This document shows positions 1-64,000 of a stretch of DNA of 64,000 bases, one piece after another. The notes below the pieces were generated by a model that was given only the letters and a program-made list of their open reading frames with translations, had not been told where the DNA came from and made no database searches. The stretch is from Calditrichia bacterium (GTDB taxonomy: Bacteria; Calditrichota; Calditrichia; Calditrichales; J004), in the NCBI GenBank assembly GCA_020635035.1, contig JACKAO010000006.1, positions 238,807-302,806 of the forward strand, written 5' to 3'. Both the position numbers and the translations under genes were made by a program. Every line of letters starts with the position of its first letter. Position 1 is the stretch's first letter.

Positions 1-863
1 ACTGGCTAAGTCTGTTGGTAATACATTTTATGCTGGCTATGGTAATAGCGTTTATCCATTCGCTTATTTATATGACGTTCAGAATGTACATAACCATAGG
101 TTCGTTTCAGGATATAGAGATTGCCAGTATTTATATTAACGCGGTCGCAAATTTTGATTACGGTATTCTGGTTTATTTTGTTATTCTGCTTGTACTAAAT
201 GTACTTGAGTATTACAAACGTTTTCAGCAGGAAAAAACCCAAAACGCAGAGTTACAGTCTGCTTTGATCACCGCGCAGTTAGATGCCCTTAAAATGAAAT
301 TACAGCCCCACTTTTTGTTCAATACACTTAATTCAATTTCTGTGTTAATAAAAGATAATCCACAGAAGGCAGGCGAAACCGTTAACCGTTTAAGCGATTT
401 ATTGCGTCATGTACTTAACAACGTTGATGACCAGTTTACTGAACTGGAAAATGAAATTTCTTTTATCCGTCAATATCTGGCGATTGAAAAAGTCCGTTTT
501 GGTGAACGTTTAACTGTCACGATAGAACTTGATGATGGCTTAAAAAAAGTTCCGGTGCCATCCTTGTTGCTGCAGCCGATAGTGGAAAATGCTATCCGGC
601 ATGGAATTGCCAGACGCAGGGGAAAAGGTGTAATTGATATAAAGGTTTTCAAAAACAATCATTTTCTTACTATCGATGTATCAGATAATGGGATAGGATA
701 CAATCCGCAAAAAGGGGAATTAGAAAAAGGTTTGGGATTAAAAATAACTACGGATCGTTTGAAATCTCTTTTTGGTGATGAGTACAAGCTGAATATTGTG
801 GCGGTTAAAAGCGGCGGAACGAAAGTTAGTTTACAGATTCCTGTACCGGGAGAATCCAAATGA
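1..863 (+). CDS. LytS/YehU-type sensor histidine kinase, probably 5'-truncated by the window edge
   Basis: The frame is open back to position 1. H-box region LQPHFLFNTLNSI is followed by HATPase_c motifs (QPIVENAIRHG, DNGIGY, GLGL). ATGA overlap at 860-863 with the downstream LytTR regulator. Confidence 0.8.
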   Translation, partial: WLSLLVIHFMLAMVIAFIHSLIYMTFRMYITIGSFQDIEIASIYINAVANFDYGILVYFVILLVLNVLEYYKRFQQEKTQNAELQSALITAQLDALKMKLQPHFLFNTLNSISVLIKDNPQKAGETVNRLSDLLRHVLNNVDDQFTELENEISFIRQYLAIEKVRFGERLTVTIELDDGLKKVPVPSLLLQPIVENAIRHGIARRRGKGVIDIKVFKNNHFLTIDVSDNGIGYNPQKGELEKGLGLKITTDRLKSLFGDEYKLNIVAVKSGGTKVSLQIPVPGESK

Positions 864-1615
864 TCCGCACAATTATTGTTGATGATGAACCGCTGGCCCG
901 CAAAGGTATCAGGTTTTTTCTGCAGAATCAGCAAGATTTTGAGATTATTGCGGAATGTGAAGATGGCCTTGAAGCCATTGAAAAAATTGAAACATCAAAA
1001 CCTGACCTTGCTTTTTTAGATATTCAGATGCCTGAAATTGACGGATTTGATGTCCTTAATAATCTGCATCCGGAATCAATACCTTTTGTTGTTTTTGTAA
1101 CGGCGTATGATCAGTTTGCTTTAAAAGCTTTCCAGGCACATGCAGTGGATTATATTCTTAAACCAATCCATGAAGAACAATTCTATAAAGCCTTGCAGCG
1201 GATACGTTTACTTGTAAAGGCAAAAAACGAACCGCAACAAATTTCCAATGTATCAACTCTTTTAAAGGAAATACAGGCAAAACCTAAAGTTATTAAAAGG
1301 TTTATTGTTCGGGAAAAGAATAAACTGATCATTGTGCCGGTAGAACAGGTCGATGTTCTTGAAGCTAAAGGTGATTATATCACTCTGAAAGGTTTTGACA
1401 AAAAATATATCATCCGCGAAACACTTATAAACCTGGATCGAAATCTGGATCCTGCTCATTTTGTACGTGTAAACCGCTCCACAATTTTGCGATTAACACT
1501 AATTAAAGAACTTCAGCCATTATCAAAAGGTGATCATATAATTAAACTGAAAAATGGTGAAGAATACATGCTGAGTCGTAATTATCGGGATAATGTCTTT
1601 AATTCCCTGAGTTAG
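860..1615 (+). CDS. LytR/AlgR-family response regulator (receiver + LytTR DNA-binding domain)
   Basis: Receiver motifs IIVDDEPLA and DLAFLDIQMPEIDG. C-terminal LytTR-like region (FVRVNRSTILRL). Translationally coupled to the upstream kinase. Confidence 0.9.
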   Translation: MIRTIIVDDEPLARKGIRFFLQNQQDFEIIAECEDGLEAIEKIETSKPDLAFLDIQMPEIDGFDVLNNLHPESIPFVVFVTAYDQFALKAFQAHAVDYILKPIHEEQFYKALQRIRLLVKAKNEPQQISNVSTLLKEIQAKPKVIKRFIVREKNKLIIVPVEQVDVLEAKGDYITLKGFDKKYIIRETLINLDRNLDPAHFVRVNRSTILRLTLIKELQPLSKGDHIIKLKNGEEYMLSRNYRDNVFNSLS

Positions 1616-1728
1616 TATTTCCGTTTTGCCGCAATAAAAATCCACTTCATCGCAAATCGCTTGGTAATCCGCAAGGTACTTCTTAACTATTTTGCAAATG
1701 ATGCAGTTAAAATCAAACAGGAGATTGT

Positions 1729-4038
1729 ATGAAGATATCCGATATAATTATAAGTATTCTCTTATTTCCTTTCTTAATACATGCACAGCAGTTTTCAAGA
1801 ATTGAAAGCGGAGCAGTTGTAAATGATGGCGGAGACTCACGATCTGTAAATTGGGTTGATTATGACAATGATGGTGATCTTGACTTGTTTATAACCAATG
1901 GCCCATCAGGCGGTCAGAATAATTTCTTCTACGAAAATATGTCTGATGGTACATTTATCAAGATCGATAACCTGACTATTACACAGGATAATGCCCCTTC
2001 TGACGGTAGCACCTGGGCAGATTTCAACAATGATGGTTTCAGTGATCTTTTTGTTGCCAACTGGTACGGAGAGAACAATCTTCTTTACATAAACAATGGC
2101 GATAAAACCTTTACCTTTCTTCCAGATACATCAACACGAAGCGGCGGATTTTCCGAATCGGGTTCCTGGGCTGATCTGAATGGAGATGCTTTTGTTGATC
2201 TGTTTGTTGCAAATAGCGGTGGTGATCTTAAAAATTTCGTTTATATGAATGGAACGACAGAAAAGTTTAGCAGAATTTCGGGAATTGGCATCACCGAAGA
2301 TGGCGGAACATCACGTCATATGGATTTCGCGGATTTTGATAATGATGGTTTACTGGATTTGTTTGTTCCCAATGAAGACAATGAAAAAAACTTTCTGTAC
2401 AAAGCAAACAATGAAGCGGGTTTTACAAAAATAATGGATGGTGAAATTGCTACAAATACAGCATCTTCGTTTGGCAGCAGCTGGGGAGATTATGATAACG
2501 ACGGGGATTTCGATTTATTTGTAGCCAATTGGGGTAATCAGAATAATTATTTATACAGAAACGAAGGTAACGGATCATTCTCGAAAATTACAGAAGGAAT
2601 TGTTGTTAATGATCATGGATATTCAGTTGGTTCAGCCTGGGCCGATGTGGATAATGATGGCGATCTGGATTTATTTGTGGCAAATGCATTCAGTAGTTCT
2701 GAAACAAATAACTTTCTTTATCTTAATAATGGAGATGGCAGTTTCAATAAAGATACAAGCATTGTTTCAACGGAGAAAGGTTGGGGATATGGAGCCAGTT
2801 TTGGCGATTATAACCGCGATGGCTATCTTGATCTGGCTGTAGCAAAGTGTTTTAACGCCAGTGAAAACAACGCCTTGTTTTTAAATAATGGCGGATTAAA
2901 CAACTGGATTACTCTGAAGCTATCAGGCTCCGTATCTAACCGCTCGGCTATTGGAGCCAGGGTGCGAATAAAGGCTGTCATTAATGGTTCAGAAACCTGG
3001 CAGATGCGTCATGTCTCGGGTCAGAACGGATATTGCGGACAAAATCTTGAACTCCACTTTGGTTTAGGAGACGCAAATAAGATCGACTCAGTACTTGTAT
3101 ATTGGCCGTCAGGTCAGCTGCAGGTATTGGACCAGGTGATTGCTAATCAGGTTTTAAATATTAAGGAAACGGTACCGCAAGGATATCTCCGGCCACATTT
3201 TAAAGCAGATAAACGAATGGGTTTTGGAAACACAGTCGTTAAATTCACTGATTTATCTGTATTCGATGATAAGATGCCTGTCATCTCTTATGCCTGGGAT
3301 TTTGATGGTGATGATGAAACCGACAGCATAGAGAAAGATCCTGTTTGGGAATATGACTCCCTGGGTGTTTATACTGTAAAGCTGACGGTTAATAATGAAT
3401 TAGGTTCAGAGAACAAAATATTCACTGATTATATTCATATTAAGAGAAAACCGGGCACTCCCGTTGTTTTGAACACTTTCCCTTCCCGTTACGATACAAC
3501 CATTGCAAAACGTGAAGAAATTAAATTTAGAGTTAATGCTGTTGATACATCCATGTATTCTCTGAGTTATTCATGGACTCTAAATGGATTGGAAAAATCG
3601 AAAGATACCACCTATGCTTACAGGGCATCGTCATTCAATGTACCCAGAACAGACACAGTAAGTCTTGAGATTTCTAATGGATATAATATTCAAAGTATAA
3701 ATTGGTTAATAAATGTTATTAATGACGTATCGTCGATAGAAGCAGGAAATACGGGTTTCCCGTTATCGTATCAATTAAATGAAAATTACCCTAATCCATT
3801 TAACCCGACAACTATAATTAAATATACGATTCCTGGAAATCAGGCATCATTAACACATGTTTCGCTTTCTGTGTATGATTTGATAGGCCGCCAGGTAACA
3901 AAGCTGGTTGACAAGAAACATTCTCCCGGAGAGTATGCAGTTACTTTTGACGGGGCAAATCTGAGCAGCGGAATCTACTACTATAAGATACAATCAGGAT
4001 CATTCAGTCAGGTAAAGCGAATGCTGTTGTTGAAATAA
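1729..4038 (+). CDS. Secreted FG-GAP/VCBS-repeat protein with ASPIC/UnbV-like and PKD-like domains and a T9SS C-terminal sorting domain
   Basis: Signal peptide. Many repeats of the type D-x-D/N-x-DG-x-x-DLFVAN. ASPIC/UnbV-like block (GARVRIKAV...HFGLG). PKD-like block (YAWDFDGDDETD). C-terminus has NYPNPFNPTTIIKY and ends in LLLK. Confidence 0.8.
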   Translation: MKISDIIISILLFPFLIHAQQFSRIESGAVVNDGGDSRSVNWVDYDNDGDLDLFITNGPSGGQNNFFYENMSDGTFIKIDNLTITQDNAPSDGSTWADFNNDGFSDLFVANWYGENNLLYINNGDKTFTFLPDTSTRSGGFSESGSWADLNGDAFVDLFVANSGGDLKNFVYMNGTTEKFSRISGIGITEDGGTSRHMDFADFDNDGLLDLFVPNEDNEKNFLYKANNEAGFTKIMDGEIATNTASSFGSSWGDYDNDGDFDLFVANWGNQNNYLYRNEGNGSFSKITEGIVVNDHGYSVGSAWADVDNDGDLDLFVANAFSSSETNNFLYLNNGDGSFNKDTSIVSTEKGWGYGASFGDYNRDGYLDLAVAKCFNASENNALFLNNGGLNNWITLKLSGSVSNRSAIGARVRIKAVINGSETWQMRHVSGQNGYCGQNLELHFGLGDANKIDSVLVYWPSGQLQVLDQVIANQVLNIKETVPQGYLRPHFKADKRMGFGNTVVKFTDLSVFDDKMPVISYAWDFDGDDETDSIEKDPVWEYDSLGVYTVKLTVNNELGSENKIFTDYIHIKRKPGTPVVLNTFPSRYDTTIAKREEIKFRVNAVDTSMYSLSYSWTLNGLEKSKDTTYAYRASSFNVPRTDTVSLEISNGYNIQSINWLINVINDVSSIEAGNTGFPLSYQLNENYPNPFNPTTIIKYTIPGNQASLTHVSLSVYDLIGRQVTKLVDKKHSPGEYAVTFDGANLSSGIYYYKIQSGSFSQVKRMLLLK

Positions 4039-4199
4039 GACAGGACAGGGAATAATTTAACCGCAGATCCTTAGTATAATTTAATGCGGTTGTGTGTGAT
4101 TATAACGCATAAAAATTTATATTTATCTTCTTTGTTTTTTTGAATTAAAAACGCTTAAAATTGTGTTATGTAATTTGATAATTAGAAAGAAGATAAACC

Positions 4200-4829
4200 A
4201 TGTTTTTTGACACACTCTCTTCCCGTACACATTTATTAAAGTCTATCGTAATTTCAGCGTTCCTGATTGCCCTGATTCTTATTTTTCTGCCACCTGAAAA
4301 AACTCTTGGTCCGGTCATAAAACTGGTTTATCTGCATGCTGCACTGGTTCAGACAAGCTTACTTCTTTTTGTTACTGCCGGAGTTACAGGCTTTCTGGAT
4401 CTTTTTCTAAACCGAAAGAGACTTTATGCATGGTCAATGGTTTCTCAGAAGATGGCAATAATTACTTGGGTATTTTATCTGCTGTCCAGTATGATTGTAA
4501 CTTACCTGTCGTGGGGTGTGGCTATTGCCTGGGAAGAACCACGTGTACAGATGTCAATCCGGGTATTTATTCTTTCCCTGGTCTTTTTTATTGTGTCTGT
4601 ATGGTTAAACAACCGAAAAATAGGGGATATAATAAATATAATTACAGCAGTTCTTGTTGTTCTGCTTTCACTTACGGCTGTAAATATTCGTCATCCTAAT
4701 AATCCTGTTGGAGAATCAGAATCTGTATTATATGCAATCGCTTTTTATTTTGTATTGGTACTGACCATGATTTTCACTTTACAGCTAATGCGACTCATCT
4801 TCAAAAATACACTTGAACAAAAAGAATAA
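4200..4829 (+). CDS. Polytopic membrane protein with possibly CcmC/heme-handling-like motif order (tentative)
   Basis: About 6 hydrophobic segments. Ordered motifs LVYLHAALV, then SWGVAIAWEEPRV, then NIRHPNNP resemble the His / W-rich loop / His layout of CcmC. The W-rich motif is degenerate. Confidence 0.4.
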   Translation: MFFDTLSSRTHLLKSIVISAFLIALILIFLPPEKTLGPVIKLVYLHAALVQTSLLLFVTAGVTGFLDLFLNRKRLYAWSMVSQKMAIITWVFYLLSSMIVTYLSWGVAIAWEEPRVQMSIRVFILSLVFFIVSVWLNNRKIGDIINIITAVLVVLLSLTAVNIRHPNNPVGESESVLYAIAFYFVLVLTMIFTLQLMRLIFKNTLEQKE

Positions 4830-4963
4830 ATGGTTTCTGCAATCTCCGCTTCTACCTTTCAATTTTATCAAGACTATTGTGTAAGCAGGTAAAATAAAAT
4901 TCATCTTATTAGTTTTTTTAACTATCTTCCAGACTAAATAATATTATAAAGGTGTCTTTTTAT

Positions 4964-5728
4964 ATGGAAGCCAGACCTTATATACTTAAAGAAACAAGTT
5001 TAAAAGCTGTACAGCAAAACTCATTTGAAATAGCTGTGTTACCCTGGGGTGCAACAGAAGCTCATAACTATCATCTCCCCTATGGTACAGATATTTATGA
5101 AGCAGAATATATTGCTGCAGAAGCAGCCGGATTAGCATGGGAAAAGAATGTAAAGCTGATCGTTTTACCGGCAGTTCCATTTGGGGTTAACACGCAGCAA
5201 CTGGATATCCCGCTTACTATTAACATGAACCCATCCACGCAATCATTTATTCTTGAAGATGTTATAGAAAGCCTGGAGCATCATAGTATAGAAAAATTGG
5301 TAATTCTGAATAGCCATGGGGGGAATAATTTCCGTCAAATGGTGCGTGAACTGCAAAGAAAAACAGACATTTTTTTGTGCACCCTGGACTGGTTTAAAAT
5401 TGCAGAACCGCTTAAAATATTTGATGAACCGGGTGACCATGCGGGTGAAATGGAAACAAGCCTGCTAATGCATTTTAATCCCGAATTAGTGCGTTCTTTA
5501 AACGAAGCCGGAGATGGTTCTGCTAAGAAGTTCAGTATCAATGCCTTTAATCAGGGGTGGGCATGGGCACCGCGACAATGGACGAGTGTTACAAATGATA
5601 CCGGAGTGGGGAATCCTGCGCAGGCGAATGCTGAAAAGGGAAAAAAATACCTTCAAGAAATCAGTCAAATAATTGCTGACTTTTTTGTTGAATTATCAGA
5701 AACTGAAATTAAAGAAATGTATAAATAA
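4964..5728 (+). CDS. Creatininase-family amidohydrolase
   Basis: Motif LPWGATEAHNYHLPYGTD, plus NSHGGN and HAGEMETS, typical of the creatininase/MftE family. ATG at 4964 follows AAGGTG. The track ORF starts at a GTG at 4952. Confidence 0.8.
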   Translation: MEARPYILKETSLKAVQQNSFEIAVLPWGATEAHNYHLPYGTDIYEAEYIAAEAAGLAWEKNVKLIVLPAVPFGVNTQQLDIPLTINMNPSTQSFILEDVIESLEHHSIEKLVILNSHGGNNFRQMVRELQRKTDIFLCTLDWFKIAEPLKIFDEPGDHAGEMETSLLMHFNPELVRSLNEAGDGSAKKFSINAFNQGWAWAPRQWTSVTNDTGVGNPAQANAEKGKKYLQEISQIIADFFVELSETEIKEMYK

Positions 5729-5747
5729 AAATTGGATTGGATCCGGG

Positions 5748-6827
5748 ATGTACAATAATATGAGTTTTTATGGTATGAAACTTTTTGTTTTATTTTTATT
5801 TATGATTGGCTTTGGTCAGGCCCAGGAAATAAGAGAATATGTTGTAAAAAAAACACTGGATGCACCTGTTATTGATGGTAAACTGGATGAAGCCGCCTGG
5901 CAGAATGCTGCACTTACAGAATCTTTTGTAATTTACCAGACCGGAGCAGCAACTCAGTTAAATACGCAATGTAAATTGCTATGGGACGAAAGTTATCTTT
6001 ACATTGGCTTTATTTGTGAAGACCCGGATGTCTGGGCAACTCTTGAAAATCGTGATGATCACCTTTGGAATGGTGAAGTTGTTGAAATTTTATGCGATCC
6101 TGATGATGATGAGCTTAACTACTTTGAAGTCCAGGTAAATCCTTTGGGAACTTTGCTGGACTTATTTTTAAATAAGGCCTACTATGCTGGCGGTACTGCT
6201 GATTTAGGTCTTACCTTTGATAGTCTTAAAGCAGGAATCTGGGTTGAAGGAACATTAAATAACCAGGATGATACAGACAGTTTATGGCAGTGTGAAGTTG
6301 CCCTTCCATTTGCAGAAATTGCATTTATGGCACCGACACTACACTTCCCCCCTGTCGACGGAGAACATTGGCGAATTTTACTGACACGATATGATTATGA
6401 ACGCAGCGGCGATAAGACCATTGAAGTGTCGTCCTGGAATCAGACCGATTCACGAGGCTTTCATGTGCCATCAAAGTTTGGCAAAATAATTTTTTCTGAC
6501 TCATTAATCATTAACTCTCTTAATCCGGGCAAAAGCCTGAATATTGTTGAAGATTTTAAACTTTTTCAAAATTATCCCAATCCATTCAATCCTTCAACAA
6601 CCATCAGCTATCAGTTACAGAAGAATCAAAAAATAAATTTATCTGTTTACAGCAATTCCGGGCAGATTGTCAAAGAATTATATAATGGCACTCAATTTGC
6701 GGGTTTACACAATATAATATGGGATGGTAATGATAATAATGGCAGAAAAGTATCATCTGGATTGTATTGTATAAGGCTTAAAACCAATAATTCTGTACAA
6801 TCCAATAAAATGATCCTGCTAAAATAA
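5748..6827 (+). CDS. Secreted CBM9-like (carbohydrate-binding family 9-like) protein with T9SS C-terminal sorting domain
   Basis: Signal peptide begins around MYNNMSFYGMKLFVLF. Pattern DGKLDEAAWQNA...LWDESYLYIGF...EVVEILCDP...YFEVQVNPLG. C-terminus has NYPNPFNPSTTISY and ends in ILLK. The start is chosen downstream of the track start, which would overlap the previous gene. Confidence 0.7.
   Translation: MYNNMSFYGMKLFVLFLFMIGFGQAQEIREYVVKKTLDAPVIDGKLDEAAWQNAALTESFVIYQTGAATQLNTQCKLLWDESYLYIGFICEDPDVWATLENRDDHLWNGEVVEILCDPDDDELNYFEVQVNPLGTLLDLFLNKAYYAGGTADLGLTFDSLKAGIWVEGTLNNQDDTDSLWQCEVALPFAEIAFMAPTLHFPPVDGEHWRILLTRYDYERSGDKTIEVSSWNQTDSRGFHVPSKFGKIIFSDSLIINSLNPGKSLNIVEDFKLFQNYPNPFNPSTTISYQLQKNQKINLSVYSNSGQIVKELYNGTQFAGLHNIIWDGNDNNGRKVSSGLYCIRLKTNNSVQSNKMILLK
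6561..6611. repeat. 51-nt exact DNA repeat, copy 1 (T9SS CTD-coding segment)
   Basis: The string ctttttcaaaattatcccaatccattcaatccttcaacaaccatcagctat is identical to 8117-8167 (compared base by base by hand). Confidence 0.9.
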
Positions 6828-6877
6828 TAAAAGTCATATAGCCATCTTAATTTTTAACCAATTATAAAGAGGCTATC

Positions 6878-8371
6878 ATGAGAAATATTTTCACAGCATT
6901 TTTTATTTTGTTTTTATTTAATCTGTTAACCGCAGAATCAATTAAAGTACCCGGTGATTTTTCTTCAATTCAGGATGCAATTGATAATTCTGCTGATGGG
7001 GATACTATATTAGTTGAACCAGGTACCTACCAGGAAAACATAGAAGTTAGAAATAAATCATTTGTTTTAACTTCAAACTTTATTTTTTCTAAATCAGAAT
7101 CAGATGTAATGAATACTGTTATTGATGGTGATAACGGAGACTATGTTTTCAGAATTTATGAGTCTGATAAAGCCCCCTTATCAATAATTGGGATAACAAT
7201 ACAAAATGCAGATGATGGAATAATGCCCAATGCTAAATTTAATATTATGAATTGCATTGTTACTAAATGCACGGATGGAATTGATTATGAATCCGGCAGT
7301 GGAGGGATCTGCAAAGACAATACATTTGAATATAACGATGATGATGGAATAGACCTTGATGAAGATGTGGATATCCTGATTGAAAACAATAAAATCATCA
7401 ATAATGATGATGATGGTATTGAGATTAGGCTTCATAAATATTCCGGCGCCCTTTTAAATTATGAAATAAAAAATAATATTATATCCGGCAATGATGAAGA
7501 CGGAATACAAATTATTGATTATCCGGACGTAAGTGATCGAATTTTGAAAATTTATAATAACCTGATATTTAATAATTCTATGTCTGGAATAGGTCTCATG
7601 AGTGATGGAAATACGGTAGAGAATTATGAAGGTGCTCCTATTGAAGAACCTATTGAGATTATAAATAACACTTTCTCAGATAATGAATATGGAATTACAG
7701 GTGGTGCAAATTTAATAGCAAAAAACAACATTATTATCAATTGCGCAAAAACAGCGTATAAAAATGTTAGTGAAGCTTCACTTATTACCTATACTTGTCT
7801 TTGGAATAATGGTCAGGATTTTAGTAACAGTAATTATGAGAACAATACAATTGAAAATATAAATCCTGCTTTTTCAGATAAACAAGATTTTATACTTGCT
7901 GAAAACTCTGAATGTATTGATGCTGGTGATCCGGATAGTGAATACGATGATCCTAATGCGCAAAATGGTTCTGGCTCAGCACTATGGCCATCAAAGGGAA
8001 CAACAAGAAATGATCTGGGAGCCTATGGCGGACCTTATGCAGATGATTGGGACACGAAAGTTATAACGAAAATAAATGATGAAAAAGCAGGTCAATTACT
8101 GCCTTTGAATAACAGTCTTTTTCAAAATTATCCCAATCCATTCAATCCTTCAACAACCATCAGCTATAAGATTAAAGAGAATACGACTGTAAATGTAAGA
8201 GTGTTTGATTCTAACGGAAAAGTAGTATCAGAATTGGTTAATAAAATTCAGCAGCCTGGAACTTATTCTGAATTTTTTAATGCAACTGGATTATCAAGTG
8301 GTGTTTACTACTTTTCAATTTCAACTGGAAATGGTTTTTCGCAGACAAGAAAAATGGTTCTATTGCGTTAA
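6878..8371 (+). CDS. Secreted right-handed parallel beta-helix repeat protein with T9SS C-terminal sorting domain
   Basis: Signal peptide. Repeated N-x-I-x-x-N/DDDGI units typical of PbH1 beta-helix repeats. C-terminus has NYPNPFNPSTTISY and ends in VLLR. Confidence 0.75.
   Translation: MRNIFTAFFILFLFNLLTAESIKVPGDFSSIQDAIDNSADGDTILVEPGTYQENIEVRNKSFVLTSNFIFSKSESDVMNTVIDGDNGDYVFRIYESDKAPLSIIGITIQNADDGIMPNAKFNIMNCIVTKCTDGIDYESGSGGICKDNTFEYNDDDGIDLDEDVDILIENNKIINNDDDGIEIRLHKYSGALLNYEIKNNIISGNDEDGIQIIDYPDVSDRILKIYNNLIFNNSMSGIGLMSDGNTVENYEGAPIEEPIEIINNTFSDNEYGITGGANLIAKNNIIINCAKTAYKNVSEASLITYTCLWNNGQDFSNSNYENNTIENINPAFSDKQDFILAENSECIDAGDPDSEYDDPNAQNGSGSALWPSKGTTRNDLGAYGGPYADDWDTKVITKINDEKAGQLLPLNNSLFQNYPNPFNPSTTISYKIKENTTVNVRVFDSNGKVVSELVNKIQQPGTYSEFFNATGLSSGVYYFSISTGNGFSQTRKMVLLR
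8117..8167. repeat. 51-nt exact DNA repeat, copy 2 (T9SS CTD-coding segment)
   Basis: Identical to 6561-6611. Both copies encode LFQNYPNPFNPSTTISY in adjacent genes. Confidence 0.9.
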
Positions 8372-9514
8372 TTCAACATGCCGGATATGTTTTGAGATAA
8401 ACTGAACAGCAATAAGTGAAAACAAGCTGAGAACAGCCCCGGCTATAAATGGAATCCTGTAATCAAGCATCCATAGAATACCACCTGCAGCAGGTATGGC
8501 AACGGCAGCGATATGGTTGATTGTAAAGCCAACTGCCATGCTAGGGGCAATATCCGCCGGATCACCTATTTTCTGGAAATAAGTACGTATCGCTATTGCA
8601 AAATTAAAAAAGATATGATCAAGTATATAAAGTATGGCGATGATCAGTTTTGATTCGATTGTTGCATATAAAATGAAAATAAAAATTAAACTGAAGTACT
8701 CGAGTGACAGCACAATCTGTTCGCCATACCGGATAATGGCTTTTCCAATAATTGGACTAAGAAAGTAGTTTATAACATTATTAATAATAAATAAAATGGT
8801 AATTTCCTGGATGCTAAAGTTAAATTTCTTTACAAGCAGGAATACAGCAAAAGCCACAAAAATTTGTCTTCGTGCTCCGGCCATAAATGTAAGAAAATAA
8901 AAAAGGCCATATCTTTTTTTGAATATCATCTTTTTGTGCTGCGGAACTAAATCATCCCTTGTTGGATTTAACAGCATACCATAAAACCCCACGGCAAAGA
9001 TTACAAAACCTATTGAAAGAAAAATCATTTTATAGCTTAACAAGTATGTTAAAAAAAATATAAGAATACCTATTCCGATATTTGATGCAGCAGCATAACT
9101 GCGCAGCTTACCAAAAACCCATGGTGATGTTGTTTTATCAAAATATTGCAGGGTAAGCGATTGGTTTGTTGTTTCATAATAATGAAAACCGAAACTCATA
9201 ATCAGTGTCGTTAAAATCAGGCCAAAATAGGATGGAAAAAATCCGGTAAGAGCCACACCTAGTCCTAATGTAAGGATGGATAGGGCCGAAAGACGGTGCT
9301 CTTTTATCGCCATGATTATAAAAATAGCAAGCAAAGCAAGAAAACCCGGTATCTCCCTGACAGATTGAATGATACCTATGTGATTACCTTCCAGATTTAC
9401 TACTTCAACTGCAAAATTATTAAACAGTGTTCTCCAGGTTTGCAAGCCGGCCACGGAAGCAATGGTAAGCATTGCCAGGAAACGGAACATCTGATCACGG
9501 GTTGTTTCTTTCAT
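8360..9514 (-). CDS. MFS-type transporter (12-TM membrane protein)
   Basis: 384 aa, hydrophobic throughout, with about 12 predicted TM segments and a central basic loop (HKKMIFKKRYG). Its 3' end overlaps the convergent beta-helix gene by 12 nt. Confidence 0.55.
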   Translation of the reverse strand: MKETTRDQMFRFLAMLTIASVAGLQTWRTLFNNFAVEVVNLEGNHIGIIQSVREIPGFLALLAIFIIMAIKEHRLSALSILTLGLGVALTGFFPSYFGLILTTLIMSFGFHYYETTNQSLTLQYFDKTTSPWVFGKLRSYAAASNIGIGILIFFLTYLLSYKMIFLSIGFVIFAVGFYGMLLNPTRDDLVPQHKKMIFKKRYGLFYFLTFMAGARRQIFVAFAVFLLVKKFNFSIQEITILFIINNVINYFLSPIIGKAIIRYGEQIVLSLEYFSLIFIFILYATIESKLIIAILYILDHIFFNFAIAIRTYFQKIGDPADIAPSMAVGFTINHIAAVAIPAAGGILWMLDYRIPFIAGAVLSLFSLIAVQFISKHIRHVELTQ

Positions 9515-9541
9515 AATTCCCGATGGGGTAATGGTGATATT

Positions 9542-10837
9542 TTAATATGATATTTCAATTATGCCGGCTAATTGCTCCAGCTCAAGTATGGCAATTCTTG
9601 CCTGGTATTGAGCTGCAATATATGAAACTTGTGAACGGTTTAGACTAATTTGCGCATCCCTGAAGTCCAAGGATGTCGTCGTTCCGATCTGATAACGTTC
9701 TTTTTGAACTTCAAAAGAGCGAGTGGCTGCTTCAACGTTTTGTCTCTCCAATGATAAAACTTTCATTCGGTTTTCAAAATTTATCATACTTTCTTCTAAA
9801 GCTGCTTTAACCTGAAGTTCGGTTTGCTGAAGCTCCAACTGTTTATTCCGTTCTTCGAGAATCGCATTCTGGCGGGTAATATTGTCACGAAAACCATTGA
9901 ATAAATTAAAACTCACGTTAAGACCAATAGATTTGTCCTTTGCATCGGTTGTAATCTCTCTGCCTGCAGCAGTTACAAGGCGATCTGTATAATTATATGC
10001 CCCGCTTAATGAAATTCTGGGATAGAATGAAGCAGTATTTATCGTGATATTTTTTTCAGCTGCGAGCAAATTTGCCTTTGATGTTTTTATAAGAGCATTG
10101 CGTTCTAAGGCCAGTTTTAGCCATTCTTCGTCGGTTCGATTATGTACAGGAACAGTTATTTCGGATGATACTTCAAAAGGTGTTTTTAAATCTCTGGCCA
10201 GCAAAGTATTTATGGTATTTTTTGCTGTAAGTAAATTTAACTGGCTTTGAAGCAAAACGGAGCTATCAGCATTAAAAGCAACCTGCGAACGAAGAAAATC
10301 GGTTGAAGAAATACCACCCATCTCTTTACGTACTTTTTCCTTTTCCAGTCGCTCTCGGGAGAGCTGCAGGTTATTTTTATTTATTTCATAAAGTTGCTGT
10401 TGCTGAACAACATTAAAATATGCTGCAAGCACGGTAACAACAGTATTCTCAATCGTTAACCGGCTTTGAGCTTCACCCAGCCGGCTAAGAGCATCAAAAC
10501 GGGATTTACTTGCAAACATGCTGAAGCCATCAAAGATAGTCCAGCTAAGTGCTAATTGGGCTAGAAGTTGTTCTGTATCTCTGTTCCCAAAACTAAACTG
10601 TGAATTAGTTTTTTCGTCGGTGACACTATAACTTTTTGAAGCGGTTGCATCCAAACGCGGCAAAAATCCGGCAGTACCTAACCCGGCATTATTTTCAGCA
10701 ATTTCAGCATTGTTCCTGGCAATTTGAATTGAGTAATTATTTTCCAGTGCTGTTTTTATCGCATTTTCCGCTGTTAATATCTGTTGTGACAAAGCCAGGT
10801 TTAATAAAAGTATCAGGACCCAAACTATTTTAATCAT
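9542..10837 (-). CDS. TolC-family outer membrane efflux protein
   Basis: Signal peptide and two coiled OEP-type repeats. 4-nt overlap with the upstream RND pump gene. Confidence 0.85.
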   Translation of the reverse strand: MIKIVWVLILLLNLALSQQILTAENAIKTALENNYSIQIARNNAEIAENNAGLGTAGFLPRLDATASKSYSVTDEKTNSQFSFGNRDTEQLLAQLALSWTIFDGFSMFASKSRFDALSRLGEAQSRLTIENTVVTVLAAYFNVVQQQQLYEINKNNLQLSRERLEKEKVRKEMGGISSTDFLRSQVAFNADSSVLLQSQLNLLTAKNTINTLLARDLKTPFEVSSEITVPVHNRTDEEWLKLALERNALIKTSKANLLAAEKNITINTASFYPRISLSGAYNYTDRLVTAAGREITTDAKDKSIGLNVSFNLFNGFRDNITRQNAILEERNKQLELQQTELQVKAALEESMINFENRMKVLSLERQNVEAATRSFEVQKERYQIGTTTSLDFRDAQISLNRSQVSYIAAQYQARIAILELEQLAGIIEISY

Positions 10838-13800
10838 GCTTCTACAATCTCCGGTTTTTCCCCATTTGCAATTAATTCTTTAATAGCCGGTTCAACTTCT
10901 TCTGCTGATTTATTTTCCTTGTTAATGTAGCGACTCCAGCCGCTGCGAATTCTATTTAAAATCAGCAATGCAGCAGGTAAAACAAAAAGTAGAATTACGG
11001 TTCCAAATATTAAACCATAAGCAACTGATACAGCCATTGGAATCAGGAATTGTGCCTGCCTGCTTTTCTCCAGAATCAGCGGTGCCAAACCGGCAGCCGT
11101 GGTTAATGATGTCAGTAAAATAGGTCGCAAGCGCGATATTCCGGCATTGTAGATCGCATCATAAACTTTTTGACCTTCGCGCAAATTGCGGTTGAATTGA
11201 TCTGTAAGTACGATACTGTCATTTATTATTATCCCGGAAAGTGCTATGATACCGTATACAGAAAGTGTGTTTATCTGTATACCCTGCAGTCCATGGCCAA
11301 GAAATGCACCAACAACACCTAAAGGAATCAACCCAAAAATTACAATAGCCTGGCTGTAGGAGCGAAAGACAAGAACAACCAGGATAAACATCAGCAGCAG
11401 TGCCAACGGAAAAGCCTGGCGCATTGAGTTTTGTGTTTTCTTCTGATCGCGGGATTGTCCCCCAAACGATGCCAGCACACCGGGTGTTTGTTTTAAAATA
11501 GCTGGAACAATCTTTTCCTGTACTTCTTCAAGGATGGGCGGCAGGTCAATATCTTCGTTGGCAAGCGATGCTTCAACACGAACTTCACGCTTGCGGTCAA
11601 GATGGTTAATAGCCGTTATACCACGTTCTATTTTATAGGTTGCTAATTCACTAAAAGGATATTCACCGCCTTGTGGCGTTCGTATACGCATATTATCAAG
11701 GAAACCGAGAGCGGCACGGTCTTCATCGCGATAACGAACCCATACCCGGATTTCATCTTCTCCACGTTGAATACGCTGAATTTCCTGTCCGAAGAAACCC
11801 TGCCGAACCTGGCCGGCAACATCACGTAATGTTAATCCAAGAGCATGGGCCCTTGGTTTTAAATGAATGTCAAGTTCCCGGCGACCTTCCTGGTTGGTAT
11901 CGGAAACATCCCTTAGAGTACTGAAACTTTCTAATTCTGCCATCAGCAGATCACGTGCATGATTCAGATCCTGAAGATCATTTCCAAGCAGGCTGACAGA
12001 TACTGGCTTACCAAAAAAGCTGATGCGTCCATAAGTGATTTTTTCAGCTTTTGGAATAGGACCTACCATTTCGCGCAGTCGGTTGGCAATAATATAACTG
12101 TCCATGTTGCGAATCTCACCGTCAATTAACTGGATTGTCAGCTTCCCGGAATTACTCCCTGATTCCAGAAAATCATTGGTTCCTAATTCACGCCGCATAC
12201 CAATTACAACATCCAGGCTGTCTGCTCTTTCTGATTTCAGGATTTCATTTAATTCCCAGGCTTTTTCTTCGATCATTTTAAGTGTAGCATTTGTTTCTGA
12301 TTCCTGTTTCCCGGAAACCAGAGTAATGTTCACCGGTAACTGATCGCCGTCAATAAATGGGAAAAATGTTGCCCCGATAAATCCACCGCCTACCAGGCCG
12401 ATTGTCAATAACACACCAAAAAGCGGAACTGCCATGGTTGTCCATTTGTGACGCATTGCCAGCTTTAATGTTGGAGCATAGAGATCGTATGTTAAATGAT
12501 GAATCCATTCTTCAAAACGCTTACGTATTTTCGAGTCATCTTTATGCGGATGCAATCCCCTGGAATGGGCTAGATGTGACGGCAAAATTAAAAATGCTTC
12601 AACAAGCGAGAAGAATAATGTAGCAACCACGATCAGCGCCATGTGCCAGATAAATTTTCCTAAAAAACCATCAAGAAAAAAGAACGGCAGAAAGGCAACC
12701 ATGGTGGTTGTAACGGATGTGAATACAGGTCCAAGTACTTCAATGGAACCATCAATTGCTGCACGTAAAGCCGGTTTACCACGCTCATAGTGAGCAAATA
12801 TATTTTCTGATACAACAATGGCGTCATCAACCAGGATACCAATTACAACGATCATCCCAAAAAGAGAAATAACATTTATGGTAATTCCCATCAATCCCGC
12901 AAGTATAAACATTCCGCCAAAGGAGAAGGGAATACCAACGGATACCCAGAATGAGATTCTTAAGTTGAGAAAGAAACCGAGAGCTATAAGAACAAACAAT
13001 AACCCCAGAATACCGTTGTTAACAAGCAGCTGTAAACGCTGACGCAGGGGATCGGTACGGTCATCCAGAACCAAAGCCTGAACCTGGTTGTTGGAATCAT
13101 TAAACTTTTTAACGATTTCTTTTGTTTTATCTGCAACAGCGATTATATCTTCTTCTGCTGTTTTATCAATATCCAAAACAAGAGCAGCCCGGTCGTTGTA
13201 AAATGTTTTATCCGGTATGTCTTCCCATTTTTCTTTTACATTTGCCACATCAGCCAGCCTGATCAGGCTGCCATCCGGGTTTGTGCGTACAACCAGGTCC
13301 AGCATGTCGCTGGCAAAGTAGTTCTTGCCATAGCTGCGGATCAGGATTTCTTCATCGGCTGTTTCAAATTTACCACCGGAAATATTAACATTACCCGCCG
13401 CTACCGCCTGGACAATCTCATCAAACCGAATATTGTAACGCCGCATATCTTTTTCAGAAAGCTCGATTGACATTTCCAGCTCCGGAAGTCCCTGAATGGC
13501 AACCTGCGAAATTTCTTCGGTAGCAAGCAGTTCATCACGCATATTCTCTGCAATATATTTAAGATTGTACAGATCGGTTTCACCGAAAATAATTACGGAA
13601 ATTGCCCGAGTCCTGAATTTTTGCTCAAAGATAACAGGCTTTTCACTATCCTGCGGGAATGAGTTGATGCGGTCCACGGCATTCTTCACATCCTGTGTAA
13701 CTTTGTCCATGTCAGCATCTTTTGTTGCTTCAACGGTCACGGTTCCGAAGTTTTCACGCGATACAGAAGTCACACGCTCAACGCCTTCAATGCCGTCAAT

Positions 13801-14013
13801 GTTTTCTTCAATTTTAAGGATGACTCCTTCTTCCACTTCTTCGGGAGATGCTCCCGGATACACCACCTGGATGGTAAGAGAAGAAGGGGGTACTTCCGGG
13901 AAAAAAGCATACTTCATATTATTTAGCTGAATCAATCCGAACAGGATAACACTTCCCAGTAGAACGTTGGTCCATATAGGATAACGGATAAAATATTCAA
14001 TAACTGATTTCAT
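10834..14013 (-). CDS. RND efflux transporter, AcrB/AcrD/AcrF family inner-membrane pump
   Basis: 1059 aa. 12-TM architecture with two large periplasmic loops. Adjacent to the MFP and TolC genes. Confidence 0.95.
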   Translation of the reverse strand: MKSVIEYFIRYPIWTNVLLGSVILFGLIQLNNMKYAFFPEVPPSSLTIQVVYPGASPEEVEEGVILKIEENIDGIEGVERVTSVSRENFGTVTVEATKDADMDKVTQDVKNAVDRINSFPQDSEKPVIFEQKFRTRAISVIIFGETDLYNLKYIAENMRDELLATEEISQVAIQGLPELEMSIELSEKDMRRYNIRFDEIVQAVAAGNVNISGGKFETADEEILIRSYGKNYFASDMLDLVVRTNPDGSLIRLADVANVKEKWEDIPDKTFYNDRAALVLDIDKTAEEDIIAVADKTKEIVKKFNDSNNQVQALVLDDRTDPLRQRLQLLVNNGILGLLFVLIALGFFLNLRISFWVSVGIPFSFGGMFILAGLMGITINVISLFGMIVVIGILVDDAIVVSENIFAHYERGKPALRAAIDGSIEVLGPVFTSVTTTMVAFLPFFFLDGFLGKFIWHMALIVVATLFFSLVEAFLILPSHLAHSRGLHPHKDDSKIRKRFEEWIHHLTYDLYAPTLKLAMRHKWTTMAVPLFGVLLTIGLVGGGFIGATFFPFIDGDQLPVNITLVSGKQESETNATLKMIEEKAWELNEILKSERADSLDVVIGMRRELGTNDFLESGSNSGKLTIQLIDGEIRNMDSYIIANRLREMVGPIPKAEKITYGRISFFGKPVSVSLLGNDLQDLNHARDLLMAELESFSTLRDVSDTNQEGRRELDIHLKPRAHALGLTLRDVAGQVRQGFFGQEIQRIQRGEDEIRVWVRYRDEDRAALGFLDNMRIRTPQGGEYPFSELATYKIERGITAINHLDRKREVRVEASLANEDIDLPPILEEVQEKIVPAILKQTPGVLASFGGQSRDQKKTQNSMRQAFPLALLLMFILVVLVFRSYSQAIVIFGLIPLGVVGAFLGHGLQGIQINTLSVYGIIALSGIIINDSIVLTDQFNRNLREGQKVYDAIYNAGISRLRPILLTSLTTAAGLAPLILEKSRQAQFLIPMAVSVAYGLIFGTVILLFVLPAALLILNRIRSGWSRYINKENKSAEEVEPAIKELIANGEKPEIVEA

Positions 14014-15152
14014 TATTCAACTCCGTCGGATTCACCGGTTAGTAACCGTGGTTTGGCAGGCATTCCGGCAGCAATTCCCTGCATTAATTCGACGACAAGT
14101 GTGTCCCCTGCTGTTAATCCGGAAGTTACAATTACGGATTCGATCTGTTTAAACGCGATTCCTACTTTCTGAAAAAAAAGCTGTTCATTTTTTATAAGAT
14201 ACACATACTGATCATTATAAATTGCCTGCCGCGGAACCACAACAGCATTGCCTATGCTTTTTCCGGGCAGATCAGCTGTCAGAAATACACCGTTGGGCAG
14301 GGCGGTTTTATTTTCTATACTTACGAAAGCCGGGATACTTTGAGTACGGCTGTCAATGTTTTGGCCGATCCGCCTTATCTGCCCAAACCATGTTCCATCC
14401 AGCTCTGTGGAAGAAAACCGAACTTGTTTGGAGCTGTTAAGATAGGAAATGTTTTCAGCGGGCACTGGAACTTCAACTTCCAGTTCATCCAGGTTGATTA
14501 TTTCGCCAAGTTTGCTGCCGCTTCGGGCAGTAGAACCAATCCTTAAATCTGCTGAAACGATGCTACCATTAAACGGGGCATAAAAATTATGTTTTTCAAG
14601 ATTAATTTCAGCCTGTTTAATGGCATAATAAAGTTTAAAAACATTGGATCGGGATAAATAGAGTTTAAGCTTTTTATCATTAATGACCGGCATAGCTTTT
14701 AATGGTTTTTCAAAATTTGTTTCGGCAAAATAGTTATCCCAGGTTTTAAATTGATTAGGAAAATCAACTTTTATGTCCGGCAGAACGGCCGCTAATGCAT
14801 TCAAAAAATCACTTTTCAGACTATTTAATGTCAGGGCTGCAAGTCTGTCATCGACTTTTACGATAAGATCGCCCTTTTTAAAGGACTGCGCAGGCTTAAA
14901 AGGAATATTCCCGGGTAAAATTTCCCCGGCAACTTCGCTGATAAGCTGAACCGGTTGAGCCGATGTTACCCTGCCGTAAGCGGTAATACTAGGCTCAATA
15001 TTGGCTGGCTGAACAACCACTGCGTCCACCGTTTTAGGATGGATTTGTTTTTCCTTTTTAGGCGCTTCTTCGCGCATGTTTATAAGCGTTATCATTGAAA
15101 TAAAGCCCAATGACAAAAGTAAAACCGGTATTAAAATTTTTTTCCAGTTCAT
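14013..15152 (-). CDS. RND efflux periplasmic adaptor (membrane fusion protein, HlyD family)
   Basis: N-terminal TM anchor, lipoyl-like/beta-barrel adaptor pattern, operon position. ATG at 15152 follows GGGGA. The track ORF begins at a TTG at 15170. Confidence 0.85.
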   Translation of the reverse strand: MNWKKILIPVLLLSLGFISMITLINMREEAPKKEKQIHPKTVDAVVVQPANIEPSITAYGRVTSAQPVQLISEVAGEILPGNIPFKPAQSFKKGDLIVKVDDRLAALTLNSLKSDFLNALAAVLPDIKVDFPNQFKTWDNYFAETNFEKPLKAMPVINDKKLKLYLSRSNVFKLYYAIKQAEINLEKHNFYAPFNGSIVSADLRIGSTARSGSKLGEIINLDELEVEVPVPAENISYLNSSKQVRFSSTELDGTWFGQIRRIGQNIDSRTQSIPAFVSIENKTALPNGVFLTADLPGKSIGNAVVVPRQAIYNDQYVYLIKNEQLFFQKVGIAFKQIESVIVTSGLTAGDTLVVELMQGIAAGMPAKPRLLTGESDGVE

Positions 15153-15521
15153 AAAATCCCCGTTATACAAATCAGTTTGTAATTTATACCTATCTATTAA
15201 TTCCCTTAGCTTTAATCTGTTAAAAGCGATATTCTTTCAGATGAATGAAGGGTTGAAAAGTTGCGTTTTCGAAGAACGCAGAAAATAGGGATTTTTGAAA
15301 GAAAAAAAAAGTTAGAATTTAAAAAAAGAAATACAACTCCTGAACTGTAAATGTTTGCTATATCAGGTGAACCGGATTAATATCAGAGAAAATCAGTTTA
15401 GTAATTATTTACACAATAAAATCATGGATTTTAATAACATTTTGTGAACTGTTTGTTATAAACCGTTTGCATATTTCAAATTGTTAAGGAAAATAAGTAA
15501 CATCATTCAAAGTACACAAAC

Positions 15522-16247
15522 ATGGACAGGCAAATGCAAAACAAAAGAGTTCTTATCGTAGAAGATGATCCCAAAATTGTTGATTTGATTGAGATACACT
15601 TAGGTGATGCCGGGTTTGAACTTCACAAATCTTCAGACGGAATAAGCGGATTGGAAAAGGCCCTGCAGAATGATTACGCGCTGGTTATATTGGATTTAAT
15701 GCTCCCCCATATGGATGGACTGGAAGTATGCCGCCGGCTAAAAAGTGCTAAAAAATTTACACCGGTTTTGATGCTTACCGCAAAATCTGAAGAAATTGAT
15801 AAAGTTCTGGGGCTTGAAGTGGGTGCGGATGATTACCTGACAAAGCCTTTTGGCGTGCGTGAACTTATTGCCCGGGTTAAGGCAATTGTTAGAAGGGTAG
15901 AACTTGATGAAGAAAAACACTCTTCAAATGATAAGAACAACCGGCTGGAATTTAAAGATCTGGTAATAGATACAGATAAACATCTTGTGTTGTTAAAAGA
16001 GAAAAAAATAGACCTGACAGCAAAAGAGTTCGATCTGCTTACCTTATTTGCTACACATCCGGGGAATACCTATAGCCGCGAAAGATTGCTGGACTTGATA
16101 TGGGGCTATCAGTACGAAGGATATGAGCATACAGTAAGTTCGCATATAAATCGGTTGCGAAACAAGATTGAAGAAGATCCCACGAATCCGCGTTATATAA
16201 AGACATTATGGGGCGTTGGTTACCGATTTGAAGAACCGGGAGAATAA
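15522..16247 (+). CDS. OmpR/PhoB-family response regulator
   Basis: Receiver (VLIVEDDPKI, LVILDLMLPHMDG, KP) plus winged-helix Trans_reg_C (LTAKEFDLL...RLRNKIE...IKTLWGVGYRF). Confidence 0.95.
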   Translation: MDRQMQNKRVLIVEDDPKIVDLIEIHLGDAGFELHKSSDGISGLEKALQNDYALVILDLMLPHMDGLEVCRRLKSAKKFTPVLMLTAKSEEIDKVLGLEVGADDYLTKPFGVRELIARVKAIVRRVELDEEKHSSNDKNNRLEFKDLVIDTDKHLVLLKEKKIDLTAKEFDLLTLFATHPGNTYSRERLLDLIWGYQYEGYEHTVSSHINRLRNKIEEDPTNPRYIKTLWGVGYRFEEPGE

Positions 16248-16248
16248 A

Positions 16249-17733
16249 ATGAAGGGATTTTTTAAAACTTTTTACGGAAAGCTTTCCGCGCTGTTTCTGA
16301 TTCTGCTGCTGGTGATGGGAACGGTTCAGATTTTGATTACGATTAATTCCTGGAAAGAATATTATAATGAAGCGGATCAAAAATTAAACCAGCGTTTAGC
16401 GCAGGATATGGCCAATGAGCTTAAACCCCTTGTAAAAGACAGCCTTAACATTGATGCAGTCCATCATTCTATTCATTATATGATGGTTATGAATCCTAAA
16501 GTAGAGATTTATCTTTTGGACGGACAGGGTAAAATTCTTGCCTTTTTTGCCGAGCCGGATAAAAAAGTTAAGTCAACCCATGTTGGTTTAAATGCTGTTA
16601 AAAGTTTTCTTACTAAATCCGAACAACTTCCAATTTTAGGCGATGATCCCCGCAACCCCGGAGTAACCAAACCTTTTTCAGCTGCTCGTTTAACGATTGG
16701 CCCTGACATTGATGGCTATTTATACATCATACTCGGATCAGAACAATTTGATATGGCAATTAATAACACACGTGAAAGCTATGTGGCCGCGACAATCGCC
16801 AAAGGTTTGTTGATTACACTTGTTTTTACAGCTTTGCTTGGACTGTTGATTTTTGCGTTTTTAACAAAGCGGCTGCGCGAGATGACAAAGGTCGTTGAAA
16901 ATTTTAAAAAAGGCATCTACAAAGCGCGCATTGCAGTAAAAAGCCATGACGAAATTGCAAACCTGGGAATTACTTTTAATACTATGGCGGAAACCATTGA
17001 AGCTAATATCGATGAGCTTAAAAAAACGGACACTCTGCGTCGTGAACTGATTGCCAATGTATCGCATGACCTGCGCAGCCCACTGGCATCTGTACGGGGT
17101 TATCTTGAAACCATTCAAATGAAAGATAAAACCCTGTCTGGTGAAGAAAGGGCAAGATACATCAATATTCTCCTTGATTCGACGAATGGACTGGAACGGC
17201 TTGTTGAGCAATTGTTTGAGCTATCCAAACTTGATGCCCGTCAGATTGAACCGACCTGTGAGCCTTTCCTGCTGAAGGAAATGGTTTATGATGTTATGAT
17301 GAAGTTTAAACCAAGGGCAGACAATGCGGCTGTTCGCTTAAAAGTGGATATTCCTGATGGATTACCACAGGTTTATGCCGATGTCGGCTTAATCGAAAGG
17401 GTTTTATCAAATCTGATCGAAAATGCCATAAAATACTCGGTACAGAACGGTACTGTAATAATTTCAACAGATAAAAGTGATAATGAAATAATTCGTGTCC
17501 GTGTTCAAGACAGCGGGCCTGGTATTAAACAGGACGATATACCTTTTATTTTTGAACGTTTTTACAGAGTTGATAAAAGCCGTTCCGGAAAAACCGGCGG
17601 CACAGGTTTAGGTCTGGCCATAGCGAAGAAAATAATGGAGATTCACAACAGTACGATTTCGGTAGTTAGCGAACTTAATAAGGGCAGCACATTTTCTTTC
17701 AACTTACAGGCGTGGCATCCGGGAAAGGCATAA
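16249..17733 (+). CDS. HAMP-domain sensor histidine kinase (BaeS/CusS-like)
   Basis: Two TM segments, HAMP, H-box SHDLRSPL, and HATPase N/G boxes (NLIENAIKY, DSGPGI, GGTGLGLAI). ATG at 16249 lies 1 nt after the regulator stop. Confidence 0.95.
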   Translation: MKGFFKTFYGKLSALFLILLLVMGTVQILITINSWKEYYNEADQKLNQRLAQDMANELKPLVKDSLNIDAVHHSIHYMMVMNPKVEIYLLDGQGKILAFFAEPDKKVKSTHVGLNAVKSFLTKSEQLPILGDDPRNPGVTKPFSAARLTIGPDIDGYLYIILGSEQFDMAINNTRESYVAATIAKGLLITLVFTALLGLLIFAFLTKRLREMTKVVENFKKGIYKARIAVKSHDEIANLGITFNTMAETIEANIDELKKTDTLRRELIANVSHDLRSPLASVRGYLETIQMKDKTLSGEERARYINILLDSTNGLERLVEQLFELSKLDARQIEPTCEPFLLKEMVYDVMMKFKPRADNAAVRLKVDIPDGLPQVYADVGLIERVLSNLIENAIKYSVQNGTVIISTDKSDNEIIRVRVQDSGPGIKQDDIPFIFERFYRVDKSRSGKTGGTGLGLAIAKKIMEIHNSTISVVSELNKGSTFSFNLQAWHPGKA

Positions 17734-17774
17734 AGCTTTATTACAGAATTACCAGCAGACCGGAGAAATAAATC

Positions 17775-17945
17775 TCAGGACTTATCTTTCTTAATTTTGA
17801 CTGGCTTGCACAGGTGCTCCGCCTGATTGGCGGAGCGTGCACATTTTCTGCAAATAAACCTTGGATTTTCAACAATATTTATAATCACATCCCAATGTTT
17901 TTCAATTTCTTTTTTGTCCCAGTCACAAAGTGTTTTTTTAGCCAT
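17775..17945 (-). CDS. Small 56-aa four-cysteine protein (below the ORF-track size cutoff)
   Basis: Hand translation: MAKKTLCDWDKKEIEKHWDVIINIVENPRFICRKCARSANQAEHLCKPVKIKKDKS*. It starts 8 nt downstream of the oxidoreductase stop on the same strand. Cys residues at 7, 32, 35 and 46 (C-x2-C plus two flanking). Confidence 0.5.
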   Translation of the reverse strand: MAKKTLCDWDKKEIEKHWDVIINIVENPRFICRKCARSANQAEHLCKPVKIKKDKS

Positions 17946-17953
17946 TATATTAC

Positions 17954-19288
17954 TTAAAACCTTGGTTCCCAGCCTGGTTCATAATCACGGCTCCACATTT
18001 TCATAGCCTGATCATCGTTTAAAATTTTCCCATTTTCGGGATCAATTGCTAATTTTCTTCCTGTTGCCTGTGCAATATTTCCAAGATGGCATAGAGTATT
18101 AGTTATATGCCCCACTTCAATCGGTGAATGAAGTTTTTTATTCTCACGTATAGCATCAAGGAAGTTGTTCATATGATTTACATCGAGTGCACCTTCACCA
18201 ATCGTGTTTGTTGTGGCGCTTTCTTCTTTTTCTTTTAGTTCTTTAATCAGTTTTCCATCCAAATCATAGGCGCGATAGTTGTTGCGATCGATTAAAACTG
18301 TACCTTTTGTACCATAAATGGCTGAACCGCGTCCCCAGCCCTGCTCCGGAAAGGAATTGCAACTACGGCCTTCCCAGGTAATCATTTTTTCTTCAGGGAA
18401 TTGATAATTTGCAACTTGTGTATCATAAAACTGCCAGTCGTCTTTAAAAGCATATCGCCCGCCTGACGAGTTTACTTCAACAGGGAAGTCCACTCCTAAA
18501 GCCCAGCGGCAAATATCAATTTCGTGCGTACCATTGTTGTTAATCTCACCGGTTCCCCAATTCCAGAACCAGTGCCAGTTATAATGAACCCAGTTATCGT
18601 GATACGCTTTACGTGGTGCCGGTCCTTGCCAAAGCTCCCAATTCAATTCAGCCGGAACGGCAACCGGTTTTCCAAGTCCAATGGATTTTCTGTTATTTGC
18701 ATACCAGGCTCTTCCATAGTAAGCATCACCAATCAAACCGTTATGGATATCCTGAATTGCTTCGATGGATGTATCTGCTGATCGTTGCTGAGTTCCCATC
18801 TGGATAACTTTTCCATATTTTTTTTGGGCGGATATCAGTAATTCACCTTCGTGTGGATTGTGACTGCAGGGCTTTTCCACATAAACATCCTTGCCGGTGC
18901 TAACCGCCATTATCGTCATCGGTGCATGCCAGTGATCGGGTGTGGCAATGGCTACTGCATCTATATCTTTGTTTTCAAGAATTTTACGAAAATCAGTTTC
19001 TGCCTGTGGTTTAAGGCCGTAGATTTCTTCGGTCATTTTAAGCATCTCAGTGATGGTGCGCTTGTCTACATCGCAAACATGGCTTACGACAGCATTTTTT
19101 GATTTAGTGATTGCCCCGAATAGTGCCTTTCCCCGTCCATTAAGTCCGATCACAGCCATACGCACTTTGTCGTTAGAGCCAATTATGGATGAATAACTTT
19201 TTGCTGAAAAAGCTATACTGAGCCCGGCCCCTGCAATGGATGCTGTTTTTATAAATTTTCTGCGTGATATACTTTTTGAATTATTCAT
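17954..19288 (-). CDS. TAT-exported Gfo/Idh/MocA-family oxidoreductase
   Basis: Twin-arginine signal SRRKFIKTASIAGAGLSIA. Rossmann motif VIGLNGRGK. GFO_IDH_MocA pattern EKP. Confidence 0.9.
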   Translation of the reverse strand: MNNSKSISRRKFIKTASIAGAGLSIAFSAKSYSSIIGSNDKVRMAVIGLNGRGKALFGAITKSKNAVVSHVCDVDKRTITEMLKMTEEIYGLKPQAETDFRKILENKDIDAVAIATPDHWHAPMTIMAVSTGKDVYVEKPCSHNPHEGELLISAQKKYGKVIQMGTQQRSADTSIEAIQDIHNGLIGDAYYGRAWYANNRKSIGLGKPVAVPAELNWELWQGPAPRKAYHDNWVHYNWHWFWNWGTGEINNNGTHEIDICRWALGVDFPVEVNSSGGRYAFKDDWQFYDTQVANYQFPEEKMITWEGRSCNSFPEQGWGRGSAIYGTKGTVLIDRNNYRAYDLDGKLIKELKEKEESATTNTIGEGALDVNHMNNFLDAIRENKKLHSPIEVGHITNTLCHLGNIAQATGRKLAIDPENGKILNDDQAMKMWSRDYEPGWEPRF

Positions 19289-19301
19289 GTGTCATCCTTA
19301 T

Positions 19302-20684
19302 TTAAAATTCACGGACTTTAATACTGCGAAAATGAACGGTGTTTCCATGGTCTTGTAGTAAAATATGTCCCTGCGGCCATTGCCCGAAACCTTCCCATTT
19401 GGCATACTTGCTGCCGGCAACAAGGGCTCTGAACATTTGGGAATAGCGATCATATTCCACTACTTTCTCATCGTTAAGCCAATGTTCAACGTACCCATTT
19501 GTCGAGAGAATGCGTGCTTTATTCCAATTTCCGACACCTTTAAACTGTTTTGGACGGTCAGCGACGGTTAAACCTTCTGCTGCAATTAAATCATATAATG
19601 ATGCCAGTGTCCGGTTTCCGTTAATACCTTCTTTTGCGTCAGGATGTTTGTTGTCATCAAGTATCTGGAACTCACAACCAATGGCAGATCCGGCATTTTT
19701 ATTTAGCACCGGATCAACAAAATATTTAATGCCGCTATTGGCACCTTCGCTGATCATAAACTCCAGTTCCAGTTCAAAATCGGAGAACTGCTCGTTTGTA
19801 ATAATATCACCCGGACCGGTTGCTTCGCCGCCATCCGTTCCCAGAATGGTGAGAATTCCATCTTTGATCTGCCAGCCTTTTTCCGGAAAATGATCCAGTT
19901 TTGCTCCGCGCCAGCCGCTGCTTGTTTTGCCATCAAAAAGCAGACGCCAGCCTTTACGTTTCTCCATTTCAGTTAGTTTGTTCACAAGATAGCTGATTTC
20001 GTCAACCTGCGGATCAATATCGTAACGTGCAGATTGTAAATCGTTTGTTTTAATACGGATATTACGCCAGCGAACCTGCGTTCCTTCAAGGTTCGCATCA
20101 TTGATCTGGTGCACCTGCAAACCTATAAATCCTTTGGCGGTCATGTCATCAACAAGATTGGTACACATGATGCCGTTTATCCAGGTTCGTAAGGTGTTTC
20201 CTATGGCTTCTACTCTGAAATGATTCCATTCTCCATTATGAAAGGCTGTTCTGCCATGCTCATTTCTTGAAAGGGGATAAAGCCATCCGCGACGTGCTTC
20301 ATCATAAATTCCACCGCTAAAAGCGCGGGCACTGGGATCAATTTCAATCTGATAACCGTGAACCCGGCCATCCATATAATTTTGCATGCTGTTACTGCGT
20401 ATCTGAACACCGGAATTGAGTTCTGTATCATCAAAAACTTCAAACTCTAAAATAAAATCGGAGAATTCTTCATCGGTGCACAAAAAACTGTTGGGTGTAT
20501 TTAAAGTTGATTGCCCGACAATCATATCATCTTCTATGAAATAAACGGCTTCGCCACCTTTCTGATTCCAGCCGCTGAAGTCCGTACCATTAAAAAGGTC
20601 CCGCCAGCCTTCATCGGTGTTTTGTGCCTGTAAATTTATAATCAGAAAAGAAACAAACAGGATAAAAAAAGAAAATAATCGCAT
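19302..20684 (-). CDS. Secreted protein with two DUF1080 (3-keto-disaccharide hydrolase-like) domains
   Basis: Signal peptide. Two copies of the pattern GW..LFNG.....GW ... NSG(V/I) ... ending in FR.I.(I/V). Confidence 0.8.
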   Translation of the reverse strand: MRLFSFFILFVSFLIINLQAQNTDEGWRDLFNGTDFSGWNQKGGEAVYFIEDDMIVGQSTLNTPNSFLCTDEEFSDFILEFEVFDDTELNSGVQIRSNSMQNYMDGRVHGYQIEIDPSARAFSGGIYDEARRGWLYPLSRNEHGRTAFHNGEWNHFRVEAIGNTLRTWINGIMCTNLVDDMTAKGFIGLQVHQINDANLEGTQVRWRNIRIKTNDLQSARYDIDPQVDEISYLVNKLTEMEKRKGWRLLFDGKTSSGWRGAKLDHFPEKGWQIKDGILTILGTDGGEATGPGDIITNEQFSDFELELEFMISEGANSGIKYFVDPVLNKNAGSAIGCEFQILDDNKHPDAKEGINGNRTLASLYDLIAAEGLTVADRPKQFKGVGNWNKARILSTNGYVEHWLNDEKVVEYDRYSQMFRALVAGSKYAKWEGFGQWPQGHILLQDHGNTVHFRSIKVREF

Positions 20685-20777
20685 AGTTCGCCTCGTGAAA
20701 TTTATTTGAATCAGGTTTTATTTTATAAGTGATTATAGCTAATTGTGTTATTTAAAACTATCGCGTGCATATATATT

Positions 20778-20999
20778 TCAGGATAAGCCAATAAATTGAA
20801 TGTTCAGTCCGTCCAGCAAATCCATAACAGTCTGGCGATCCTGTTCTCTTATGAAAAATGTTACCGGCTGAACCAGCGGTTCAACTAAATTGAAATTTTC
20901 ACCACGCACATAATATTCAATTCCTTCGCCATCAAGGATAGATTTAATTATGCCGATATCTCCGGCATTAAATGTTTTGAGTATTTCGACAAAACCCAT
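20778..20999 (-). CDS. DUF2007-like small protein (putative signal-transducing protein fold)
   Basis: 73 aa. The pattern of a small alpha/beta protein (VEILKTFNAGDIGIIKSILDGEGIEYYVRGEN) resembles DUF2007 family members. Confidence 0.5.
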   Translation of the reverse strand: MGFVEILKTFNAGDIGIIKSILDGEGIEYYVRGENFNLVEPLVQPVTFFIREQDRQTVMDLLDGLNIQFIGLS

Positions 21000-21154
21000 A
21001 TTGTTTTTCTTTAAAATTAGGTCAGGGAAAATGCATACTGCAATAGATCTCTGAAATTTTTACAGACAACCATAAAACTATTATCAGGATGCTTATTTTA
21101 TTTTTTGGATAAATTAGTATAAGGATGATTGGGATTGAATAAAATTAAAAATAT

Positions 21155-21187
21155 GCAGAAAAAGCGGGATACCTGACCGTATCCCGC
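21155..21187 (-). terminator. Rho-independent terminator downstream of hsp20
   Basis: Minus strand has a perfect 9-bp stem GCGGGATAC/GTATCCCGC with a 6-nt loop, followed by TTTTTCTG. It lies 9 nt after the hsp20 stop. Confidence 0.75.
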
Positions 21188-21195
21188 AATAGGGG

Positions 21196-21636
21196 TTATT
21201 TAACTTTGATTTCGATTTGTCTTGGTTTGGCTTCTTCAGCTTTCGGAATATGAATATGTAGGATACCTTGTTCATATTCTGCCGAAATTTTATCAAGCAT
21301 TACTCCTGAAGGAATGCCAACAGACCGGCTGAATTTTCCATAGCGTCTTTCAACCTGGTGGAAATTATCCGATTTATGATCTTTCTTTGCTTTTTTCTCG
21401 CCGGAAACATTCAGATAATTATTTTCAAAAGTGATCTTGATGTCTTCCTTTTTCATTCCCGGAACTTCTGCTGTAACAATGAATTCGCTATCTGTTTCTT
21501 CAATATCCATCGTTGGATAGCTTTCTGTGAATGATTCCGGAAGATCCCATTCACGCAGGAAATTATCAAGCACCCGGTCCATATCACTTCTTAAGCCGAA
21601 GATGCTCCGTGACGGACTGAATTTTACTATTGCCAT
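21196..21636 (-). CDS. Hsp20/alpha-crystallin small heat-shock protein
   Basis: Alpha-crystallin domain (MDIEETDSEFIVTAEVPGMKKEDIKITFENNYLNVSGE...ERRYGKFSRS...GILHIHIPK). Strong RBS AGGAGG. Confidence 0.95.
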   Translation of the reverse strand: MAIVKFSPSRSIFGLRSDMDRVLDNFLREWDLPESFTESYPTMDIEETDSEFIVTAEVPGMKKEDIKITFENNYLNVSGEKKAKKDHKSDNFHQVERRYGKFSRSVGIPSGVMLDKISAEYEQGILHIHIPKAEEAKPRQIEIKVK

Positions 21637-21694
21637 TTTACACCTCCTAAATTAGTGTTAGTAAGTTTAATTGTTAATTACATTTATAAAAATA

Positions 21695-21711
21695 TTCAAA
21701 TGCTGTGCCAA
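21695..21711 (-). promoter_or_regulatory. Possible sigma54-type -24/-12 promoter upstream of hsp20
   Basis: Minus strand reads TTGGCACAGCATTTGAA, against the consensus TGGCAC-N5-TTGC. The -12 element is TTGA rather than TTGC. About 60 nt upstream of the hsp20 ATG. Confidence 0.3.
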
Positions 21712-21968
21712 TTTTTTAAATCCTGATTTGTCGGGCTTTACGGAGGAAGTGTCTGTGGGGTTTGCCAACGCGGCTTATAAAAAAAGTTATATTGTCAGAT
21801 GGAGAGATGACAAAGTGAAAAAAAATTATGATAAAATGACAGATGGGTATTTTCCCCTTAAAAAGGGATTATGGGATTATGTAAAAATCTTTTAAGATAA
21901 TGTTGAAGTACAACCCCCTGGCCCCCTTTTCTAAGGGTGAATCATGTATATAAATTGCTACTAAGGTT

Positions 21969-23156
21969 TCATTTTCTTTTAATAACGACCAGCGTTACGT
22001 CATCTTCCCAGTTACGTGCATTACCATAGGCATGAACAGTAGAGTATATAAGCTCGGCAATTTTTTCAGGACTTTTTGTTTGATTTTCCCGGACCAGCTT
22101 TTTCAGCCTTTCCACCCCGAACTGTTCTTCATTGGCATTGGTTCGCTCGATCAGACCGTCTGTATACAAAACGAGAACGGAATCAGGATCCATATAGACA
22201 TGCGAACGGTGCAGTTTTATCTCTTTAAGAAAACCTAAAATAAGTCCGGTTGAACCAAGATCCTTGATTTTTTCACCGCTTACAAGAAAGGGGGCAGGGT
22301 GCCCGGCGTTTACATAAAACAGATGACCGCTTTTCTCCAGTTCACCTATAAACATGGATACAAAATTACTGGAGTAAGTACTTTTCTGAATTACAGTATT
22401 TAATTTTTTAAGGGTATGGACAATCTTATACTCGCTTGCCATGCCCATTCGTAAACCGATAACCACATCACGGACAAGCAACGCAGCCGGTAAACCGTGA
22501 CCACTGGCATCACCGATGCTGATCCCGAAATTACCTTCATCATAGTCAAAATATTCGTAAAAATCCCCGCCAACCAGTTCCGCCGGGATGGATTGTCCAT
22601 AAATCTCCAGGCCATCAACTTTTGGAGTTATTCTCGGCAAAAGACTTTTCTGGATTTGTACAGCCTGCTGTAATTCGCCGCCGATAATTTCTGAAAAAAG
22701 ACGATAGTTAAGCGCAGTGCGCACAGCATTCAGAAAAAGATTTACTTCTTCGCGAACCCAATTATCCTTGAGTCCGAATACCATCAGCCACTGCCGTTCC
22801 GGACTGTGTACAGATATTGCAGCAGGGATAATATAGCGTTCTTCATGCATCAGGCCGAATGATGAACCCAGATCGTGATTATCGTAGATATAGCTGCCGT
22901 GTTTTAAAACCTGCTGAATAGCCGGTGCATCACTTTGAATCAATTCGGTCCAATGGTTTGCCGAAGATGTGTAAATAAGCAGGAAGTTTTTTGCCCGGCG
23001 CTCATATATCGCTCCGGAAGATAAATTAAGTTCGAGGCTGAAGTTCTGCTCAAGTTCCCTGAATATTGATGCAAGCAGATTTTTCCCGGAAATATCCTTG
23101 CTGATTTTAGCCAGAAGCGTGTCCAGCTCGCGGTAAAATGTTTTTGGGTTGTACAT
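21969..23156 (-). CDS. PP2C-family (SpoIIE/RsbU-like) serine phosphatase with an N-terminal sensory (GAF-like) region
   Basis: C-terminal SpoIIE/PPM motifs GGDFYEY, GDASGHGLPAALL, LVLYTDGL, DDVTLVVIK. About 170 aa of N-terminal non-catalytic region. Confidence 0.85.
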   Translation of the reverse strand: MYNPKTFYRELDTLLAKISKDISGKNLLASIFRELEQNFSLELNLSSGAIYERRAKNFLLIYTSSANHWTELIQSDAPAIQQVLKHGSYIYDNHDLGSSFGLMHEERYIIPAAISVHSPERQWLMVFGLKDNWVREEVNLFLNAVRTALNYRLFSEIIGGELQQAVQIQKSLLPRITPKVDGLEIYGQSIPAELVGGDFYEYFDYDEGNFGISIGDASGHGLPAALLVRDVVIGLRMGMASEYKIVHTLKKLNTVIQKSTYSSNFVSMFIGELEKSGHLFYVNAGHPAPFLVSGEKIKDLGSTGLILGFLKEIKLHRSHVYMDPDSVLVLYTDGLIERTNANEEQFGVERLKKLVRENQTKSPEKIAELIYSTVHAYGNARNWEDDVTLVVIKRK

Positions 23157-23177
23157 GGTTTATCAAAAATCCGTAGA

Positions 23178-24548
23178 TCAAAGTTGTTCAAAATGGCATG
23201 TGAAGTGCCGTAAGTATTTTGGTTGATAGGTTATTTTGTAGCCTTTAACTTTTTCAACATCCTGCATCAGGTAATCAAGCGTTTCTGCGATATAATCAAA
23301 ATGACTTTGTGTATACACGCGTCGCGGAATGGCCAGACGCACCAGTTCAAGCGGACCTGGCTGCTCATTGCCATTATCATCGAAGCGGCCAAACATAACG
23401 CTGCCCAGTTCCACAGAGCGGATGCCGCCGGCCAGATATAATGTGTTAACGAGTGCGATCCCGGGATATTCCAATGGCGGAATGTGTGGCAGAAAAGCTT
23501 TTGCATCAATAAAAACCGCATGCCCGCCAACTGGTTTCACATAAGGAATATTCTTGCTGTCGAGTGCTTTTGCCAGGTATTCAATTGTTGCATGGCGATA
23601 TTTCTGATAATCAGTTTCCAGCGCTTCCATCAATCCGACCGCCGCGGCTTCAAGATCACGTCCGGCCAGGCCGCCATAAGTAATGAATCCTTCGCGCATG
23701 ATCAGGGCATTCTTAAAATCTTCTGCCCAGTCGTCGTCATTACACACAAGAAATCCGCCGATATTAACCAGCCCGTCTTTCTTCAGGCTCATGGTGGCAG
23801 CATCGGCATAGGAGAACATTTCCTGGGCAATTTCAAGAAGCGTTTTGTTTTCATAACCTTTTTCGCGCTGCTGAATAAAGAAGGCGTTCTCGGCAAACCG
23901 ACAGACATCCATGACAAATGGAATACCATATTTATCCAGGAGAGCTTTTGTTTTACGGATATTTTCCATCGAGACAGGCTGTCCGCCGCTGGTATTGTTG
24001 GTAACAGTCATCATGGCGAATGGAATTTTTTCGGCTCCGTTCCCGGTAATCGTGTCTTCCAGTTTGCGCAGATCCATATTGCCTTTAAATGGGGCAACGA
24101 AGTCGTTCTCCAGGCCTTCTTCACAAATCAGGTCCATGGCATAAGCTCCGGCAAATTCAAAATTGGCACGGGTGGTATCAAAATGGCTGTTATTGGGAAC
24201 AATGTCTCCTGGTTTGATTTTTGTTAAAGCCAGGATCCCTTCTGCGGCACGCCCCTGGTGCGTAGGGAATATATGTTTCATTCCTGTTATTAAACGAACG
24301 GTTTCTTCAAAACGGCGAAATGACGGACTGCCGGCATAGCTCTCGTCACCGAGCATCATCGCTGCCCATTGTTTGGTGGACATGGCTCCGGTACCGCTAT
24401 CTGTAAGCAGGTCAATGGCACAGTCTTCCGAGTGCAAAAGGAAAACATTATTGTGGGCATTTTTTAAAGCGGCAATACGCTCTTCTTTGGAGATTACTTT
24501 TAATGGTTCGGTTACTTTAATGCGAAAAGGTTCAATGATCGTCTTCAT
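23178..24548 (-). CDS. tnaA: Tryptophanase-like beta-eliminating lyase (PLP-dependent)
   Basis: Full-length similarity to TnaA as I recall it (EPFRIK, LLTDSGT, THQGR, PLP-lysine region MSLKKDG). Specificity positions are Tnase-like: HFDTTR (Asp), VELG (aliphatic), LRHFT (His). ATG at 24548 follows GAGGAAG. The track ORF starts at a TTG at 24566. Confidence 0.8.
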   Translation of the reverse strand: MKTIIEPFRIKVTEPLKVISKEERIAALKNAHNNVFLLHSEDCAIDLLTDSGTGAMSTKQWAAMMLGDESYAGSPSFRRFEETVRLITGMKHIFPTHQGRAAEGILALTKIKPGDIVPNNSHFDTTRANFEFAGAYAMDLICEEGLENDFVAPFKGNMDLRKLEDTITGNGAEKIPFAMMTVTNNTSGGQPVSMENIRKTKALLDKYGIPFVMDVCRFAENAFFIQQREKGYENKTLLEIAQEMFSYADAATMSLKKDGLVNIGGFLVCNDDDWAEDFKNALIMREGFITYGGLAGRDLEAAAVGLMEALETDYQKYRHATIEYLAKALDSKNIPYVKPVGGHAVFIDAKAFLPHIPPLEYPGIALVNTLYLAGGIRSVELGSVMFGRFDDNGNEQPGPLELVRLAIPRRVYTQSHFDYIAETLDYLMQDVEKVKGYKITYQPKYLRHFTCHFEQL

Positions 24549-24761
24549 ATCTTCCTCTATTTTCAATACCGGAATAAGCTAATCTAAAATTCAAAAAACA
24601 GCGAATCTTTTTTGTTCAATATTCTTAATCTTAAACGTGATCATTATCATAATCGCATTCACTTCCACGCCCCTACCCATAACCATTTCGAAAAATCGTG
24701 GTTTTTCATCATCCTGAAATTTTTTCAGGATCTTTAGAATACTGTCTCTAATGTGACTTAA

Positions 24762-24786
24762 GATTCCGAAATAAATTCGGAATGAC
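24762..24786. repeat. REP-like palindromic element (GATTC...GAATGAC type), copy 1
   Basis: GATTCCGAAATAAATTCGGAATGAC with an 8-bp perfect stem ATTCCGAA/TTCGGAAT. It has the same 25-nt frame and the same flanks (TAAGATTC ... GAATGAC) as 42044-42068. Confidence 0.45.
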
Positions 24787-24870
24787 GTATTTCATTCTTT
24801 GGGAATAGCCCATATGATGTAACTCATTATTCTGATAATGATTAGGATTAAGATTATGATAAAGATTTTG

Positions 24871-24911
24871 AAATTTATATAAACCCTGCGACAGGCGATG
24901 CTATCGCAGGG
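24871..24911 (-). terminator. Probable terminator downstream of the tpl-like gene
   Basis: Minus strand has an 8-bp stem CCCTGCGA/TCGCAGGG with a 12-nt loop, then TTTATATAAATTT. It begins 10 nt after the stop codon. Confidence 0.5.
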
Positions 24912-24921
24912 ATGAGAATTA

Positions 24922-26364
<1,443 letters not shown>

Positions 26365-26462
26365 TTACAGAATTAAGAACAGTCAGTTCGTAATTTAAAC
26401 AAAAAAGATAGCTAAATCTTGGAAAAGTGGAGTTTTTTATAAACGTTCAGAATAGTATAAAG

Positions 26463-26491
26463 GATTAAAGATTAAAGATTAAATGATTAAA
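26463..26491. repeat. Heptanucleotide tandem repeat (GATTAAA) x4
   Basis: Units at 26463-69, 26470-76, 26477-83 and 26485-91, with one inserted T at 26484. It lies 126-154 nt upstream of the tpl-like ATG. Confidence 0.85.
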
Positions 26492-26532
26492 GGAAATACT
26501 TTTTTAACATCTTTGAAATTGTGTGTTTTGCA

Positions 26533-27831
26533 TTAATTTCGTCTGCCTATAAAAATATAAGCTTTTGTTTGACCATCATTGCCCACAGCAAATATTTTGT
26601 TATCTGTTAAAAAGACTCCCCATAAAATCACACTAGAACGGTTTAAGTGCGTTTTAAAGTTATACCAATCTACACCATTAAAATGCATTATCATAGCGCC
26701 ACTACCCACAAGCACAATATCACCAGTTTCTGTATTCCCGCGTATTTTTTGAGTGCCATCAAAAAAAAGAGGTAGCATCTTTTCCCATCCACTACCATAG
26801 TTTATATAATTTCTTTCACCTCCAATAAAATATTGCTTTTTATTAAATGCAAAGACAGTATAAAAAAGGGTTGTTGAAAAACTTAACCCTTCCATTTCTT
26901 TCCAAAGCTTTTCATTATAAACCAATCCTACTCCTGGGGCAGCTAATTCGGCTCCTGCGGCAAGAATAAAATTATTCGAAATGCCGTAAATATCTGTCAA
27001 TAAAATATCGGTTGGCGTTTCCATAAGTGTGGCTTTACTGCCATCCCAATGCACAATACGGCCATGTGTTCCTGCAAAATAGAGGTTGTTACTGCTCGTA
27101 CCCCAGATAGATGTATAAGGTCTGTTTTCGTGTAAAACAGGAACATTTTCAAGATGTAACCATTCTGATCCATCATAATGAAAAGCTCCGCCGCCTCCAG
27201 TAACCCAAATATCATCTTCAGCAAACCCAAAAATAGCATATCCACCAGCCTGTGTTGTTACTGGTATCCACTCTATTCCATTCCATCTAATTATACCAAC
27301 AGTTGAATCACCAATTTTTACCCCACCTACTGCATATACATTATTTTCATCCGTGCCCCACACATCATATAATTCAGCAGAAGGGAAGCTACCCATGGTA
27401 TATTCCGTCCAGGTATAGTCATGGCTGGTGGGTGGCAGTGTATGTGCAATAAGAGTGTTGCTGGTATCCTGCGCTGCTCCTATAGAATCCACTCGGTAAG
27501 CAAAGTAACCATATTCAGTGTCAATAGTTAAACCTGCGCCGTCGTTGTCGTCTATTATCAGCGTATCGGCTGATGACAAAGGAAAAATGACAAATGAGAA
27601 AGTATCTGTGCCTGAAATACGGTTAAGCACATAGTTATTTTTAGCTTTTAACTTTTTACTTAAGCGCACTGAAATAGACCGGTGTGTGGTTTGCTCCAGG
27701 CTTACGGTTATTGTGTCGCGCTGCTGTTCAACCGGTGGGGGCGGTGGTTTGGTAGCCGGGTCGGAGCAGTTACTTAGACAAAAGATAAATGATAAAAGAA
27801 AAAGGATTAAAAAATATTTTTTTAAGTTCAT
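26533..27831 (-). CDS. Lipoprotein with a predicted beta-propeller body
   Basis: Lipobox LSNC after the signal peptide, then a Pro-rich linker (KPPPPPVEQQ). Repeated blade-like units (VWGTDENNVYAVGG, IWVTGGGGAFHYDGSEW, IWGTSSNNLYFAGTHGRIVHWDGS, LWGVFLTDNKIFAVGNDG). Confidence 0.6.
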   Translation of the reverse strand: MNLKKYFLILFLLSFIFCLSNCSDPATKPPPPPVEQQRDTITVSLEQTTHRSISVRLSKKLKAKNNYVLNRISGTDTFSFVIFPLSSADTLIIDDNDGAGLTIDTEYGYFAYRVDSIGAAQDTSNTLIAHTLPPTSHDYTWTEYTMGSFPSAELYDVWGTDENNVYAVGGVKIGDSTVGIIRWNGIEWIPVTTQAGGYAIFGFAEDDIWVTGGGGAFHYDGSEWLHLENVPVLHENRPYTSIWGTSSNNLYFAGTHGRIVHWDGSKATLMETPTDILLTDIYGISNNFILAAGAELAAPGVGLVYNEKLWKEMEGLSFSTTLFYTVFAFNKKQYFIGGERNYINYGSGWEKMLPLFFDGTQKIRGNTETGDIVLVGSGAMIMHFNGVDWYNFKTHLNRSSVILWGVFLTDNKIFAVGNDGQTKAYIFIGRRN

Positions 27832-27937
27832 TGTTTTGAACCATTTCTGCACGGAATATGTGTTTTATTACCTGATCATCCATTGGTAATGTGCAGCCGC
27901 CTGCGGCAATAAACTGAGAGCTTTTAGGTGGTTTTTA

Positions 27938-29428
27938 TCAGAACAGCCGGTTGGCGAGATTGGCTAAGGTCGATTCAACCGAGTTGTCTGTCCGTATATC
28001 ATCAAACGGGATGTTGTATTCCTGTCCGGCGCGTACAGCAGGCATCACATTTTTAATACCATCGGTTATAAGATCACATATTTTCCGTGCCATACGCTGA
28101 GCCAGGGTAATATCCATATTATTGGGCATGGCTCCACGAATGTCTCTGGAGAAAGCTTCACAAATAACTTTTTGCTGAGTGTCCAGTCCGGCTTTGATCA
28201 GTTCATCACGGAAATATTCGGCGGCATTACCAAGGTAACCTTCTTCACGGCGCAGCTTAATTTTATAACCTTCTGCAACAACGATTACCGTTTCAGAGCG
28301 TGGATTAATTACTTTGGCCAGCTTATCAATATTGTAGTTAGAAGACGGAAGAACGGCTAGATGGGCTCCGGCACCAAGACATGAATGTAAAGCATGGTAA
28401 CCGCCGTGTGCACCCATCATCTCAACGATATAACACCGGCCGTGTGTGCGGGCATCTGCCATATAACCGCGGATTTTTTCAGCACCTACTTCAACGCCTG
28501 TAAATTCACCGATACAGGAAGTCCCCCATATATCACTGTCGATTGTTACCGGGATAAAATAGAACGAAACGTCAGGCAGCTTTTTACTCATTTCATAAAT
28601 TCCGGCAAATGTACCGTTCCCGCCGACACCGATAACGATCTTTACTTTGCGTTCTTTAATGGCGCGGATGGCCAGTTCCTGGTTTTTTTCTTCTTTGAAC
28701 TGCGGATAGCGCTCGGTCCGGAAATCGGCCCCGCGGGCAGCCCGCAGCGGCGGGGCAAACAATACGCCACGGATATGATCCATCTGGCGGTAGCGGTTGT
28801 AATCATAAATAAGGCAGCGGTAATCGGCTGATTTGTTCTGAACCACCGACTTAAATCCCTGGGCGGCAACAAAAATCTGGCGTCCCATTTTTTCCAGGAA
28901 TTCGGCAATGTAACCTGTTACCGGGTTGTAGCCCGGGGCACAGCCGCCATCCTGGATAATCAGCACATCCATTTCGTCGTAGAGCGTATCGCCTTCGCGG
29001 ATGTAGGAGGTTATCAGCTCGGAAAATCCGCGGTAAATCTTCATCAGAGCCGATGCGGACATTGTTTCACCGGTCTGGATCTGCTCTTTATCCAGTACAA
29101 GCAGCATGCCGTTGGATTTAGCTTTTACGGTGCCGGTGCGGGGTCGTTCATCGATCAGGGCAATCTCGCCAAAAAGATCACCTTTATTTAGAACCTTAAG
29201 CACCTGGCCGTATTTTTCAATTACAAAGATACCATCCAGAACAATGTAAACCGCTGTGCCAATTTCGCCTTCTGAGAAAATGGTTTCACCGTTTTCATAC
29301 TTGTAACGTTTTGATGAACCTATAACTTCTTTGATTTCATTGTCGTTTAAATGACGCAGTGTTCGTACGCTTTTAAGCATCTTTATAAGATGCAGATCTT
29401 CCTTATTAAGCGGGAGCTCGCCAGGCAT
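27938..29428 (-). CDS. Fusion protein: N-terminal cyclic-nucleotide-binding domain plus C-terminal phosphofructokinase-family (PfkA-like) domain
   Basis: cNMP motif GDLFGEIALIDERPRTGTVKA. PFK-family blocks GGCAPGYN (compare GGDAPGMN), GVGGNGT (compare GGDGS), PVTIDSDI (compare PGTIDNDI), EMMGAHGG (compare EVMGRxxG), VAEG, RDIRG. Confidence 0.75.
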   Translation of the reverse strand: MPGELPLNKEDLHLIKMLKSVRTLRHLNDNEIKEVIGSSKRYKYENGETIFSEGEIGTAVYIVLDGIFVIEKYGQVLKVLNKGDLFGEIALIDERPRTGTVKAKSNGMLLVLDKEQIQTGETMSASALMKIYRGFSELITSYIREGDTLYDEMDVLIIQDGGCAPGYNPVTGYIAEFLEKMGRQIFVAAQGFKSVVQNKSADYRCLIYDYNRYRQMDHIRGVLFAPPLRAARGADFRTERYPQFKEEKNQELAIRAIKERKVKIVIGVGGNGTFAGIYEMSKKLPDVSFYFIPVTIDSDIWGTSCIGEFTGVEVGAEKIRGYMADARTHGRCYIVEMMGAHGGYHALHSCLGAGAHLAVLPSSNYNIDKLAKVINPRSETVIVVAEGYKIKLRREEGYLGNAAEYFRDELIKAGLDTQQKVICEAFSRDIRGAMPNNMDITLAQRMARKICDLITDGIKNVMPAVRAGQEYNIPFDDIRTDNSVESTLANLANRLF

Positions 29429-29657
29429 ATTTTCTCCTTAATTCGTAAGCCGCAAATTTAAGACAAAATAAACTTTATGTAAAAAATAAATACCTGAAAA
29501 ATAAGGAAAACAGGGGATGTCGGATAAATAATTTAGGCAATAAATACAGCTTAATTTAATTACAAAATAGGTGATGTTAAAATAATCGAAACTTCTGAAA
29601 GCTAAAAAACTTTTTGTACAATATCCCGGAAGTAATGATTTAAAGAAAACAAAGTAC

Positions 29658-30251
29658 TTATTTTTTATGTCTTTTTTCAAGAACTTCGATTGTGTCAGAC
29701 AATTTCAGGTTTTGCGCAGCCATCAGCACCAGCAAATGATAGAGCAGGTCGGCGCTTTCTTCTTTAAACAGTTCTTTGTTGTTATCCATCGCTTCAAGAA
29801 TGGTTTCGGTTGCTTCTTCGCCCACTTTCTGGGCGATTTTTTTAACGCCTTTCTGAAACAACTGCGCGGTATAAGACGCGTCTGCCGATGCTGTTTTACG
29901 CTTTTGGATTACTTTTTCCAGCTCAAATAAAAAACTGCTTTCACGGTTTTCTTCATTAAAGCAGGTATCCGCCCCGGTATGGCAGGCCGGGCCTTGTGGT
30001 TTTACTTTGATAAGCAGGGTATCATCATCGCAATCTGGAATTATTTCAGTAACATTTAAAAAGTTACCCGATGTTTCTCCTTTGGTCCATAAGCGTTTTT
30101 TTGTTCGGCTGTAAAAGGTTACCTGTCCGGAAGATTGTGTTTTATCCAGCGCTTCCTGATTCATAAACCCAAGCATGAGTACTTTATTTGTGGCATTATC
30201 CTGGATAATTGCCGGTACGAGTCCATTTAATTTATCAAAATTAATTTTCAT
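29658..30251 (-). CDS. hisI: Bifunctional phosphoribosyl-AMP cyclohydrolase / phosphoribosyl-ATP pyrophosphatase
   Basis: PRA-CH motifs ([15 protein letters not shown]) followed by a PRA-PH helical domain (KVGEEATE...[10 protein letters not shown]). Last gene of the his operon. Confidence 0.95.
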
Positions 30252-31002
30252 ATCTGACCATTATGTTTTGTTCGTAAAGATACTTTTTTAAATCTGTTAT
30301 TTTAATCTCGCCAAAGTGAAAAACGCTGGCTGCCAGGGCGGCATCGGCTTTTCCTTTCTCGAATATATTCTTAAAGTGATCCATATTTCCGGCACCCCCT
30401 GATGCAATCACGGGAATACCCAGGCTTTCTGAAAACATTGCGGTCAGCTCATCTGCAAAACCGTTTTTTGTCCCGTCATGATTCATCGATGTAAGCAGAA
30501 TTTCACCTGCCCCGCGGCTGTCTGCTTCTTTAGCCCATTCCAGGGCTTTAATTTCCGTTGGTGTGCGTCCGCCATCCAGGTAAACATACCAGTCGTTTTC
30601 TTTAAATCGGGCATCAATCGCCAGAACAATACATTGTGAGCCAAAACGCCGGGCCATTATATCCAAAATACCGGGGTTGCGAACGGCTGCCGAGTTTATG
30701 CTTATTTTGTCAGCACCGGCTCCAAGCATGCGCGCCACATCTTCATCCGTCCGGATCCCGCCGCCGACAGTGAAAGGGATGCTCAGGTTCAGGGCGATTT
30801 GCGTTACAAGTTGCGCAAAAGTATTACGTTCTTCGATGGTTGCCGTAATATCCAGGTAAACCAGTTCATCGGCACCGGCGCGGCTGTAGGCTGCACCAAG
30901 CTCCACCGGATCACCGGCATCACGCAGATTGACGAAGTTTATGCCTTTCACCGTACGTCCGTTTTTAATGTCCAGGCAGGGAATAATACGTTTTGTTAAC
31001 AT
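30241..31002 (-). CDS. hisF: Imidazole glycerol phosphate synthase, cyclase subunit
   Basis: Motifs [13 protein letters not shown] and ADELVYLDI; TIM-barrel HisF pattern. Overlaps hisI and hisA. Confidence 0.95.
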
Positions 31003-31718
31003 ACAAATGCTTTCAGTTCATCCAGTGAGATTTTTCCTTCATAAAATGCTTTCCCGAAAATAACACCGTCAATACCATTCTGATCCAGCCTTTCGATGTC
31101 CTTTATGCTGCTTACTCCGCCACTGGCAATCACGTACATAGCCGGGAAACTTTTTTTTATGTCCTTGTACAAATCAATGGCCGGTCCGCTTAATGCACCG
31201 TCACGATTAATATCCGTACTGATCAGGTAGCGAAAACCTTTTTCGTAAAACAGTCTGATAAACTCAAGCACATCCCAGGTGGTCTCTTCCTGCCAGCCGG
31301 AAACAGCAATCTTTCCGTCACGGGCATCGGCGCCAAGAATAAGTTTTTGTGAACCAAACTGCATCAGCCATTGGTCCATCAACTCGGGCTGACGGACGGC
31401 AATGCTGCCGGCAGTTACCTGGTTTGCCCCACAATTTAAAGCCTGTTCAATAACAGCAGTGCTGCTGATACCACCGCCATAATCGACGGTCAGACTGGTT
31501 TTCGAAGCGATCTTTTTAAGTATATCCAGATTCACAGGTTTCTTCTCTTTTGCGCCATCAAGGTCAACCAGGTGCAGTCGCTTTATTCCTGCCTGTTCAA
31601 AGGCCTGAGCAACGTCCAGCGGGTTACTGCTGTATTCCGTTTTCTGCTGGTAATCACCCTGGTAAAGTCTTACGCATTTACCGCCAATGATGTCAATAGC
31701 CGGGATTAATTCAATCAT
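30996..31718 (-). CDS. hisA: ProFAR isomerase
   Basis: Motifs [26 protein letters not shown]. Operon position between hisH and hisF. Confidence 0.95.
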
Positions 31719-32302
31719 AAGTCCAAAAAGTTTTTTAGTAATTTTTCACCATTCTCACCGCTTTTTTCAGGATGGAACTGCACCGCGTAATAATTTTTGT
31801 GCTGCAAAGCAGATGCATAATTTATTCCATAATCTGTTTCCCCGATTACATTTCCTGAATTTTTCTGAGCGTAAAAACTATGCAGAAAATAGAAAAAGCT
31901 GCCTTCCTTAATACCGCTGAATAAAGGTGTTTTAATATTAATCACCCGGTTCCAGCCGACCTGCGGAATTTTAAGTTCTTTAGACTGGAATTTTTTTACC
32001 ACCGTGTCAAAGATGCCCAGCGCGGTTGTGTTATTTTCTTCAGAATGTTTACACATAAGCTGTAATCCCAGGCAGATACCGAGAAACGGCTGACCTAAAT
32101 TCCTGAGTACAGAATCCAGGTTGTGTTTTGTTAAATATTCCATGGCACTGCTGGCTTCTCCCTGTCCGGGAAAAATAACTTTATCCGCTGCATTGATCAC
32201 ATCCGGATCATCGGTCAGGATAGATTTTACACCCAAACGGGTCAGGGCCAGTTCAACGGAATGTATATTACCGGCATTGTATTTTATAATTGCTACTTTC
32301 AT
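31715..32302 (-). CDS. hisH: Imidazole glycerol phosphate synthase, glutamine amidotransferase subunit
   Basis: Class-I GATase catalytic motif GICLGLQLM and FHPEKS. Confidence 0.95.
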   Translation of the reverse strand: MKVAIIKYNAGNIHSVELALTRLGVKSILTDDPDVINAADKVIFPGQGEASSAMEYLTKHNLDSVLRNLGQPFLGICLGLQLMCKHSEENNTTALGIFDTVVKKFQSKELKIPQVGWNRVINIKTPLFSGIKEGSFFYFLHSFYAQKNSGNVIGETDYGINYASALQHKNYYAVQFHPEKSGENGEKLLKNFLDL

Positions 32303-32314
32303 AGATTTATATTT

Positions 32315-33007
32315 TTACCCGGCTGTGGATTTTTTTAGTTCATCCAGCATTTCAAGCTGAATTGCCTGAATTTCAGCCATTCGTTCCCATTGCTGAATTA
32401 ATAAATGATCAACTTTCTGGTGAAGCTGCCTTAGCTCTAATTCTGCTTTTAAATTTATTTTATAGTCCTGTTCAGCCCGATTTCTGTCCCTTGCTTCCTG
32501 CCTGTTTTGGCTCATCATAATGATGGGTGCCTGAAGCGCAGCAAGACAGGAAAGCACCAAATTTAATAAGATGAATGGATAAGGATCAAAAGCCTGAGCT
32601 GCTAAAAAATATGAGTTAACAGAAACCCAAAAAAGCATAATCAAACCAAAGGAAATAATAAATTTCCAACTTCCGCCAAATGAAGCAATCAGATCAGATA
32701 GCTTTTCTCCAAAGGTTAAGTTTTCTTTAAACTCTTTTTCTATATTTTCTGATATTGCTTCATATTCAGATAATTTGTTTATAACATCCAGCTCAAGGTT
32801 GGACACTTCGCCTTTTTCATCAGAGATAAGTTTAAGAAGGTATTCCTTACGATATTTTTGTAAGTCTTCTCTGCAGATAAAACCATTTGTATCCCAATCC
32901 GGATGATCAGGTTTTATTATGCTTACTACAGATGGTCTTACAATTATCGATGGAACGACTTCTGTTTGAGATTCATCTTTACCGCATATTTGACAAATTT
33001 TTTTCAT
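32315..33007 (-). CDS. DUF1003-family membrane protein with N-terminal Cys pair, embedded in the his operon
   Basis: DUF1003 core as I recall it: DPYPFILLNLVLSCLAALQAPIIMMSQNRQEARDRNRAEQDYKINLKAELELRQLH. Two TM segments. N-terminal CQIC. Confidence 0.8.
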   Translation of the reverse strand: MKKICQICGKDESQTEVVPSIIVRPSVVSIIKPDHPDWDTNGFICREDLQKYRKEYLLKLISDEKGEVSNLELDVINKLSEYEAISENIEKEFKENLTFGEKLSDLIASFGGSWKFIISFGLIMLFWVSVNSYFLAAQAFDPYPFILLNLVLSCLAALQAPIIMMSQNRQEARDRNRAEQDYKINLKAELELRQLHQKVDHLLIQQWERMAEIQAIQLEMLDELKKSTAG

Positions 33008-33061
33008 GATTTGCTATAATAATTTTCTGAACCTATAACTCTTAAAATGATTTGTTTTGCG

Positions 33062-34150
33062 CTATAACAGTTCTTTACTGCTTGGTACCTGTTGATTTCC
33101 CGGTTCACGGCGAACAGCCTGACGCACACAGCGTGCAACACCTTTAAAAATGGCTTCAATTTTATGATGTTCGTTTTTACCTTTTGCTTTTATCAGAAGG
33201 TTACAGCGCGCATTATCACTGAATGATTTAAAAAAATGATGAAACATCTCTGTTGGCATTTCGCCAAGTTTTTCGCGTTTAAATTTTACTTTCCAGATCA
33301 GATCGCTGCGCCCAGAAAAATCAAGGGCCACAATTGCGTAACTCTCATCCATGGGTAAAACAAAGCCATAGCGCTCCAATCCTTTTTTATTACCAAGCGC
33401 CTTTTCCAGTGCCTGTCCGAGCACAATTGCACAGTCTTCAGTTGTATGATGTTCATCCACCTGCAGATCACCCTTAATTTTTATGGAGAGATCCACACCG
33501 CTGTGACGGGCAAAAAGGTGCAGCATATGATCAAGAAAACCGATACCTGTTTTTATATCTGCTTTACCGCTGCCATCAAGATTCAGTTCCAGGGAAATAT
33601 CTGTTTCCTGCGTTTTGCGATTGATTTTTACAGTGCGCGTTTCAAGTGCAAGGAAACGATAAATGTCATTCCAGTTAGTTGTTGATAAAATTGCATCGGG
33701 ATGATTTTTATCTGATAAAAAAATGGCTTTTGCACCAAGGTTTTTTGCAAGCTGGATATCCGATTCCCGGTCTCCAATAACATAGCTTTCCGCAAGATCA
33801 TATTTGCCATTCATGTATTTTTTAAGCAATCCCGTTCCCGGTTTGCGGGTTGGCTTGTTCTCATTCGGAAAACTTTTGTCGATTAAGATATCTTTGAATA
33901 CTATACCTTCGCTTTGCAGTGTTTTAAGAATGATGTTATGTGCCGGCCAGAATGTTTCTTCGGGGAAAGAATCGGTCCCAAGACCATCCTGGTTGGTGAC
34001 CATTACCAGCGTGAAATCCAGTTTTGCAATTTTAGCCAATCCGCTTATACTGCCGGGCAAAAAGCTGAGCTTCTCCAGGCTGTCGATCTGTTCATCTTGC
34101 GGCTCATGGATAATGGTGCCATCGCGATCAATAAATAATACTCTTTTCAT
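33062..34150 (-). CDS. hisB: Bifunctional histidinol-phosphatase / imidazoleglycerol-phosphate dehydratase
   Basis: HAD N-domain (LFIDRDGTI, VTNQDG) fused to IGPD (DHMLHLF, DEHHTTEDCAIVLG, NEHHKIEAIFKG). Confidence 0.95.
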   Translation of the reverse strand: MKRVLFIDRDGTIIHEPQDEQIDSLEKLSFLPGSISGLAKIAKLDFTLVMVTNQDGLGTDSFPEETFWPAHNIILKTLQSEGIVFKDILIDKSFPNENKPTRKPGTGLLKKYMNGKYDLAESYVIGDRESDIQLAKNLGAKAIFLSDKNHPDAILSTTNWNDIYRFLALETRTVKINRKTQETDISLELNLDGSGKADIKTGIGFLDHMLHLFARHSGVDLSIKIKGDLQVDEHHTTEDCAIVLGQALEKALGNKKGLERYGFVLPMDESYAIVALDFSGRSDLIWKVKFKREKLGEMPTEMFHHFFKSFSDNARCNLLIKAKGKNEHHKIEAIFKGVARCVRQAVRREPGNQQVPSSKELL

Positions 34151-34158
34151 ATTATACT

Positions 34159-35217
34159 TTACCGGTTTTTGTTATGGTTAAAATCTTTTATCGCTGTAAT
34201 CAACAGCTCATTTTCCTGAGAAGTCCCAACGGTAATCCGCAAACATCCTTCACATAAAGGCTGTTTTGATCTGTCACGAACGATGATTCCATGATCACGC
34301 AGATATTTGAACAACTCCTGAGTTTTTTCAAAACGGACAAGCAGAAAATTTGTATCACTATGAAAAACTTCTTTTACAATACTGATTTGAGACAAAGCAT
34401 TAACCAGTTTTTCACGTTGTCTAAGAATAGATTCAACCATTGAATGCATTACTTCGATTCTTTCAATAGCATTAATTGCCAGCTGTTTGGTAACATCGCT
34501 GATATTATACGGGTATTTTATTTTGTTCAGTACTTTTATGATTTCCGAATGAGCAAAAGCCATCCCCAGACGCAACCCGGCGAGTCCCCAGGCCTTTGAA
34601 AAAGTGTTGATTACAACAAGATTTTCATAATTGTTAAGTTGATGCAGAATACTTTTCTCAGGACAAAAATCGATATAGGCTTCGTCAACCATTACTATTC
34701 CATCGAAGTTTTTGACAACTTTTAAAATTTGTTCATGATCGAAAGCATTGGCGCTGGGATTGTTTGGTGAGCAGATAATAATGATTTTGGTGGTTTCGTC
34801 AACTGCTTTAAGTGCTTTCTCAGCAATCAGGCTGAAGTCATCATTAAGCAGAAAAGATTTTACTGTTATATCATGAATATCAGCCGCAACACGAAACATG
34901 CCATAAGTCGGTTCATGCAATACAATGGAATCCTGACCGGGTTCACAGAATGCCCTGATAAACAAATCGATGGCTTCATCGCTGCCGTTGCCAAGGAAGA
35001 TCTGTTCTACTGAGACATTTTTTATAACGGAAATCTTTTCTTTTAACAAGCGTTGATACGGATCCGGATAGCGGTTCCAATTACCTTTTTCCGCTGAACC
35101 AAAAGCATTTTCATTAGCATCCAGTAGAACACGTGCCGTTCCGCTGAATTCATCCCTTGCAGATGAATATGGTTTTAAAACCTGTATATTTTTTCTGACT
35201 TTTTCCAGGATATTCAT
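34159..35217 (-). CDS. hisC: Histidinol-phosphate aminotransferase
   Basis: Class-II aminotransferase with PLP-lysine region NTFSKAWGLAGLRLG. Operon position. Confidence 0.95.
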   Translation of the reverse strand: MNILEKVRKNIQVLKPYSSARDEFSGTARVLLDANENAFGSAEKGNWNRYPDPYQRLLKEKISVIKNVSVEQIFLGNGSDEAIDLFIRAFCEPGQDSIVLHEPTYGMFRVAADIHDITVKSFLLNDDFSLIAEKALKAVDETTKIIIICSPNNPSANAFDHEQILKVVKNFDGIVMVDEAYIDFCPEKSILHQLNNYENLVVINTFSKAWGLAGLRLGMAFAHSEIIKVLNKIKYPYNISDVTKQLAINAIERIEVMHSMVESILRQREKLVNALSQISIVKEVFHSDTNFLLVRFEKTQELFKYLRDHGIIVRDRSKQPLCEGCLRITVGTSQENELLITAIKDFNHNKNR

Positions 35218-36506
35218 TCAGATTCTCCGTTTAATTTGATCCTGCGAATAGAAACTGAATTTCTATGAGCGATAAGTTGCTCTGCTTCAGCCATTGTTTC
35301 AATAGTGCCGGCAAGATTTTTCAACCCCTGTTCAGATATTTTCTGAAAAGTAATTTTTTTGTAATAACTATCAAGAGAAACGCCACTATATGCTCGTGCA
35401 AAGCCATTTGTCGGCAATGTATGATTGGTTCCGGATGCATAGTCACCGGCAGCTTCAGGGGTGTATGCTCCAATAAAAACAGAACCGGCATTGATAACCT
35501 TTTCAGCAAGCACATCAGCATTTTTTGTGTTTATTATCAGATGTTCCGGGGCATAAAAATTGCTCATGTCCAAAGCATTGTCCAATGATTTACAGAGTAT
35601 AAACCGGCTGTTTTGCAAAGCTTTTTCTGCGATTTCTTTGCGTGGTAGTTTCTCCAGCTGCTTTTCAGTTGCAATAAGGCATTTTTCCAACACTGCTTTA
35701 TCATCACTAAATAAAATGACCTGGCTGTCCGGGCCATGTTCTGCCTGAGCCAGTAAATCCGCTGCAACAAACTCCGGATCGGCTGATATATCGGCAATAA
35801 CTGCTACTTCAGACGGACCGGCAGGCATATCGATCGCGATACCTTCAGTTGAAATACGTTGTTTAGCATACGTCACATATCGGTTACCAGGGCCGAAAAT
35901 CTTATCGACTTTTGGTATAGATTCTGTTCCATACGCTAATGCTGCGATGGCCTGGGCGCCACCACTTTTAAAAACATCTGTGACACCTGCTTCTTTGGCA
36001 GCAAATAAAATCGCAGGATGCAGGTGCCCGTTTTTATCCGGTGGTGAAACCATTATTATTTTTTTACAGCCTGCAAGCTGAGCCGGGATAGCCAGCATTA
36101 ATACTGTTGAAAAGAGCGGGGCACTTCCACCGGGAATATAAATACCCACCTTTTCGATAGCTACAGATTTGCGCCAGCATTTTACACCGGGCATAGTTTC
36201 AAGCGGTTTTTCGTCTGATTTTTGATTTTGGTGAAACCGGCGAATATTTACAGCAGCTGCTTTAATTGCTTCTTTTAAGTTATCAGCGATTGTGTCTGCC
36301 AGTAACCATTCATCTGCTGTAATTGCCAGGGATTGCAGCTTAGTGACATCAAATTTTTCGGAATATTCAAAAAGAGCTTTATCACCGTTGCTTTTAACAT
36401 AATCACATATTTCTGCAACACTGTCTTTTACCTTTTGGTTGTCCAGTTCAGGACGGCTGAGAAGCTTGGGATAGTCCGAAATGTCGGGATATTCAATAAT
36501 TTTCAT
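35214..36506 (-). CDS. hisD: Histidinol dehydrogenase
   Basis: 430 aa with AQAEHGPDSQ and APEHL motifs. 4-nt overlap with hisC. Confidence 0.95.
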   Translation of the reverse strand: MKIIEYPDISDYPKLLSRPELDNQKVKDSVAEICDYVKSNGDKALFEYSEKFDVTKLQSLAITADEWLLADTIADNLKEAIKAAAVNIRRFHQNQKSDEKPLETMPGVKCWRKSVAIEKVGIYIPGGSAPLFSTVLMLAIPAQLAGCKKIIMVSPPDKNGHLHPAILFAAKEAGVTDVFKSGGAQAIAALAYGTESIPKVDKIFGPGNRYVTYAKQRISTEGIAIDMPAGPSEVAVIADISADPEFVAADLLAQAEHGPDSQVILFSDDKAVLEKCLIATEKQLEKLPRKEIAEKALQNSRFILCKSLDNALDMSNFYAPEHLIINTKNADVLAEKVINAGSVFIGAYTPEAAGDYASGTNHTLPTNGFARAYSGVSLDSYYKKITFQKISEQGLKNLAGTIETMAEAEQLIAHRNSVSIRRIKLNGESE

Positions 36507-36519
36507 AATAGTATTTGCT

Positions 36520-37374
36520 TTACATTATCATCTTTTCAATCGGGACAACAAGGATGCCCTGTGCCCCGGCTTTTTTTAACTTGTCAATGTTTTCCCAGAA
36601 GGTGTTTTCTTCAATGACCGAATATAGCGAACTCCATCCTTTTGTAACCAGCGGTGTAATTGTAGGACTTTTCATTCCCGGGAGTATACTGCAAATTTGA
36701 TCGATTGATTCATTTGGTGCATTAAGAATAATATACTTATAGTCTTTGGCAGTTCGTACGGCACGCATTCTGAATATAAGACCCTCAATAAGGCTTATCT
36801 GCTCAGCAGTTGTCTGATCGGATTGAATTAAAACAGCTTCTGATTTCATGACGGTGAACACTTCACGCAATCCATTTGTTATAAGAGTGCTGCCTGTACT
36901 GACGATATCAAAAATTGCATTTGCCAATCCGATTCCCGGAGCAATTTCTACAGAGCCGCTGATTTCATGGATTTCTGCATCAATCTTATTTTCATCCAGA
37001 AATTTTCCCAGGATATGTGGATAAGAAGTAGCAATCTTTTGACCGGAAAGATCCTTCATGCTATTAAAGACTGATTTTTCAGGTACAGCTATAGACAGTC
37101 TGCATTTGGCATAGCCCAATCGTTCGATGATCTTTAAATCAAAACCTTTCTCAAGAAGTGTGTTTTCTCCAACCATCCCGATCTGAGCAATGTTGTCATT
37201 AACGCATTCCGGGATGTCGTCGTCTCTTAATAAAAGTAAACGTAAAGGATAATTTGTCGCGTTTATCATCAACGATCGTTTGCTCAAACCGTTGAATTTG
37301 ATACCGCATTCCTGTAGCAAAGCAAACGTCTGTTCACTTAATCTTCCTGATTTTTGAACCGCCAGTGTAATCAT
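36520..37374 (-). CDS. hisG: ATP phosphoribosyltransferase, long form
   Basis: Starts MITLAVQKSGRL. C-terminal regulatory domain is present. ATG at 37374 follows GGGAGAG. The track ORF starts at a TTG at 37386. Confidence 0.95.
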   Translation of the reverse strand: MITLAVQKSGRLSEQTFALLQECGIKFNGLSKRSLMINATNYPLRLLLLRDDDIPECVNDNIAQIGMVGENTLLEKGFDLKIIERLGYAKCRLSIAVPEKSVFNSMKDLSGQKIATSYPHILGKFLDENKIDAEIHEISGSVEIAPGIGLANAIFDIVSTGSTLITNGLREVFTVMKSEAVLIQSDQTTAEQISLIEGLIFRMRAVRTAKDYKYIILNAPNESIDQICSILPGMKSPTITPLVTKGWSSLYSVIEENTFWENIDKLKKAGAQGILVVPIEKMIM

Positions 37375-37384
37375 GTTCTCTCCC

Positions 37385-37423
37385 AAAATAAAAAAACCCG
37401 GTTACCAAGAGAGCAACCGGGTT
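37385..37423 (-). terminator. Attenuator terminator between the His leader ORF and hisG
   Basis: Minus strand has a perfect 9-bp stem AACCCGGTT/AACCGGGTT with an 11-nt loop GCTCTCTTGGT. It is followed by TTTTTATTTT running into the hisG Shine-Dalgarno site. Confidence 0.75.
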
Positions 37424-37452
37424 GAAGTTTTCAGATATGCAATTCTCCTGGA

Positions 37453-37491
37453 TCACCTTGGGGTGTGCTTATGGTGATGATAGTGATGCAT
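37453..37491 (-). CDS. hisL: Histidine-rich leader peptide (hisL-like), 12 aa
   Basis: Hand translation of the minus strand: ATG CAT CAC TAT CAT CAC CAT AAG CAC ACC CCA AGG TGA = MHHYHHHKHTPR*. Six of 12 codons are His. It lies 117 nt upstream of the hisG ATG and 29 nt upstream of the terminator stem. Confidence 0.7.
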   Translation of the reverse strand: MHHYHHHKHTPR

Positions 37492-37625
37492 ATAATTTCT
37501 GATTTGTTCATTTGTTGTTCGCATGTACTTAATATATTAAAAACCAAAAAATAGCGAAAATTAATTTTGCTGAAAAGATTATCGAAAATTCTTGAAGATT
37601 CTTGAAAATTAATCTGTAAGATTTA

Positions 37626-38765
37626 TTATTCTGAAAATTTCAGGCAAACCGGGCTGGCGTCTGTCTCAACAGAAGACACAAATTCCAGTTGGCCATTGTC
37701 CGGATCAATCCTGAAAACCGAAATATTATTGCTTTTTTGATTCGCTACCAGTAAGAATTTTCCACTGGGATCGATTACAAAATTACGTGGCCAGTTTCCA
37801 TGCACAGGAAAAGTAGCTTTAAAAGATAATTCTCCATTTTCAGGATTTAGATAAAAAAGTGCAATGCTGTTATGTCCGCGATTGGAACCATATAAAAATT
37901 TTCCGGCGGGATGCACATGAATATCTGCACAATAACTCTGCCCGCTAAAGCTATCCGGAAGGGTGCTTATTGTTTGGATTCGCTCTCCGGATGATTTGCC
38001 AAAAACTTCAATTGTATTGGCCAATTCGGTTATAACGTAAATACAATCATTTTTGTAGTTAATTTCAAAATGGCGGGCCCCGCTGCCGGGAGTAAGTGAA
38101 AAATCTTTGTCTTTAAGATGAGTGAGAGTCCCGCTTGATTTGTCAAATTGGTATGTATAAAGTTTATCACTTCCCAGGTCTGCTGCATAGGCAAATTTGT
38201 TTTCTTTTTCCAGGCGAATTGAATGCATATGCGGCGCATCCTGGCGTTTTTTATTTGGCCCTGAGCCTTCGTGGGTAATAACTGAGACAGCTTCCTGCAA
38301 GGATCCATTCTTGGTTATCGGGAAACTTGCCACCGTTGCCCCGACATAATTATTGACGAGTGCGAATTTATTATCTGAAGACAGGCTTATGTAACACGGC
38401 GCCTGTCCTTGAGACGGGACGATGTTTAAAAACTTTAAATTACCATCCTGCGGATTTATCTGAAACGAACTTACAGCACCGCCTGGTTTTCCGTTATACT
38501 CCATGTTTTCATTAACGGCGTATAGATATCTGTTGTCTGATGAGAGAGTTAGGTATGATGGATTTTCAACACCTTTTACAACATGTTTTAACGCCAGTTC
38601 TCCCGTTTGATTGTTGAATGAATAAACATAAATTCCCTGCCCGGAATTTTGCGTGTAAGTTCCGATGTAGATGTTTGAAGTTGAATTTTGGCCTGCTGAT
38701 AACATAGGGATTCCTGCCGATGAGATTAAAAAAATGATTAAAAAGAGTTTTACTGTAAGGCGCAT
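37626..38765 (-). CDS. Secreted lactonase-family 7-bladed beta-propeller protein (6-phosphogluconolactonase/YbhE-like)
   Basis: Signal peptide. Repeated blades with the pattern P..L..S.D.K.LYV.N, typical of the Lactonase family. Confidence 0.75.
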   Translation of the reverse strand: MRLTVKLFLIIFLISSAGIPMLSAGQNSTSNIYIGTYTQNSGQGIYVYSFNNQTGELALKHVVKGVENPSYLTLSSDNRYLYAVNENMEYNGKPGGAVSSFQINPQDGNLKFLNIVPSQGQAPCYISLSSDNKFALVNNYVGATVASFPITKNGSLQEAVSVITHEGSGPNKKRQDAPHMHSIRLEKENKFAYAADLGSDKLYTYQFDKSSGTLTHLKDKDFSLTPGSGARHFEINYKNDCIYVITELANTIEVFGKSSGERIQTISTLPDSFSGQSYCADIHVHPAGKFLYGSNRGHNSIALFYLNPENGELSFKATFPVHGNWPRNFVIDPSGKFLLVANQKSNNISVFRIDPDNGQLEFVSSVETDASPVCLKFSE

Positions 38766-38834
38766 TTTATTTCCTTTTAAATTTGGAAATCCAAAATAAT
38801 ATTTTTTCTTATTAAAATCCTGAAAAAGACCGGA

Positions 38835-40025
38835 TTAAAATGAATATTTGGTTCTCAGATAGAATGCTTTTCCGTAATTACCAAACTCACTCAGATTTGG
38901 GCCTTCTGTCAAAAAACCAATCAGATAAAGGTCCAGGTTAGTAATAACAGACCATGAAATTGATGGAACAAAAATAGATGAATTATCCTGCGGGTTGTGT
39001 AAAACAAAAAAGTCTCCGCGGACCAAGGGATGCAGGTCGTAAGCAGTTTCAAAAAACAAAGACCAGCGGGAAGGAGAAAGCAGCCCGGCTTGCACTGCCT
39101 GAAATGTGTACAATCCACTATACTCGGTTTTGCCAATGGAATTGTATAAAACTTCAGAGTGCAGATAAAATGAACTGGGAAATGTATAATCAGCGGATAA
39201 AACCGCACTGATGTTTTTTGAATTTGCCTGACTGTAATTTTCGCCAAAAGGTAATAAAGTTCCCTGTAGTTGGTCTCTCGAAGGTGGCTTTGTGTATTTA
39301 AATTCTCCCCGAAAACCGGCTCCCCGGATATCTCCGGAGAAAGCGGCGGCAAAAAGCGGGCTGTTATTTTGAATAGCCGAAATAAGGTAAAAATCGTAAT
39401 CCCAGTTATTGAACAGCCACAATAAGGCCGCCGTTTGTTTGTTGCTATTCTTAGCCGGTTTGTAAACAGCCTCCAGCCGGCCAATGGCCCCGGTGTAATA
39501 CTGAACACGAATGGCGTCACTTCCCGGTTTTTCTTCATAATCGAAATCAAGAATGGATTGCGGGTTGAATAAATCGATAACATTCCAGACAAGACTGGTT
39601 CCCCAGGCAATGCGCTGGCGCCCGATTGTAAATTGCCAGCTTCCGCTGGTATAATCAAAAAAGAGACGATCCACCTGTCCATAACCAAGCGACGAATTTT
39701 GATGCCACAACACTGTCTTTAAATCTGCAAAAGGGTAGTTGGTTATGACAGTTGATTTGAATCCCGGCGTTTTTTCAACCATGCCGCCATTAAATCCGCG
39801 AATCCGGAATTCCAGCCCGGCGGTCAGGTTGCTGGTCGGGTACCAGCGGTTATTTAATCGAAAATGAACCTGGTGATCGATCAAATTTTCGTTGCTGATA
39901 AGTTTGTTTTCTGCAACGGAAAAAAGATATTTGGCATAACCGTAGGTCTGCCAATTTTCGCTTTGAGCAAAAACATTGGCAGCCGCCAAAAACAAAGTGA
40001 GAATTAGCAGTTTTAGTTTCATCAT
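38835..40025 (-). CDS. Outer-membrane beta-barrel protein (uncharacterised), last gene of the ABC/LolA-like operon
   Basis: Signal peptide ending AQS. Alternating-hydrophobicity strands throughout. C-terminal YLRTKYSF ends in an aromatic residue. ATGA overlap with the ATPase gene. Confidence 0.6.
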   Translation of the reverse strand: MMKLKLLILTLFLAAANVFAQSENWQTYGYAKYLFSVAENKLISNENLIDHQVHFRLNNRWYPTSNLTAGLEFRIRGFNGGMVEKTPGFKSTVITNYPFADLKTVLWHQNSSLGYGQVDRLFFDYTSGSWQFTIGRQRIAWGTSLVWNVIDLFNPQSILDFDYEEKPGSDAIRVQYYTGAIGRLEAVYKPAKNSNKQTAALLWLFNNWDYDFYLISAIQNNSPLFAAAFSGDIRGAGFRGEFKYTKPPSRDQLQGTLLPFGENYSQANSKNISAVLSADYTFPSSFYLHSEVLYNSIGKTEYSGLYTFQAVQAGLLSPSRWSLFFETAYDLHPLVRGDFFVLHNPQDNSSIFVPSISWSVITNLDLYLIGFLTEGPNLSEFGNYGKAFYLRTKYSF

Positions 40026-40708
40026 TTATTAATCTTGTCTTCTTTTACCATACCGTCTTCAAGGGTGACCACTCGGCGGGCACGTTTTATGACACGCGCA
40101 TCATGCGTTGAGAAAATAAAGGTCATATTATGCTTTTTGTTCATTTCTTCCATCATGTCAAGCAGGGATTCTGCTGATTTTGAATCCAGGTTCGCTGTCG
40201 GTTCATCCGCCAGTACAAAAGCCGGTTTGGAAGCAAGGGCACGGGCTACAGCAACGCGCTGCTGCTGACCACCGGAGAGTTGTGAAGGTCGATTATCCAT
40301 GCGGTCACCTAAACCGACATCCTGCAGCAGGTTCTCAGCCTGTTCACGTCTCTCTTTTTTGGAAACCTTTTGCAGCAGCATGATAAATTCCACGTTTTCA
40401 AGCGCGGTTAAAACAGGAATCAGGTTATACGCCTGGAAAACAAAACCGATTTTATTCAGGCGAAAATCAACCAGGTTGCCTGGTTTCATTTTTGTGATAT
40501 CATTATTATCAATGATAACGGTTCCATTGGTCGGCTTATCTAGGCCACCTAAAATATTAAGCATGGTGGTTTTGCCTGATCCCGACGGACCAACAATGGC
40601 AGTAAATTCCTGTTTTTCAAAAGTTATATTGATGTCTTTTAACGCGTTGACAGGAACGGCCGTGGTGTTGTAGGTTTTTGAAATGTCTTTTAACTCAATA
40701 AGTGCCAT
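40022..40708 (-). CDS. ABC transporter ATP-binding protein, LolD/MacB-type
   Basis: Walker A GPSGSGKTT, signature LSGGQQQRVAVARAL, Walker B VLADEPTANLD. Confidence 0.95.
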   Translation of the reverse strand: MALIELKDISKTYNTTAVPVNALKDINITFEKQEFTAIVGPSGSGKTTMLNILGGLDKPTNGTVIIDNNDITKMKPGNLVDFRLNKIGFVFQAYNLIPVLTALENVEFIMLLQKVSKKERREQAENLLQDVGLGDRMDNRPSQLSGGQQQRVAVARALASKPAFVLADEPTANLDSKSAESLLDMMEEMNKKHNMTFIFSTHDARVIKRARRVVTLEDGMVKEDKINK

Positions 40709-40765
40709 TTTTTGATTTCTCCTTAAAAATCTTTTATCGAATTCTTAATCTACTTCTGTTAAAAA

Positions 40766-41983
40766 TTAATACGTTCGGATTGCTTCTGCCGGCGTCAGAT
40801 GTGTAGCTTTCCAGGCCGGCAGCAAAGCTGCAATATTTGCCGCAAATAAAATCATAATGGTTAAACCGATATACATACTTGCCGGCAGGAACGGGTAAAG
40901 CATTGAAGCCGATCCAAAACTTTCCAGCCCGGTCGCAAAGGCTGAGAGATCAATGCCGGCACTGTTAAAAAATCCTATAAAGAAACCACCCACCGTCATT
41001 CCCAGAATACCGCCGGTCATGGAAAGGAAAATGGTTTCAAGCAGGATCATAAAAAATACCCGGCTTTTTTTCATTCCTACCGCTGTTAATATGCCCAGCT
41101 CGCGGATGCGTTCCACAACACTCATCAGCATATTGTTGGTAATTCCGAACAACAGGGCAAAAAGGATGATGGCGACAAACAGGTACGTGAAGGCTTCCAT
41201 AGATGACGACACAAAGGCCAGCTCCGGAGCCATCTTTTCCCAGGTTTCGACGGCCAAACCCGGTAATGCTGATGCAAGATTTTGTTCTACGACAGGGACG
41301 TATTTTGCGGACTTCACGCGGATGGCAATTTCGTGTATCAAAGTCTCTGTCTGATGCAGCGAGCGCATCAGGTCAACTTGCCGCAGAAAAACATTGGTTT
41401 CGTCAAAGACACTGGACTCCGTCTTGAAAATTCCGGTGATACGGCAGGCCAGGTAGATGATTTCCCCGTGGACATCCTGGAAGGTTAAGATAATTTTTGA
41501 TCTTAATTTAAGGTTCAAACGATCCGCCAGCTTTTTACCGATAATGACCTGGTTTCGTTTCTGTGTATCAAAATAATCACCGTCGACAATTTTTTGATAC
41601 AGGCGGCTTACACTTTTTTCTGCCACACGATCGATGCCGACTATTTTTACACCGAATGATGACGCTGCACTGGCAGCCATTCCTTCTAAAATGGTTCGTT
41701 TGGAATACCCGGCAATTGAATCCTGGGCATTGATGGCATTTTCAACCGCTTTTACATCTTTGATGTAGTTGGTAATCTGGACATCATCTTTAAACTTTTT
41801 GGAGTGGATTTCAACATGACCCAGGTAACGATCAATAGCAGAATCAACCATGGATTCCGCCATACCCATCATAATGGCACCGGAAAACAAACCACCCCAG
41901 AGTCCGAGCATTATAGCCAGGATAATCACCAGGCTGCGTTTTTTGTTGCGCCAGATATTTTTCCATGCAAGTTGAGTTAACAT
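40766..41983 (-). CDS. FtsX/LolC/E-type ABC permease (paralog 3)
   Basis: N-terminal LAWKNIWRNKKRS. One TM, a large periplasmic domain, then three C-terminal TM segments (FtsX domain). Confidence 0.9.
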   Translation of the reverse strand: MLTQLAWKNIWRNKKRSLVIILAIMLGLWGGLFSGAIMMGMAESMVDSAIDRYLGHVEIHSKKFKDDVQITNYIKDVKAVENAINAQDSIAGYSKRTILEGMAASAASSFGVKIVGIDRVAEKSVSRLYQKIVDGDYFDTQKRNQVIIGKKLADRLNLKLRSKIILTFQDVHGEIIYLACRITGIFKTESSVFDETNVFLRQVDLMRSLHQTETLIHEIAIRVKSAKYVPVVEQNLASALPGLAVETWEKMAPELAFVSSSMEAFTYLFVAIILFALLFGITNNMLMSVVERIRELGILTAVGMKKSRVFFMILLETIFLSMTGGILGMTVGGFFIGFFNSAGIDLSAFATGLESFGSASMLYPFLPASMYIGLTIMILFAANIAALLPAWKATHLTPAEAIRTY

Positions 41984-42043
41984 TTATTTTCCTTTCACAC
42001 TTTGTCATGCTGGGTAATTAAAGTATTTACCTTACTTTCATAA

Positions 42044-42068
42044 GATTCTTCACTGCGTTCAGAATGAC
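42044..42068. repeat. REP-like palindromic element (GATTC...GAATGAC type), copy 2
   Basis: GATTCTTCACTGCGTTCAGAATGAC, with the same 25-nt frame and flanks as 24762-24786. An inverted GTCATGCTG at 42004-42012 faces the GTCATTCTG on the other strand. Confidence 0.4.
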
Positions 42069-42088
42069 ACTTGTTTTAAACTATATTT

Positions 42089-43303
42089 TTATCTTCTCAT
42101 GGCCTGGATTGGTTTTAAGTGACCAATAAACAGCAACGGGTAAAGCGCGCAAAACAGGGCAATCACAAAAACAATTATCGATTGCCAGAAATAAATATCC
42201 GGATTTACACTAAAGGTCATGATAGGTTCAATGCCCAGGCTTTCCCAGGCAGCTGCCGAATCTCCGCTTAAAACAATCGGATTGGCTTTCAGGTACGCTG
42301 TTATCGGGATGCTGCCCAGAACTCCGAAAACAACACCAATAAGTGAAATCATCACACTCTCAATCAATGAGACAAAAATCATTCTTTGTTTTTTCATGCC
42401 GATCGAATTCAAAATGCCGAACTCCTTTTCTCGTTCGGCGGTCATCATCATGATGGTGCCAAAAACGCCGAATGCAATCACCATGTAAAGTATTCCGATC
42501 ATAATCAGCCCGCTGGCGTTGTCCATTTCAATGCTCTGGACCAGGTCGGGCATCATTTCGTCCCAGGTCATTACAGTCAGTTTATTTGTAAGCATCCCAT
42601 GGACCGCATCGTTAACGGTTTCCAAATTGCGGATATTATCAATCATGATCGAAAGCGACGTGATACGTCCCGGGGCAGCGTAAATATATTGGGCGTTCGG
42701 GAGATCGATAAAAGCCATGGCATCGTTCATTTGCGGAAGCGGCAGCTCTACAATTCCGGTGATTTTCAGCTCCGCTGCTGCAATTTGTCCGTGAAAACCA
42801 CTGCCGTACAAAACAATCGAATCGCCAAGTACAGCTTTTAAACGTTTCGCCAATCCGCTGGCTATAATAATACCCTGATCACCACTTTGCAGGTATTGAC
42901 CGGAAACCAATTTTTTATCCAGTTCCGTCATATTGTGTTCTTTTTGCGGATCGATGCCGATAACCGGAGAAACCTTTGTGATTGAATCTTTTGATAACAG
43001 GGCAAAGGCTTCCAGCCTTGGTGTTAACGATGTAATATGATTTATTTTCTGTAAAGAATCCTGAAAGCCGGAAGTCAGCTGGATGCTTTCGTCCAATGAT
43101 CGGTTTTCCCAAAACTTTTCACCCTGGATTTGCAGGTAACCGGTTTGCATTTTTGCGGCCGAATCAATCATGTAACTGTAAGAACCCAATTGGGCGGAGC
43201 GCATTACACAGGCAAGGATGACGGCAAAAAAAACGGAAGCTGACACGATCACAGTTCTCTTTTTATTACGCCAGATATTTTTCCAGGCAAGTTTAAAATA
43301 CAT
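42089..43303 (-). CDS. FtsX/LolC/E-type ABC permease (paralog 2)
   Basis: Starts MYFKLAWKNIWRNKKRTVIVSASVFFAVILAC. Clearly paralogous to the upstream permease along its whole length. Confidence 0.9.
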   Translation of the reverse strand: MYFKLAWKNIWRNKKRTVIVSASVFFAVILACVMRSAQLGSYSYMIDSAAKMQTGYLQIQGEKFWENRSLDESIQLTSGFQDSLQKINHITSLTPRLEAFALLSKDSITKVSPVIGIDPQKEHNMTELDKKLVSGQYLQSGDQGIIIASGLAKRLKAVLGDSIVLYGSGFHGQIAAAELKITGIVELPLPQMNDAMAFIDLPNAQYIYAAPGRITSLSIMIDNIRNLETVNDAVHGMLTNKLTVMTWDEMMPDLVQSIEMDNASGLIMIGILYMVIAFGVFGTIMMMTAEREKEFGILNSIGMKKQRMIFVSLIESVMISLIGVVFGVLGSIPITAYLKANPIVLSGDSAAAWESLGIEPIMTFSVNPDIYFWQSIIVFVIALFCALYPLLFIGHLKPIQAMRR

Positions 43304-43316
43304 TTAAATTTTCCTT

Positions 43317-44528
43317 TTATTTTTTCAGGGCTTTAACAATTTTTAAACGGCTGAGAAACAACATTGGATAAATCAGGCAGATAAAAGAAATTATAAAAAT
43401 AATCATGGCCTGGTTTACAAAAATAGACGGATCGGCGCTGAAGGAAAAAACCGCTTCAATGCCAAGCTGCTCCCAGGATTTAGCAATTTCGCCGGTAAGT
43501 TGGATCGGGTGATGCGCCAGGTATGTGGTCACAGGGATGGCGGCAATAATTCCGCTCAAAGTGCCAATGGACGCCAGGAAAACGTTTTCAAAAAATGTAA
43601 CCAGGAACATGCGCCTTTTTTTCATGCCAAGCGCATTTAGAATGCCATATTCGGTTTCTCTTTCCAGCGTCATCATCATCACAACCCCGAAAATACCAAA
43701 GGCAATAACAATATACAGGATGCCGATAAGAATAAAATTGCTGCTGGTTTTAAACTGAATGGTCTGTTTGATTTCCGGGAGCAGTTCTTCCCAGGTTAAA
43801 ACGGTTTCATCGCTGGAAATAAATTTATGAATATCACCTGATACACGGTTTAACTCATTAAGGTCATCAATCATAACGGCTAAAGAAGTAATCCGGTTCT
43901 CCAAACCAAAAATGTCGGCGGCTTTTTTGATATTAATATAAACTGTCGATGTATTCATTTTTTCAATTGGAAATTTTAAAATTCCTGTGACAGGAAGCAG
44001 GGCAGCCGCTGTTTGGCCGTGAAATCCTAACCCGTATATAAGCAGTGAATCGCCGATTGAAAGTTTTAACCTTTCCGCCAAACCGGATGCAATCAAAGCT
44101 CCATCTTTGAGAGAAAAATATTCACCTTTTTGCAGATATTTTGATGTCCCGCTTACTTTATCTTCAGCGTGTGGATCAATTCCGGTAATATGTGCAACGC
44201 GTACAAGACTGTCTCCGGAGATCAGAACAACACTTTCAATCCTTGGAGTAATACTGGTTATATTTTTTATTTTATTGATTTCGTCCTTTTGTGAATCACT
44301 CAGAACAATGCTGTCATCCAGCGAGCGGTTTTCCCAGTAGTTTTTATGCTGGACCTGTAATACCCCAAGGTAAATTTTTGTGATGGAGTGGACCATGTAA
44401 TCAAAACTACCTATCTGCGCAGACCGCTGCAGGCAGGATAAAATAACAGCAAAAAAAACGGATGCAGAGACAATCAGAGTACGTTTCTTATTGCGCCAGA
44501 CATTTTTCCAGGCAAGTTTCAGATACAT
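43317..44528 (-). CDS. FtsX/LolC/E-type ABC permease (paralog 1)
   Basis: Starts MYLKLAWKNVWRNKKRTLIVSASVFFAVILSC. Same architecture as paralog 2. Confidence 0.9.
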   Translation of the reverse strand: MYLKLAWKNVWRNKKRTLIVSASVFFAVILSCLQRSAQIGSFDYMVHSITKIYLGVLQVQHKNYWENRSLDDSIVLSDSQKDEINKIKNITSITPRIESVVLISGDSLVRVAHITGIDPHAEDKVSGTSKYLQKGEYFSLKDGALIASGLAERLKLSIGDSLLIYGLGFHGQTAAALLPVTGILKFPIEKMNTSTVYINIKKAADIFGLENRITSLAVMIDDLNELNRVSGDIHKFISSDETVLTWEELLPEIKQTIQFKTSSNFILIGILYIVIAFGIFGVVMMMTLERETEYGILNALGMKKRRMFLVTFFENVFLASIGTLSGIIAAIPVTTYLAHHPIQLTGEIAKSWEQLGIEAVFSFSADPSIFVNQAMIIFIISFICLIYPMLFLSRLKIVKALKK

Positions 44529-44536
44529 ATCATGCT

Positions 44537-45385
44537 CTATTTTTTAAGAGTTTTAAAATATTCTTTTAGAGTTGTCTTTCCATAACTGTCAGCGATCATA
44601 TCCATCGTTAGTACAGTCATAAAAAATTCAATCGGGCCATAAATTTTAACGGTTGTAAAGAATCGGATAATTTTCAACAGGAATCGCGACATCCAAATAG
44701 GGATGTAACGGATTTTTTTCTTTTTGCCCAAAACATCGAAGGCAATTTCTGCAATCTGGTTCTGCGTCAAAATTTCAGGGCCGCCTATTTCAATTTCTTT
44801 TTTGTCCGAATCGATATTTTGCACGATGTTGTCTGCTAAATCTTTTCCGTCGATGGGATTTGCTTTAAGATTGCCATCGCCAAAAAGGTAAACGGTATTC
44901 TTCTCTGCCATTCGAAAAATTTCGGATACATCGGAGAAAAAACCGTTGGGGTTAATAATCAGGTAGGGCATCCCGGAAGATCTTAGCGCTTCTGCAAATT
45001 TTAATTTGGCTTGTATTATTTTAAGATCTTTTAATTTATGACCATTAAAAACAGAGACATAAATGAACTTCTTTACCCCACATTTCTGCGCTTCATTCAG
45101 CAAATTTAAATTCGCCCGGTAGTCAACATCCATATAGGTTAAGCCATCACGCTGTTTTGTTATGCCAACCGTGGAAATCACAACATCAATTTCATTGATA
45201 GTGTCTTTTAAAGTTTCCGGCTTTGTTACTTCTGCTTCAATATATTTTGCAACATATTTGTCCAGGTGTTTGATTTTATTCTTGATTCGAACAAGCGCTG
45301 TAACCCGGAAATTATTTTCTGATAAGCTTTGAACAAGGCGCTGACCCAAATATCCTGAAGCGCCGGCTACTAATACAGATCTCAC
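44537..45385 (-). CDS. NmrA-like / atypical SDR NAD(P)-binding protein
   Basis: Rossmann motif VLVAGASGYLGQ. GTG start preceded by AGGAG. Lies inside the ABC operon. Confidence 0.7.
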   Translation of the reverse strand: MRSVLVAGASGYLGQRLVQSLSENNFRVTALVRIKNKIKHLDKYVAKYIEAEVTKPETLKDTINEIDVVISTVGITKQRDGLTYMDVDYRANLNLLNEAQKCGVKKFIYVSVFNGHKLKDLKIIQAKLKFAEALRSSGMPYLIINPNGFFSDVSEIFRMAEKNTVYLFGDGNLKANPIDGKDLADNIVQNIDSDKKEIEIGGPEILTQNQIAEIAFDVLGKKKKIRYIPIWMSRFLLKIIRFFTTVKIYGPIEFFMTVLTMDMIADSYGKTTLKEYFKTLKK

Positions 45386-45399
45386 TTCTATTACTCCTG

Positions 45400-46149
45400 C
45401 TATCTTACGCGTTTCATGTTCTGCTGAGAAAAGAAATCGGTACTGAGTTTTTTATTGAACTCAATATCTTTGTACTCCATAATTGTTTTCTGACCCGGTT
45501 TATCTTCAGGAGTAACTTCCCAGTAGGAAGGAATTGTCCGGCCACCTATTTCCTTTATTTTATCCCCGGTCATGCTTTTAACCAGGTAGTCGTCTTCATC
45601 GTAGTATTCAATTTTTAACTGGAGATAGCTTTCTTTTGAAATCCAGATGTATATTTTCCCCCAGACGACGCCGGCTTCCGGCTTTGGATCCAGATGAATT
45701 TTATAACAATCGTATCCTTTATATTTTTCTTCTCCGATGATCGAATGATTATAGTCTTGTACAATGGAAGACTGGCGGACAAGGTCATCATTTGTAAAAT
45801 CCGAACCCATCCAGGATTGCAGCATCATTGAAGGCGGGATTTTAATCGTACGCTGCACCGTGGGGATGTAATTCCAGACTTCATTTTTACGCTTTAAAGT
45901 AACCGTTCCTTTATCACGCGCGGGTTCAGTCACGAGAACAAGTGCATAATCCGGTTCAATTGACCATACTTTCATGTGCATTTCCCTCGACCAGTCCGGT
46001 TTTACTATTTTCATTATTACTTCCGAATAACTGCTGTTAGCACGCAAAAGCTGGTTGGATTTATCTACGATATCACGGGCGCTATCCTGGGCATAAAGCA
46101 AAGATGAAAAAATAAATACAACCAGGAAAAAAAAAGATATTGATTTCAT
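45400..46149 (-). CDS. LolA-like outer-membrane lipoprotein-sorting protein family member
   Basis: Signal peptide, about 250 aa. The pattern (ARDIVDKS...MKIV...W.REM.MKVW...ALV....P.RDKGT..L....E.W.Y.P......KI) matches the LolA_like family as I recall it. Confidence 0.7.
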   Translation of the reverse strand: MKSISFFFLVVFIFSSLLYAQDSARDIVDKSNQLLRANSSYSEVIMKIVKPDWSREMHMKVWSIEPDYALVLVTEPARDKGTVTLKRKNEVWNYIPTVQRTIKIPPSMMLQSWMGSDFTNDDLVRQSSIVQDYNHSIIGEEKYKGYDCYKIHLDPKPEAGVVWGKIYIWISKESYLQLKIEYYDEDDYLVKSMTGDKIKEIGGRTIPSYWEVTPEDKPGQKTIMEYKDIEFNKKLSTDFFSQQNMKRVR

Positions 46150-46159
46150 GACAGTTCCT

Positions 46160-46771
46160 TTATTTTTTTAGTCCTGAAATAAGTGTTTCTGAAAGTGTTT
46201 TCTCAACATTTACCAGATTAATGATATTGGGATCAATTATTGTCTGCAGAAGGATGCCGTCAAGCGCTGCAATAAGAATAGCCGAATAAGAATCGACATC
46301 AACCTTTTTGAAGATTCCTTTTTGAATGCCTTCACGGACAATTTGACTTATTAAAGTACGGTATTCCGTGTAAGTTCGTTTAAGGTTTACAATTTCCAGC
46401 ATTTCATCATTTTTGGTACGGACACCTTCTGCCCAAAAATCCATCATTACTGCAGCAAAGTCTCGTGATTCCGAGTCAAGAAAAGAAAAACTTAAATTGG
46501 ACAAAAGATTTAATTTTTCAACCGGATCATCAACTTCAGCAATATGTGTTATCAAACTTTCTTTCATATCGGCAAAGAATGTATTATAAGCTTCTGCAAA
46601 TATTTCTTCCTTGCTGCGGAAGTATTCATAAATCGTTCCTTTGCCCACTCCGGCGGCGTTAGCGATATCAATCATTTTAGATTTGGCAATTCCGTTTTTT
46701 GCGAACACCTGCAACGCAGCCTGAATTATCTGGTTTTTCTTTGCTTCCTTATCAACGATTCGAGGTGCCAT
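46160..46771 (-). CDS. TetR/AcrR-family transcriptional regulator
   Basis: N-terminal HTH (IIQAALQVFAKNGIAKSKMIDIANAAGVGKGTIYEYFRSKEEIF). First gene of the operon. Confidence 0.95.
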   Translation of the reverse strand: MAPRIVDKEAKKNQIIQAALQVFAKNGIAKSKMIDIANAAGVGKGTIYEYFRSKEEIFAEAYNTFFADMKESLITHIAEVDDPVEKLNLLSNLSFSFLDSESRDFAAVMMDFWAEGVRTKNDEMLEIVNLKRTYTEYRTLISQIVREGIQKGIFKKVDVDSYSAILIAALDGILLQTIIDPNIINLVNVEKTLSETLISGLKK

Positions 46772-46791
46772 ATTCTCCTTGTATTTTTTAT

Positions 46792-46805
46792 TGACCGACC
46801 GGTCA
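46792..46805. promoter_or_regulatory. Candidate TetR operator palindrome
   Basis: TGACCG-AC-CGGTCA, perfect 6-bp arms. It lies 21-34 nt upstream of the tetR ATG. Confidence 0.5.
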
Positions 46806-47082
46806 GTATTAATTTAAACATATGAAACTGAATTACAAGTGGTTTCAAAAAAAATTTGACGTTTAGTGTGATATAGACCCCTAAAAAAAGTTTGGCTTAA
46901 ACAATGTTAAACCTTAACCTTGAATTTTTTCACTTAGGAATAGTTTTTCAAGGACGAAGAATATTTCTTTCTTCAGGATGTATAATCCATATTTAAAACT
47001 TTTTTTCTATGTGCAGCCGTGAACCGGTTGTAGAAAATAATTGCATCTTAAAATTTAAAGACATTCACAAGCAGGAGAAAAA

Positions 47083-48348
47083 ATGAAACGTCTGTTATTC
47101 ATTATTGTACTTTTATTATTAACCGGTAATGTTTTCGCACAATCAAAGCCACTGCATCAGTATTTTAACAGCTGGAATCAAAATACGGAAGATGCTCCTT
47201 CTGTTGATGTCGATGTGGCAATGCAGCGTTTAGGGTTTGGTTATCCCTATGTTGAAGGGATGCTGAAATCTGTTGAAATTAATGGCTACTGGTATAAAGG
47301 AAATTATTACAGCACTTATGAGTTAGAAAAGTATGGTTTTGTTTTTCCGGTAAAAGCAAAAAGTCCTATCGCGAAAGTCACTTTTGATGCCGGTATCACC
47401 AATGTATTCATAGAACATACTTACGACAATCAATTTGATCTCTATACAAAAGTTAAAAGCTCAAGAGAAATACCCTTTAGTCAGGATGCGAAAGACAGAA
47501 TCAATCAATATGCGAAAGAAAATGACTTTGAAGGCGGCGGTGCAGCGGTCTGGGAAGAGTATGGTTATATAAGCGGTATAGAGATTATTGAAATTTCATC
47601 GCCAACATTCAGCGACATTAGATCTGCCATACGAGAATTACTAAAAGATAATGCAATCCAAAAGAAAAAAGAAGAAATTGCAGAAAAACGCGAGACAAAA
47701 GCACGTGATAAAAGAATTGCTAAACAGGTAGAACAACACAAAACCACTTTTGGTTATGCAATGGATTATTATAGTAAAGCAGTTGCAGCATACAATGCCG
47801 GTGAATATAGTTTAGCTAAAAGATATGTGGATCAGGGGTTAAGTATTGATCCTTCGAATCGTTATTTGAAAAGTTTATCTTACAAAGTAAATCAGGAAGC
47901 AGCAGTTCAAGGTTTTTCGAATGGAATGATGGCTTTATCCAATGAAGGTATCAGCGCCGGGTTTGTTTATAATAACTTAAGCGGCATTGGTCTGGTGTTT
48001 GGGTATCATACTGGTAATGATGACTTCACGGGATACAACCAGCCTGATGACTGGTCACTTCTTTTTTCAGCAGGACTTATTCCTGTTGGTGACGTGTCCG
48101 GATATCAAACATATTCTGCAATTTGGGGAATACCTTTTGAGATCGAGAACCCATTCAGTTTTATTCCCTTACCTTTAATCGTAGCTGATTATCTTGCTCC
48201 TTCTGTTGGCTTGTCTTATGTAACTCATGGCAAAAAAGAAGAAGTTGGTTACAGTATCGGTTTGCAGGATATTACAGGAAGTATTGGCTTTTATGGTCAA
48301 TACGACACTATTTCTGAATTTGAGTTTGGGTTTTTCGCAGCGTTCTAA
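47083..48348 (+). CDS. Secreted hypothetical protein with Lys/Glu-rich linker, TPR-like segment and Gly/aromatic-rich C-terminal region
   Basis: Signal peptide MKRLLFIIVLLLLTGNVFAQ. Charged helix KKKEEIAEKRETKARDKRIAKQ. TPR-like AAYNAGEYSLAKRYVDQGLSIDPSN. C-terminus FGFFAAF ends in Phe. No family recognised. Confidence 0.5.
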   Translation: MKRLLFIIVLLLLTGNVFAQSKPLHQYFNSWNQNTEDAPSVDVDVAMQRLGFGYPYVEGMLKSVEINGYWYKGNYYSTYELEKYGFVFPVKAKSPIAKVTFDAGITNVFIEHTYDNQFDLYTKVKSSREIPFSQDAKDRINQYAKENDFEGGGAAVWEEYGYISGIEIIEISSPTFSDIRSAIRELLKDNAIQKKKEEIAEKRETKARDKRIAKQVEQHKTTFGYAMDYYSKAVAAYNAGEYSLAKRYVDQGLSIDPSNRYLKSLSYKVNQEAAVQGFSNGMMALSNEGISAGFVYNNLSGIGLVFGYHTGNDDFTGYNQPDDWSLLFSAGLIPVGDVSGYQTYSAIWGIPFEIENPFSFIPLPLIVADYLAPSVGLSYVTHGKKEEVGYSIGLQDITGSIGFYGQYDTISEFEFGFFAAF

Positions 48349-48351
48349 AAC

Positions 48352-48383
48352 AAAAAAAAGGCCGCTCCTGATGGAGCAGCCTT
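48352..48383 (-). terminator. Rho-independent terminator downstream of gltD (possibly bidirectional)
   Basis: Minus strand has AAGGCTGCTCC-ATCA-GGAGCGGCCTT (one mismatch) followed by TTTTTTTT. It lies between the convergent genes. Confidence 0.75.
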
Positions 48384-48394
48384 TCAATCAGCAA

Positions 48395-49879
48395 TCAGGT
48401 GAGCTCCATTACGGAGATTAGTTGTGATGTGCTTTTTTGGGGAAGTAGTGAAACACCATTGTTTAAAAATTTGTCTACACTGACAGCGCATTCGCGGCCT
48501 TCTGAAATCGCCCAAACAACAAGAGATTGTCCGCGGCGTGCATCTCCGCAGCTAAATATACCGTCTAAAGAAGTTTGATAACTGCCTTCCGGGGCAGCAA
48601 TATTACCGCGCTGATCATAAGCCACTTTTAATTTGTCGAGCAATCCTTCATGCTGAGTATGTAAAAATCCCATCGCTAAAAGAACAAGGTCTGCTTTGTG
48701 TTCTTTTTCAGTGCCGGCAATTTCTTTAAAGGAACCGCCACTCCACTCAATATCTACAGTTTTAAGCGCCTTTAGATTTCCTTCTTTATCTTTTATAAAT
48801 TCTTTGGTTAAAACAGACCAGAAACGTTCACATCCTTCTTCGTGTGAAGATGTTTCTTTCAGGGTGCGTGCATATTGCGGCCAGGGCATGTTTTTGTCGC
48901 GTTCTTTGGGCGGCTTGGGCATAATCTCAAATTGTTTGATCGATGCGGCTCCGTGACGATTCGCCGTACCTATACAGTCCGAACCGGTATCCCCGCCACC
49001 GATAACAATAACATGTTTATCCTTTGCATCGATAAAATCACCGATAAAAGGGAAAGGTGTTTTCTTTCCCTGTACTTTTGCCGAGTTTCTGGCAAGGAAA
49101 TCCATGGCAAAATGAATACCGTTTGCATCACGTCCTGCGGCTGGTAAATCACGGGGAACGGTTGAGCCGGTTGCAAGAACAATAGCATGATAGTTATCGA
49201 GCAGTTCTTCTATTTCAACATCAACACCTACATTTTCGTTTACTCTGAATTCAATCCCTTCTTCCTGGAGAATTTCCAGCTTACGGTCAATAATCCATTT
49301 AGAAAGCTTGAAATCCGGAATGCCATAACGCAGCAAACCACCAATTGCGTTGGACCGTTCAAAAACAGTAACCCAGTGTCCTGCGCTGTTTAATTGGGCT
49401 GCTGCTGCCAATCCTGCGGGGCCGGATCCGATAACAGCAACACGCTTCTCTGTTCTCTGTTGCGGCGGCTGTGCTTTAACCAGGCCATTCTTATATGCAT
49501 ATTCAACAATGTTTTTTTCAATATTTTCGATAGTAACAGCAGGTTGGTTGATGCCCAAAACACAAGAATGTTCGCAGGGGGCAGGGCAGATACGGCCTGT
49601 AAATTCAGGGAAATTGTTTGTCGCGCTCAATATCTGGAAAGCATCGATCCAGTCATTATTATAAACAGCATCATTAAAATCGGGGATAAAATTACCTAAT
49701 GGACATCCCTGGTGGCAGAAGGGTGTTCCGCATCCCATACAGCGACTGGCCTGCGCCACAATTTTATCGCCAAACTCTTCATCTTTAATAAATTCATTAT
49801 AATGTTTTTTACGCTCGGCTGCAGGAACATTATCCGGCAGTTCACGCTTATGTTCCAGAAAACCTCCTGGTTTACCCAT
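48395..49879 (-). CDS. gltD: Glutamate synthase (NADPH) small subunit
   Basis: Cys clusters CMGCGTPFC and CPAPCEHSC. Rossmann motif VAVIGSGPAGLAAA. 8-nt overlap with gltB. Confidence 0.95.
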   Translation of the reverse strand: MGKPGGFLEHKRELPDNVPAAERKKHYNEFIKDEEFGDKIVAQASRCMGCGTPFCHQGCPLGNFIPDFNDAVYNNDWIDAFQILSATNNFPEFTGRICPAPCEHSCVLGINQPAVTIENIEKNIVEYAYKNGLVKAQPPQQRTEKRVAVIGSGPAGLAAAAQLNSAGHWVTVFERSNAIGGLLRYGIPDFKLSKWIIDRKLEILQEEGIEFRVNENVGVDVEIEELLDNYHAIVLATGSTVPRDLPAAGRDANGIHFAMDFLARNSAKVQGKKTPFPFIGDFIDAKDKHVIVIGGGDTGSDCIGTANRHGAASIKQFEIMPKPPKERDKNMPWPQYARTLKETSSHEEGCERFWSVLTKEFIKDKEGNLKALKTVDIEWSGGSFKEIAGTEKEHKADLVLLAMGFLHTQHEGLLDKLKVAYDQRGNIAAPEGSYQTSLDGIFSCGDARRGQSLVVWAISEGRECAVSVDKFLNNGVSLLPQKSTSQLISVMELT

Positions 49880-52800
49880 TAGCTACCTCCCGGGTTACAA
49901 ATGGAGTGAAGCTGTCTTTTTCATCAGCTCTGTTCTGCAGGACGTTTTTAAATTCCCGCGGAAATACTTTGATGAATTTGAACGACTCTTCCCGCCATTT
50001 TTTAATAATTTTTGCAGCAATATCAGACTGAGTATACTCTGTATGTTTTTGAAGCATTTCTTTTAAAATATCAAAATCTTTATCAAGCAATGGGTCAAGA
50101 TCAACCATTTCCTGGTTACAGTTCTCGTTCAATTGTTTTTCAGGATCGTATACATAAGCAATACCACCGCTCATTCCTGCTGCAAAGTTTTTACCTGTTT
50201 TTCCAAGAATCACGGCATAACCTCCGGTCATATATTCACAACCATGATCACCAACTCCTTCTACAACTACCTTTGCTCCGGAATTCCTTACACAGAATCG
50301 TTCACCGGCCATACCACGAATGTAGGCTTCTCCGGCGGTTGCACCGTAAAATGCAACATTACCGATAATAATATTTTCACTCGGGGTAAAAGTGGATTCT
50401 TTCGGCGGGTAAACAATCAGTTTTCCACCGGACAGGCTTTTCCCGAAATAGTCATTAGCATCACCTTCAAGCTCAAATTTTACACCAGGTGCCAGGAACG
50501 CTCCGAAAGACTGACCGGCCGTTCCGTTGAATAATGCGTGGATACTGTCTTCAGGTAATCCATCCTGTTTAAAAACCTTTGAGATTTCATTGGAGAGCAG
50601 GGCACCCACCGTCCGATCTGTGTTTTTAATACGAAGTTTGGTTATAATTTTTTCGCCACTATCAAAAACGCGTCTTGTTTCTGTGAGAATCTGCCAGTCT
50701 AATTGCTTGGCAATGCGGTGATCTTGTGTTTTGGTTTTAAATAAGCCATGTTCAGCTCCATCTTCTTCTTTTAAAAAGATAGCTGATAAATCAAGATTTT
50801 TATGTTTCCAGTAATCAATTCCTTCACGGGTTTGCAGACATTGTACCTGACCGACCATTTCATTTATTGTCCGGAATCCTAATTCAGCCATAATTTCACG
50901 TAATCCCTGTGCCATAAAGGTGAAAAAGTTTATAACATGTTCCACTTTTCCGTTAAAACGTTTTCGCAATTCAGGATTCTGGGTAGCGATGCCCACTGAA
51001 CAGGTATTCTGATGACATTGTCTTAAAAGAATACAACCCTGGACAACAAGGGCTGCAGTAGCAACGCCCCATTCTTCAGCGCCAAGCAGGGTAGCAATTG
51101 CGAGATCACGCGGAGTTTTAATCTGGCCGTCTGTTTGGACTGTAATGCGGTTGCGTAACTTGTTTTTAACAAGTGTCTGTTGCGTTTCTGCAAGGCCGAG
51201 CTCCCATGGCAAACCGGCATGACGGATGGAACTAAGGGGTGATGCGCCTGTTCCGCCATCGTGCCCTGAAATTAATACAACGTCTGCTTTCGCTTTACAA
51301 ACACCTGCAGCTACTGTTCCTACACCTGCTTCAGAAACGAGTTTTACATTGATTCTGGCTTCACGGTTTGCTGATTTTAAGTCATGAATAAGCTGGGCCA
51401 GATCTTCAATTGAATAAATATCATGATGCGGCGGTGGTGATATAAGACCTACACCCGGAGTCGAATTACGTACACGGGCAATCCAGCTGTCAACTTTATG
51501 TCCGGGTAATTGACCACCTTCACCCGGCTTTGCACCCTGTGCCATTTTAATCTGAATTTCATCACAATTTGTAAGATAGTAACTGCTTACACCAAACCGT
51601 GCCGATGCCACCTGCTTGATGGCAGAACGACGGAGATCGCCATTTTCATCTTTTTCATAGCGTATGGGATCTTCGCCTCCTTCGCCGGAATTGGATTTAC
51701 CACCAATACGATTCATGGCGATGGCAAGAGTAGTATGCGCTTCCCAGGAAATGGAACCAAATGACATAGCCCCTGTTGCAAACCGTTTAAATATGTTTTC
51801 AATAGGTTCTACTTCTTCAATGGGAACCGCAGGACGATCGGGATTGAATGCAAATAAACCGCGTAATGTATAAGCACGTCTGCTTTGATCATCTACCAGG
51901 TTGGCATACTGTTTAAATTCCTGGTAGTCATTGTTTCGTGTCGAGTTTTGCAAATGATGAATTGTATCCGGATTGAATAAATGATATTCACCATTTGATT
52001 TCCACTGATAAACACCACCTGCATCGAGCCGGCGAACATTAACCGGTCTTCCCGGGAATCCTACACGATGACGAATGAGAGTTTCACGTGCTATTTCATC
52101 AAGCCCGATACCCTCAATGCGTGATACTGTTCCTGGGAAATATTTATCAATAACTTCTGAATTTATTCCGATGGCTTCAAATATCTGTGCACCCTGATAC
52201 GATTGCAATGTTGAGATACCCATCTTAGAGAATATTTTAAGCAGGCCTTTACAGATGGCATAAATGTACTTTTGTTCAATTTCTTCATTGCTAAGCAAGC
52301 GGTCGATCTGACCCTGATCGCGTAAATCTATCAGGGTTTCAATTGCCATATAAGGGTTGACTGCAGAAGCACCATATCCAAGTACAGTAGCAAAATGGTG
52401 TGTCTCACGAATATCACCGGCTTCGACAATAATATCAGCCTTTCCGCGCAAACCTTTGCTGATCAATTTATGATGAATAGTCGATACAGCAAGGAGTGAT
52501 GGAATAGCAGCGTGGTCACTATCCACACCACGATCGCTAAGTACAATGATGGAAAAACCGTCTTCAATAGCGTCTACAGCATATCGGGCGATCTTATCAA
52601 GGGCTCTTTCCAGGCGGCCGGGTAATCCATCTGCCCTAAAAATCATATCAATTGTTTTATTTTGAAAGTGATCATGATCCACATAGCGGATCTTTGTTAA
52701 TTGCCGGTTTGTAAGAACGGGGTAAATCAATTCAATCTTATGGCAGTGGTCAGGTGTTTCTTCTAATAAATTCTTTGAATCACCGGCATAAGTCTGCAGT

Positions 52801-54422
52801 GCCATTACCAACCGCTCACGAATTGCATCTATAGGCGGATTGGTTACCTGGGCAAATAATTGTTTAAAATAATGTGAGATATGCTGCGATTGATGCGACA
52901 ATACAGCCAGGGGCGTATCATTACCCATAGACCCGATGGCTTCCTGCCCGGTCTGGATCATTTTTTTGAGCACAACCCGCACATCTTCTGTGCTGTATCC
53001 AAAAACCTGTTGTCTTCTTATCAGATTGCTGTGTGTCGGTTGCTGGATATATTCTTCCGGATCCGGTAAATCATCGATTACAATTTTATTCTGTTCAAGC
53101 CATTCTTTATAAGGTTTCTGAGTGCAAATTTTTCGTTTCAGCTCGTCGTCACTGATAATTCGTCCCTGCTCAATATCGGCGATAAACATTTTTCCGGGTT
53201 GGAGACGACCTTTTTCAGCAACATTCGCAGGATCAATTTCCAGTATCCCGGTTTCCGATCCCATAACCAGAAGATTGTCTTTGGTCAGTAAATAACGTGA
53301 AGGCCTTAAACCATTCCGGTCAAGTGTCGCTCCGACGATCTTTCCATCAGTAAAACAGATTGAAGCAGGACCGTCCCATGGTTCCATAATGCAGGCATTG
53401 TATTCATAGAATGCCCGTTTATGTTCTTCCATCTTTTTGTTTTCCTGCCATGCTTCAGGAATAAGCATCATCATCACGTGCGGCAGGCTGCGGCCGCTCA
53501 GGGTAAGAAGTTCGATGACCATGTCCAGATTGGCTGAGTCAGAAGCACGCGGATCACAAACAGGCAGCAACATGTTCATTTCTTCATCTGAGAAGAATTC
53601 AGATTTAAATAGATTCTCTCTCGATTTCATCCAGTTAAGATTTCCGCGGAGCGTATTAATCTCGCCATTGTGGGCGATATATCTGAAAGGCTGTGCCAAT
53701 TTCCAGGCCGGAAAAGTATTTGTTGAAAACCTGGAATGAATCAGGGCAATAGCGCTTTCAATCTCAGGATTCTGTAAATCAAGATAGTATTTCTTTAGTT
53801 GCCGGGTTGTTAACTGTCCCTTATATATTAAGGTTTTCGATGAAAGTGAAACTATATAGAACTGGTCATTTAATTCTGGTAGTTCCTGATTAATTACCCG
53901 ATTAGAATAGCGGCGGGCAACAAACATTTTACGCTCAAATACTTCATTACTCATGCTCTCAGGACGTGGAATAACAAAATGTTCTACCGACGGCTCCATG
54001 GTTTTGGATGCTTCACCCAATTCAAAATTATCAGTAGGAACCTTGCGATAATATATAATGTCTAAGTCAAGCTTTTTGACGTAGTCTTCCAGCAGAGTAC
54101 GGCATTTTTGTTTCAGCTGGGCATTCTTAGGGAAAAAGACAACTCCGATGCCGTAATTTCCCGGATCCGCTAATGTAATGCCTTTCTGTTCGCACAAACC
54201 TGCAAAGAAATTATGTGGAATCTGCATAAGAATACCAGCGCCGTCACCGGAGTTTTTATCAAACCCGGTTCCGCCCCTGTGCTCCATACATTCCAGCATA
54301 TGTAATGCATCTGAAACTATTTTATTACTTTTTGTACCATTCAAGTCCGCTATAAAGCCGATACCACAGCTGTCATGCTCAAGCGAACTATTATATAAAC
54401 CACGCTTTTTATGATTTCCCAT
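49872..54422 (-). CDS. gltB: Glutamate synthase large subunit
   Basis: 1516 aa. N-terminal Ntn-amidotransferase Cys in EHDSCGIGF. Central FMN domain. C-terminal GXGXG beta-helix region (GDHGCEYMTGG). Confidence 0.97.
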   Translation of the reverse strand: MGNHKKRGLYNSSLEHDSCGIGFIADLNGTKSNKIVSDALHMLECMEHRGGTGFDKNSGDGAGILMQIPHNFFAGLCEQKGITLADPGNYGIGVVFFPKNAQLKQKCRTLLEDYVKKLDLDIIYYRKVPTDNFELGEASKTMEPSVEHFVIPRPESMSNEVFERKMFVARRYSNRVINQELPELNDQFYIVSLSSKTLIYKGQLTTRQLKKYYLDLQNPEIESAIALIHSRFSTNTFPAWKLAQPFRYIAHNGEINTLRGNLNWMKSRENLFKSEFFSDEEMNMLLPVCDPRASDSANLDMVIELLTLSGRSLPHVMMMLIPEAWQENKKMEEHKRAFYEYNACIMEPWDGPASICFTDGKIVGATLDRNGLRPSRYLLTKDNLLVMGSETGILEIDPANVAEKGRLQPGKMFIADIEQGRIISDDELKRKICTQKPYKEWLEQNKIVIDDLPDPEEYIQQPTHSNLIRRQQVFGYSTEDVRVVLKKMIQTGQEAIGSMGNDTPLAVLSHQSQHISHYFKQLFAQVTNPPIDAIRERLVMALQTYAGDSKNLLEETPDHCHKIELIYPVLTNRQLTKIRYVDHDHFQNKTIDMIFRADGLPGRLERALDKIARYAVDAIEDGFSIIVLSDRGVDSDHAAIPSLLAVSTIHHKLISKGLRGKADIIVEAGDIRETHHFATVLGYGASAVNPYMAIETLIDLRDQGQIDRLLSNEEIEQKYIYAICKGLLKIFSKMGISTLQSYQGAQIFEAIGINSEVIDKYFPGTVSRIEGIGLDEIARETLIRHRVGFPGRPVNVRRLDAGGVYQWKSNGEYHLFNPDTIHHLQNSTRNNDYQEFKQYANLVDDQSRRAYTLRGLFAFNPDRPAVPIEEVEPIENIFKRFATGAMSFGSISWEAHTTLAIAMNRIGGKSNSGEGGEDPIRYEKDENGDLRRSAIKQVASARFGVSSYYLTNCDEIQIKMAQGAKPGEGGQLPGHKVDSWIARVRNSTPGVGLISPPPHHDIYSIEDLAQLIHDLKSANREARINVKLVSEAGVGTVAAGVCKAKADVVLISGHDGGTGASPLSSIRHAGLPWELGLAETQQTLVKNKLRNRITVQTDGQIKTPRDLAIATLLGAEEWGVATAALVVQGCILLRQCHQNTCSVGIATQNPELRKRFNGKVEHVINFFTFMAQGLREIMAELGFRTINEMVGQVQCLQTREGIDYWKHKNLDLSAIFLKEEDGAEHGLFKTKTQDHRIAKQLDWQILTETRRVFDSGEKIITKLRIKNTDRTVGALLSNEISKVFKQDGLPEDSIHALFNGTAGQSFGAFLAPGVKFELEGDANDYFGKSLSGGKLIVYPPKESTFTPSENIIIGNVAFYGATAGEAYIRGMAGERFCVRNSGAKVVVEGVGDHGCEYMTGGYAVILGKTGKNFAAGMSGGIAYVYDPEKQLNENCNQEMVDLDPLLDKDFDILKEMLQKHTEYTQSDIAAKIIKKWREESFKFIKVFPREFKNVLQNRADEKDSFTPFVTREVANG

Positions 54423-54849
54423 TGTAATTTCCGAGAAAATTTAAAAAATAAAGTTTTTTCTATGTAATTCTTTAATAATAAAGTTGCTGATTGATAAAAA
54501 CAATTTTTAAGAAAGATAAAGAAAACTTTCGCTAAATAATTGTTATCTAAAAGTCTTTGCAACATAAAAAAAGAAAGCCGGGATTGCAATAGACCTAAAA
54601 AAATAAATTATTTATTTGACACGAAAAAAAATATTATTTATTATCAGCTCGCATTCAATAAAAAAAATAAAGTAAAAATATAAAAATAATTAAATAAATA
54701 AAGAATAGATATGAAAGTTTGTAAAAAATGAAAAAATCAGGAGGCCATATGCAGACACAATTTTTTTAGTTCATTTTCATTGTTGCTTATGCGCAACAAC
54801 ACAGACGTTTTTTATAATTATTAAAGTTAAATACTTAGGGAGGTTAAAG

Positions 54850-55530
54850 ATGTTAAAGAAAATTTCAGTTAAAAATATAACTTTGGTAGCCGTTGTGTTT
54901 GCCATGATGAGTAGTCCGCTGTTTGCGCAATTCGATATTGGAGCAGATGTTGTATCCAGATATGTATGGCGCGGGTGGGATTTTGGTAATTCCGCAGCGG
55001 TTCAGCCTGCCTTAACATACGGTACCGAGCTTGCCGGTGGTGCACTAGAAATTGGGGCCTGGGGTAGTTTTGCATTAACCAGCGGTGCAGCAAATGAAAA
55101 TGATCTTTATGTAAGTTATTCTACGGGTCCGGTAACAGTGGTGGTTACCGATTATTATTTTCCGGGTTACACAGGAGCAGATAAATTTGGTAATTATGGC
55201 GAAAATGGCGGACACATTCTTGAAGCAGGTGCCGGTTTTTCCGCAGGTATTTTCTCTTTAATGGGTTTTTATAACTTCTCAGGTTTTGACAGTGAGAATT
55301 CTGCCTACGTTGAACTGGGTGTAACTCCTCCTTATGAAGTAGAAGGTATAGAACTTGGACTTTTTGTTGGGGCAGGTAATGGAGTTTATGATTTTGTGGC
55401 AGCCGGTGAATCTCCTGAATTTGTTTTAACAAATGTAGGTCTGAGTGTAAGTAAAGATAATTATTCTGCAAGCTATATCGTTAATCCTGATCAGGAAACA
55501 TCTTTCCTGGTGTTCGGAATAAGTCTTTAG
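54850..55530 (+). CDS. Small outer-membrane beta-barrel protein (TorF/Gcw_chp-like, tentative) upstream of amt
   Basis: Signal peptide ending FAQ. N-terminal GADVVSRYVWRGWDFG resembles the TorF-family signature. Alternating strands and a C-terminal aromatic-rich strand. RBS GGGAGG. Confidence 0.5.
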   Translation: MLKKISVKNITLVAVVFAMMSSPLFAQFDIGADVVSRYVWRGWDFGNSAAVQPALTYGTELAGGALEIGAWGSFALTSGAANENDLYVSYSTGPVTVVVTDYYFPGYTGADKFGNYGENGGHILEAGAGFSAGIFSLMGFYNFSGFDSENSAYVELGVTPPYEVEGIELGLFVGAGNGVYDFVAAGESPEFVLTNVGLSVSKDNYSASYIVNPDQETSFLVFGISL

Positions 55531-55571
55531 TTAACGTATAAATTTTAGTCCTTCAAAGGAGAGAAAAAATC

Positions 55572-56864
55572 ATGAAATTTCGAATGTATTTAACATTTAT
55601 TTTGGTTCTGCTGATAGGCGGTTTTGCATTTGCCGATGTTGATCCGGTAGCTGAAAATGCTTATGCAATTGATAATTTCTTCCTGTTCATTGCGGCGGTG
55701 CTTGTTCTTTTTATGCAGGCTGGATTTGCGATGGTGGAAGCAGGTCTTAACAGCGCAAAGAATACAGTTAATATTCTCTTTAAAAATTTAATGGATTTGT
55801 GTATTGGAGGTTTACTGTACTTTGTCGTTGGATATAGCCTTATGTATGGCGACGATCTTTTAGGTGGTTTTTTCGGATTTGCCGGTTTCGGAATCAGTTC
55901 AGCAGCACCGGATGCAGCCGCAGGAGCATTGCACCCGCAAGTTGACTGGCTTTTCCAGGTGGCTTTTGCTGCAACAGCTGCAACCATCGTATCCGGATCT
56001 GTAGCTGGTCGTATGAAGTTTGTATCTTACCTTATATACTCTGCTTTTATCACAGGTCTTGTTTATCCGATCAGCGGCTTCTGGAAATGGGGTGGAGGCT
56101 GGTTAGATCAGATAGGGTTTTATGACTTTGCCGGATCACTTGTCGTTCATGCAGTTGGTGGTTTTGCCGGCTTAGCAGGAGCAATAGTTCTTGGTCCAAG
56201 AATTGGTCGATTTGATGGAAAGCCAAAAGCAATGCCAGGTCATAATTTATCACTTGCTGCTCTTGGTGTATTTGTATTATGGGTAGGTTGGTATGGTTTC
56301 AATCCGGGTAGTCAATTGGCTATTGTCGGTGCTGATAATACCGCGGCAGTAATGTTAATTGCAGTGAATACTTCACTTGCAGCGATGGCTGGTGGTGTTG
56401 TAGCAATGATTACTGCCTGGATAATGTTTAAAAAACCTGATTTAACTATGGCACTCAACGGTGTACTGGCCGGTCTTGTGGGTATAACAGCTAATTGTGA
56501 TTCTGTTACAAATGGTGAAGCTATTGTTATTGGTGTTGTTGCAGGTATTATTGTGGTCTTTGGTATCAAGCTTCTTGATAAATTGAAGATTGATGATCCT
56601 GTGGGTGCTTTTCCTGTGCACGGGCTGGCTGGTGTTTGGGGTGGTTTAGCTACATGGATTTTTGGTGGACACCCGATGGTTGCCCAGATTGTCGGGTCAT
56701 TGGTAATACCGGTATGGGCATTCGCAACTTGTTTTGTTTTATTTTCAGTATTGAAAGCAGCCGGAATCCTGCGTGTAAGCGCTGAAGATGAATTACGGGG
56801 TCTCGATATTTCTGAACACGGTGAAGAAGCTTATAACGGCTTCCAGTTCTTTACAACCCAATAA
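55572..56864 (+). CDS. amtB: Ammonium transporter (Amt family)
   Basis: Signatures AGFAMVEAG and DFAGSLVVHAVGG. 11-12 TM segments. Confidence 0.95.
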   Translation: MKFRMYLTFILVLLIGGFAFADVDPVAENAYAIDNFFLFIAAVLVLFMQAGFAMVEAGLNSAKNTVNILFKNLMDLCIGGLLYFVVGYSLMYGDDLLGGFFGFAGFGISSAAPDAAAGALHPQVDWLFQVAFAATAATIVSGSVAGRMKFVSYLIYSAFITGLVYPISGFWKWGGGWLDQIGFYDFAGSLVVHAVGGFAGLAGAIVLGPRIGRFDGKPKAMPGHNLSLAALGVFVLWVGWYGFNPGSQLAIVGADNTAAVMLIAVNTSLAAMAGGVVAMITAWIMFKKPDLTMALNGVLAGLVGITANCDSVTNGEAIVIGVVAGIIVVFGIKLLDKLKIDDPVGAFPVHGLAGVWGGLATWIFGGHPMVAQIVGSLVIPVWAFATCFVLFSVLKAAGILRVSAEDELRGLDISEHGEEAYNGFQFFTTQ

Positions 56865-56912
56865 AGACTTATCTTTCTGAAACAATAAAATGAACCAAAA
56901 AGGAAAATCCAA

Positions 56913-57254
56913 ATGAAACTTATTATAGCATATATACAGCCGGAGCGTTTAAACGCTGTTAAACAAGTGCTTTACGAAAAAGAGATCTATAAAATATCTG
57001 TAACAAATGCCCTTGGATGTGGTCAGCAAAAAGGCTTTCATGAAACTTATCGCGGGGTTGATATCGAAGTTAATCTGCTTAAAAAAATCCGTATAGAAAT
57101 AGCAGTTAACGAAGACTATGTTAAGCCAACAATTGATGCAATTATTGAAGGAGCGCGTACAGGAAACATCGGCGATGGTAAAATCTTTGTCATGGATCTG
57201 GCAGATTGTATCAGGATTAGAACCGGTGAAACAGGCAAAGAAGCAATAGGATAA
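56913..57254 (+). CDS. glnK: PII nitrogen regulatory protein
   Basis: 113 aa. T-loop [12 protein letters not shown] with the conserved Tyr. C-terminal RIRTGE.G. Located immediately downstream of amt. Confidence 0.9.
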
Positions 57255-57271
57255 ATGCAAACCCTGAAACC

Positions 57272-57326
57272 GGGATAAATTCGCTGTTAATACGGGCTTT
57301 ATAACAGTGGGTTTATCCCTTTTTTG
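57272..57326 (+). terminator. Probable terminator after the PII gene
   Basis: Outer stem GGGATAAA/TTTATCCC encloses an inner stem CTGTTA/TAACAG, followed by TTTTTTG. Confidence 0.55.
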
Positions 57327-57429
57327 TGCTTGGTACGTAGTTTATACTGAAAAAAATTAATAAAATATTGATTTACTCTTAATTTTTTTTTAAATACGGC
57401 GTCGAATAATTGAATTATTTAAGGTGCAA

Positions 57430-57921
57430 ATGCAATTTCATAAATTAGATCAAATTGATATTCAGATTTTACAAATAATTCAGAAACGTGCACGTATTAA
57501 GCGAAAAGATCTGGCAGAGCTGGTTCATTTAACCATTCCGGCTGTTTCTGAAAGAATGAGAAAAATGCAGGAAGAAGGTTATATAAAAAAATACACCACT
57601 GTTTTAGATCCCAAAAAAGTTAATCTTGGTGTAACTGCTTTTATCTTCATTAAAGTTGATACTTCTTCTCACTATTCCGATGTAATTACGCAGGCATTGA
57701 AATATCCTGAAATTTTAGAATGCCACGCCATAACCGGTGCAGGTTCACATTTATTAAAAGTTCGAACAATCAATGTGGATGGCCTGGAAAAATTATTGAG
57801 TATTATTCAAAGCTGGGATGGTGTTATAAACACAAAAACCAATCTTGTTTTATCCAGTCCCAAAGAATCAACTGAGTTATCACTTGACCATTTAAGTATC
57901 GAAGAAAAAGAGCAGGTATAA
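57430..57921 (+). CDS. Lrp/AsnC-family transcriptional regulator (paralog 1)
   Basis: HTH_AsnC (LDQIDIQILQIIQKRARIKRKDLAELVHLTIPAVSERMRKMQEEGYI) plus a RAM/AsnC_trans_reg domain. 32 nt upstream of glnN. Confidence 0.9.
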   Translation: MQFHKLDQIDIQILQIIQKRARIKRKDLAELVHLTIPAVSERMRKMQEEGYIKKYTTVLDPKKVNLGVTAFIFIKVDTSSHYSDVITQALKYPEILECHAITGAGSHLLKVRTINVDGLEKLLSIIQSWDGVINTKTNLVLSSPKESTELSLDHLSIEEKEQV

Positions 57922-57953
57922 ACTAAAAATTATTTAATAAGGAGGATTTTTTA

Positions 57954-60068
57954 ATGAGTTCCAAGGCTGAAAATGTTCTCAGTTATTTTGGCAAAAACAC
58001 ATTTAATGACGCAGTTATGCGTGATAAATTGTCAAAAGAAGTATACAAAAAATTAAAAGCCAATATCCAGAAAGGTGAAAAACTTTTACCTGAAATCGCT
58101 AATTCGGTAGCACATGCCATGAAAGAATGGGCACTGGAAAATGGTGTTACACACTTTACGCACTGGTTCCAGCCAATGACAGGGTTAACCGCAGAAAAGC
58201 ATGATGCATTTCTTGAGATCGAGAAAAATGGCGATCCTATTCAACGTTTTGATGGTGATAAGCTGATCCAGGGTGAACCGGATGCATCAAGCTTTCCGAG
58301 TGGTGGAATGCGTGCCACATTTGAAGCCCGCGGTTACACAATCTGGGATACAACAAGTCCTGCTTTTATTATGGAAGGTCCGGCAGGAAGTACCTTATGT
58401 ATACCCACAGTTTTTATTTCATATAATGGTGAAGCTCTTGATAAGAAAACACCATTACTGCGTTCTATGCGTGCGCTGAATGATTCTGCGAAAAAATTAA
58501 TTAAACTTTTTGGCCGTGATGTGGATCAGGTTACTACAACCCTTGGACCGGAACAGGAATATTTTCTTATTGATCAGAAATTTTATGACCAGCGTCCCGA
58601 CCTTGTCCTGGCCGGCAGAACTTTGATTGGTGCAGAACCGCCAAAAGGCCAGGAAATGGAAGATCATTATTTTGGCAGTATCAAAGAGAGAGCGCTTGAG
58701 TTTATGCAACTCTCAGAAAAAGAACTTTACAAGCTTGGTATCCCGGCAAAAACACGCCATAATGAAGTTGCCCCGCATCAATTTGAGATTGCTCCGATCT
58801 TTTCAGAAGCTAATCTGGCAGCGGATCGTAATCAGCAGGTAATGGAAGTTCTTAAAAAAGTGGCAACCCGTTTAAATCTTGCAATTTTAATGAATGAAAA
58901 ACCCTTTGCCGGTGTGAATGGAAGCGGAAAACATTTAAACTGGTCTGTGGTTGACAGTGATGGTTATAATTTACTGGATCCGGGACATACCCCTAAGGAA
59001 AACCTGCAATTCCTGACCGTGCTGGTTTCTGTTTTACATGCTGTTTACAAATATTCTGATATATTAAGGGCATCCATTGCGTCTCCGGGAAATGATCATC
59101 GTCTTGGTGCTAATGAAGCACCCCCTGCAATTATATCTGTTTTCCTTGGTTCAGCTTTGTATGATATTCTGGAAAGCATCGAAAAAGGTTCAGATCATGT
59201 GACCGAACAAAAAATAATTGATCTCGATCTGGAAAATCTTCCTACTATCCTGCAGGATAACACAGACAGAAACAGAACATCCCCATTTGCTTTTACTGGA
59301 AATAAATTTGAGTTCCGTGCATTAGGAAGTTCAGCGAGTGTGTCTACCCCTGCAACAATTTTAAATTCAGCTGTTGCAGAATCTTTTGAAATCATTTCAA
59401 AGGAAATTGAATCCAGGATGAAAAAAGGATCCGATGTAAAAGATGCCTGTATCGCTGTACTGAAAAAATATATTACAGAGACCAAGCCTGTTTGCTTTAA
59501 TGGTGATAATTATTCTGCGGACTGGGTTAAAGAAGCTGAAAAACGTGGTTTACCAAATCTGAAAAACACCGCATCATCGCTTCCGGCATATATTGCCAAG
59601 AAAAATGTGGAAATGCTCACCAAATTTAAAATTTTCACTAAAGAAGAAATTCACTCTCGCTATAATATTAAGCTGGAAAGATATTGTAATACAATTGCTA
59701 TTGAATATAAAACACTTAAAACAATGGCAAATACAATGATAGTTCCCACCGCTATTGATTATCAGAATATCCTGATTGGTACCGTATCCGGGTTGAAACA
59801 ACTTGGTATTGCCTGTGATGAACAGACGAAAAGGCTGAGTACTGTTTCAGAACATATTGAGTCATTGTCGAAAGCACTCTCTAAACTGGATAAAAAAATC
59901 GAAAAGGCAGAATCTGAGCATGATGAACAGAAAAAAGCACTTTTCCTTACGGACTCACTTATCCCGGTAATGAATTCTATTCGTGAACATTGCGACGCTC
60001 TTGAAGAGCTGGTTCCTGATCAGGATTGGCCATTACCAAAATACAGAGAAATGCTTTTTATAATGTAA
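57954..60068 (+). CDS. glnN: Glutamine synthetase type III
   Basis: 704 aa. The N-terminal region and length are typical of GSIII (FGKNTF...AMKEWA...GVTHFTHWFQPMTG). Strong RBS AAGGAGG. Confidence 0.9.
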   Translation: MSSKAENVLSYFGKNTFNDAVMRDKLSKEVYKKLKANIQKGEKLLPEIANSVAHAMKEWALENGVTHFTHWFQPMTGLTAEKHDAFLEIEKNGDPIQRFDGDKLIQGEPDASSFPSGGMRATFEARGYTIWDTTSPAFIMEGPAGSTLCIPTVFISYNGEALDKKTPLLRSMRALNDSAKKLIKLFGRDVDQVTTTLGPEQEYFLIDQKFYDQRPDLVLAGRTLIGAEPPKGQEMEDHYFGSIKERALEFMQLSEKELYKLGIPAKTRHNEVAPHQFEIAPIFSEANLAADRNQQVMEVLKKVATRLNLAILMNEKPFAGVNGSGKHLNWSVVDSDGYNLLDPGHTPKENLQFLTVLVSVLHAVYKYSDILRASIASPGNDHRLGANEAPPAIISVFLGSALYDILESIEKGSDHVTEQKIIDLDLENLPTILQDNTDRNRTSPFAFTGNKFEFRALGSSASVSTPATILNSAVAESFEIISKEIESRMKKGSDVKDACIAVLKKYITETKPVCFNGDNYSADWVKEAEKRGLPNLKNTASSLPAYIAKKNVEMLTKFKIFTKEEIHSRYNIKLERYCNTIAIEYKTLKTMANTMIVPTAIDYQNILIGTVSGLKQLGIACDEQTKRLSTVSEHIESLSKALSKLDKKIEKAESEHDEQKKALFLTDSLIPVMNSIREHCDALEELVPDQDWPLPKYREMLFIM

Positions 60069-60077
60069 ACCAACAAG

Positions 60078-60101
60078 GCCCCTCCAATGAGGGGCTTTTT
60101 T
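60078..60101 (+). terminator. Rho-independent terminator after glnN
   Basis: GCCCCTC-CAAT-GAGGGGC followed by TTTTTTAT, 10 nt after the stop. Confidence 0.85.
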
Positions 60102-60253
60102 ATTCCTGATTTAAGCTGTTTTTAGTCATTATATACCTAATCTCCCATCTATAAAACTTTATTTATTTTTGTAAAAAGAGTAGTTTAGTTTAATAAATAT
60201 CGTATATTAACCATTAAATGATGTAATCCTGGGATTAAGTGAAAGAATGAATA

Positions 60254-60745
60254 ATGTACCGAGATAACAAGCTTGATGATATTGATTTGACTATTCTTGA
60301 AATACTGCAAAAACACGGTCGTACGCGCAGAAATGAAATAGCAGAAATAGTAGGACTTTCTTTGCCGGCTGTAAGTGAGCGAGTCTTAAAACTTGAAGAC
60401 CAGGGTTATATAAAAAGTTTTCATGCACATTTGGATAATCATAAAGTTGGTCTTGGTGTAACCGCACTTATTTTTATAACAACGGAATCATCTACTTATT
60501 ATCCTGATATTCTTGAAAGAGCAAATGCAAATGAGAACATCCAGGAATGTCATACAATCACAGGAATTGGATCTCATATACTAAAAGTTCGGGCAGAAGA
60601 TATGAAAGCACTTGAGAAAATATTGAATCAGGTTCAGGCATGGCCCGGAGTTAAAGACACTACAACGAATATTGTACTTTCTACTATAAAAGAAACAACC
60701 ATCCTTCCAGTTAGACATCTCAAGAAAAAAGTGGAACAAGTATAA
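60254..60745 (+). CDS. Lrp/AsnC-family transcriptional regulator (paralog 2)
   Basis: Same architecture as 57430-57921 and collinear with it (LPAVSER, LGVTA.IFI, ECH.ITG.GSH.LKVR, both ending in EQV). Confidence 0.9.
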   Translation: MYRDNKLDDIDLTILEILQKHGRTRRNEIAEIVGLSLPAVSERVLKLEDQGYIKSFHAHLDNHKVGLGVTALIFITTESSTYYPDILERANANENIQECHTITGIGSHILKVRAEDMKALEKILNQVQAWPGVKDTTTNIVLSTIKETTILPVRHLKKKVEQV

Positions 60746-60984
60746 TTTCACTTAATTCGGCAACATCTGCTGTAAATAAAATCAGCTATATTTAATGACA
60801 GAAGAATAATTTTTTAAAATTATCTCCTGATTTGTCTTTTAATTAAAGGTAGAACCTTCCTGCATTGACGATTGTAAAGAAACATCTTTCAAGGTTGCTT
60901 TAGTTATTTGCAATATGTAAATTTTCTGTGATTATTTTTGCCCGAAATCCGCGATTAATCTTACTAAATCTAAGGAGTATAACT

Positions 60985-61941
60985 ATGTTGAATAAAATAG
61001 CTGTAATTGGCGGCGGAAACATTGGTGGTGTTGTGGTGCAGGAAGTTGCAAGCCGTAAATTAGCCCGCAGTGTAGCACTTGTGGATGTTAAAGAACCTGA
61101 ATTTGCAAAAGGTAAATGTCTTGATATCGCCGAAGGAACACCTGTAATAGGAGCAGATATCAATGTTGAAGGATCAAAAGAATACGATGTAATTGAAGGT
61201 GCAGACATTGTTATTAATACTGCAGGTGTGCCACGTACAACCCGTCCGGATGGTACATTGCCGACCCGGGAAGAACTCCTGGCGACGAATCTTAAAATAA
61301 CAGATTTTGTAAGCGCAGGAATTGCAAAATATGCGCCGGACGCAATAGTAATTTCAATTGCTAATCCATTGGATGCAATCGTTTACAGGCTGCATATGAA
61401 TCTGAAAAAAGACCGCTCAAAATTATTAGGAATGGCTGGGGTACTTGACTCCGCGCGTTACAGATTGTTTATAGCGCAGGAAGCCGGAGTGAGTGTTGAA
61501 AATGTTGAAGCCATGGTGCTTGGTGGTCATGGTGATGATATGTTGCCTATTCGTTCAGCATGCCGTATTGCAGGGATGCCGGTTGAAAAATTTGTTTCCC
61601 CTGAAAAATTAGAAGCCATTGAAAACCGTACCCGTAAAGCAGGTGGAGAAGTAGTAAAACTGCTTGGCAGCGGGTCAGCATTTGTCTCCCCGGCATGGAG
61701 CGCACTCGAAATGGCAGAAGCTATTATTTATGATAAACGCAAGATTGTTCCGGTTTGTACCCTGCTAAAAGGCGAATACGGTGTTGATGGCTTGTTTATC
61801 GGTGTGCCGGCAATTTTGGGTAAAAACGGTGTTGAACAGATTATTGAAATGGATTTAACTGATGAAGAGAAAGAGTTGTTTAAGAAATCTGTTGCATCTG
61901 TTAAAAAAACCGCAGATGAAGTAGTTGCCATGACCAAGTAA
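60985..61941 (+). CDS. mdh: Malate dehydrogenase (LDH-like MDH family)
   Basis: KIAVIGGGNIGG, NPLD, GGHGDDM. ATG at 60985 follows AAGGAG. The track ORF start at 60928 is an upstream extension. Confidence 0.9.
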   Translation: MLNKIAVIGGGNIGGVVVQEVASRKLARSVALVDVKEPEFAKGKCLDIAEGTPVIGADINVEGSKEYDVIEGADIVINTAGVPRTTRPDGTLPTREELLATNLKITDFVSAGIAKYAPDAIVISIANPLDAIVYRLHMNLKKDRSKLLGMAGVLDSARYRLFIAQEAGVSVENVEAMVLGGHGDDMLPIRSACRIAGMPVEKFVSPEKLEAIENRTRKAGGEVVKLLGSGSAFVSPAWSALEMAEAIIYDKRKIVPVCTLLKGEYGVDGLFIGVPAILGKNGVEQIIEMDLTDEEKELFKKSVASVKKTADEVVAMTK

Positions 61942-61960
61942 TTTTTTGCTTAAATGGAAA

Positions 61961-61987
61961 GGGCTGCCCATAATGGCAGCTCTTTTT
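61961..61987 (+). terminator. Terminator after mdh
   Basis: GGGCTGCC-CATAAT-GGCAGCTC (one mismatch) followed by TTTTT. Confidence 0.65.
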
Positions 61988-62106
61988 GATTGATAATTAT
62001 CCCCCTTAATATTGTTCACTTTTTTTATTCGATTCTGAATTAAATAAACTCATCTTGATATTTACCGATAAATACATCTTACATTTAATAAAAACTACGA
62101 GAGTTC

Positions 62107-63015
62107 ATGAAACAAAAAAAAGTTATTATGATCGTTGAAGACGATATTGAAATGCGATCAATTCTTAAACTCTATTTAACGAATATCGGTTATAATATAA
62201 TTGTTGCAGATAACGGGGACGATGCATATGAAAAAATTCGTCACAATACCCCCGATTTAATTCTCAGTGACATAATGATGCCAGGAACGGATGGTATTGA
62301 TTTAAGAAATAAACTTCTTAAAAATCCTGAATACCGAATAATTCCTTTTATTTTTGTATCCGCATTAGGGAAAATTGAAGAAAAAATAAAAGGCTTAAAA
62401 CTGTTTGTTGATGATTATATAGTTAAACCCTTTGACATGGCGGAATTGGTTGTAAGGATTCAGTCAACGATAAAAAGAAGTGAATACTTTAATGATCTTA
62501 TAAAAATAGATTCACTTACCAAACTCTATAATCGTAAAACATTTTTTAAGGAACTGGAAAAGGAAATAAAACGGGTTTCAAGGTATAATACACAGATGTC
62601 CGTTGCTATAATTGATCTTGACTATTTTAAAAAATGTAATGACACTTATGGTCACGTTTTTGGAGATTCCGTTTTGATAAAAGTGTCAGAATTTTTGCTT
62701 TCATCTTTACGCGAAACTGATTTTGCAGGAAGATTTGGTGGAGAAGAGTTTTTAGTAGCAATGCCTGAAACAGACAAAGAAGGTGCCAAAATTGTAATTG
62801 AAAGATTTAGAAAATCTGTTCAGGAAATGGAGTTCGAAATACCTGGCTTCAGGATAACATTCAGTGCCGGTATTGCCACAATACCTGAAGATGGTAATGA
62901 AGGTGATGACATTGTAAGAACAGCAGACATAGCTTTATATAAAGCAAAAAACAATGGCCGGAACCGTGTAGAAGTTTTTGATGCATCCCTGCAATCAAAC
63001 ATTACTATTGTTTGA
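62107..63015 (+). CDS. Response-regulator receiver fused to a GGDEF diguanylate cyclase domain
   Basis: Receiver (IMIVEDDIEM, DLILSDIMMPGTDG, KP). GGDEF domain with active-site GGEEF and an RxxD I-site (RETD) five residues upstream. Confidence 0.9.
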   Translation: MKQKKVIMIVEDDIEMRSILKLYLTNIGYNIIVADNGDDAYEKIRHNTPDLILSDIMMPGTDGIDLRNKLLKNPEYRIIPFIFVSALGKIEEKIKGLKLFVDDYIVKPFDMAELVVRIQSTIKRSEYFNDLIKIDSLTKLYNRKTFFKELEKEIKRVSRYNTQMSVAIIDLDYFKKCNDTYGHVFGDSVLIKVSEFLLSSLRETDFAGRFGGEEFLVAMPETDKEGAKIVIERFRKSVQEMEFEIPGFRITFSAGIATIPEDGNEGDDIVRTADIALYKAKNNGRNRVEVFDASLQSNITIV

Positions 63016-63133
63016 AAGCCTAAATCAGCCTGCGCAGAAATACCTTTATTTGTATCATCCTTTGATTCTTACGTATATTAATTGCTTAAAAAAACAATAA
63101 AAGGCAATTTAAGAATATACTGTAAGGAAAAAT

Positions 63134-64000
63134 ATGTTTAAGAAATTATTTATTTTTTTGCTTGTATTCGGTTCATATGTATTGGCTCAGAATCCTGTAA
63201 CTGTTGACCAGCTGAGCAAACATGTCCACTTTTTAGCATCGGATAAATTAGAAGGCAGACTCCCGGGAACTGAAGGCGGCATGGCAGCTGCAAATTATGT
63301 TGAATCTCAATTTAAAGCTTACGGATTGCAACCGCTCACAGATAGCGGATTCCAGGATTTTAAAGTAGTTAGTAAAGTTGAGCTTGCAACTAAAAATACT
63401 ATGAAAGTCGGCGAGCAAATTTATACAGTTGAAGAAGATTTTATTCCTGTTGGTTTTACAGATAATAAAAGTCTTGAAGCAGGAGTCGTTTTCGCCGGAT
63501 ATGGCTTTGTAATAGATACTGATTCATTGAAATGGGATGATTTTTCGGGAATTGATGTTGATGGTAAGTGGGTGATTATACTGCGTGGTGATCCAGAAAA
63601 CAGCCCCCATGGCGGTGCTTATTATGAACATAGTGCATTACGCAAAAAAGCACTGAATGCAACTGATAATGGTGCACTTGGAGTATTATTTGTTTCAGGA
63701 CCCGAATACGACGATGAAGATGAACTAATGCGTCTGGCGTTTGATCAGAGTAAATCTAATGCCGGTGTTCCTGTGATAAACATTAAAAGGAGTGTCGCTG
63801 ATTTTATACTGGCTGGAAAAGGAACTACAATTGCTGAACTCGAGAAAAAATTAAATAGTGACAAAAAAGCTAATTCTTTTGAAATACCTGTTACAGTTTC
63901 TGCATCTGCAGAAGTAAATCTTGTTAAAGTACAAACCCGTAATGTTTTAGCGGTACTACCCGGCTCAGATGAAACTCTTAAAGACCAGTATATTGTTGTA
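63134..64000 (+). CDS. M28-family peptidase with PA domain, 3'-truncated by the window edge
   Basis: Hand translation from the ATG at 63134 is open to position 64000. Signal peptide MFKKLFIFLLVFGSYVLAQ, then LSKHVHFLASDKLEGRLPGTEGG and RNVLAVLPGSDETLKDQYIVV. It is not in the ORF track because there is no stop codon in the window. Confidence 0.7.
   Translation, partial: MFKKLFIFLLVFGSYVLAQNPVTVDQLSKHVHFLASDKLEGRLPGTEGGMAAANYVESQFKAYGLQPLTDSGFQDFKVVSKVELATKNTMKVGEQIYTVEEDFIPVGFTDNKSLEAGVVFAGYGFVIDTDSLKWDDFSGIDVDGKWVIILRGDPENSPHGGAYYEHSALRKKALNATDNGALGVLFVSGPEYDDEDELMRLAFDQSKSNAGVPVINIKRSVADFILAGKGTTIAELEKKLNSDKKANSFEIPVTVSASAEVNLVKVQTRNVLAVLPGSDETLKDQYIVV

Follow-up and report, generated by a model that had tools for sequence, protein, structure and literature searches.

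A probable histidine-responsive transcription attenuator upstream of hisG in a Calditrichia bacterium, with related leaders across the FCB group

The histidine operon in the analyzed stretch of Calditrichia bacterium DNA (64,000 nucleotides, hereafter the window) is very probably controlled by a His-responsive, ribosome-mediated transcription attenuator of the hisL type, as judged from sequence, conservation and RNA folding. The element lies on the minus strand, immediately upstream of the hisGDCB-DUF1003-hisHAF-IE operon. It consists of a short ORF rich in His codons, an RNA segment around and after the stop codon of this ORF that can pair with the downstream hairpin, and an intrinsic terminator placed directly before hisG. 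Both the mechanism and the gene context are already known in this superphylum; what is new is the lineage and a variant layout of the antiterminator. The following features were located in the window:

37531-37536, minus strand: putative promoter, a -10-like box (TATATT) 6 nt upstream of ATG 37524 and conserved in relatives
37453-37524, minus strand: leader ORF, long form, MRTTNEQIRNYMHHYHHHKHTPR followed by a stop, 23 codons plus stop, the probable true extent
37453-37491, minus strand: leader ORF, short form, MHHYHHHKHTPR followed by a stop, beginning at an internal ATG that is a candidate start
37465-37488, minus strand: putative regulatory His-codon cluster, CAT CAC TAT CAT CAC CAT AAG CAC, 6 His in 8 codons
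37436-37492, minus strand: hairpin 1:2 (protector or pause), present in the minimum free energy (MFE) and centroid structures, -12.2 kcal/mol
37432-37457, minus strand: region 2, predicted 5' strand of the antiterminator, GGU..CCAGGAGA..GCA..CUG (duplexfold)
37395-37423, minus strand: intrinsic terminator hairpin, AACCCGGUUGCU-CUCUU-GGUAACCGGGUU, 12 bp with 6 G-C (RNAfold and terminator scan)
37385-37394, minus strand: T-run of the terminator, TTTTT A TTTT, 7 consecutive T including two in the stem
37378-37384, minus strand: Shine-Dalgarno (SD) sequence of hisG, GGGAGAG, outside the hairpin
29658-37374, minus strand: operon of hisG (36520-37374), hisD, hisC, bifunctional hisB, DUF1003, hisH, hisA, hisF and hisIE (Pfam)

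The 13-codon ORF that an earlier note on this DNA had reported 117 nt before the hisG ATG (37374-37372) is present as described. It runs from ATG 37491-37489 to the stop codon at 37455-37453 (TGA, UGA in the RNA) and reads ATG CAT CAC TAT CAT CAC CAT AAG CAC ACC CCA AGG TGA. Six of its 12 amino acid codons specify His, and across the six frames of the 64-kb window it is the single stretch with at least five His per seven codons. A 9-bp hairpin formed by AACCCGGTT (37423-37415) and AACCGGGTT (37403-37395) with an 11-nt loop begins 29 nt past the leader stop and is followed by a T-run abutting the hisG SD; all of this had been noted before, and in RNAfold and the terminator scan the stem grows to 12 pairs around a loop of 5 nt (-18.5 kcal/mol). 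The terminator thus lies between the leader ORF and hisG and ends 20 nt before the hisG ATG. The ORF listing opens hisG at TTG 37386, which falls within the T-run; the sensible choice of start is ATG 37374, which follows the SD. The enterobacterial gene order G-D-C-B-H-A-F-IE, to which attention had also been drawn, holds for the his genes themselves, but one extra gene, encoding a DUF1003 protein (32315-33007, Pfam), is inserted between hisB and hisH. The suggestion that the lineage is not enterobacterial is borne out by the type III glutamine synthetase, whose best named matches are in Calditrichaeota MAGs (70% and 68%), followed by KSB1, and the T9SS sorting domains in the window are consistent with membership of the FCB group. 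Leader ORFs were also sought before two tryptophanase-like genes in the window, and nothing convincing emerged.

Conservation of the element upstream of hisG was examined in five loci from genomes (single HisG query) and 80 loci from metagenomes (alignment query), supplemented by exact look-ups of HisG relatives. For the count of mini-ORFs, we considered loci for which 150 nt or more upstream of hisG were available, the window included, and required at least three His per seven codons no more than 300 nt from hisG. Such a His-run mini-ORF precedes hisG in 69 of the 80 loci, compared with 3/80 in the reverse complement and 0/80 in shuffled sequences; when four His are required, the count is 60/80 and both controls give 0. 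The comparison of hisG upstream regions that the earlier note had put forward as a check therefore comes out in favor of the element. In nearly all loci with a mini-ORF, the leader stop is followed by a hairpin (-10 to -26 kcal/mol) and a T-run, with the hairpin mostly ending 10-50 nt upstream of hisG. The remaining 11 loci, one of them a human-gut contig, have no His-run mini-ORF, and L091 and L092 (HisG 67% identical) have two His only. Leader and terminator are also kept in relatives whose HisG is 60-65% identical. The best named HisG relatives belong to Marinimicrobia and Calditrichia MAGs (62-65% identity), and metagenomic proteins reach 92-71%. Among named MAGs, the element is carried by two of Ferruginibacter, two of Marinimicrobia, one of Calditrichia and one that bears the label Caldithrix abyssi. 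The closest relatives, each with a His-run mini-ORF, hairpin and T-run, are as follows:

L006: HisG 92% identity, leader MQLTNKKLSPVHHHFHPYSPYR
L089: HisG 84% identity, leader MLKINPNKNHMHHHHITTRFR
L007: HisG 75% identity, leader MNAQKKNICNTLHNHLHNHHNYFYR
L090: HisG 73% identity, leader ..MHHRHYNHHYNHHYNFYR, its 5' end missing from the contig
L008: HisG 71% identity, leader MSANNFVFHGHHHHHFRV

These relatives bear on where the leader begins. The earlier note had opened the ORF at ATG 37491; the ORF and its six His stand, and translation probably starts 33 nt further upstream at the in-frame ATG 37524, which would yield a leader of 23 amino acids. In its N-terminus and length, this longer form resembles the leaders of L006 (MQLTNKK...), L089 (MLKINPNK...) and L007 (MNAQKKN...), and L008 offers no in-frame start apart from the upstream ATG. 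A TATATT box also occurs 5-6 nt before the leader ATG in L006, L007, L008 and L089. ATG 37491, for its part, sits within the 5' strand of the 1:2 hairpin. Inspection of both candidate starts revealed no SD before ATG 37524 or ATG 37491, while an SD is present for 22 of the 38 genes in the window, the exceptions being mostly operon-internal genes. Given that the TATATT box lies 6 nt upstream of ATG 37524 and that no SD precedes it, we see an even chance that the leader mRNA is leaderless or nearly so. The segment CCAGGAGAA was also considered as the SD of a downstream ORF and rejected, as no suitably spaced start codon is conserved.

Left free, the leader RNA is predicted to adopt both the 1:2 hairpin and the terminator (z = -2.65). 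The 1:2 hairpin, which the earlier note did not mention, joins the His-codon region (AUCACC, UAUGCAUC) to GGUGAU, GG, GA and UGCAUA, a set of segments surrounding and following the stop codon. As proposed before, CCAGGAGA (37451-37444) is complementary to TCTCTTGG (37412-37405) over 8 bp with one G-U pair, and GGT (37457-37455) is able to pair with ACC (37402-37400). Our predictions make the antiterminator longer: the full form comprises the core CCAGGAGA:UCUCUUGG and the helices GGU:ACC, GCA:UGC and CUG:CGG, and touches both arms of the terminator. Region 2, its 5' strand, begins 2 nt before the stop codon with a one-base overlap and extends 21 nt beyond it; the 3' strand corresponds to the terminator loop and inner stem (37419-37400). 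The predicted energies are -8.5 kcal/mol for the 8-bp core, -17.1 kcal/mol for the full antiterminator and -18.5 kcal/mol for the terminator. When compared with dinucleotide shuffles in duplexfold, the duplex between the upstream segment and the terminator of the window (-19.7 kcal/mol) has a z of -2.5 and a p of 0.015. Its strongest antiterminator helix has the terminator loop and 3' arm as partners, not the 5' arm. On geometric grounds, an 8-bp loop helix with connectors of 1-2 nt would be incompatible with a closed stem of 9-12 bp. We hold the exact antiterminator as drawn with middling confidence.

In equilibrium folds with a ribosome masked at every codon in turn, the terminator was always the MFE structure and the antiterminator was never favored, so the comparison of terminator and antiterminator energies that had been suggested as a check does not discriminate. 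The terminator likewise wins at equilibrium in classical attenuators. It follows that the attenuator model depends on co-transcriptional kinetics. In folds of nascent transcripts, in which the 3' arm of the terminator has only partly emerged, the antiterminator is the MFE structure only with the ribosome on His13-18, and it is absent with the ribosome at the stop codon or without a ribosome. The footprint of a ribosome at the stop codon covers 37451-37444. The idea that a ribosome on the stop codon would mask the antiterminator agrees with these folds.

A working scheme for the switch may be drawn from these elements. Transcription would start at or just before ATG 37524, as the TATATT box and the missing SD suggest, and a ribosome would translate the 23-codon leader, whose six His codons fall between codons 13 and 20. 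With charged tRNA-His plentiful, the ribosome would reach the UGA at 37455-37453, where its footprint, extending about 12 nt past the first A-site base, would hide CCAGGAGA (37451-37444); the terminator (37423-37395) and its U-run could then form, and RNA polymerase would halt before hisG. With tRNA-His scarce, the ribosome would stall on the His codons, open the 1:2 hairpin and free region 2 (37457-37432), which may pair with the emerging 5' arm and loop of the terminator through CUG:CGG, GCA:UGC and CCAGGAGA:UCUCUUGG, and then through GGU:ACC. The antiterminator so formed would keep the terminator stem open and permit read-through into hisG. If the leader were not translated at all, the 1:2 hairpin and the terminator would both be expected to form, resulting in super-attenuation. 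Should the antiterminator be as drawn, a change of CCAGGAGA to CCUCCAGA would give low, non-inducible expression.

The same type of switching was observed in silico well beyond the window. Ribosome-masked folds of nascent transcripts were computed for 63 loci with both leader and terminator. On average, an upstream partner captured 11.2 terminator bases with the ribosome stalled on the His codons; this figure was 5.2 without a ribosome and 3.5 with the ribosome at the stop codon. The value for the His-stalled state exceeded that at the stop codon in 58 of the 63 loci (Wilcoxon 4e-11). In a control in which the spacer was shuffled, His-stalled capture was 11.7 for the real sequences vs 5.8 for the shuffled ones (p = 1.6e-10). 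Against dinucleotide shuffles, the pairing of the terminator with the segment between the edge of the stalled ribosome and the terminator had a mean z of -1.44, with p ≤ 0.05 in 26/63 loci. For the window alone, capture was 15 vs 9.0 in shuffled sequences, a modest effect in that 4 of 20 spacer shuffles were equally high. The effect is weak in L006 (9/20 shuffles as high) and strong in L007 and L008.

Covariation in the closest sub-lineage was then considered for each helix. In the terminator, a compensatory change from U-A to C-G is found in L007 and L090, and several changes are found in L008; a single compensatory pair is seen in the 1:2 hairpin, where the window has C-G and both L007 and L090 have U-A. 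Within the antiterminator, CCAGGAGA is kept in L089, L007 and L090 and is replaced by GCAGGAGA in L006, so that one or the other occurs in five of the six sub-lineage sequences, the window counted. In L008, both antiterminator strands are changed together, giving CCGGGAGAA:UUCUUUCCGG. This pair comes from a duplex prediction of its own, as MAFFT misregisters L008 at the terminator and antiterminator and makes column-wise pair counts for this locus unusable. The core CCAGGAGA:UCUCUUGG is invariant outside L008, save one broken pair in L006; thus, covariation for the core comes from L008 alone.

That near-invariance leaves some room for a His attenuator operating through a different switch, which we consider unlikely. 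Such a switch might employ CCAAGG (codons 21-22, 37461-37456) as an alternative partner, which forms six pairs with UCUUGG, or it might consist of the 1:2 hairpin and the terminator only, combined with polymerase pausing or coupling, or translation might start at ATG 37491. The core pairing shows no variation in the five closest sequences, the antiterminator of the window is individually only moderately significant, and the window, L089 and L006 all have an ATG or GTG right before the His run. However, no internal in-frame start exists in L008, the pairing chosen in the masked folds is that of CCAGGAGA, and the recurrence of this segment (as GCAGGAGA in L006), together with its co-variation with the loop in L008, argues for the switch proposed above.

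The upstream neighborhood of hisG speaks against reading the hairpin and T-run as the terminator of the preceding lactonase gene (37626-38765), or as an insulator, with the His mini-ORF present by coincidence. The hairpin does lie about 200 nt downstream of this same-strand gene, and terminator-like sites in the local 2-kb stretch are no commoner than in shuffles (3 vs 1.9 expected). However, the gene upstream of the leader, a lactonase gene in the window, is an SDR gene, a thymidylate kinase gene, trpA or others elsewhere; the upstream neighbors of L006-L008, L093 and L095 differ from that of the window, and the leader and terminator stay with hisG even where the upstream genes differ or are on the opposite strand. 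As upstream genes vary between loci, the element belongs to hisG and not to the upstream gene. The excess of mini-ORFs over both controls and the promoter-like box between the lactonase gene and the leader point the same way, and the lactonase explanation is very improbable. Equally hard to credit is a functional His-rich micropeptide, for instance a metal binder, or control of hisG translation instead of transcription. His-rich peptides can bind metals, and the reading frame is conserved as an ORF; yet conservation is limited to the His run and the RNA-pairing segments, while the rest of the peptide varies freely and leader length ranges from 12 to 45 amino acids. A position directly before the His-biosynthesis operon suits amino-acid sensing, and the hisG SD, located outside the hairpin and 3' of the T-run, favors termination over SD occlusion.

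At the gathering threshold, no Rfam family was detected in the whole window or in 20 related loci, and a search of 37300-37700 at E ≤ 10 gave no match to RF00514 (His_leader), RF01692 or a T-box. Sub-threshold matches to MicF, anti-hemB, atoC and Thr_leader (18 bits vs a threshold of 55) were regarded as chance hits driven by the terminator hairpin. An RNA sensor that works without the ribosome, be it a T-box for tRNA-His, a riboswitch or an RNA recognized by a regulatory protein, is highly improbable, for although Firmicutes his operons use T-boxes (PMC2965389), these searches found no known family and the leader of about 130 nt is mostly an ORF with a run of His codons. T-boxes of Firmicutes resemble the model for the window in sensing the charging of tRNA-His and in choosing between terminator and antiterminator; unlike it, they bind the tRNA directly without translation.

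With the attenuator of the hisL type as the favored reading, a comparison with the enterobacterial system is instructive. Both have His codons in a short ORF, hairpins of the 1:2, 2:3 and 3:4 kind and a terminator before hisG, and the operons share the order of their his genes, to which the window adds DUF1003. Enterobacterial hisL has seven consecutive His; the window has six His in nine codons, broken by Tyr and Lys, and its leader differs further in lacking an SD and in having no match to RF00514. Transfer of the his operon has been discussed (PMC8305728), and the element may or may not have a common origin with hisL, for instance through such a transfer, a point on which sequences this short are not informative. 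The same 2021 survey of his genes in the superphylum does not discuss leaders of this kind.

Precedents exist both outside Proteobacteria and within the superphylum. In bacilli, His leader peptides with a premature terminator have been described before hisZ and a hisS paralogue (Naville and Gautheret 2010, PMC2965389); as in the window, an ORF with His codons is combined with a terminator, but these leaders belong to Firmicutes, precede other genes and are unrelated in sequence. The Bacteroid-trp leader (RF01692; Weinberg et al. 2010, PMC2864571) is a curated family of leader-peptide attenuators from Bacteroidetes. It demonstrates that the mechanism is used in the superphylum, and it differs from the window in its Trp codons, its trp operon and its sequence and structure. 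Attenuators in Bacteroidetes/Chlorobi were reportedly also predicted by Vitreschak et al. in 2004. The closest precedent is a leader-peptide attenuator before hisG of Flavobacterium psychrophilum, with a 19-aa leader, MSLNQLHHHHFHICSQAKC (Guerin et al. 2021, ISME Commun, PMC9723704, Table S7). This element has a mapped 5' end, a 14-nt 5' UTR, a terminator, and read-through in minimal media and nutrient-poor conditions (PMC9723704). Its published expression data lend indirect support to the presumed translation of the window leader and to the presumed rise of read-through on His starvation. Like that of the window, it belongs to the FCB group, places a His-run mini-ORF and then an intrinsic terminator just before hisG, and has no Rfam match. 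The two come from different phyla, and their peptide tails, antiterminators and terminators have no sequence similarity. In F. psychrophilum, the last part of the ORF (CSQA codons) contains region 2, which binds the 5' arm, whereas region 2 of the window is mostly located past the stop codon and binds mainly the loop and inner stem; the window leader may also be leaderless, in contrast to one with a 5' UTR. The earlier note had implied that the element is unusual in such a lineage; it is less so, in view of its wide distribution in the FCB group and its prior publication for a Flavobacterium.

The FCB leaders can be divided into several sub-families. In family A, the leader ends in ...HHHHxHTCSQAR and the terminator is AAACCCGUCUGAG..CAGGCGGGUUU; the F. 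psychrophilum element is clearly the same as the family A loci. Family B (Ferruginibacter) has leaders like ..HIHHHHLTxx and the terminator AGGGCUUACC..GGUAAGCCCUU. Family C, with the terminator AACCCGGUU..AACCGGGUU, includes Marinimicrobia leaders ending in GTGMR. The antiterminator strand of A, of B and of most C loci coincides with the conserved peptide tail, mimics the 3' arm and binds the 5' arm; tails like CSQAR and GTGMR owe their conservation to the RNA antiterminator that they encode, and they illustrate an RNA-level constraint on coding sequence. Classical attenuators likewise have an antiterminator that sequesters the 5' arm of the terminator. In the sub-lineage of the window (L006, L089, L007, L090 and L008), the antiterminator strand is almost entirely past the stop codon and its strongest helix involves the terminator loop and inner stem. 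It is conceivable, though less likely than not, that the window and these five loci represent a distinct design (a leader ORF on a leaderless mRNA in a genome otherwise using SDs, with a post-stop, SD-like CCAGGAGA invading the loop and 3' arm, not the 5' arm), and that the FCB-wide His leaders of Bacteroidota, Calditrichota and Marinimicrobia constitute one or more uncurated RNA families absent from Rfam.

Our understanding of attenuation itself is unchanged by this analysis. It provides the his operon of an uncultured, Calditrichota-like lineage, in which the element had no annotation, with a concrete regulatory assignment that can be tested, and His-leader attenuation appears to be common before long-form hisG across the FCB group, in Bacteroidota, Marinimicrobia and Calditrichota. 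Rfam has no entry for these elements; the approximately 70 loci gathered in this analysis could serve as seeds for one or more new leader families there, to the benefit of small-ORF annotation.

A large set of metagenomic hisG loci (L018, L020, L021, L025, L033, L041, L054, L069, L072, L082 and others) was found to share leaders ending in ...HHHHxHTCSQAR, together with a terminator AAACCCGUCUGAG..CAGGCGGGUUU, and these elements lie 70-130 nt upstream of hisG. The stretch coding for the conserved CSQAR tail is also the RNA strand pairing with the terminator 5' arm. Such leaders match the published hisG leader of Flavobacterium psychrophilum, MSLNQLHHHHFHICSQAKC (Guerin et al. 2021, PMC9723704). 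Rfam 15 has no entry for leaders of this type, of the Ferruginibacter type or of the Marinimicrobia type.

In the sub-lineage of the window, a TATATT box is conserved 5-6 nt before the leader ATG (L006, 843-856; L089; L007; L008; window, 37524-37536, minus strand). In Bacteroidota-type loci the box is TAnnTTTG, and its distance to the ATG is either 4-10 nt or about 17-18 nt. Because the ATG follows the TATATT box so closely and has no Shine-Dalgarno (SD) site in any of these five sequences, the arrangement suggests that the leader peptide of this sub-lineage may be translated in a leaderless manner.

At the other end of the element, the mechanical ORF list places hisG at 36520-37386 (minus strand), with a TTG start (37384-37386) that falls within the terminator T-run. 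The plausible start is instead the ATG at position 37374, which the SD site GGGAGAG precedes. Automatic annotation could therefore bury the terminator in the hisG coding sequence, where it could go unseen.

No His-run mini-ORF was found within 300 nt of hisG in about one-eighth of the loci (L002, L017, L042, L043, L047, L056, L058, L062, L065 and L077), among them L065, a contig from the human gut, and L002, a Cytophagales MAG. Moreover, L091 and L092 (HisG 67%) have kept the terminator with an ORF containing only two His. Judged from these sequences, the attenuator appears to have been lost or replaced repeatedly.

Two further genes, one inside the his operon and one about 230 nt past hisIE, downstream of it, were recorded:

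32315-33007, minus strand: DUF1003 (PF06210) gene, 230 aa, between hisB and hisH
27938-29428, minus strand: protein with cyclic-nucleotide-binding (PF00027) and phosphofructokinase (PF00365) domains, 496 aa

The DUF1003 gene, which is outside the canonical hisGDCBHAFIE set, is on the strand of hisB and hisH, and spacers of 54 and 12 nt separate it from its neighbours. In the second protein the cyclic-nucleotide-binding domain is N-terminal, an unusual fusion that suggests a cNMP-regulated PFK.

Other clusters in the window are as follows:

23178-24566 and 24922-26364, minus strand: two tandem beta-eliminating lyase paralogues (tryptophanase or tyrosine phenol-lyase, PF01212)
40022-40708, minus strand: one ABC ATPase, with the permeases
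40766-41983, 42089-43303 and 43317-44528, minus strand: three tandem FtsX/MacB-type permease paralogues
45400-46149, minus strand: LolA-like protein, near the permeases
46160-46771: TetR regulator, near the permeases

The lyase paralogues are separated by 355 nt, and reading of their spacers revealed no convincing tnaC-like leader ORF. The region 40022-46149 (minus strand) resembles a Lol/MacB-like export cluster that has expanded.

Follow-up and report, generated by a model that had tools for sequence, protein, structure and literature searches.

The window, by which we mean the whole 64-kb stretch of Calditrichia DNA analysed here, carries eight co-oriented genes on the minus strand between positions 46771 and 38835. 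They encode a TetR-family repressor (203 aa, 46160..46771), a LolA-like carrier (249 aa, 45400..46149), an NmrA-like atypical SDR with a GTG start (282 aa, 44537..45385), three permeases designated P1 (403 aa, 43317..44528), P2 (404 aa, 42089..43303) and P3 (405 aa, 40766..41983), an ABC ATPase of LolD/MacB-NBD type (228 aa, 40022..40708) and a predicted outer-membrane beta-barrel (396 aa, 38835..40025). The ORF coordinates reproduce exactly the layout described in an earlier note on this DNA, including intergenic gaps of 10, 14, 8, 13, 105 and 57 nt along the operon and the ATGA overlap in which the ATPase gene ends and the barrel gene begins (sequence AAATGATGAAA). HMM searches upheld the families proposed there (TetR, LolA-like, NmrA, FtsX permeases and LolD-type ATPase), and these assignments bear out the view that the operon supplies one component per envelope compartment. 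A possible ninth gene on the same strand begins 69 nt past the barrel gene (37626..38765) and codes for a secreted 7-bladed beta-propeller "lactonase" of 379 aa (PF10282, E 1e-114; signal peptide present). No terminator-like site was found in the interval separating it from the barrel gene, and two further Calditrichota loci (L003 and L007) have a homolog immediately after the barrel gene. Since the gene was not found at cassette loci of other phyla, this neighbourhood may be mere lineage synteny, and its membership in the operon is uncertain.

Synteny was assessed in 83 sources, comprising 82 fetched loci and the window. The core order LolA-like gene, permease, permease, ATPase and barrel was found in 63 of them, most of the others being too short upstream to reveal the full order. 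Of the 63 complete cassettes, 58 encode exactly two permeases, as in LolCDE, and 43 are preceded by a TetR ortholog. Synteny is strong, but the conserved unit comprises five or six genes and not all eight. At least 549 species-representative genomes were confirmed to encode a barrel relative, with Calditrichota, Ignavibacteriota, Desulfobacterota and KSB1 among the phyla represented. The distribution of the cassette is patchy: a Vibrio campbellii replicon shows an identical gene order, and betaproteobacterial plasmids of Burkholderia and Ralstonia harbour a fused-permease version. No biosynthetic genes are conserved adjoining the cassette. The earlier note could name no characterised system of such composition, and our full-text search of the literature found neither such a system nor a paper on the cassette.

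The repressor matches TetR_N (59 bits, E 3.6e-16) and TetR_C_6 in Pfam and appears FadR/YsiA-like over its entire length, as judged from full-length PDB matches to 5gp9/5gpa and B. subtilis FadR 3whb (E 1e-15 to 3e-17), with the best NCBIfam match, Bacillus-type FadR, scoring 85 bits and hence under the equivalog cutoff of 200. Similarity to MtrR, AcrR and TtgR was detected as well. Bacillus FadR regulates genes for fatty-acid degradation, and acyl-CoA releases it. The perfect palindrome said to precede the TetR gene is indeed there: TGACCGACCGGTCA, located at 46792-46805 with 20 nt separating it from the TetR ATG, has a 6-2-6 architecture (TGACCG-AC-CGGTCA) and is the sole match in the 64-kb window even with one mismatch allowed, the chance expectation being 0.02. 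Relatives have an 18-bp version, TGACCGAC-NN-GTCGGTCA, of which it is a shortened form. In loci from Calditrichota, Desulfobacterota and KSB1, related palindromes precede the TetR start by about 20-45 nt, and Ignavibacteria possess a clade-specific variant, TGAACnnnnGTTCA, in the same place. This element, keeping its position and co-varying by clade, is regarded as the putative TetR operator.

The 249-aa protein, previously taken for LolA-like, matches PF17131 far above the cutoff (206 bits versus 30, E 4.8e-61) and has PDB relatives 4z48, 9tp6, 3buu and 3bk5 (E 2e-19 to 5e-14); the canonical LolA model of Pfam gave no match at E<=0.01. PF17131 currently bears the name TP_0789-like. The protein has a type-I signal peptide without lipobox, as do some 65 orthologs whose N-termini were judged by eye, and identity between phyla amounts to 57-73%. 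The NmrA-like protein (NAD_binding_10, 82 bits, E 8e-23; NmrA, 69 bits, E 7e-19) has neither a predicted signal peptide nor a predicted TM segment and is presumably cytoplasmic; among solved proteins it comes closest to NDUFA9, the 39-kDa subunit of complex I, and to isoflavone-reductase-like proteins (E about 1e-10). In four Ignavibacteria loci the operon contains an ortholog (51-56% identical) between the TetR and LolA-like genes, while in the window the gene follows the LolA-like one. Its occurrence at two operon positions in two phyla suggests a real accessory link; being present in only 5 operons, it can have no central part in the mechanism and is an accessory outside the core cassette.

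FtsX and MacB_PCD domains (Pfam) were found in P1, P2 and P3 alike, and the hydropathy of P1 indicates one N-terminal TM, a periplasmic domain of about 220 aa and about three C-terminal TM. Two of the permeases are close paralogs and the third is distant, as had been claimed (49% identity for P1-P2 versus 26% for P2-P3), identity of the close pair reaching 81% over the N-terminus and TM1 and 43% in the periplasmic domain. In nearly all loci the first permease matches P2 best (42-71% identity), and the second permease of every complete locus is an ortholog of P3 (43-72%). In the permease tree P1 forms a long branch nested within the Calditrichota subclade, and of 109 conserved positions 19 differ from the family in P1 and 5 in P2; judging by these comparisons, P1 is a lineage-specific, fast-evolving duplicate of the first permease of the cassette. 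The three permeases noted earlier are thus real, but as P1 is a duplicate, their combination with one ATPase probably reflects two alternative heterodimers and not a trimeric machine. The closest solved proteins of P2 are LolF, LolE and LolC (E 6e-16 to 1e-9), with MacB reaching merely 1e-4, and those of P3 are LolF (3e-15) and MacB (2.5e-14). The lolCE model TIGR02212 gives 99-106 bits versus a cutoff of 362. The ATPase (ABC_tran, 126 bits, E 2e-36) likewise finds its best NCBIfam match, LolD TIGR02211, at 240 bits, below the cutoff of 307.75; its Walker A (GPSGSGKT), Q-loop, LSGGQ, Walker B (FVLADEP) and H-loop are intact, and its PDB matches include MJ0796, BceA and LolD (E 1e-53 to 1e-61).

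The 396-aa protein has a signal peptide and the C-terminal residues YSF, fitting the proposed outer-membrane barrel ending in Phe. Its AlphaFold2 model is all-beta (mean pLDDT 90.5, pTM 0.83), and the best Foldseek matches are the 18-strand MOMP, OccAB and AlgE (TM about 0.57), so the protein is predicted to be an outer-membrane barrel of about 18 strands. No Pfam family matched the protein from the window. At E<=1e-30 the family counts 627 clusters (50% identity); over 43 homologs 50 positions are invariant, many in GRQRIAWGT...WNVxDLFNP...DFDYEE, and a long loop at residues 138-168 is near-invariant. Weak DUF1302 matches were obtained from 6 of the 43 homologs, and hhalign of the barrel with a Prevotella "DUF1302 family protein" gave a probability of 93.5% (E 2e-7) over about 86 aligned columns around one loop, which suggests a distant relation to DUF1302.

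Partial counterparts of this arrangement are found in other bacteria. Pairs of a PF17131 LolA-like protein and DUF1302 are located beside MMPL pumps in Bacteroidales; in Prevotella such a pair adjoins an MMPL pump behind a TetR gene, and the corresponding operon of P. gingivalis and P. intermedia bears like annotation (PMC10434189). In several bacteria DUF1302, DUF1329 (LolA-fold) and RND genes show cofitness, and export of envelope components has been proposed for them (bioRxiv 10.1101/072470). A record of E. coli O157:H7 contains an ATPase, an FtsX permease and PF17131 within a ketosynthase/FabD lipid-synthesis cluster. Type VII ABC transporters typically act via a partner in the periplasm, and the substrates they extract are often lipid-like (PMC12646458). 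The interpretation that we favour, and hold to be somewhat better than an even bet, is that the operon specifies an inducible, accessory, envelope-spanning Lol-like type VII ABC route exporting a lipid-like molecule.

The opposite direction, in which the barrel would admit a long-chain fatty acid, an alkane or a comparable hydrophobic nutrient, the LolA-like protein would ferry it inwards and the ABC transporter would help to deliver it to the inner membrane, appears unlikely, if still worth weighing. Acyl-CoA accumulating from such uptake would induce the operon through the FadR-like TetR, in line with the similarity of the latter to the Bacillus regulator of fatty-acid degradation. An MMPL/LolA-like fusion and the adjacent porin of T. 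oleivorans are specifically induced on n-C28 alkane (PMC6304351), which would fit uptake as well as export, and DUF1302/DUF1329 genes of P. putida, positioned near fatty-acid catabolic genes, show fitness defects on fatty esters (bioRxiv 10.1101/2020.07.04.188060). However, characterised type VII (MacB/FtsX/Lol) transporters push or extract outwards or serve mechanotransmission, and none imports (PMC12646458); across the 83 sources no catabolic genes, such as those of beta-oxidation or an alkane hydroxylase, recur as conserved neighbours of the cassette, and the operon is flanked in the window by histidine and glutamate biosynthesis genes.

A specialised route for one or a few acylated proteins, extracted as normal Lol substrates are and then passed on to the barrel, which would insert them or expose them at the surface, we consider distinctly unlikely. 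Affinity of the permeases to LolF, LolE and LolC and of the ATPase to LolD in NCBIfam models, together with the LolA-superfamily fold of the carrier family, would suit it, and a similar lipoprotein route was predicted for Borrelia, whose BBJ23-29 cluster unites an Omp85 barrel with a LolA-like protein and a MacB-like transporter (PMC13078400). Yet no lipoprotein gene is conserved in or adjoining the cassette across phyla, only 15 Ignavibacteria-type loci having a lipoprotein-like ORF behind the barrel gene; TetR repressors usually respond to small molecules, and the PF17131 and DUF1302 pair is coupled to MMPL/RND pumps, movers of small lipids and not of proteins (PMC6394551).

Quite improbable is a MacAB-like detoxification pump for foreign amphipaths (antibiotics, bile-like detergents or solvents) with the LolA-like protein and the barrel replacing adaptor and TolC, which overlaps our preferred explanation and differs solely in the origin of the cargo. 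TetR-controlled efflux operons are a classic arrangement, the regulator resembles those of efflux (MtrR, AcrR, TtgR), P3 matches MacB, and the related AmeABCD cluster of Castellaniella was characterised as a monoterpene efflux transporter (PMC6394551); against this, the operon is devoid of a membrane-fusion protein or TolC-type channel, the window already encodes a complete RND/adaptor/OEP pump (9542-15170), and the identity of the carrier across phyla is better matched by one defined cargo than by broad xenobiotics. That the operon is the housekeeping Lol pathway of the lineage, with the barrel in place of LolB, is very improbable: two different permeases with one ATPase do make a Lol-like composition and canonical lolCDE/lolA were not seen in the window's remaining 56 kb, but the low lolCE and LolD scores, the PF17131 carrier unmatched by canonical LolA, the TetR with its conserved putative operator, the patchy distribution and the carriage on a V. 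campbellii replicon and on plasmids of Burkholderia and Ralstonia, all three being genera in which the canonical Lol system is essential, speak otherwise.

The cassette looks inducible and accessory rather than housekeeping, owing to TetR with its conserved putative operator, Lol-specific NCBIfam scores far below cutoffs and replicon or plasmid carriage; the accessory character advanced in the earlier note is thereby supported. For the favoured export of a lipid-like molecule, contacts between the parts, direction of transport and nature of cargo and inducer are inferred. Two copies of the ATPase would drive a heterodimer of P3 with either P2 or the diverged duplicate P1, and the transporter, like LolCDE, would act without carrying cargo across the inner membrane. 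The cargo would pass to the soluble PF17131 LolA-like protein, be shielded while crossing the periplasm and be handed to the dedicated 18-strand DUF1302-related barrel for insertion into the outer membrane or release outside. The FadR-like TetR may occupy the promoter-overlapping palindrome until an acyl- or lipid-like ligand releases the operon, and the cytoplasmic NmrA-like SDR, a lineage-specific accessory, may modify the cargo or sense the redox state.

The minus-strand operon running from 46771 to 38835 comprises eight open reading frames, which encode in order a TetR-type regulator, a 249-aa LolA-like carrier, an NmrA-like short-chain dehydrogenase (SDR), three permeases (hereafter P1, P2 and P3), an ATPase and a 396-aa protein. 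All eight products coincide letter for letter with NCBI entries MCB9058970-77 from the 348-kb contig of a Calditrichia/Calditrichota metagenome-assembled genome, where they bear generic names only (TetR/AcrR regulator, outer membrane lipoprotein-sorting protein, SDR oxidoreductase, three ABC transporter permeases, ABC ATP-binding protein and hypothetical protein). The layout described in the earlier note, with gaps of 10, 14, 8, 13, 105 and 57 nt, an ATGA stop/start overlap at the last junction and a palindrome in front of the TetR gene, proved accurate in each detail checked, and its family assignments were borne out by HMM searches, matches being obtained to TetR_N, PF17131, NAD_binding_10/NmrA, FtsX plus MacB_PCD (in all three permeases) and ABC_tran. 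The 105-nt gap between P2 and P3 also contains the 25-nt sequence GTCATTCTGAACGCAGTGAAGAATC (42044-42068, minus strand), which has short inverted arms ATTCT...AGAAT and occurs once in the window. Scans for promoters and terminators returned no more sites than were found in shuffled sequence.

The flanks of the operon are occupied by unrelated housekeeping genes: a secreted lactonase-family propeller and then the his operon lie downstream, while a divergent TPR-like gene followed by gltBD lies upstream, and for the product of this divergent gene (421 aa, 47083-48348) no homolog was found near the cassette at other loci. Just upstream of hisG (37386-36520), a 12-codon leader ORF MHHYHHHKHTPR with six His codons precedes a GC-rich hairpin and a T-run (37491-37390, minus strand), an arrangement resembling the classical attenuator of histidine operons, here in a Calditrichia genome; within the same biosynthesis operon a DUF1003 membrane-protein gene (32315-33007, minus) is placed between hisB and hisH. 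Farther along the window are a gene for a 496-aa fusion of cyclic-nucleotide-binding and phosphofructokinase domains (27938-29428, minus), tandem paralogous genes of beta-eliminating lyases from the tryptophanase/tyrosine phenol-lyase family (23178-24566 and 24922-26364, minus), genes of three proteins with type IX secretion C-terminal sorting domains combined with FG-GAP/PKD, CBM9 and beta-helix modules (1729-8371, plus), and a separate complete efflux operon composed of an OEP, a 1059-aa ORF presumed to be an RND pump and an HlyD-type adaptor (9542-15170, minus).

A scan of species-representative genomes anchored on the 396-aa protein returned at least 549 relatives, of which the best 80 loci were analysed with 10-kb flanks; the final synteny set comprised 83 sources (82 fetched loci and the window) compared by tblastn with the window proteins and by all-against-all ORF clustering. 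The LolA-like gene, the permease gene or genes, the ATPase gene and the barrel gene follow in this order on one strand in 63 of the 83 sources, most of the others being too short upstream, and exactly two permeases, P2-type and then P3-type, are encoded in 58 of these 63 complete cassettes, while a TetR ortholog lies directly upstream in 43. Identity to the window proteins amounts to 57-73% for the carrier, 64-82% for the ATPase, 42-72% for the permeases, 43-67% for the barrel and 37-59% for full-length TetR orthologs, and the genomes concerned are labelled Calditrichota, Ignavibacteriota, "Bacteroidetes", Desulfobacterota, KSB1, Marinimicrobia, Acidobacteriota, Vecturithrix and others. The same gene order is found in PLSDB records on a 2-Mb replicon of Vibrio campbellii, where in strain LJC015 the five genes occupy about 1359.3-1364.5 kb of NZ_CP050465.1, and a betaproteobacterial variant combining carrier, ATPase, a fused 832-aa permease, barrel and a UbiB-family kinase is carried by plasmids of Burkholderia thailandensis (locus L086, NZ_CP068711.1, record 277860-284695) and Ralstonia pickettii (locus L088, pRp12D0, record 234969-241864). 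In both plasmid loci the AarF/ABC1/UbiB-family kinase is always next on the same strand and the ATPase gene precedes the fused double permease; the kinase is a possible hint at an isoprenoid-quinone or lipid cargo. In Persicobacter, where carrier and barrel alone were compared, their homologs lie about 4 kb apart. The cassette is therefore syntenic far beyond close relatives. Thus the expectation that the cluster would recur as a syntenic block held, with the correction that the conserved unit consists of five genes and usually TetR rather than of eight genes.

Genes for OsmC, a glyoxalase, a methyltransferase, a Yip-like membrane protein, a lipoprotein-like ORF and a TPR protein also recur near the cassette; they were rejected as parts of the system and treated as lineage synteny because they are confined to loci labelled Ignavibacteria or Bacteroidetes. 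An ORF of about 226 aa resembling a lipoprotein (15 loci) and a Yip1-like multi-pass membrane protein of about 197 aa (24 loci) are positioned directly after the barrel gene on the same strand in Ignavibacteria-type loci (for example, 11367-12684 in L039 and 9189-10534 in L054), and these two could be lineage-specific extra components.

The prevalence of two permeases also bears on the earlier proposal that three permeases combined with one ATPase make up the machine, which is not the composition of 58 of the 63 complete cassettes. In a neighbour-joining tree P1 joins P2 and its Calditrichota orthologs on a long branch, and the extra copy in a three-permease Neomarinimicrobiota locus (L046) was gained independently; locus L003, the closest relative among the analysed loci, has two permeases and is devoid of the NmrA-like gene. 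P1 has kept the topology of the family, with 19 of 109 family-conserved positions altered compared with 5 in P2, and its identity to P2 falls from 81% in the N-terminus and first transmembrane segment to 43% in the periplasmic domain, the most divergent part. A trimeric machine of three permeases was dropped in favour of alternative P1-P3 and P2-P3 heterodimers sharing one ATPase, which are the simplest reading because of the two-permease majority and the independent duplication in Neomarinimicrobiota; the two heterodimers possibly differ in cargo or carrier-docking properties. In sum, the interpretation offered in the earlier note was largely right, yet it gave too much weight to two lineage-specific extras, the third permease and the NmrA-like gene.

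The LolA-like identity suggested for the 249-aa protein was confirmed by the match to PF17131 (LolA_like/TP_0789-like; 206 bits against a cutoff of 30, E 4.8e-61), extending over profile positions 3-184 of 184. The canonical LolA Pfam family was absent among its matches at E<=0.01, the only NCBIfam LolA match was LolA3_fam (22 bits against a cutoff of 83), and the solved relatives are PDB 4z48, 9tp6, 3buu and 3bk5. The carrier is considered a soluble periplasmic protein because both here and, by inspection of the N-termini, in about 65 orthologs a type-I signal peptide is present and a lipobox cysteine is absent. All three permeases (403-405 aa) contain FtsX and MacB_PCD domains, and the hydropathy of each fits the type VII layout, with a periplasmic domain of about 220 residues separating one N-terminal transmembrane segment from about three C-terminal ones. 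Their scores on the NCBIfam lolCE model (99-106 bits) are far below the equivalog cutoff of 362; the nearest solved structures are LolF, LolE and LolC for P2 and LolF and MacB for P3. The ATPase is a separate, unfused protein of 228 aa matching ABC_tran, with Walker A, Q-loop, signature, Walker B and H-loop motifs intact, and LolD is its best NCBIfam match (240 bits, below the equivalog cutoff of 307.75). Neither an HlyD nor an OEP domain was detected by Pfam among the eight operon products.

The 396-aa protein has no match in Pfam and none by sequence in PDB. A homolog search nevertheless gave 1222 matches, many of them about 50% identical and from other phyla, and a profile search among 1.84 billion cluster representatives retrieved 627 proteins at E<=1e-30, rising to 2169 at E<=1e-10. 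The protein belongs to a large and well-conserved family (627 clusters at 50% identity, E<=1e-30) lacking a Pfam model of its own. Two distant homologs, P0286 and P0227, come from contigs of about 2 kb, too short for neighbouring genes. The sequence starts with a signal peptide (MMKLKLLILTLFLAAANVFAQ) and terminates with YSF. The AlphaFold2 model built with 43 homologs (mean pLDDT 90.5, pTM 0.83) is an all-beta single chain with about 18 strands counted, which are joined by short turns at one rim and by long loops at the opposite one, in agreement with the barrel anticipated in the earlier note. It matches 338 barrel chains in PDB at E<=1e-3, the best Foldseek hits being the 18-strand barrels of C. 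jejuni MOMP, OccAB and AlgE; with TM of only about 0.57 and identity of 8-13%, this likeness is regarded as a match at the level of fold. The strongest conservation covers residues 135-165 (GRQRIAWGT...WNVxDLFNP...DFDYEE), from the end of a strand through a long loop, which judging from the strand count would be extracellular and similar to the constriction loop of porins. The invariant residues of this loop include R136, Q137, R138, W147, N148, D151, D162, Y163 and E164.

As for affiliation of the barrel, identity with the alginate exporter AlgE, an idea stemming from the UniRef name ("Alginate export domain") of a single homolog, was rejected, there being no match to the Alginate_exp Pfam family and the structural similarity (TM about 0.57, 8% identity) being no better than to MOMP or OccAB. 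A relation to DUF1302 (PF06980, gathering score 23.2 bits) was considered as well. The window barrel itself does not match this family even at E<=1, but six of the 43 homologs give sub-threshold matches (best E 9e-4), the Burkholderia ortholog reaches 21.2 bits, likewise sub-threshold, and when the profile of the 43 sequences was aligned by hhalign with a "DUF1302 family protein" of Prevotella nigrescens, the probability was 93.5% (E 2e-7), the alignment covering only 86 columns around the conserved loop. We conclude that the 396-aa protein is an outer-membrane barrel, probably distantly related to DUF1302.

The NmrA-like protein carries the Rossmann motif GASGYLG (GxxGxxG, residues 8-14) and is predicted to be cytoplasmic, because its sequence opens directly with this motif. 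It scores 81.7 bits on NAD_binding_10 (cutoff 27.2) and 69 bits on NmrA (cutoff 27), its nearest solved relatives are atypical SDRs of the NDUFA9 and isoflavone-reductase types (E ~1e-10), and no specific enzyme family was reached in NCBIfam or PDB. Among the 83 sources its gene is present in only five operons: in four Ignavibacteria loci (51-56% identical) it resides between TetR and the carrier and in the window between the carrier and P1. These two different positions within the operon in two phyla argue for a functional link that is real but optional. Another candidate accessory gene, that of a secreted 7-bladed "lactonase" propeller (37626-38765, minus), starts 69 nt after the barrel gene, and its homologs adjoin the barrel gene in the Calditrichota loci L003 and L007. 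Because proteobacterial DUF1302/DUF1329/RND systems have a periplasmic propeller, and P. putida PP_2018-21 includes a lactonase, the propeller may be a ninth component in the Calditrichota lineage.

The regulator belongs to the TetR family (TetR_N, 59 bits against a cutoff of 24, plus TetR_C_6) and is FadR-like by resemblance only: its best NCBIfam match is Bacillus-type FadR NF053878 (85 bits against an equivalog cutoff of 200), and it aligns over the full length with acyl-CoA-binding FadR proteins (PDB 5gp9 and 3whb, E ~1e-16) as well as matching the efflux repressors TtgR and AcrR. Owing to these similarities its inducer is probably hydrophobic. The palindrome TGACCGACCGGTCA (46792-46805) is located 20 nt ahead of the TetR start and is unique in the window, with 0.02 occurrences expected by chance. 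In relatives an 18-bp palindrome, TGACCGAC-NN-GTCGGTCA, precedes the TetR start codon by about 20-45 nt downstream of a TTGAC-like box; this form is found in Calditrichota, Desulfobacterota and KSB1 loci, its 14-bp short form in the window and in locus L004, and Ignavibacteria have TGAACnnnnGTTCA at the equivalent position. Since the position is conserved while the sequence is clade-specific, the palindrome looks like a putative operator of an autoregulated TetR gene.

None of the known systems with which we compared the cassette has its composition. The DUF1302/DUF1329/BNR-propeller/RND systems (AmeABCD, Sama_1588-1591) likewise join a DUF1302-lineage barrel to an inner-membrane pump and a LolA-fold protein of the periplasm, and the loop motif GRQ.(I/V).WG is common to the cassette barrel and a DUF1302 family protein. 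In Proteobacteria DUF1302, DUF1329 (LolA-fold), the BNR propeller and the RND pump show cofitness, and export of an envelope component was suggested as their role (bioRxiv 10.1101/072470), and AmeABCD of Castellaniella defragrans is a characterised efflux transporter associated with monoterpene metabolism (PMC6394551). They differ in being energised by a proton-driven RND (HAE3) pump instead of an ABC transporter, in the size of carrier (DUF1329 of about 450 aa versus about 250 aa for PF17131) and barrel (about 540-600 versus about 390 aa), and in having a BNR/Ycf48-like propeller as a core part, whereas a secreted lactonase-family propeller adjoins the cassette only in Calditrichota. A second parallel is provided by the Bacteroidales operon exemplified by locus L089 of Prevotella nigrescens (NZ_CP082843.1, record 364042-373016), in which genes for TetR, two ABC proteins of about 580 aa, MMPL, a PF17131 protein and a DUF1302 family protein are accompanied by adjacent transposases. 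Like the cassette, it is headed by TetR and has a PF17131 carrier, 24% identical to the window carrier over the full length, directly followed by a DUF1302-type barrel, but in its inner-membrane part an MMPL pump and the two ABC proteins take the place of FtsX-type permeases and a free-standing ATPase. This Bacteroidales operon is regulated by iron or haem: it is induced by limitation of either, and its equivalents in P. gingivalis (PG1175-81) and P. intermedia, called uncharacterised, respond to iron limitation with approximately 13- to 220-fold induction (PMC10434189, PMC13096392).

LolCDE-LolA(-LolB) shares with the cassette two different FtsX/MacB_PCD permeases, one LolD-type ATPase and a soluble carrier of the LolA superfamily encoded alongside. 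The periplasmic domain of LolC recruits its carrier by means of a hook and a pad. Nevertheless, the cassette scores far under all Lol equivalog cutoffs, its carrier belongs to PF17131 and not to the canonical LolA family, an 18-strand integral barrel takes the place of the LolB lipoprotein, and the whole unit is patchily distributed, partly plasmid-borne and predicted to be controlled by TetR. YbbAP-TesA and MacAB-TolC, like the cassette, fall into the type VII ABC superfamily, where function is set by the periplasmic partner, but this partner is the esterase TesA for YbbAP and an adaptor protein with TolC for MacB, instead of a carrier with a barrel. Removal of hydrophobic compounds from the inner membrane is the role proposed for YbbAP-TesA (PMC12646458), and the betaproteobacterial fused permease resembles YbbP, both being duplicated permeases. 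MacB itself has the ATPase domain fused to the permease, and MacAB-TolC involves an adjacent HlyD-family adaptor and a TolC/OEP channel, both lacking in the cassette with its separate ATPase.

[quoted passage not shown] For the aryl-polyene export genes ApeL, ApeM and ApeN it was proposed that a LolA-like chaperone and an inner-membrane pump bring a specialised lipid into the outer membrane (PMC8253772), but this pump is an RND protein, a LolB-like DUF3261 protein serves at the outer membrane in place of a barrel, and the genes are embedded in a biosynthetic cluster of the kind that the cassette lacks. In T. oleivorans an MMPL/LolA-like fusion and a porin are induced on C28 alkane (PMC6304351). 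Finally, an island of E. coli O157:H7 EDL933 near ycdU (L090, NZ_CP124742.1, record 146311-159405), holds genes for two beta-ketoacyl synthases and FabD together with those for an ABC ATPase, a single FtsX/MacB_PCD permease, a LolA-like protein of PF17131 and a hypothetical protein of 462 aa, and is a cluster for lipid or polyketide synthesis equipped with Lol-like export genes of its own; the 462-aa protein encoded after the PF17131 gene was rejected as a barrel homolog (hhalign probability 0.9%), and since it has no detectable barrel homology the island is only an architectural parallel. The earlier note could not name a characterised system with such a composition, and our search of the full-text literature found no description of one either. 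The cassette is best viewed as a widespread ABC-driven relative of LolA-fold-plus-DUF1302 envelope systems.

Transporters of the type VII ABC superfamily act via a function-defining periplasmic partner, and several of them extract lipid-like substrates from the inner membrane (PMC12646458). Going beyond the observed parts list, topology, conservation and regulation signals, we infer contacts between the parts, direction of transport and cargo according to the following scheme. The type VII ABC transporter would extract a hydrophobic molecule from the inner membrane at the expense of ATP and pass it to the PF17131 carrier, which would deliver it to the barrel for insertion or release, and a lipid-like ligand would derepress the operon. 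This is proposed because the partner in every cassette is a soluble LolA-fold protein, a dedicated barrel is always encoded further on, and the partners of type VII transporters define their function. The mode of action is accordingly suggested to be Lol-like, yet the cassette does not pass for a LolCDE or a MacAB-TolC system. Isoprenoid quinones or another specialised membrane lipid are a possible cargo; this is a guess prompted by the recurrent accessory NDUFA9-like SDR and the adjacent betaproteobacterial UbiB-family kinase, and by nothing else. A broader reading, which we put forward tentatively and regard as possible rather than probable, is that the cassette represents an undescribed fifth functional class of type VII ABC machines, in which a defined endogenous lipid would pass from a Lol-like heterodimer to a shuttle of PF17131 and a barrel of the DUF1302 type, the shuttle-barrel pair being a universal interchangeable module for lipid transfer from periplasm to outer membrane, plugged into ABC, MMPL or RND energisers.

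How hydrophobic molecules other than LPS and lipoproteins pass the periplasm and the outer membrane is largely an open question of the field. The cassette is a compact and self-contained set of repressor, extractor, shuttle and barrel distributed over at least several hundred species, and it is directly testable since some of its carriers are cultured, including Vibrio campbellii, Ralstonia pickettii, Burkholderia thailandensis and Persicobacter. Taken together with the Bacteroidales MMPL operon responding to iron limitation and the DUF1302/DUF1329/RND systems, it suggests that one shared outer-envelope module stands behind several unexplained phenotypes; if the interchangeable module is true, it would be a general route for lipids that are neither LPS nor lipoproteins to the outer membrane or to the outside.
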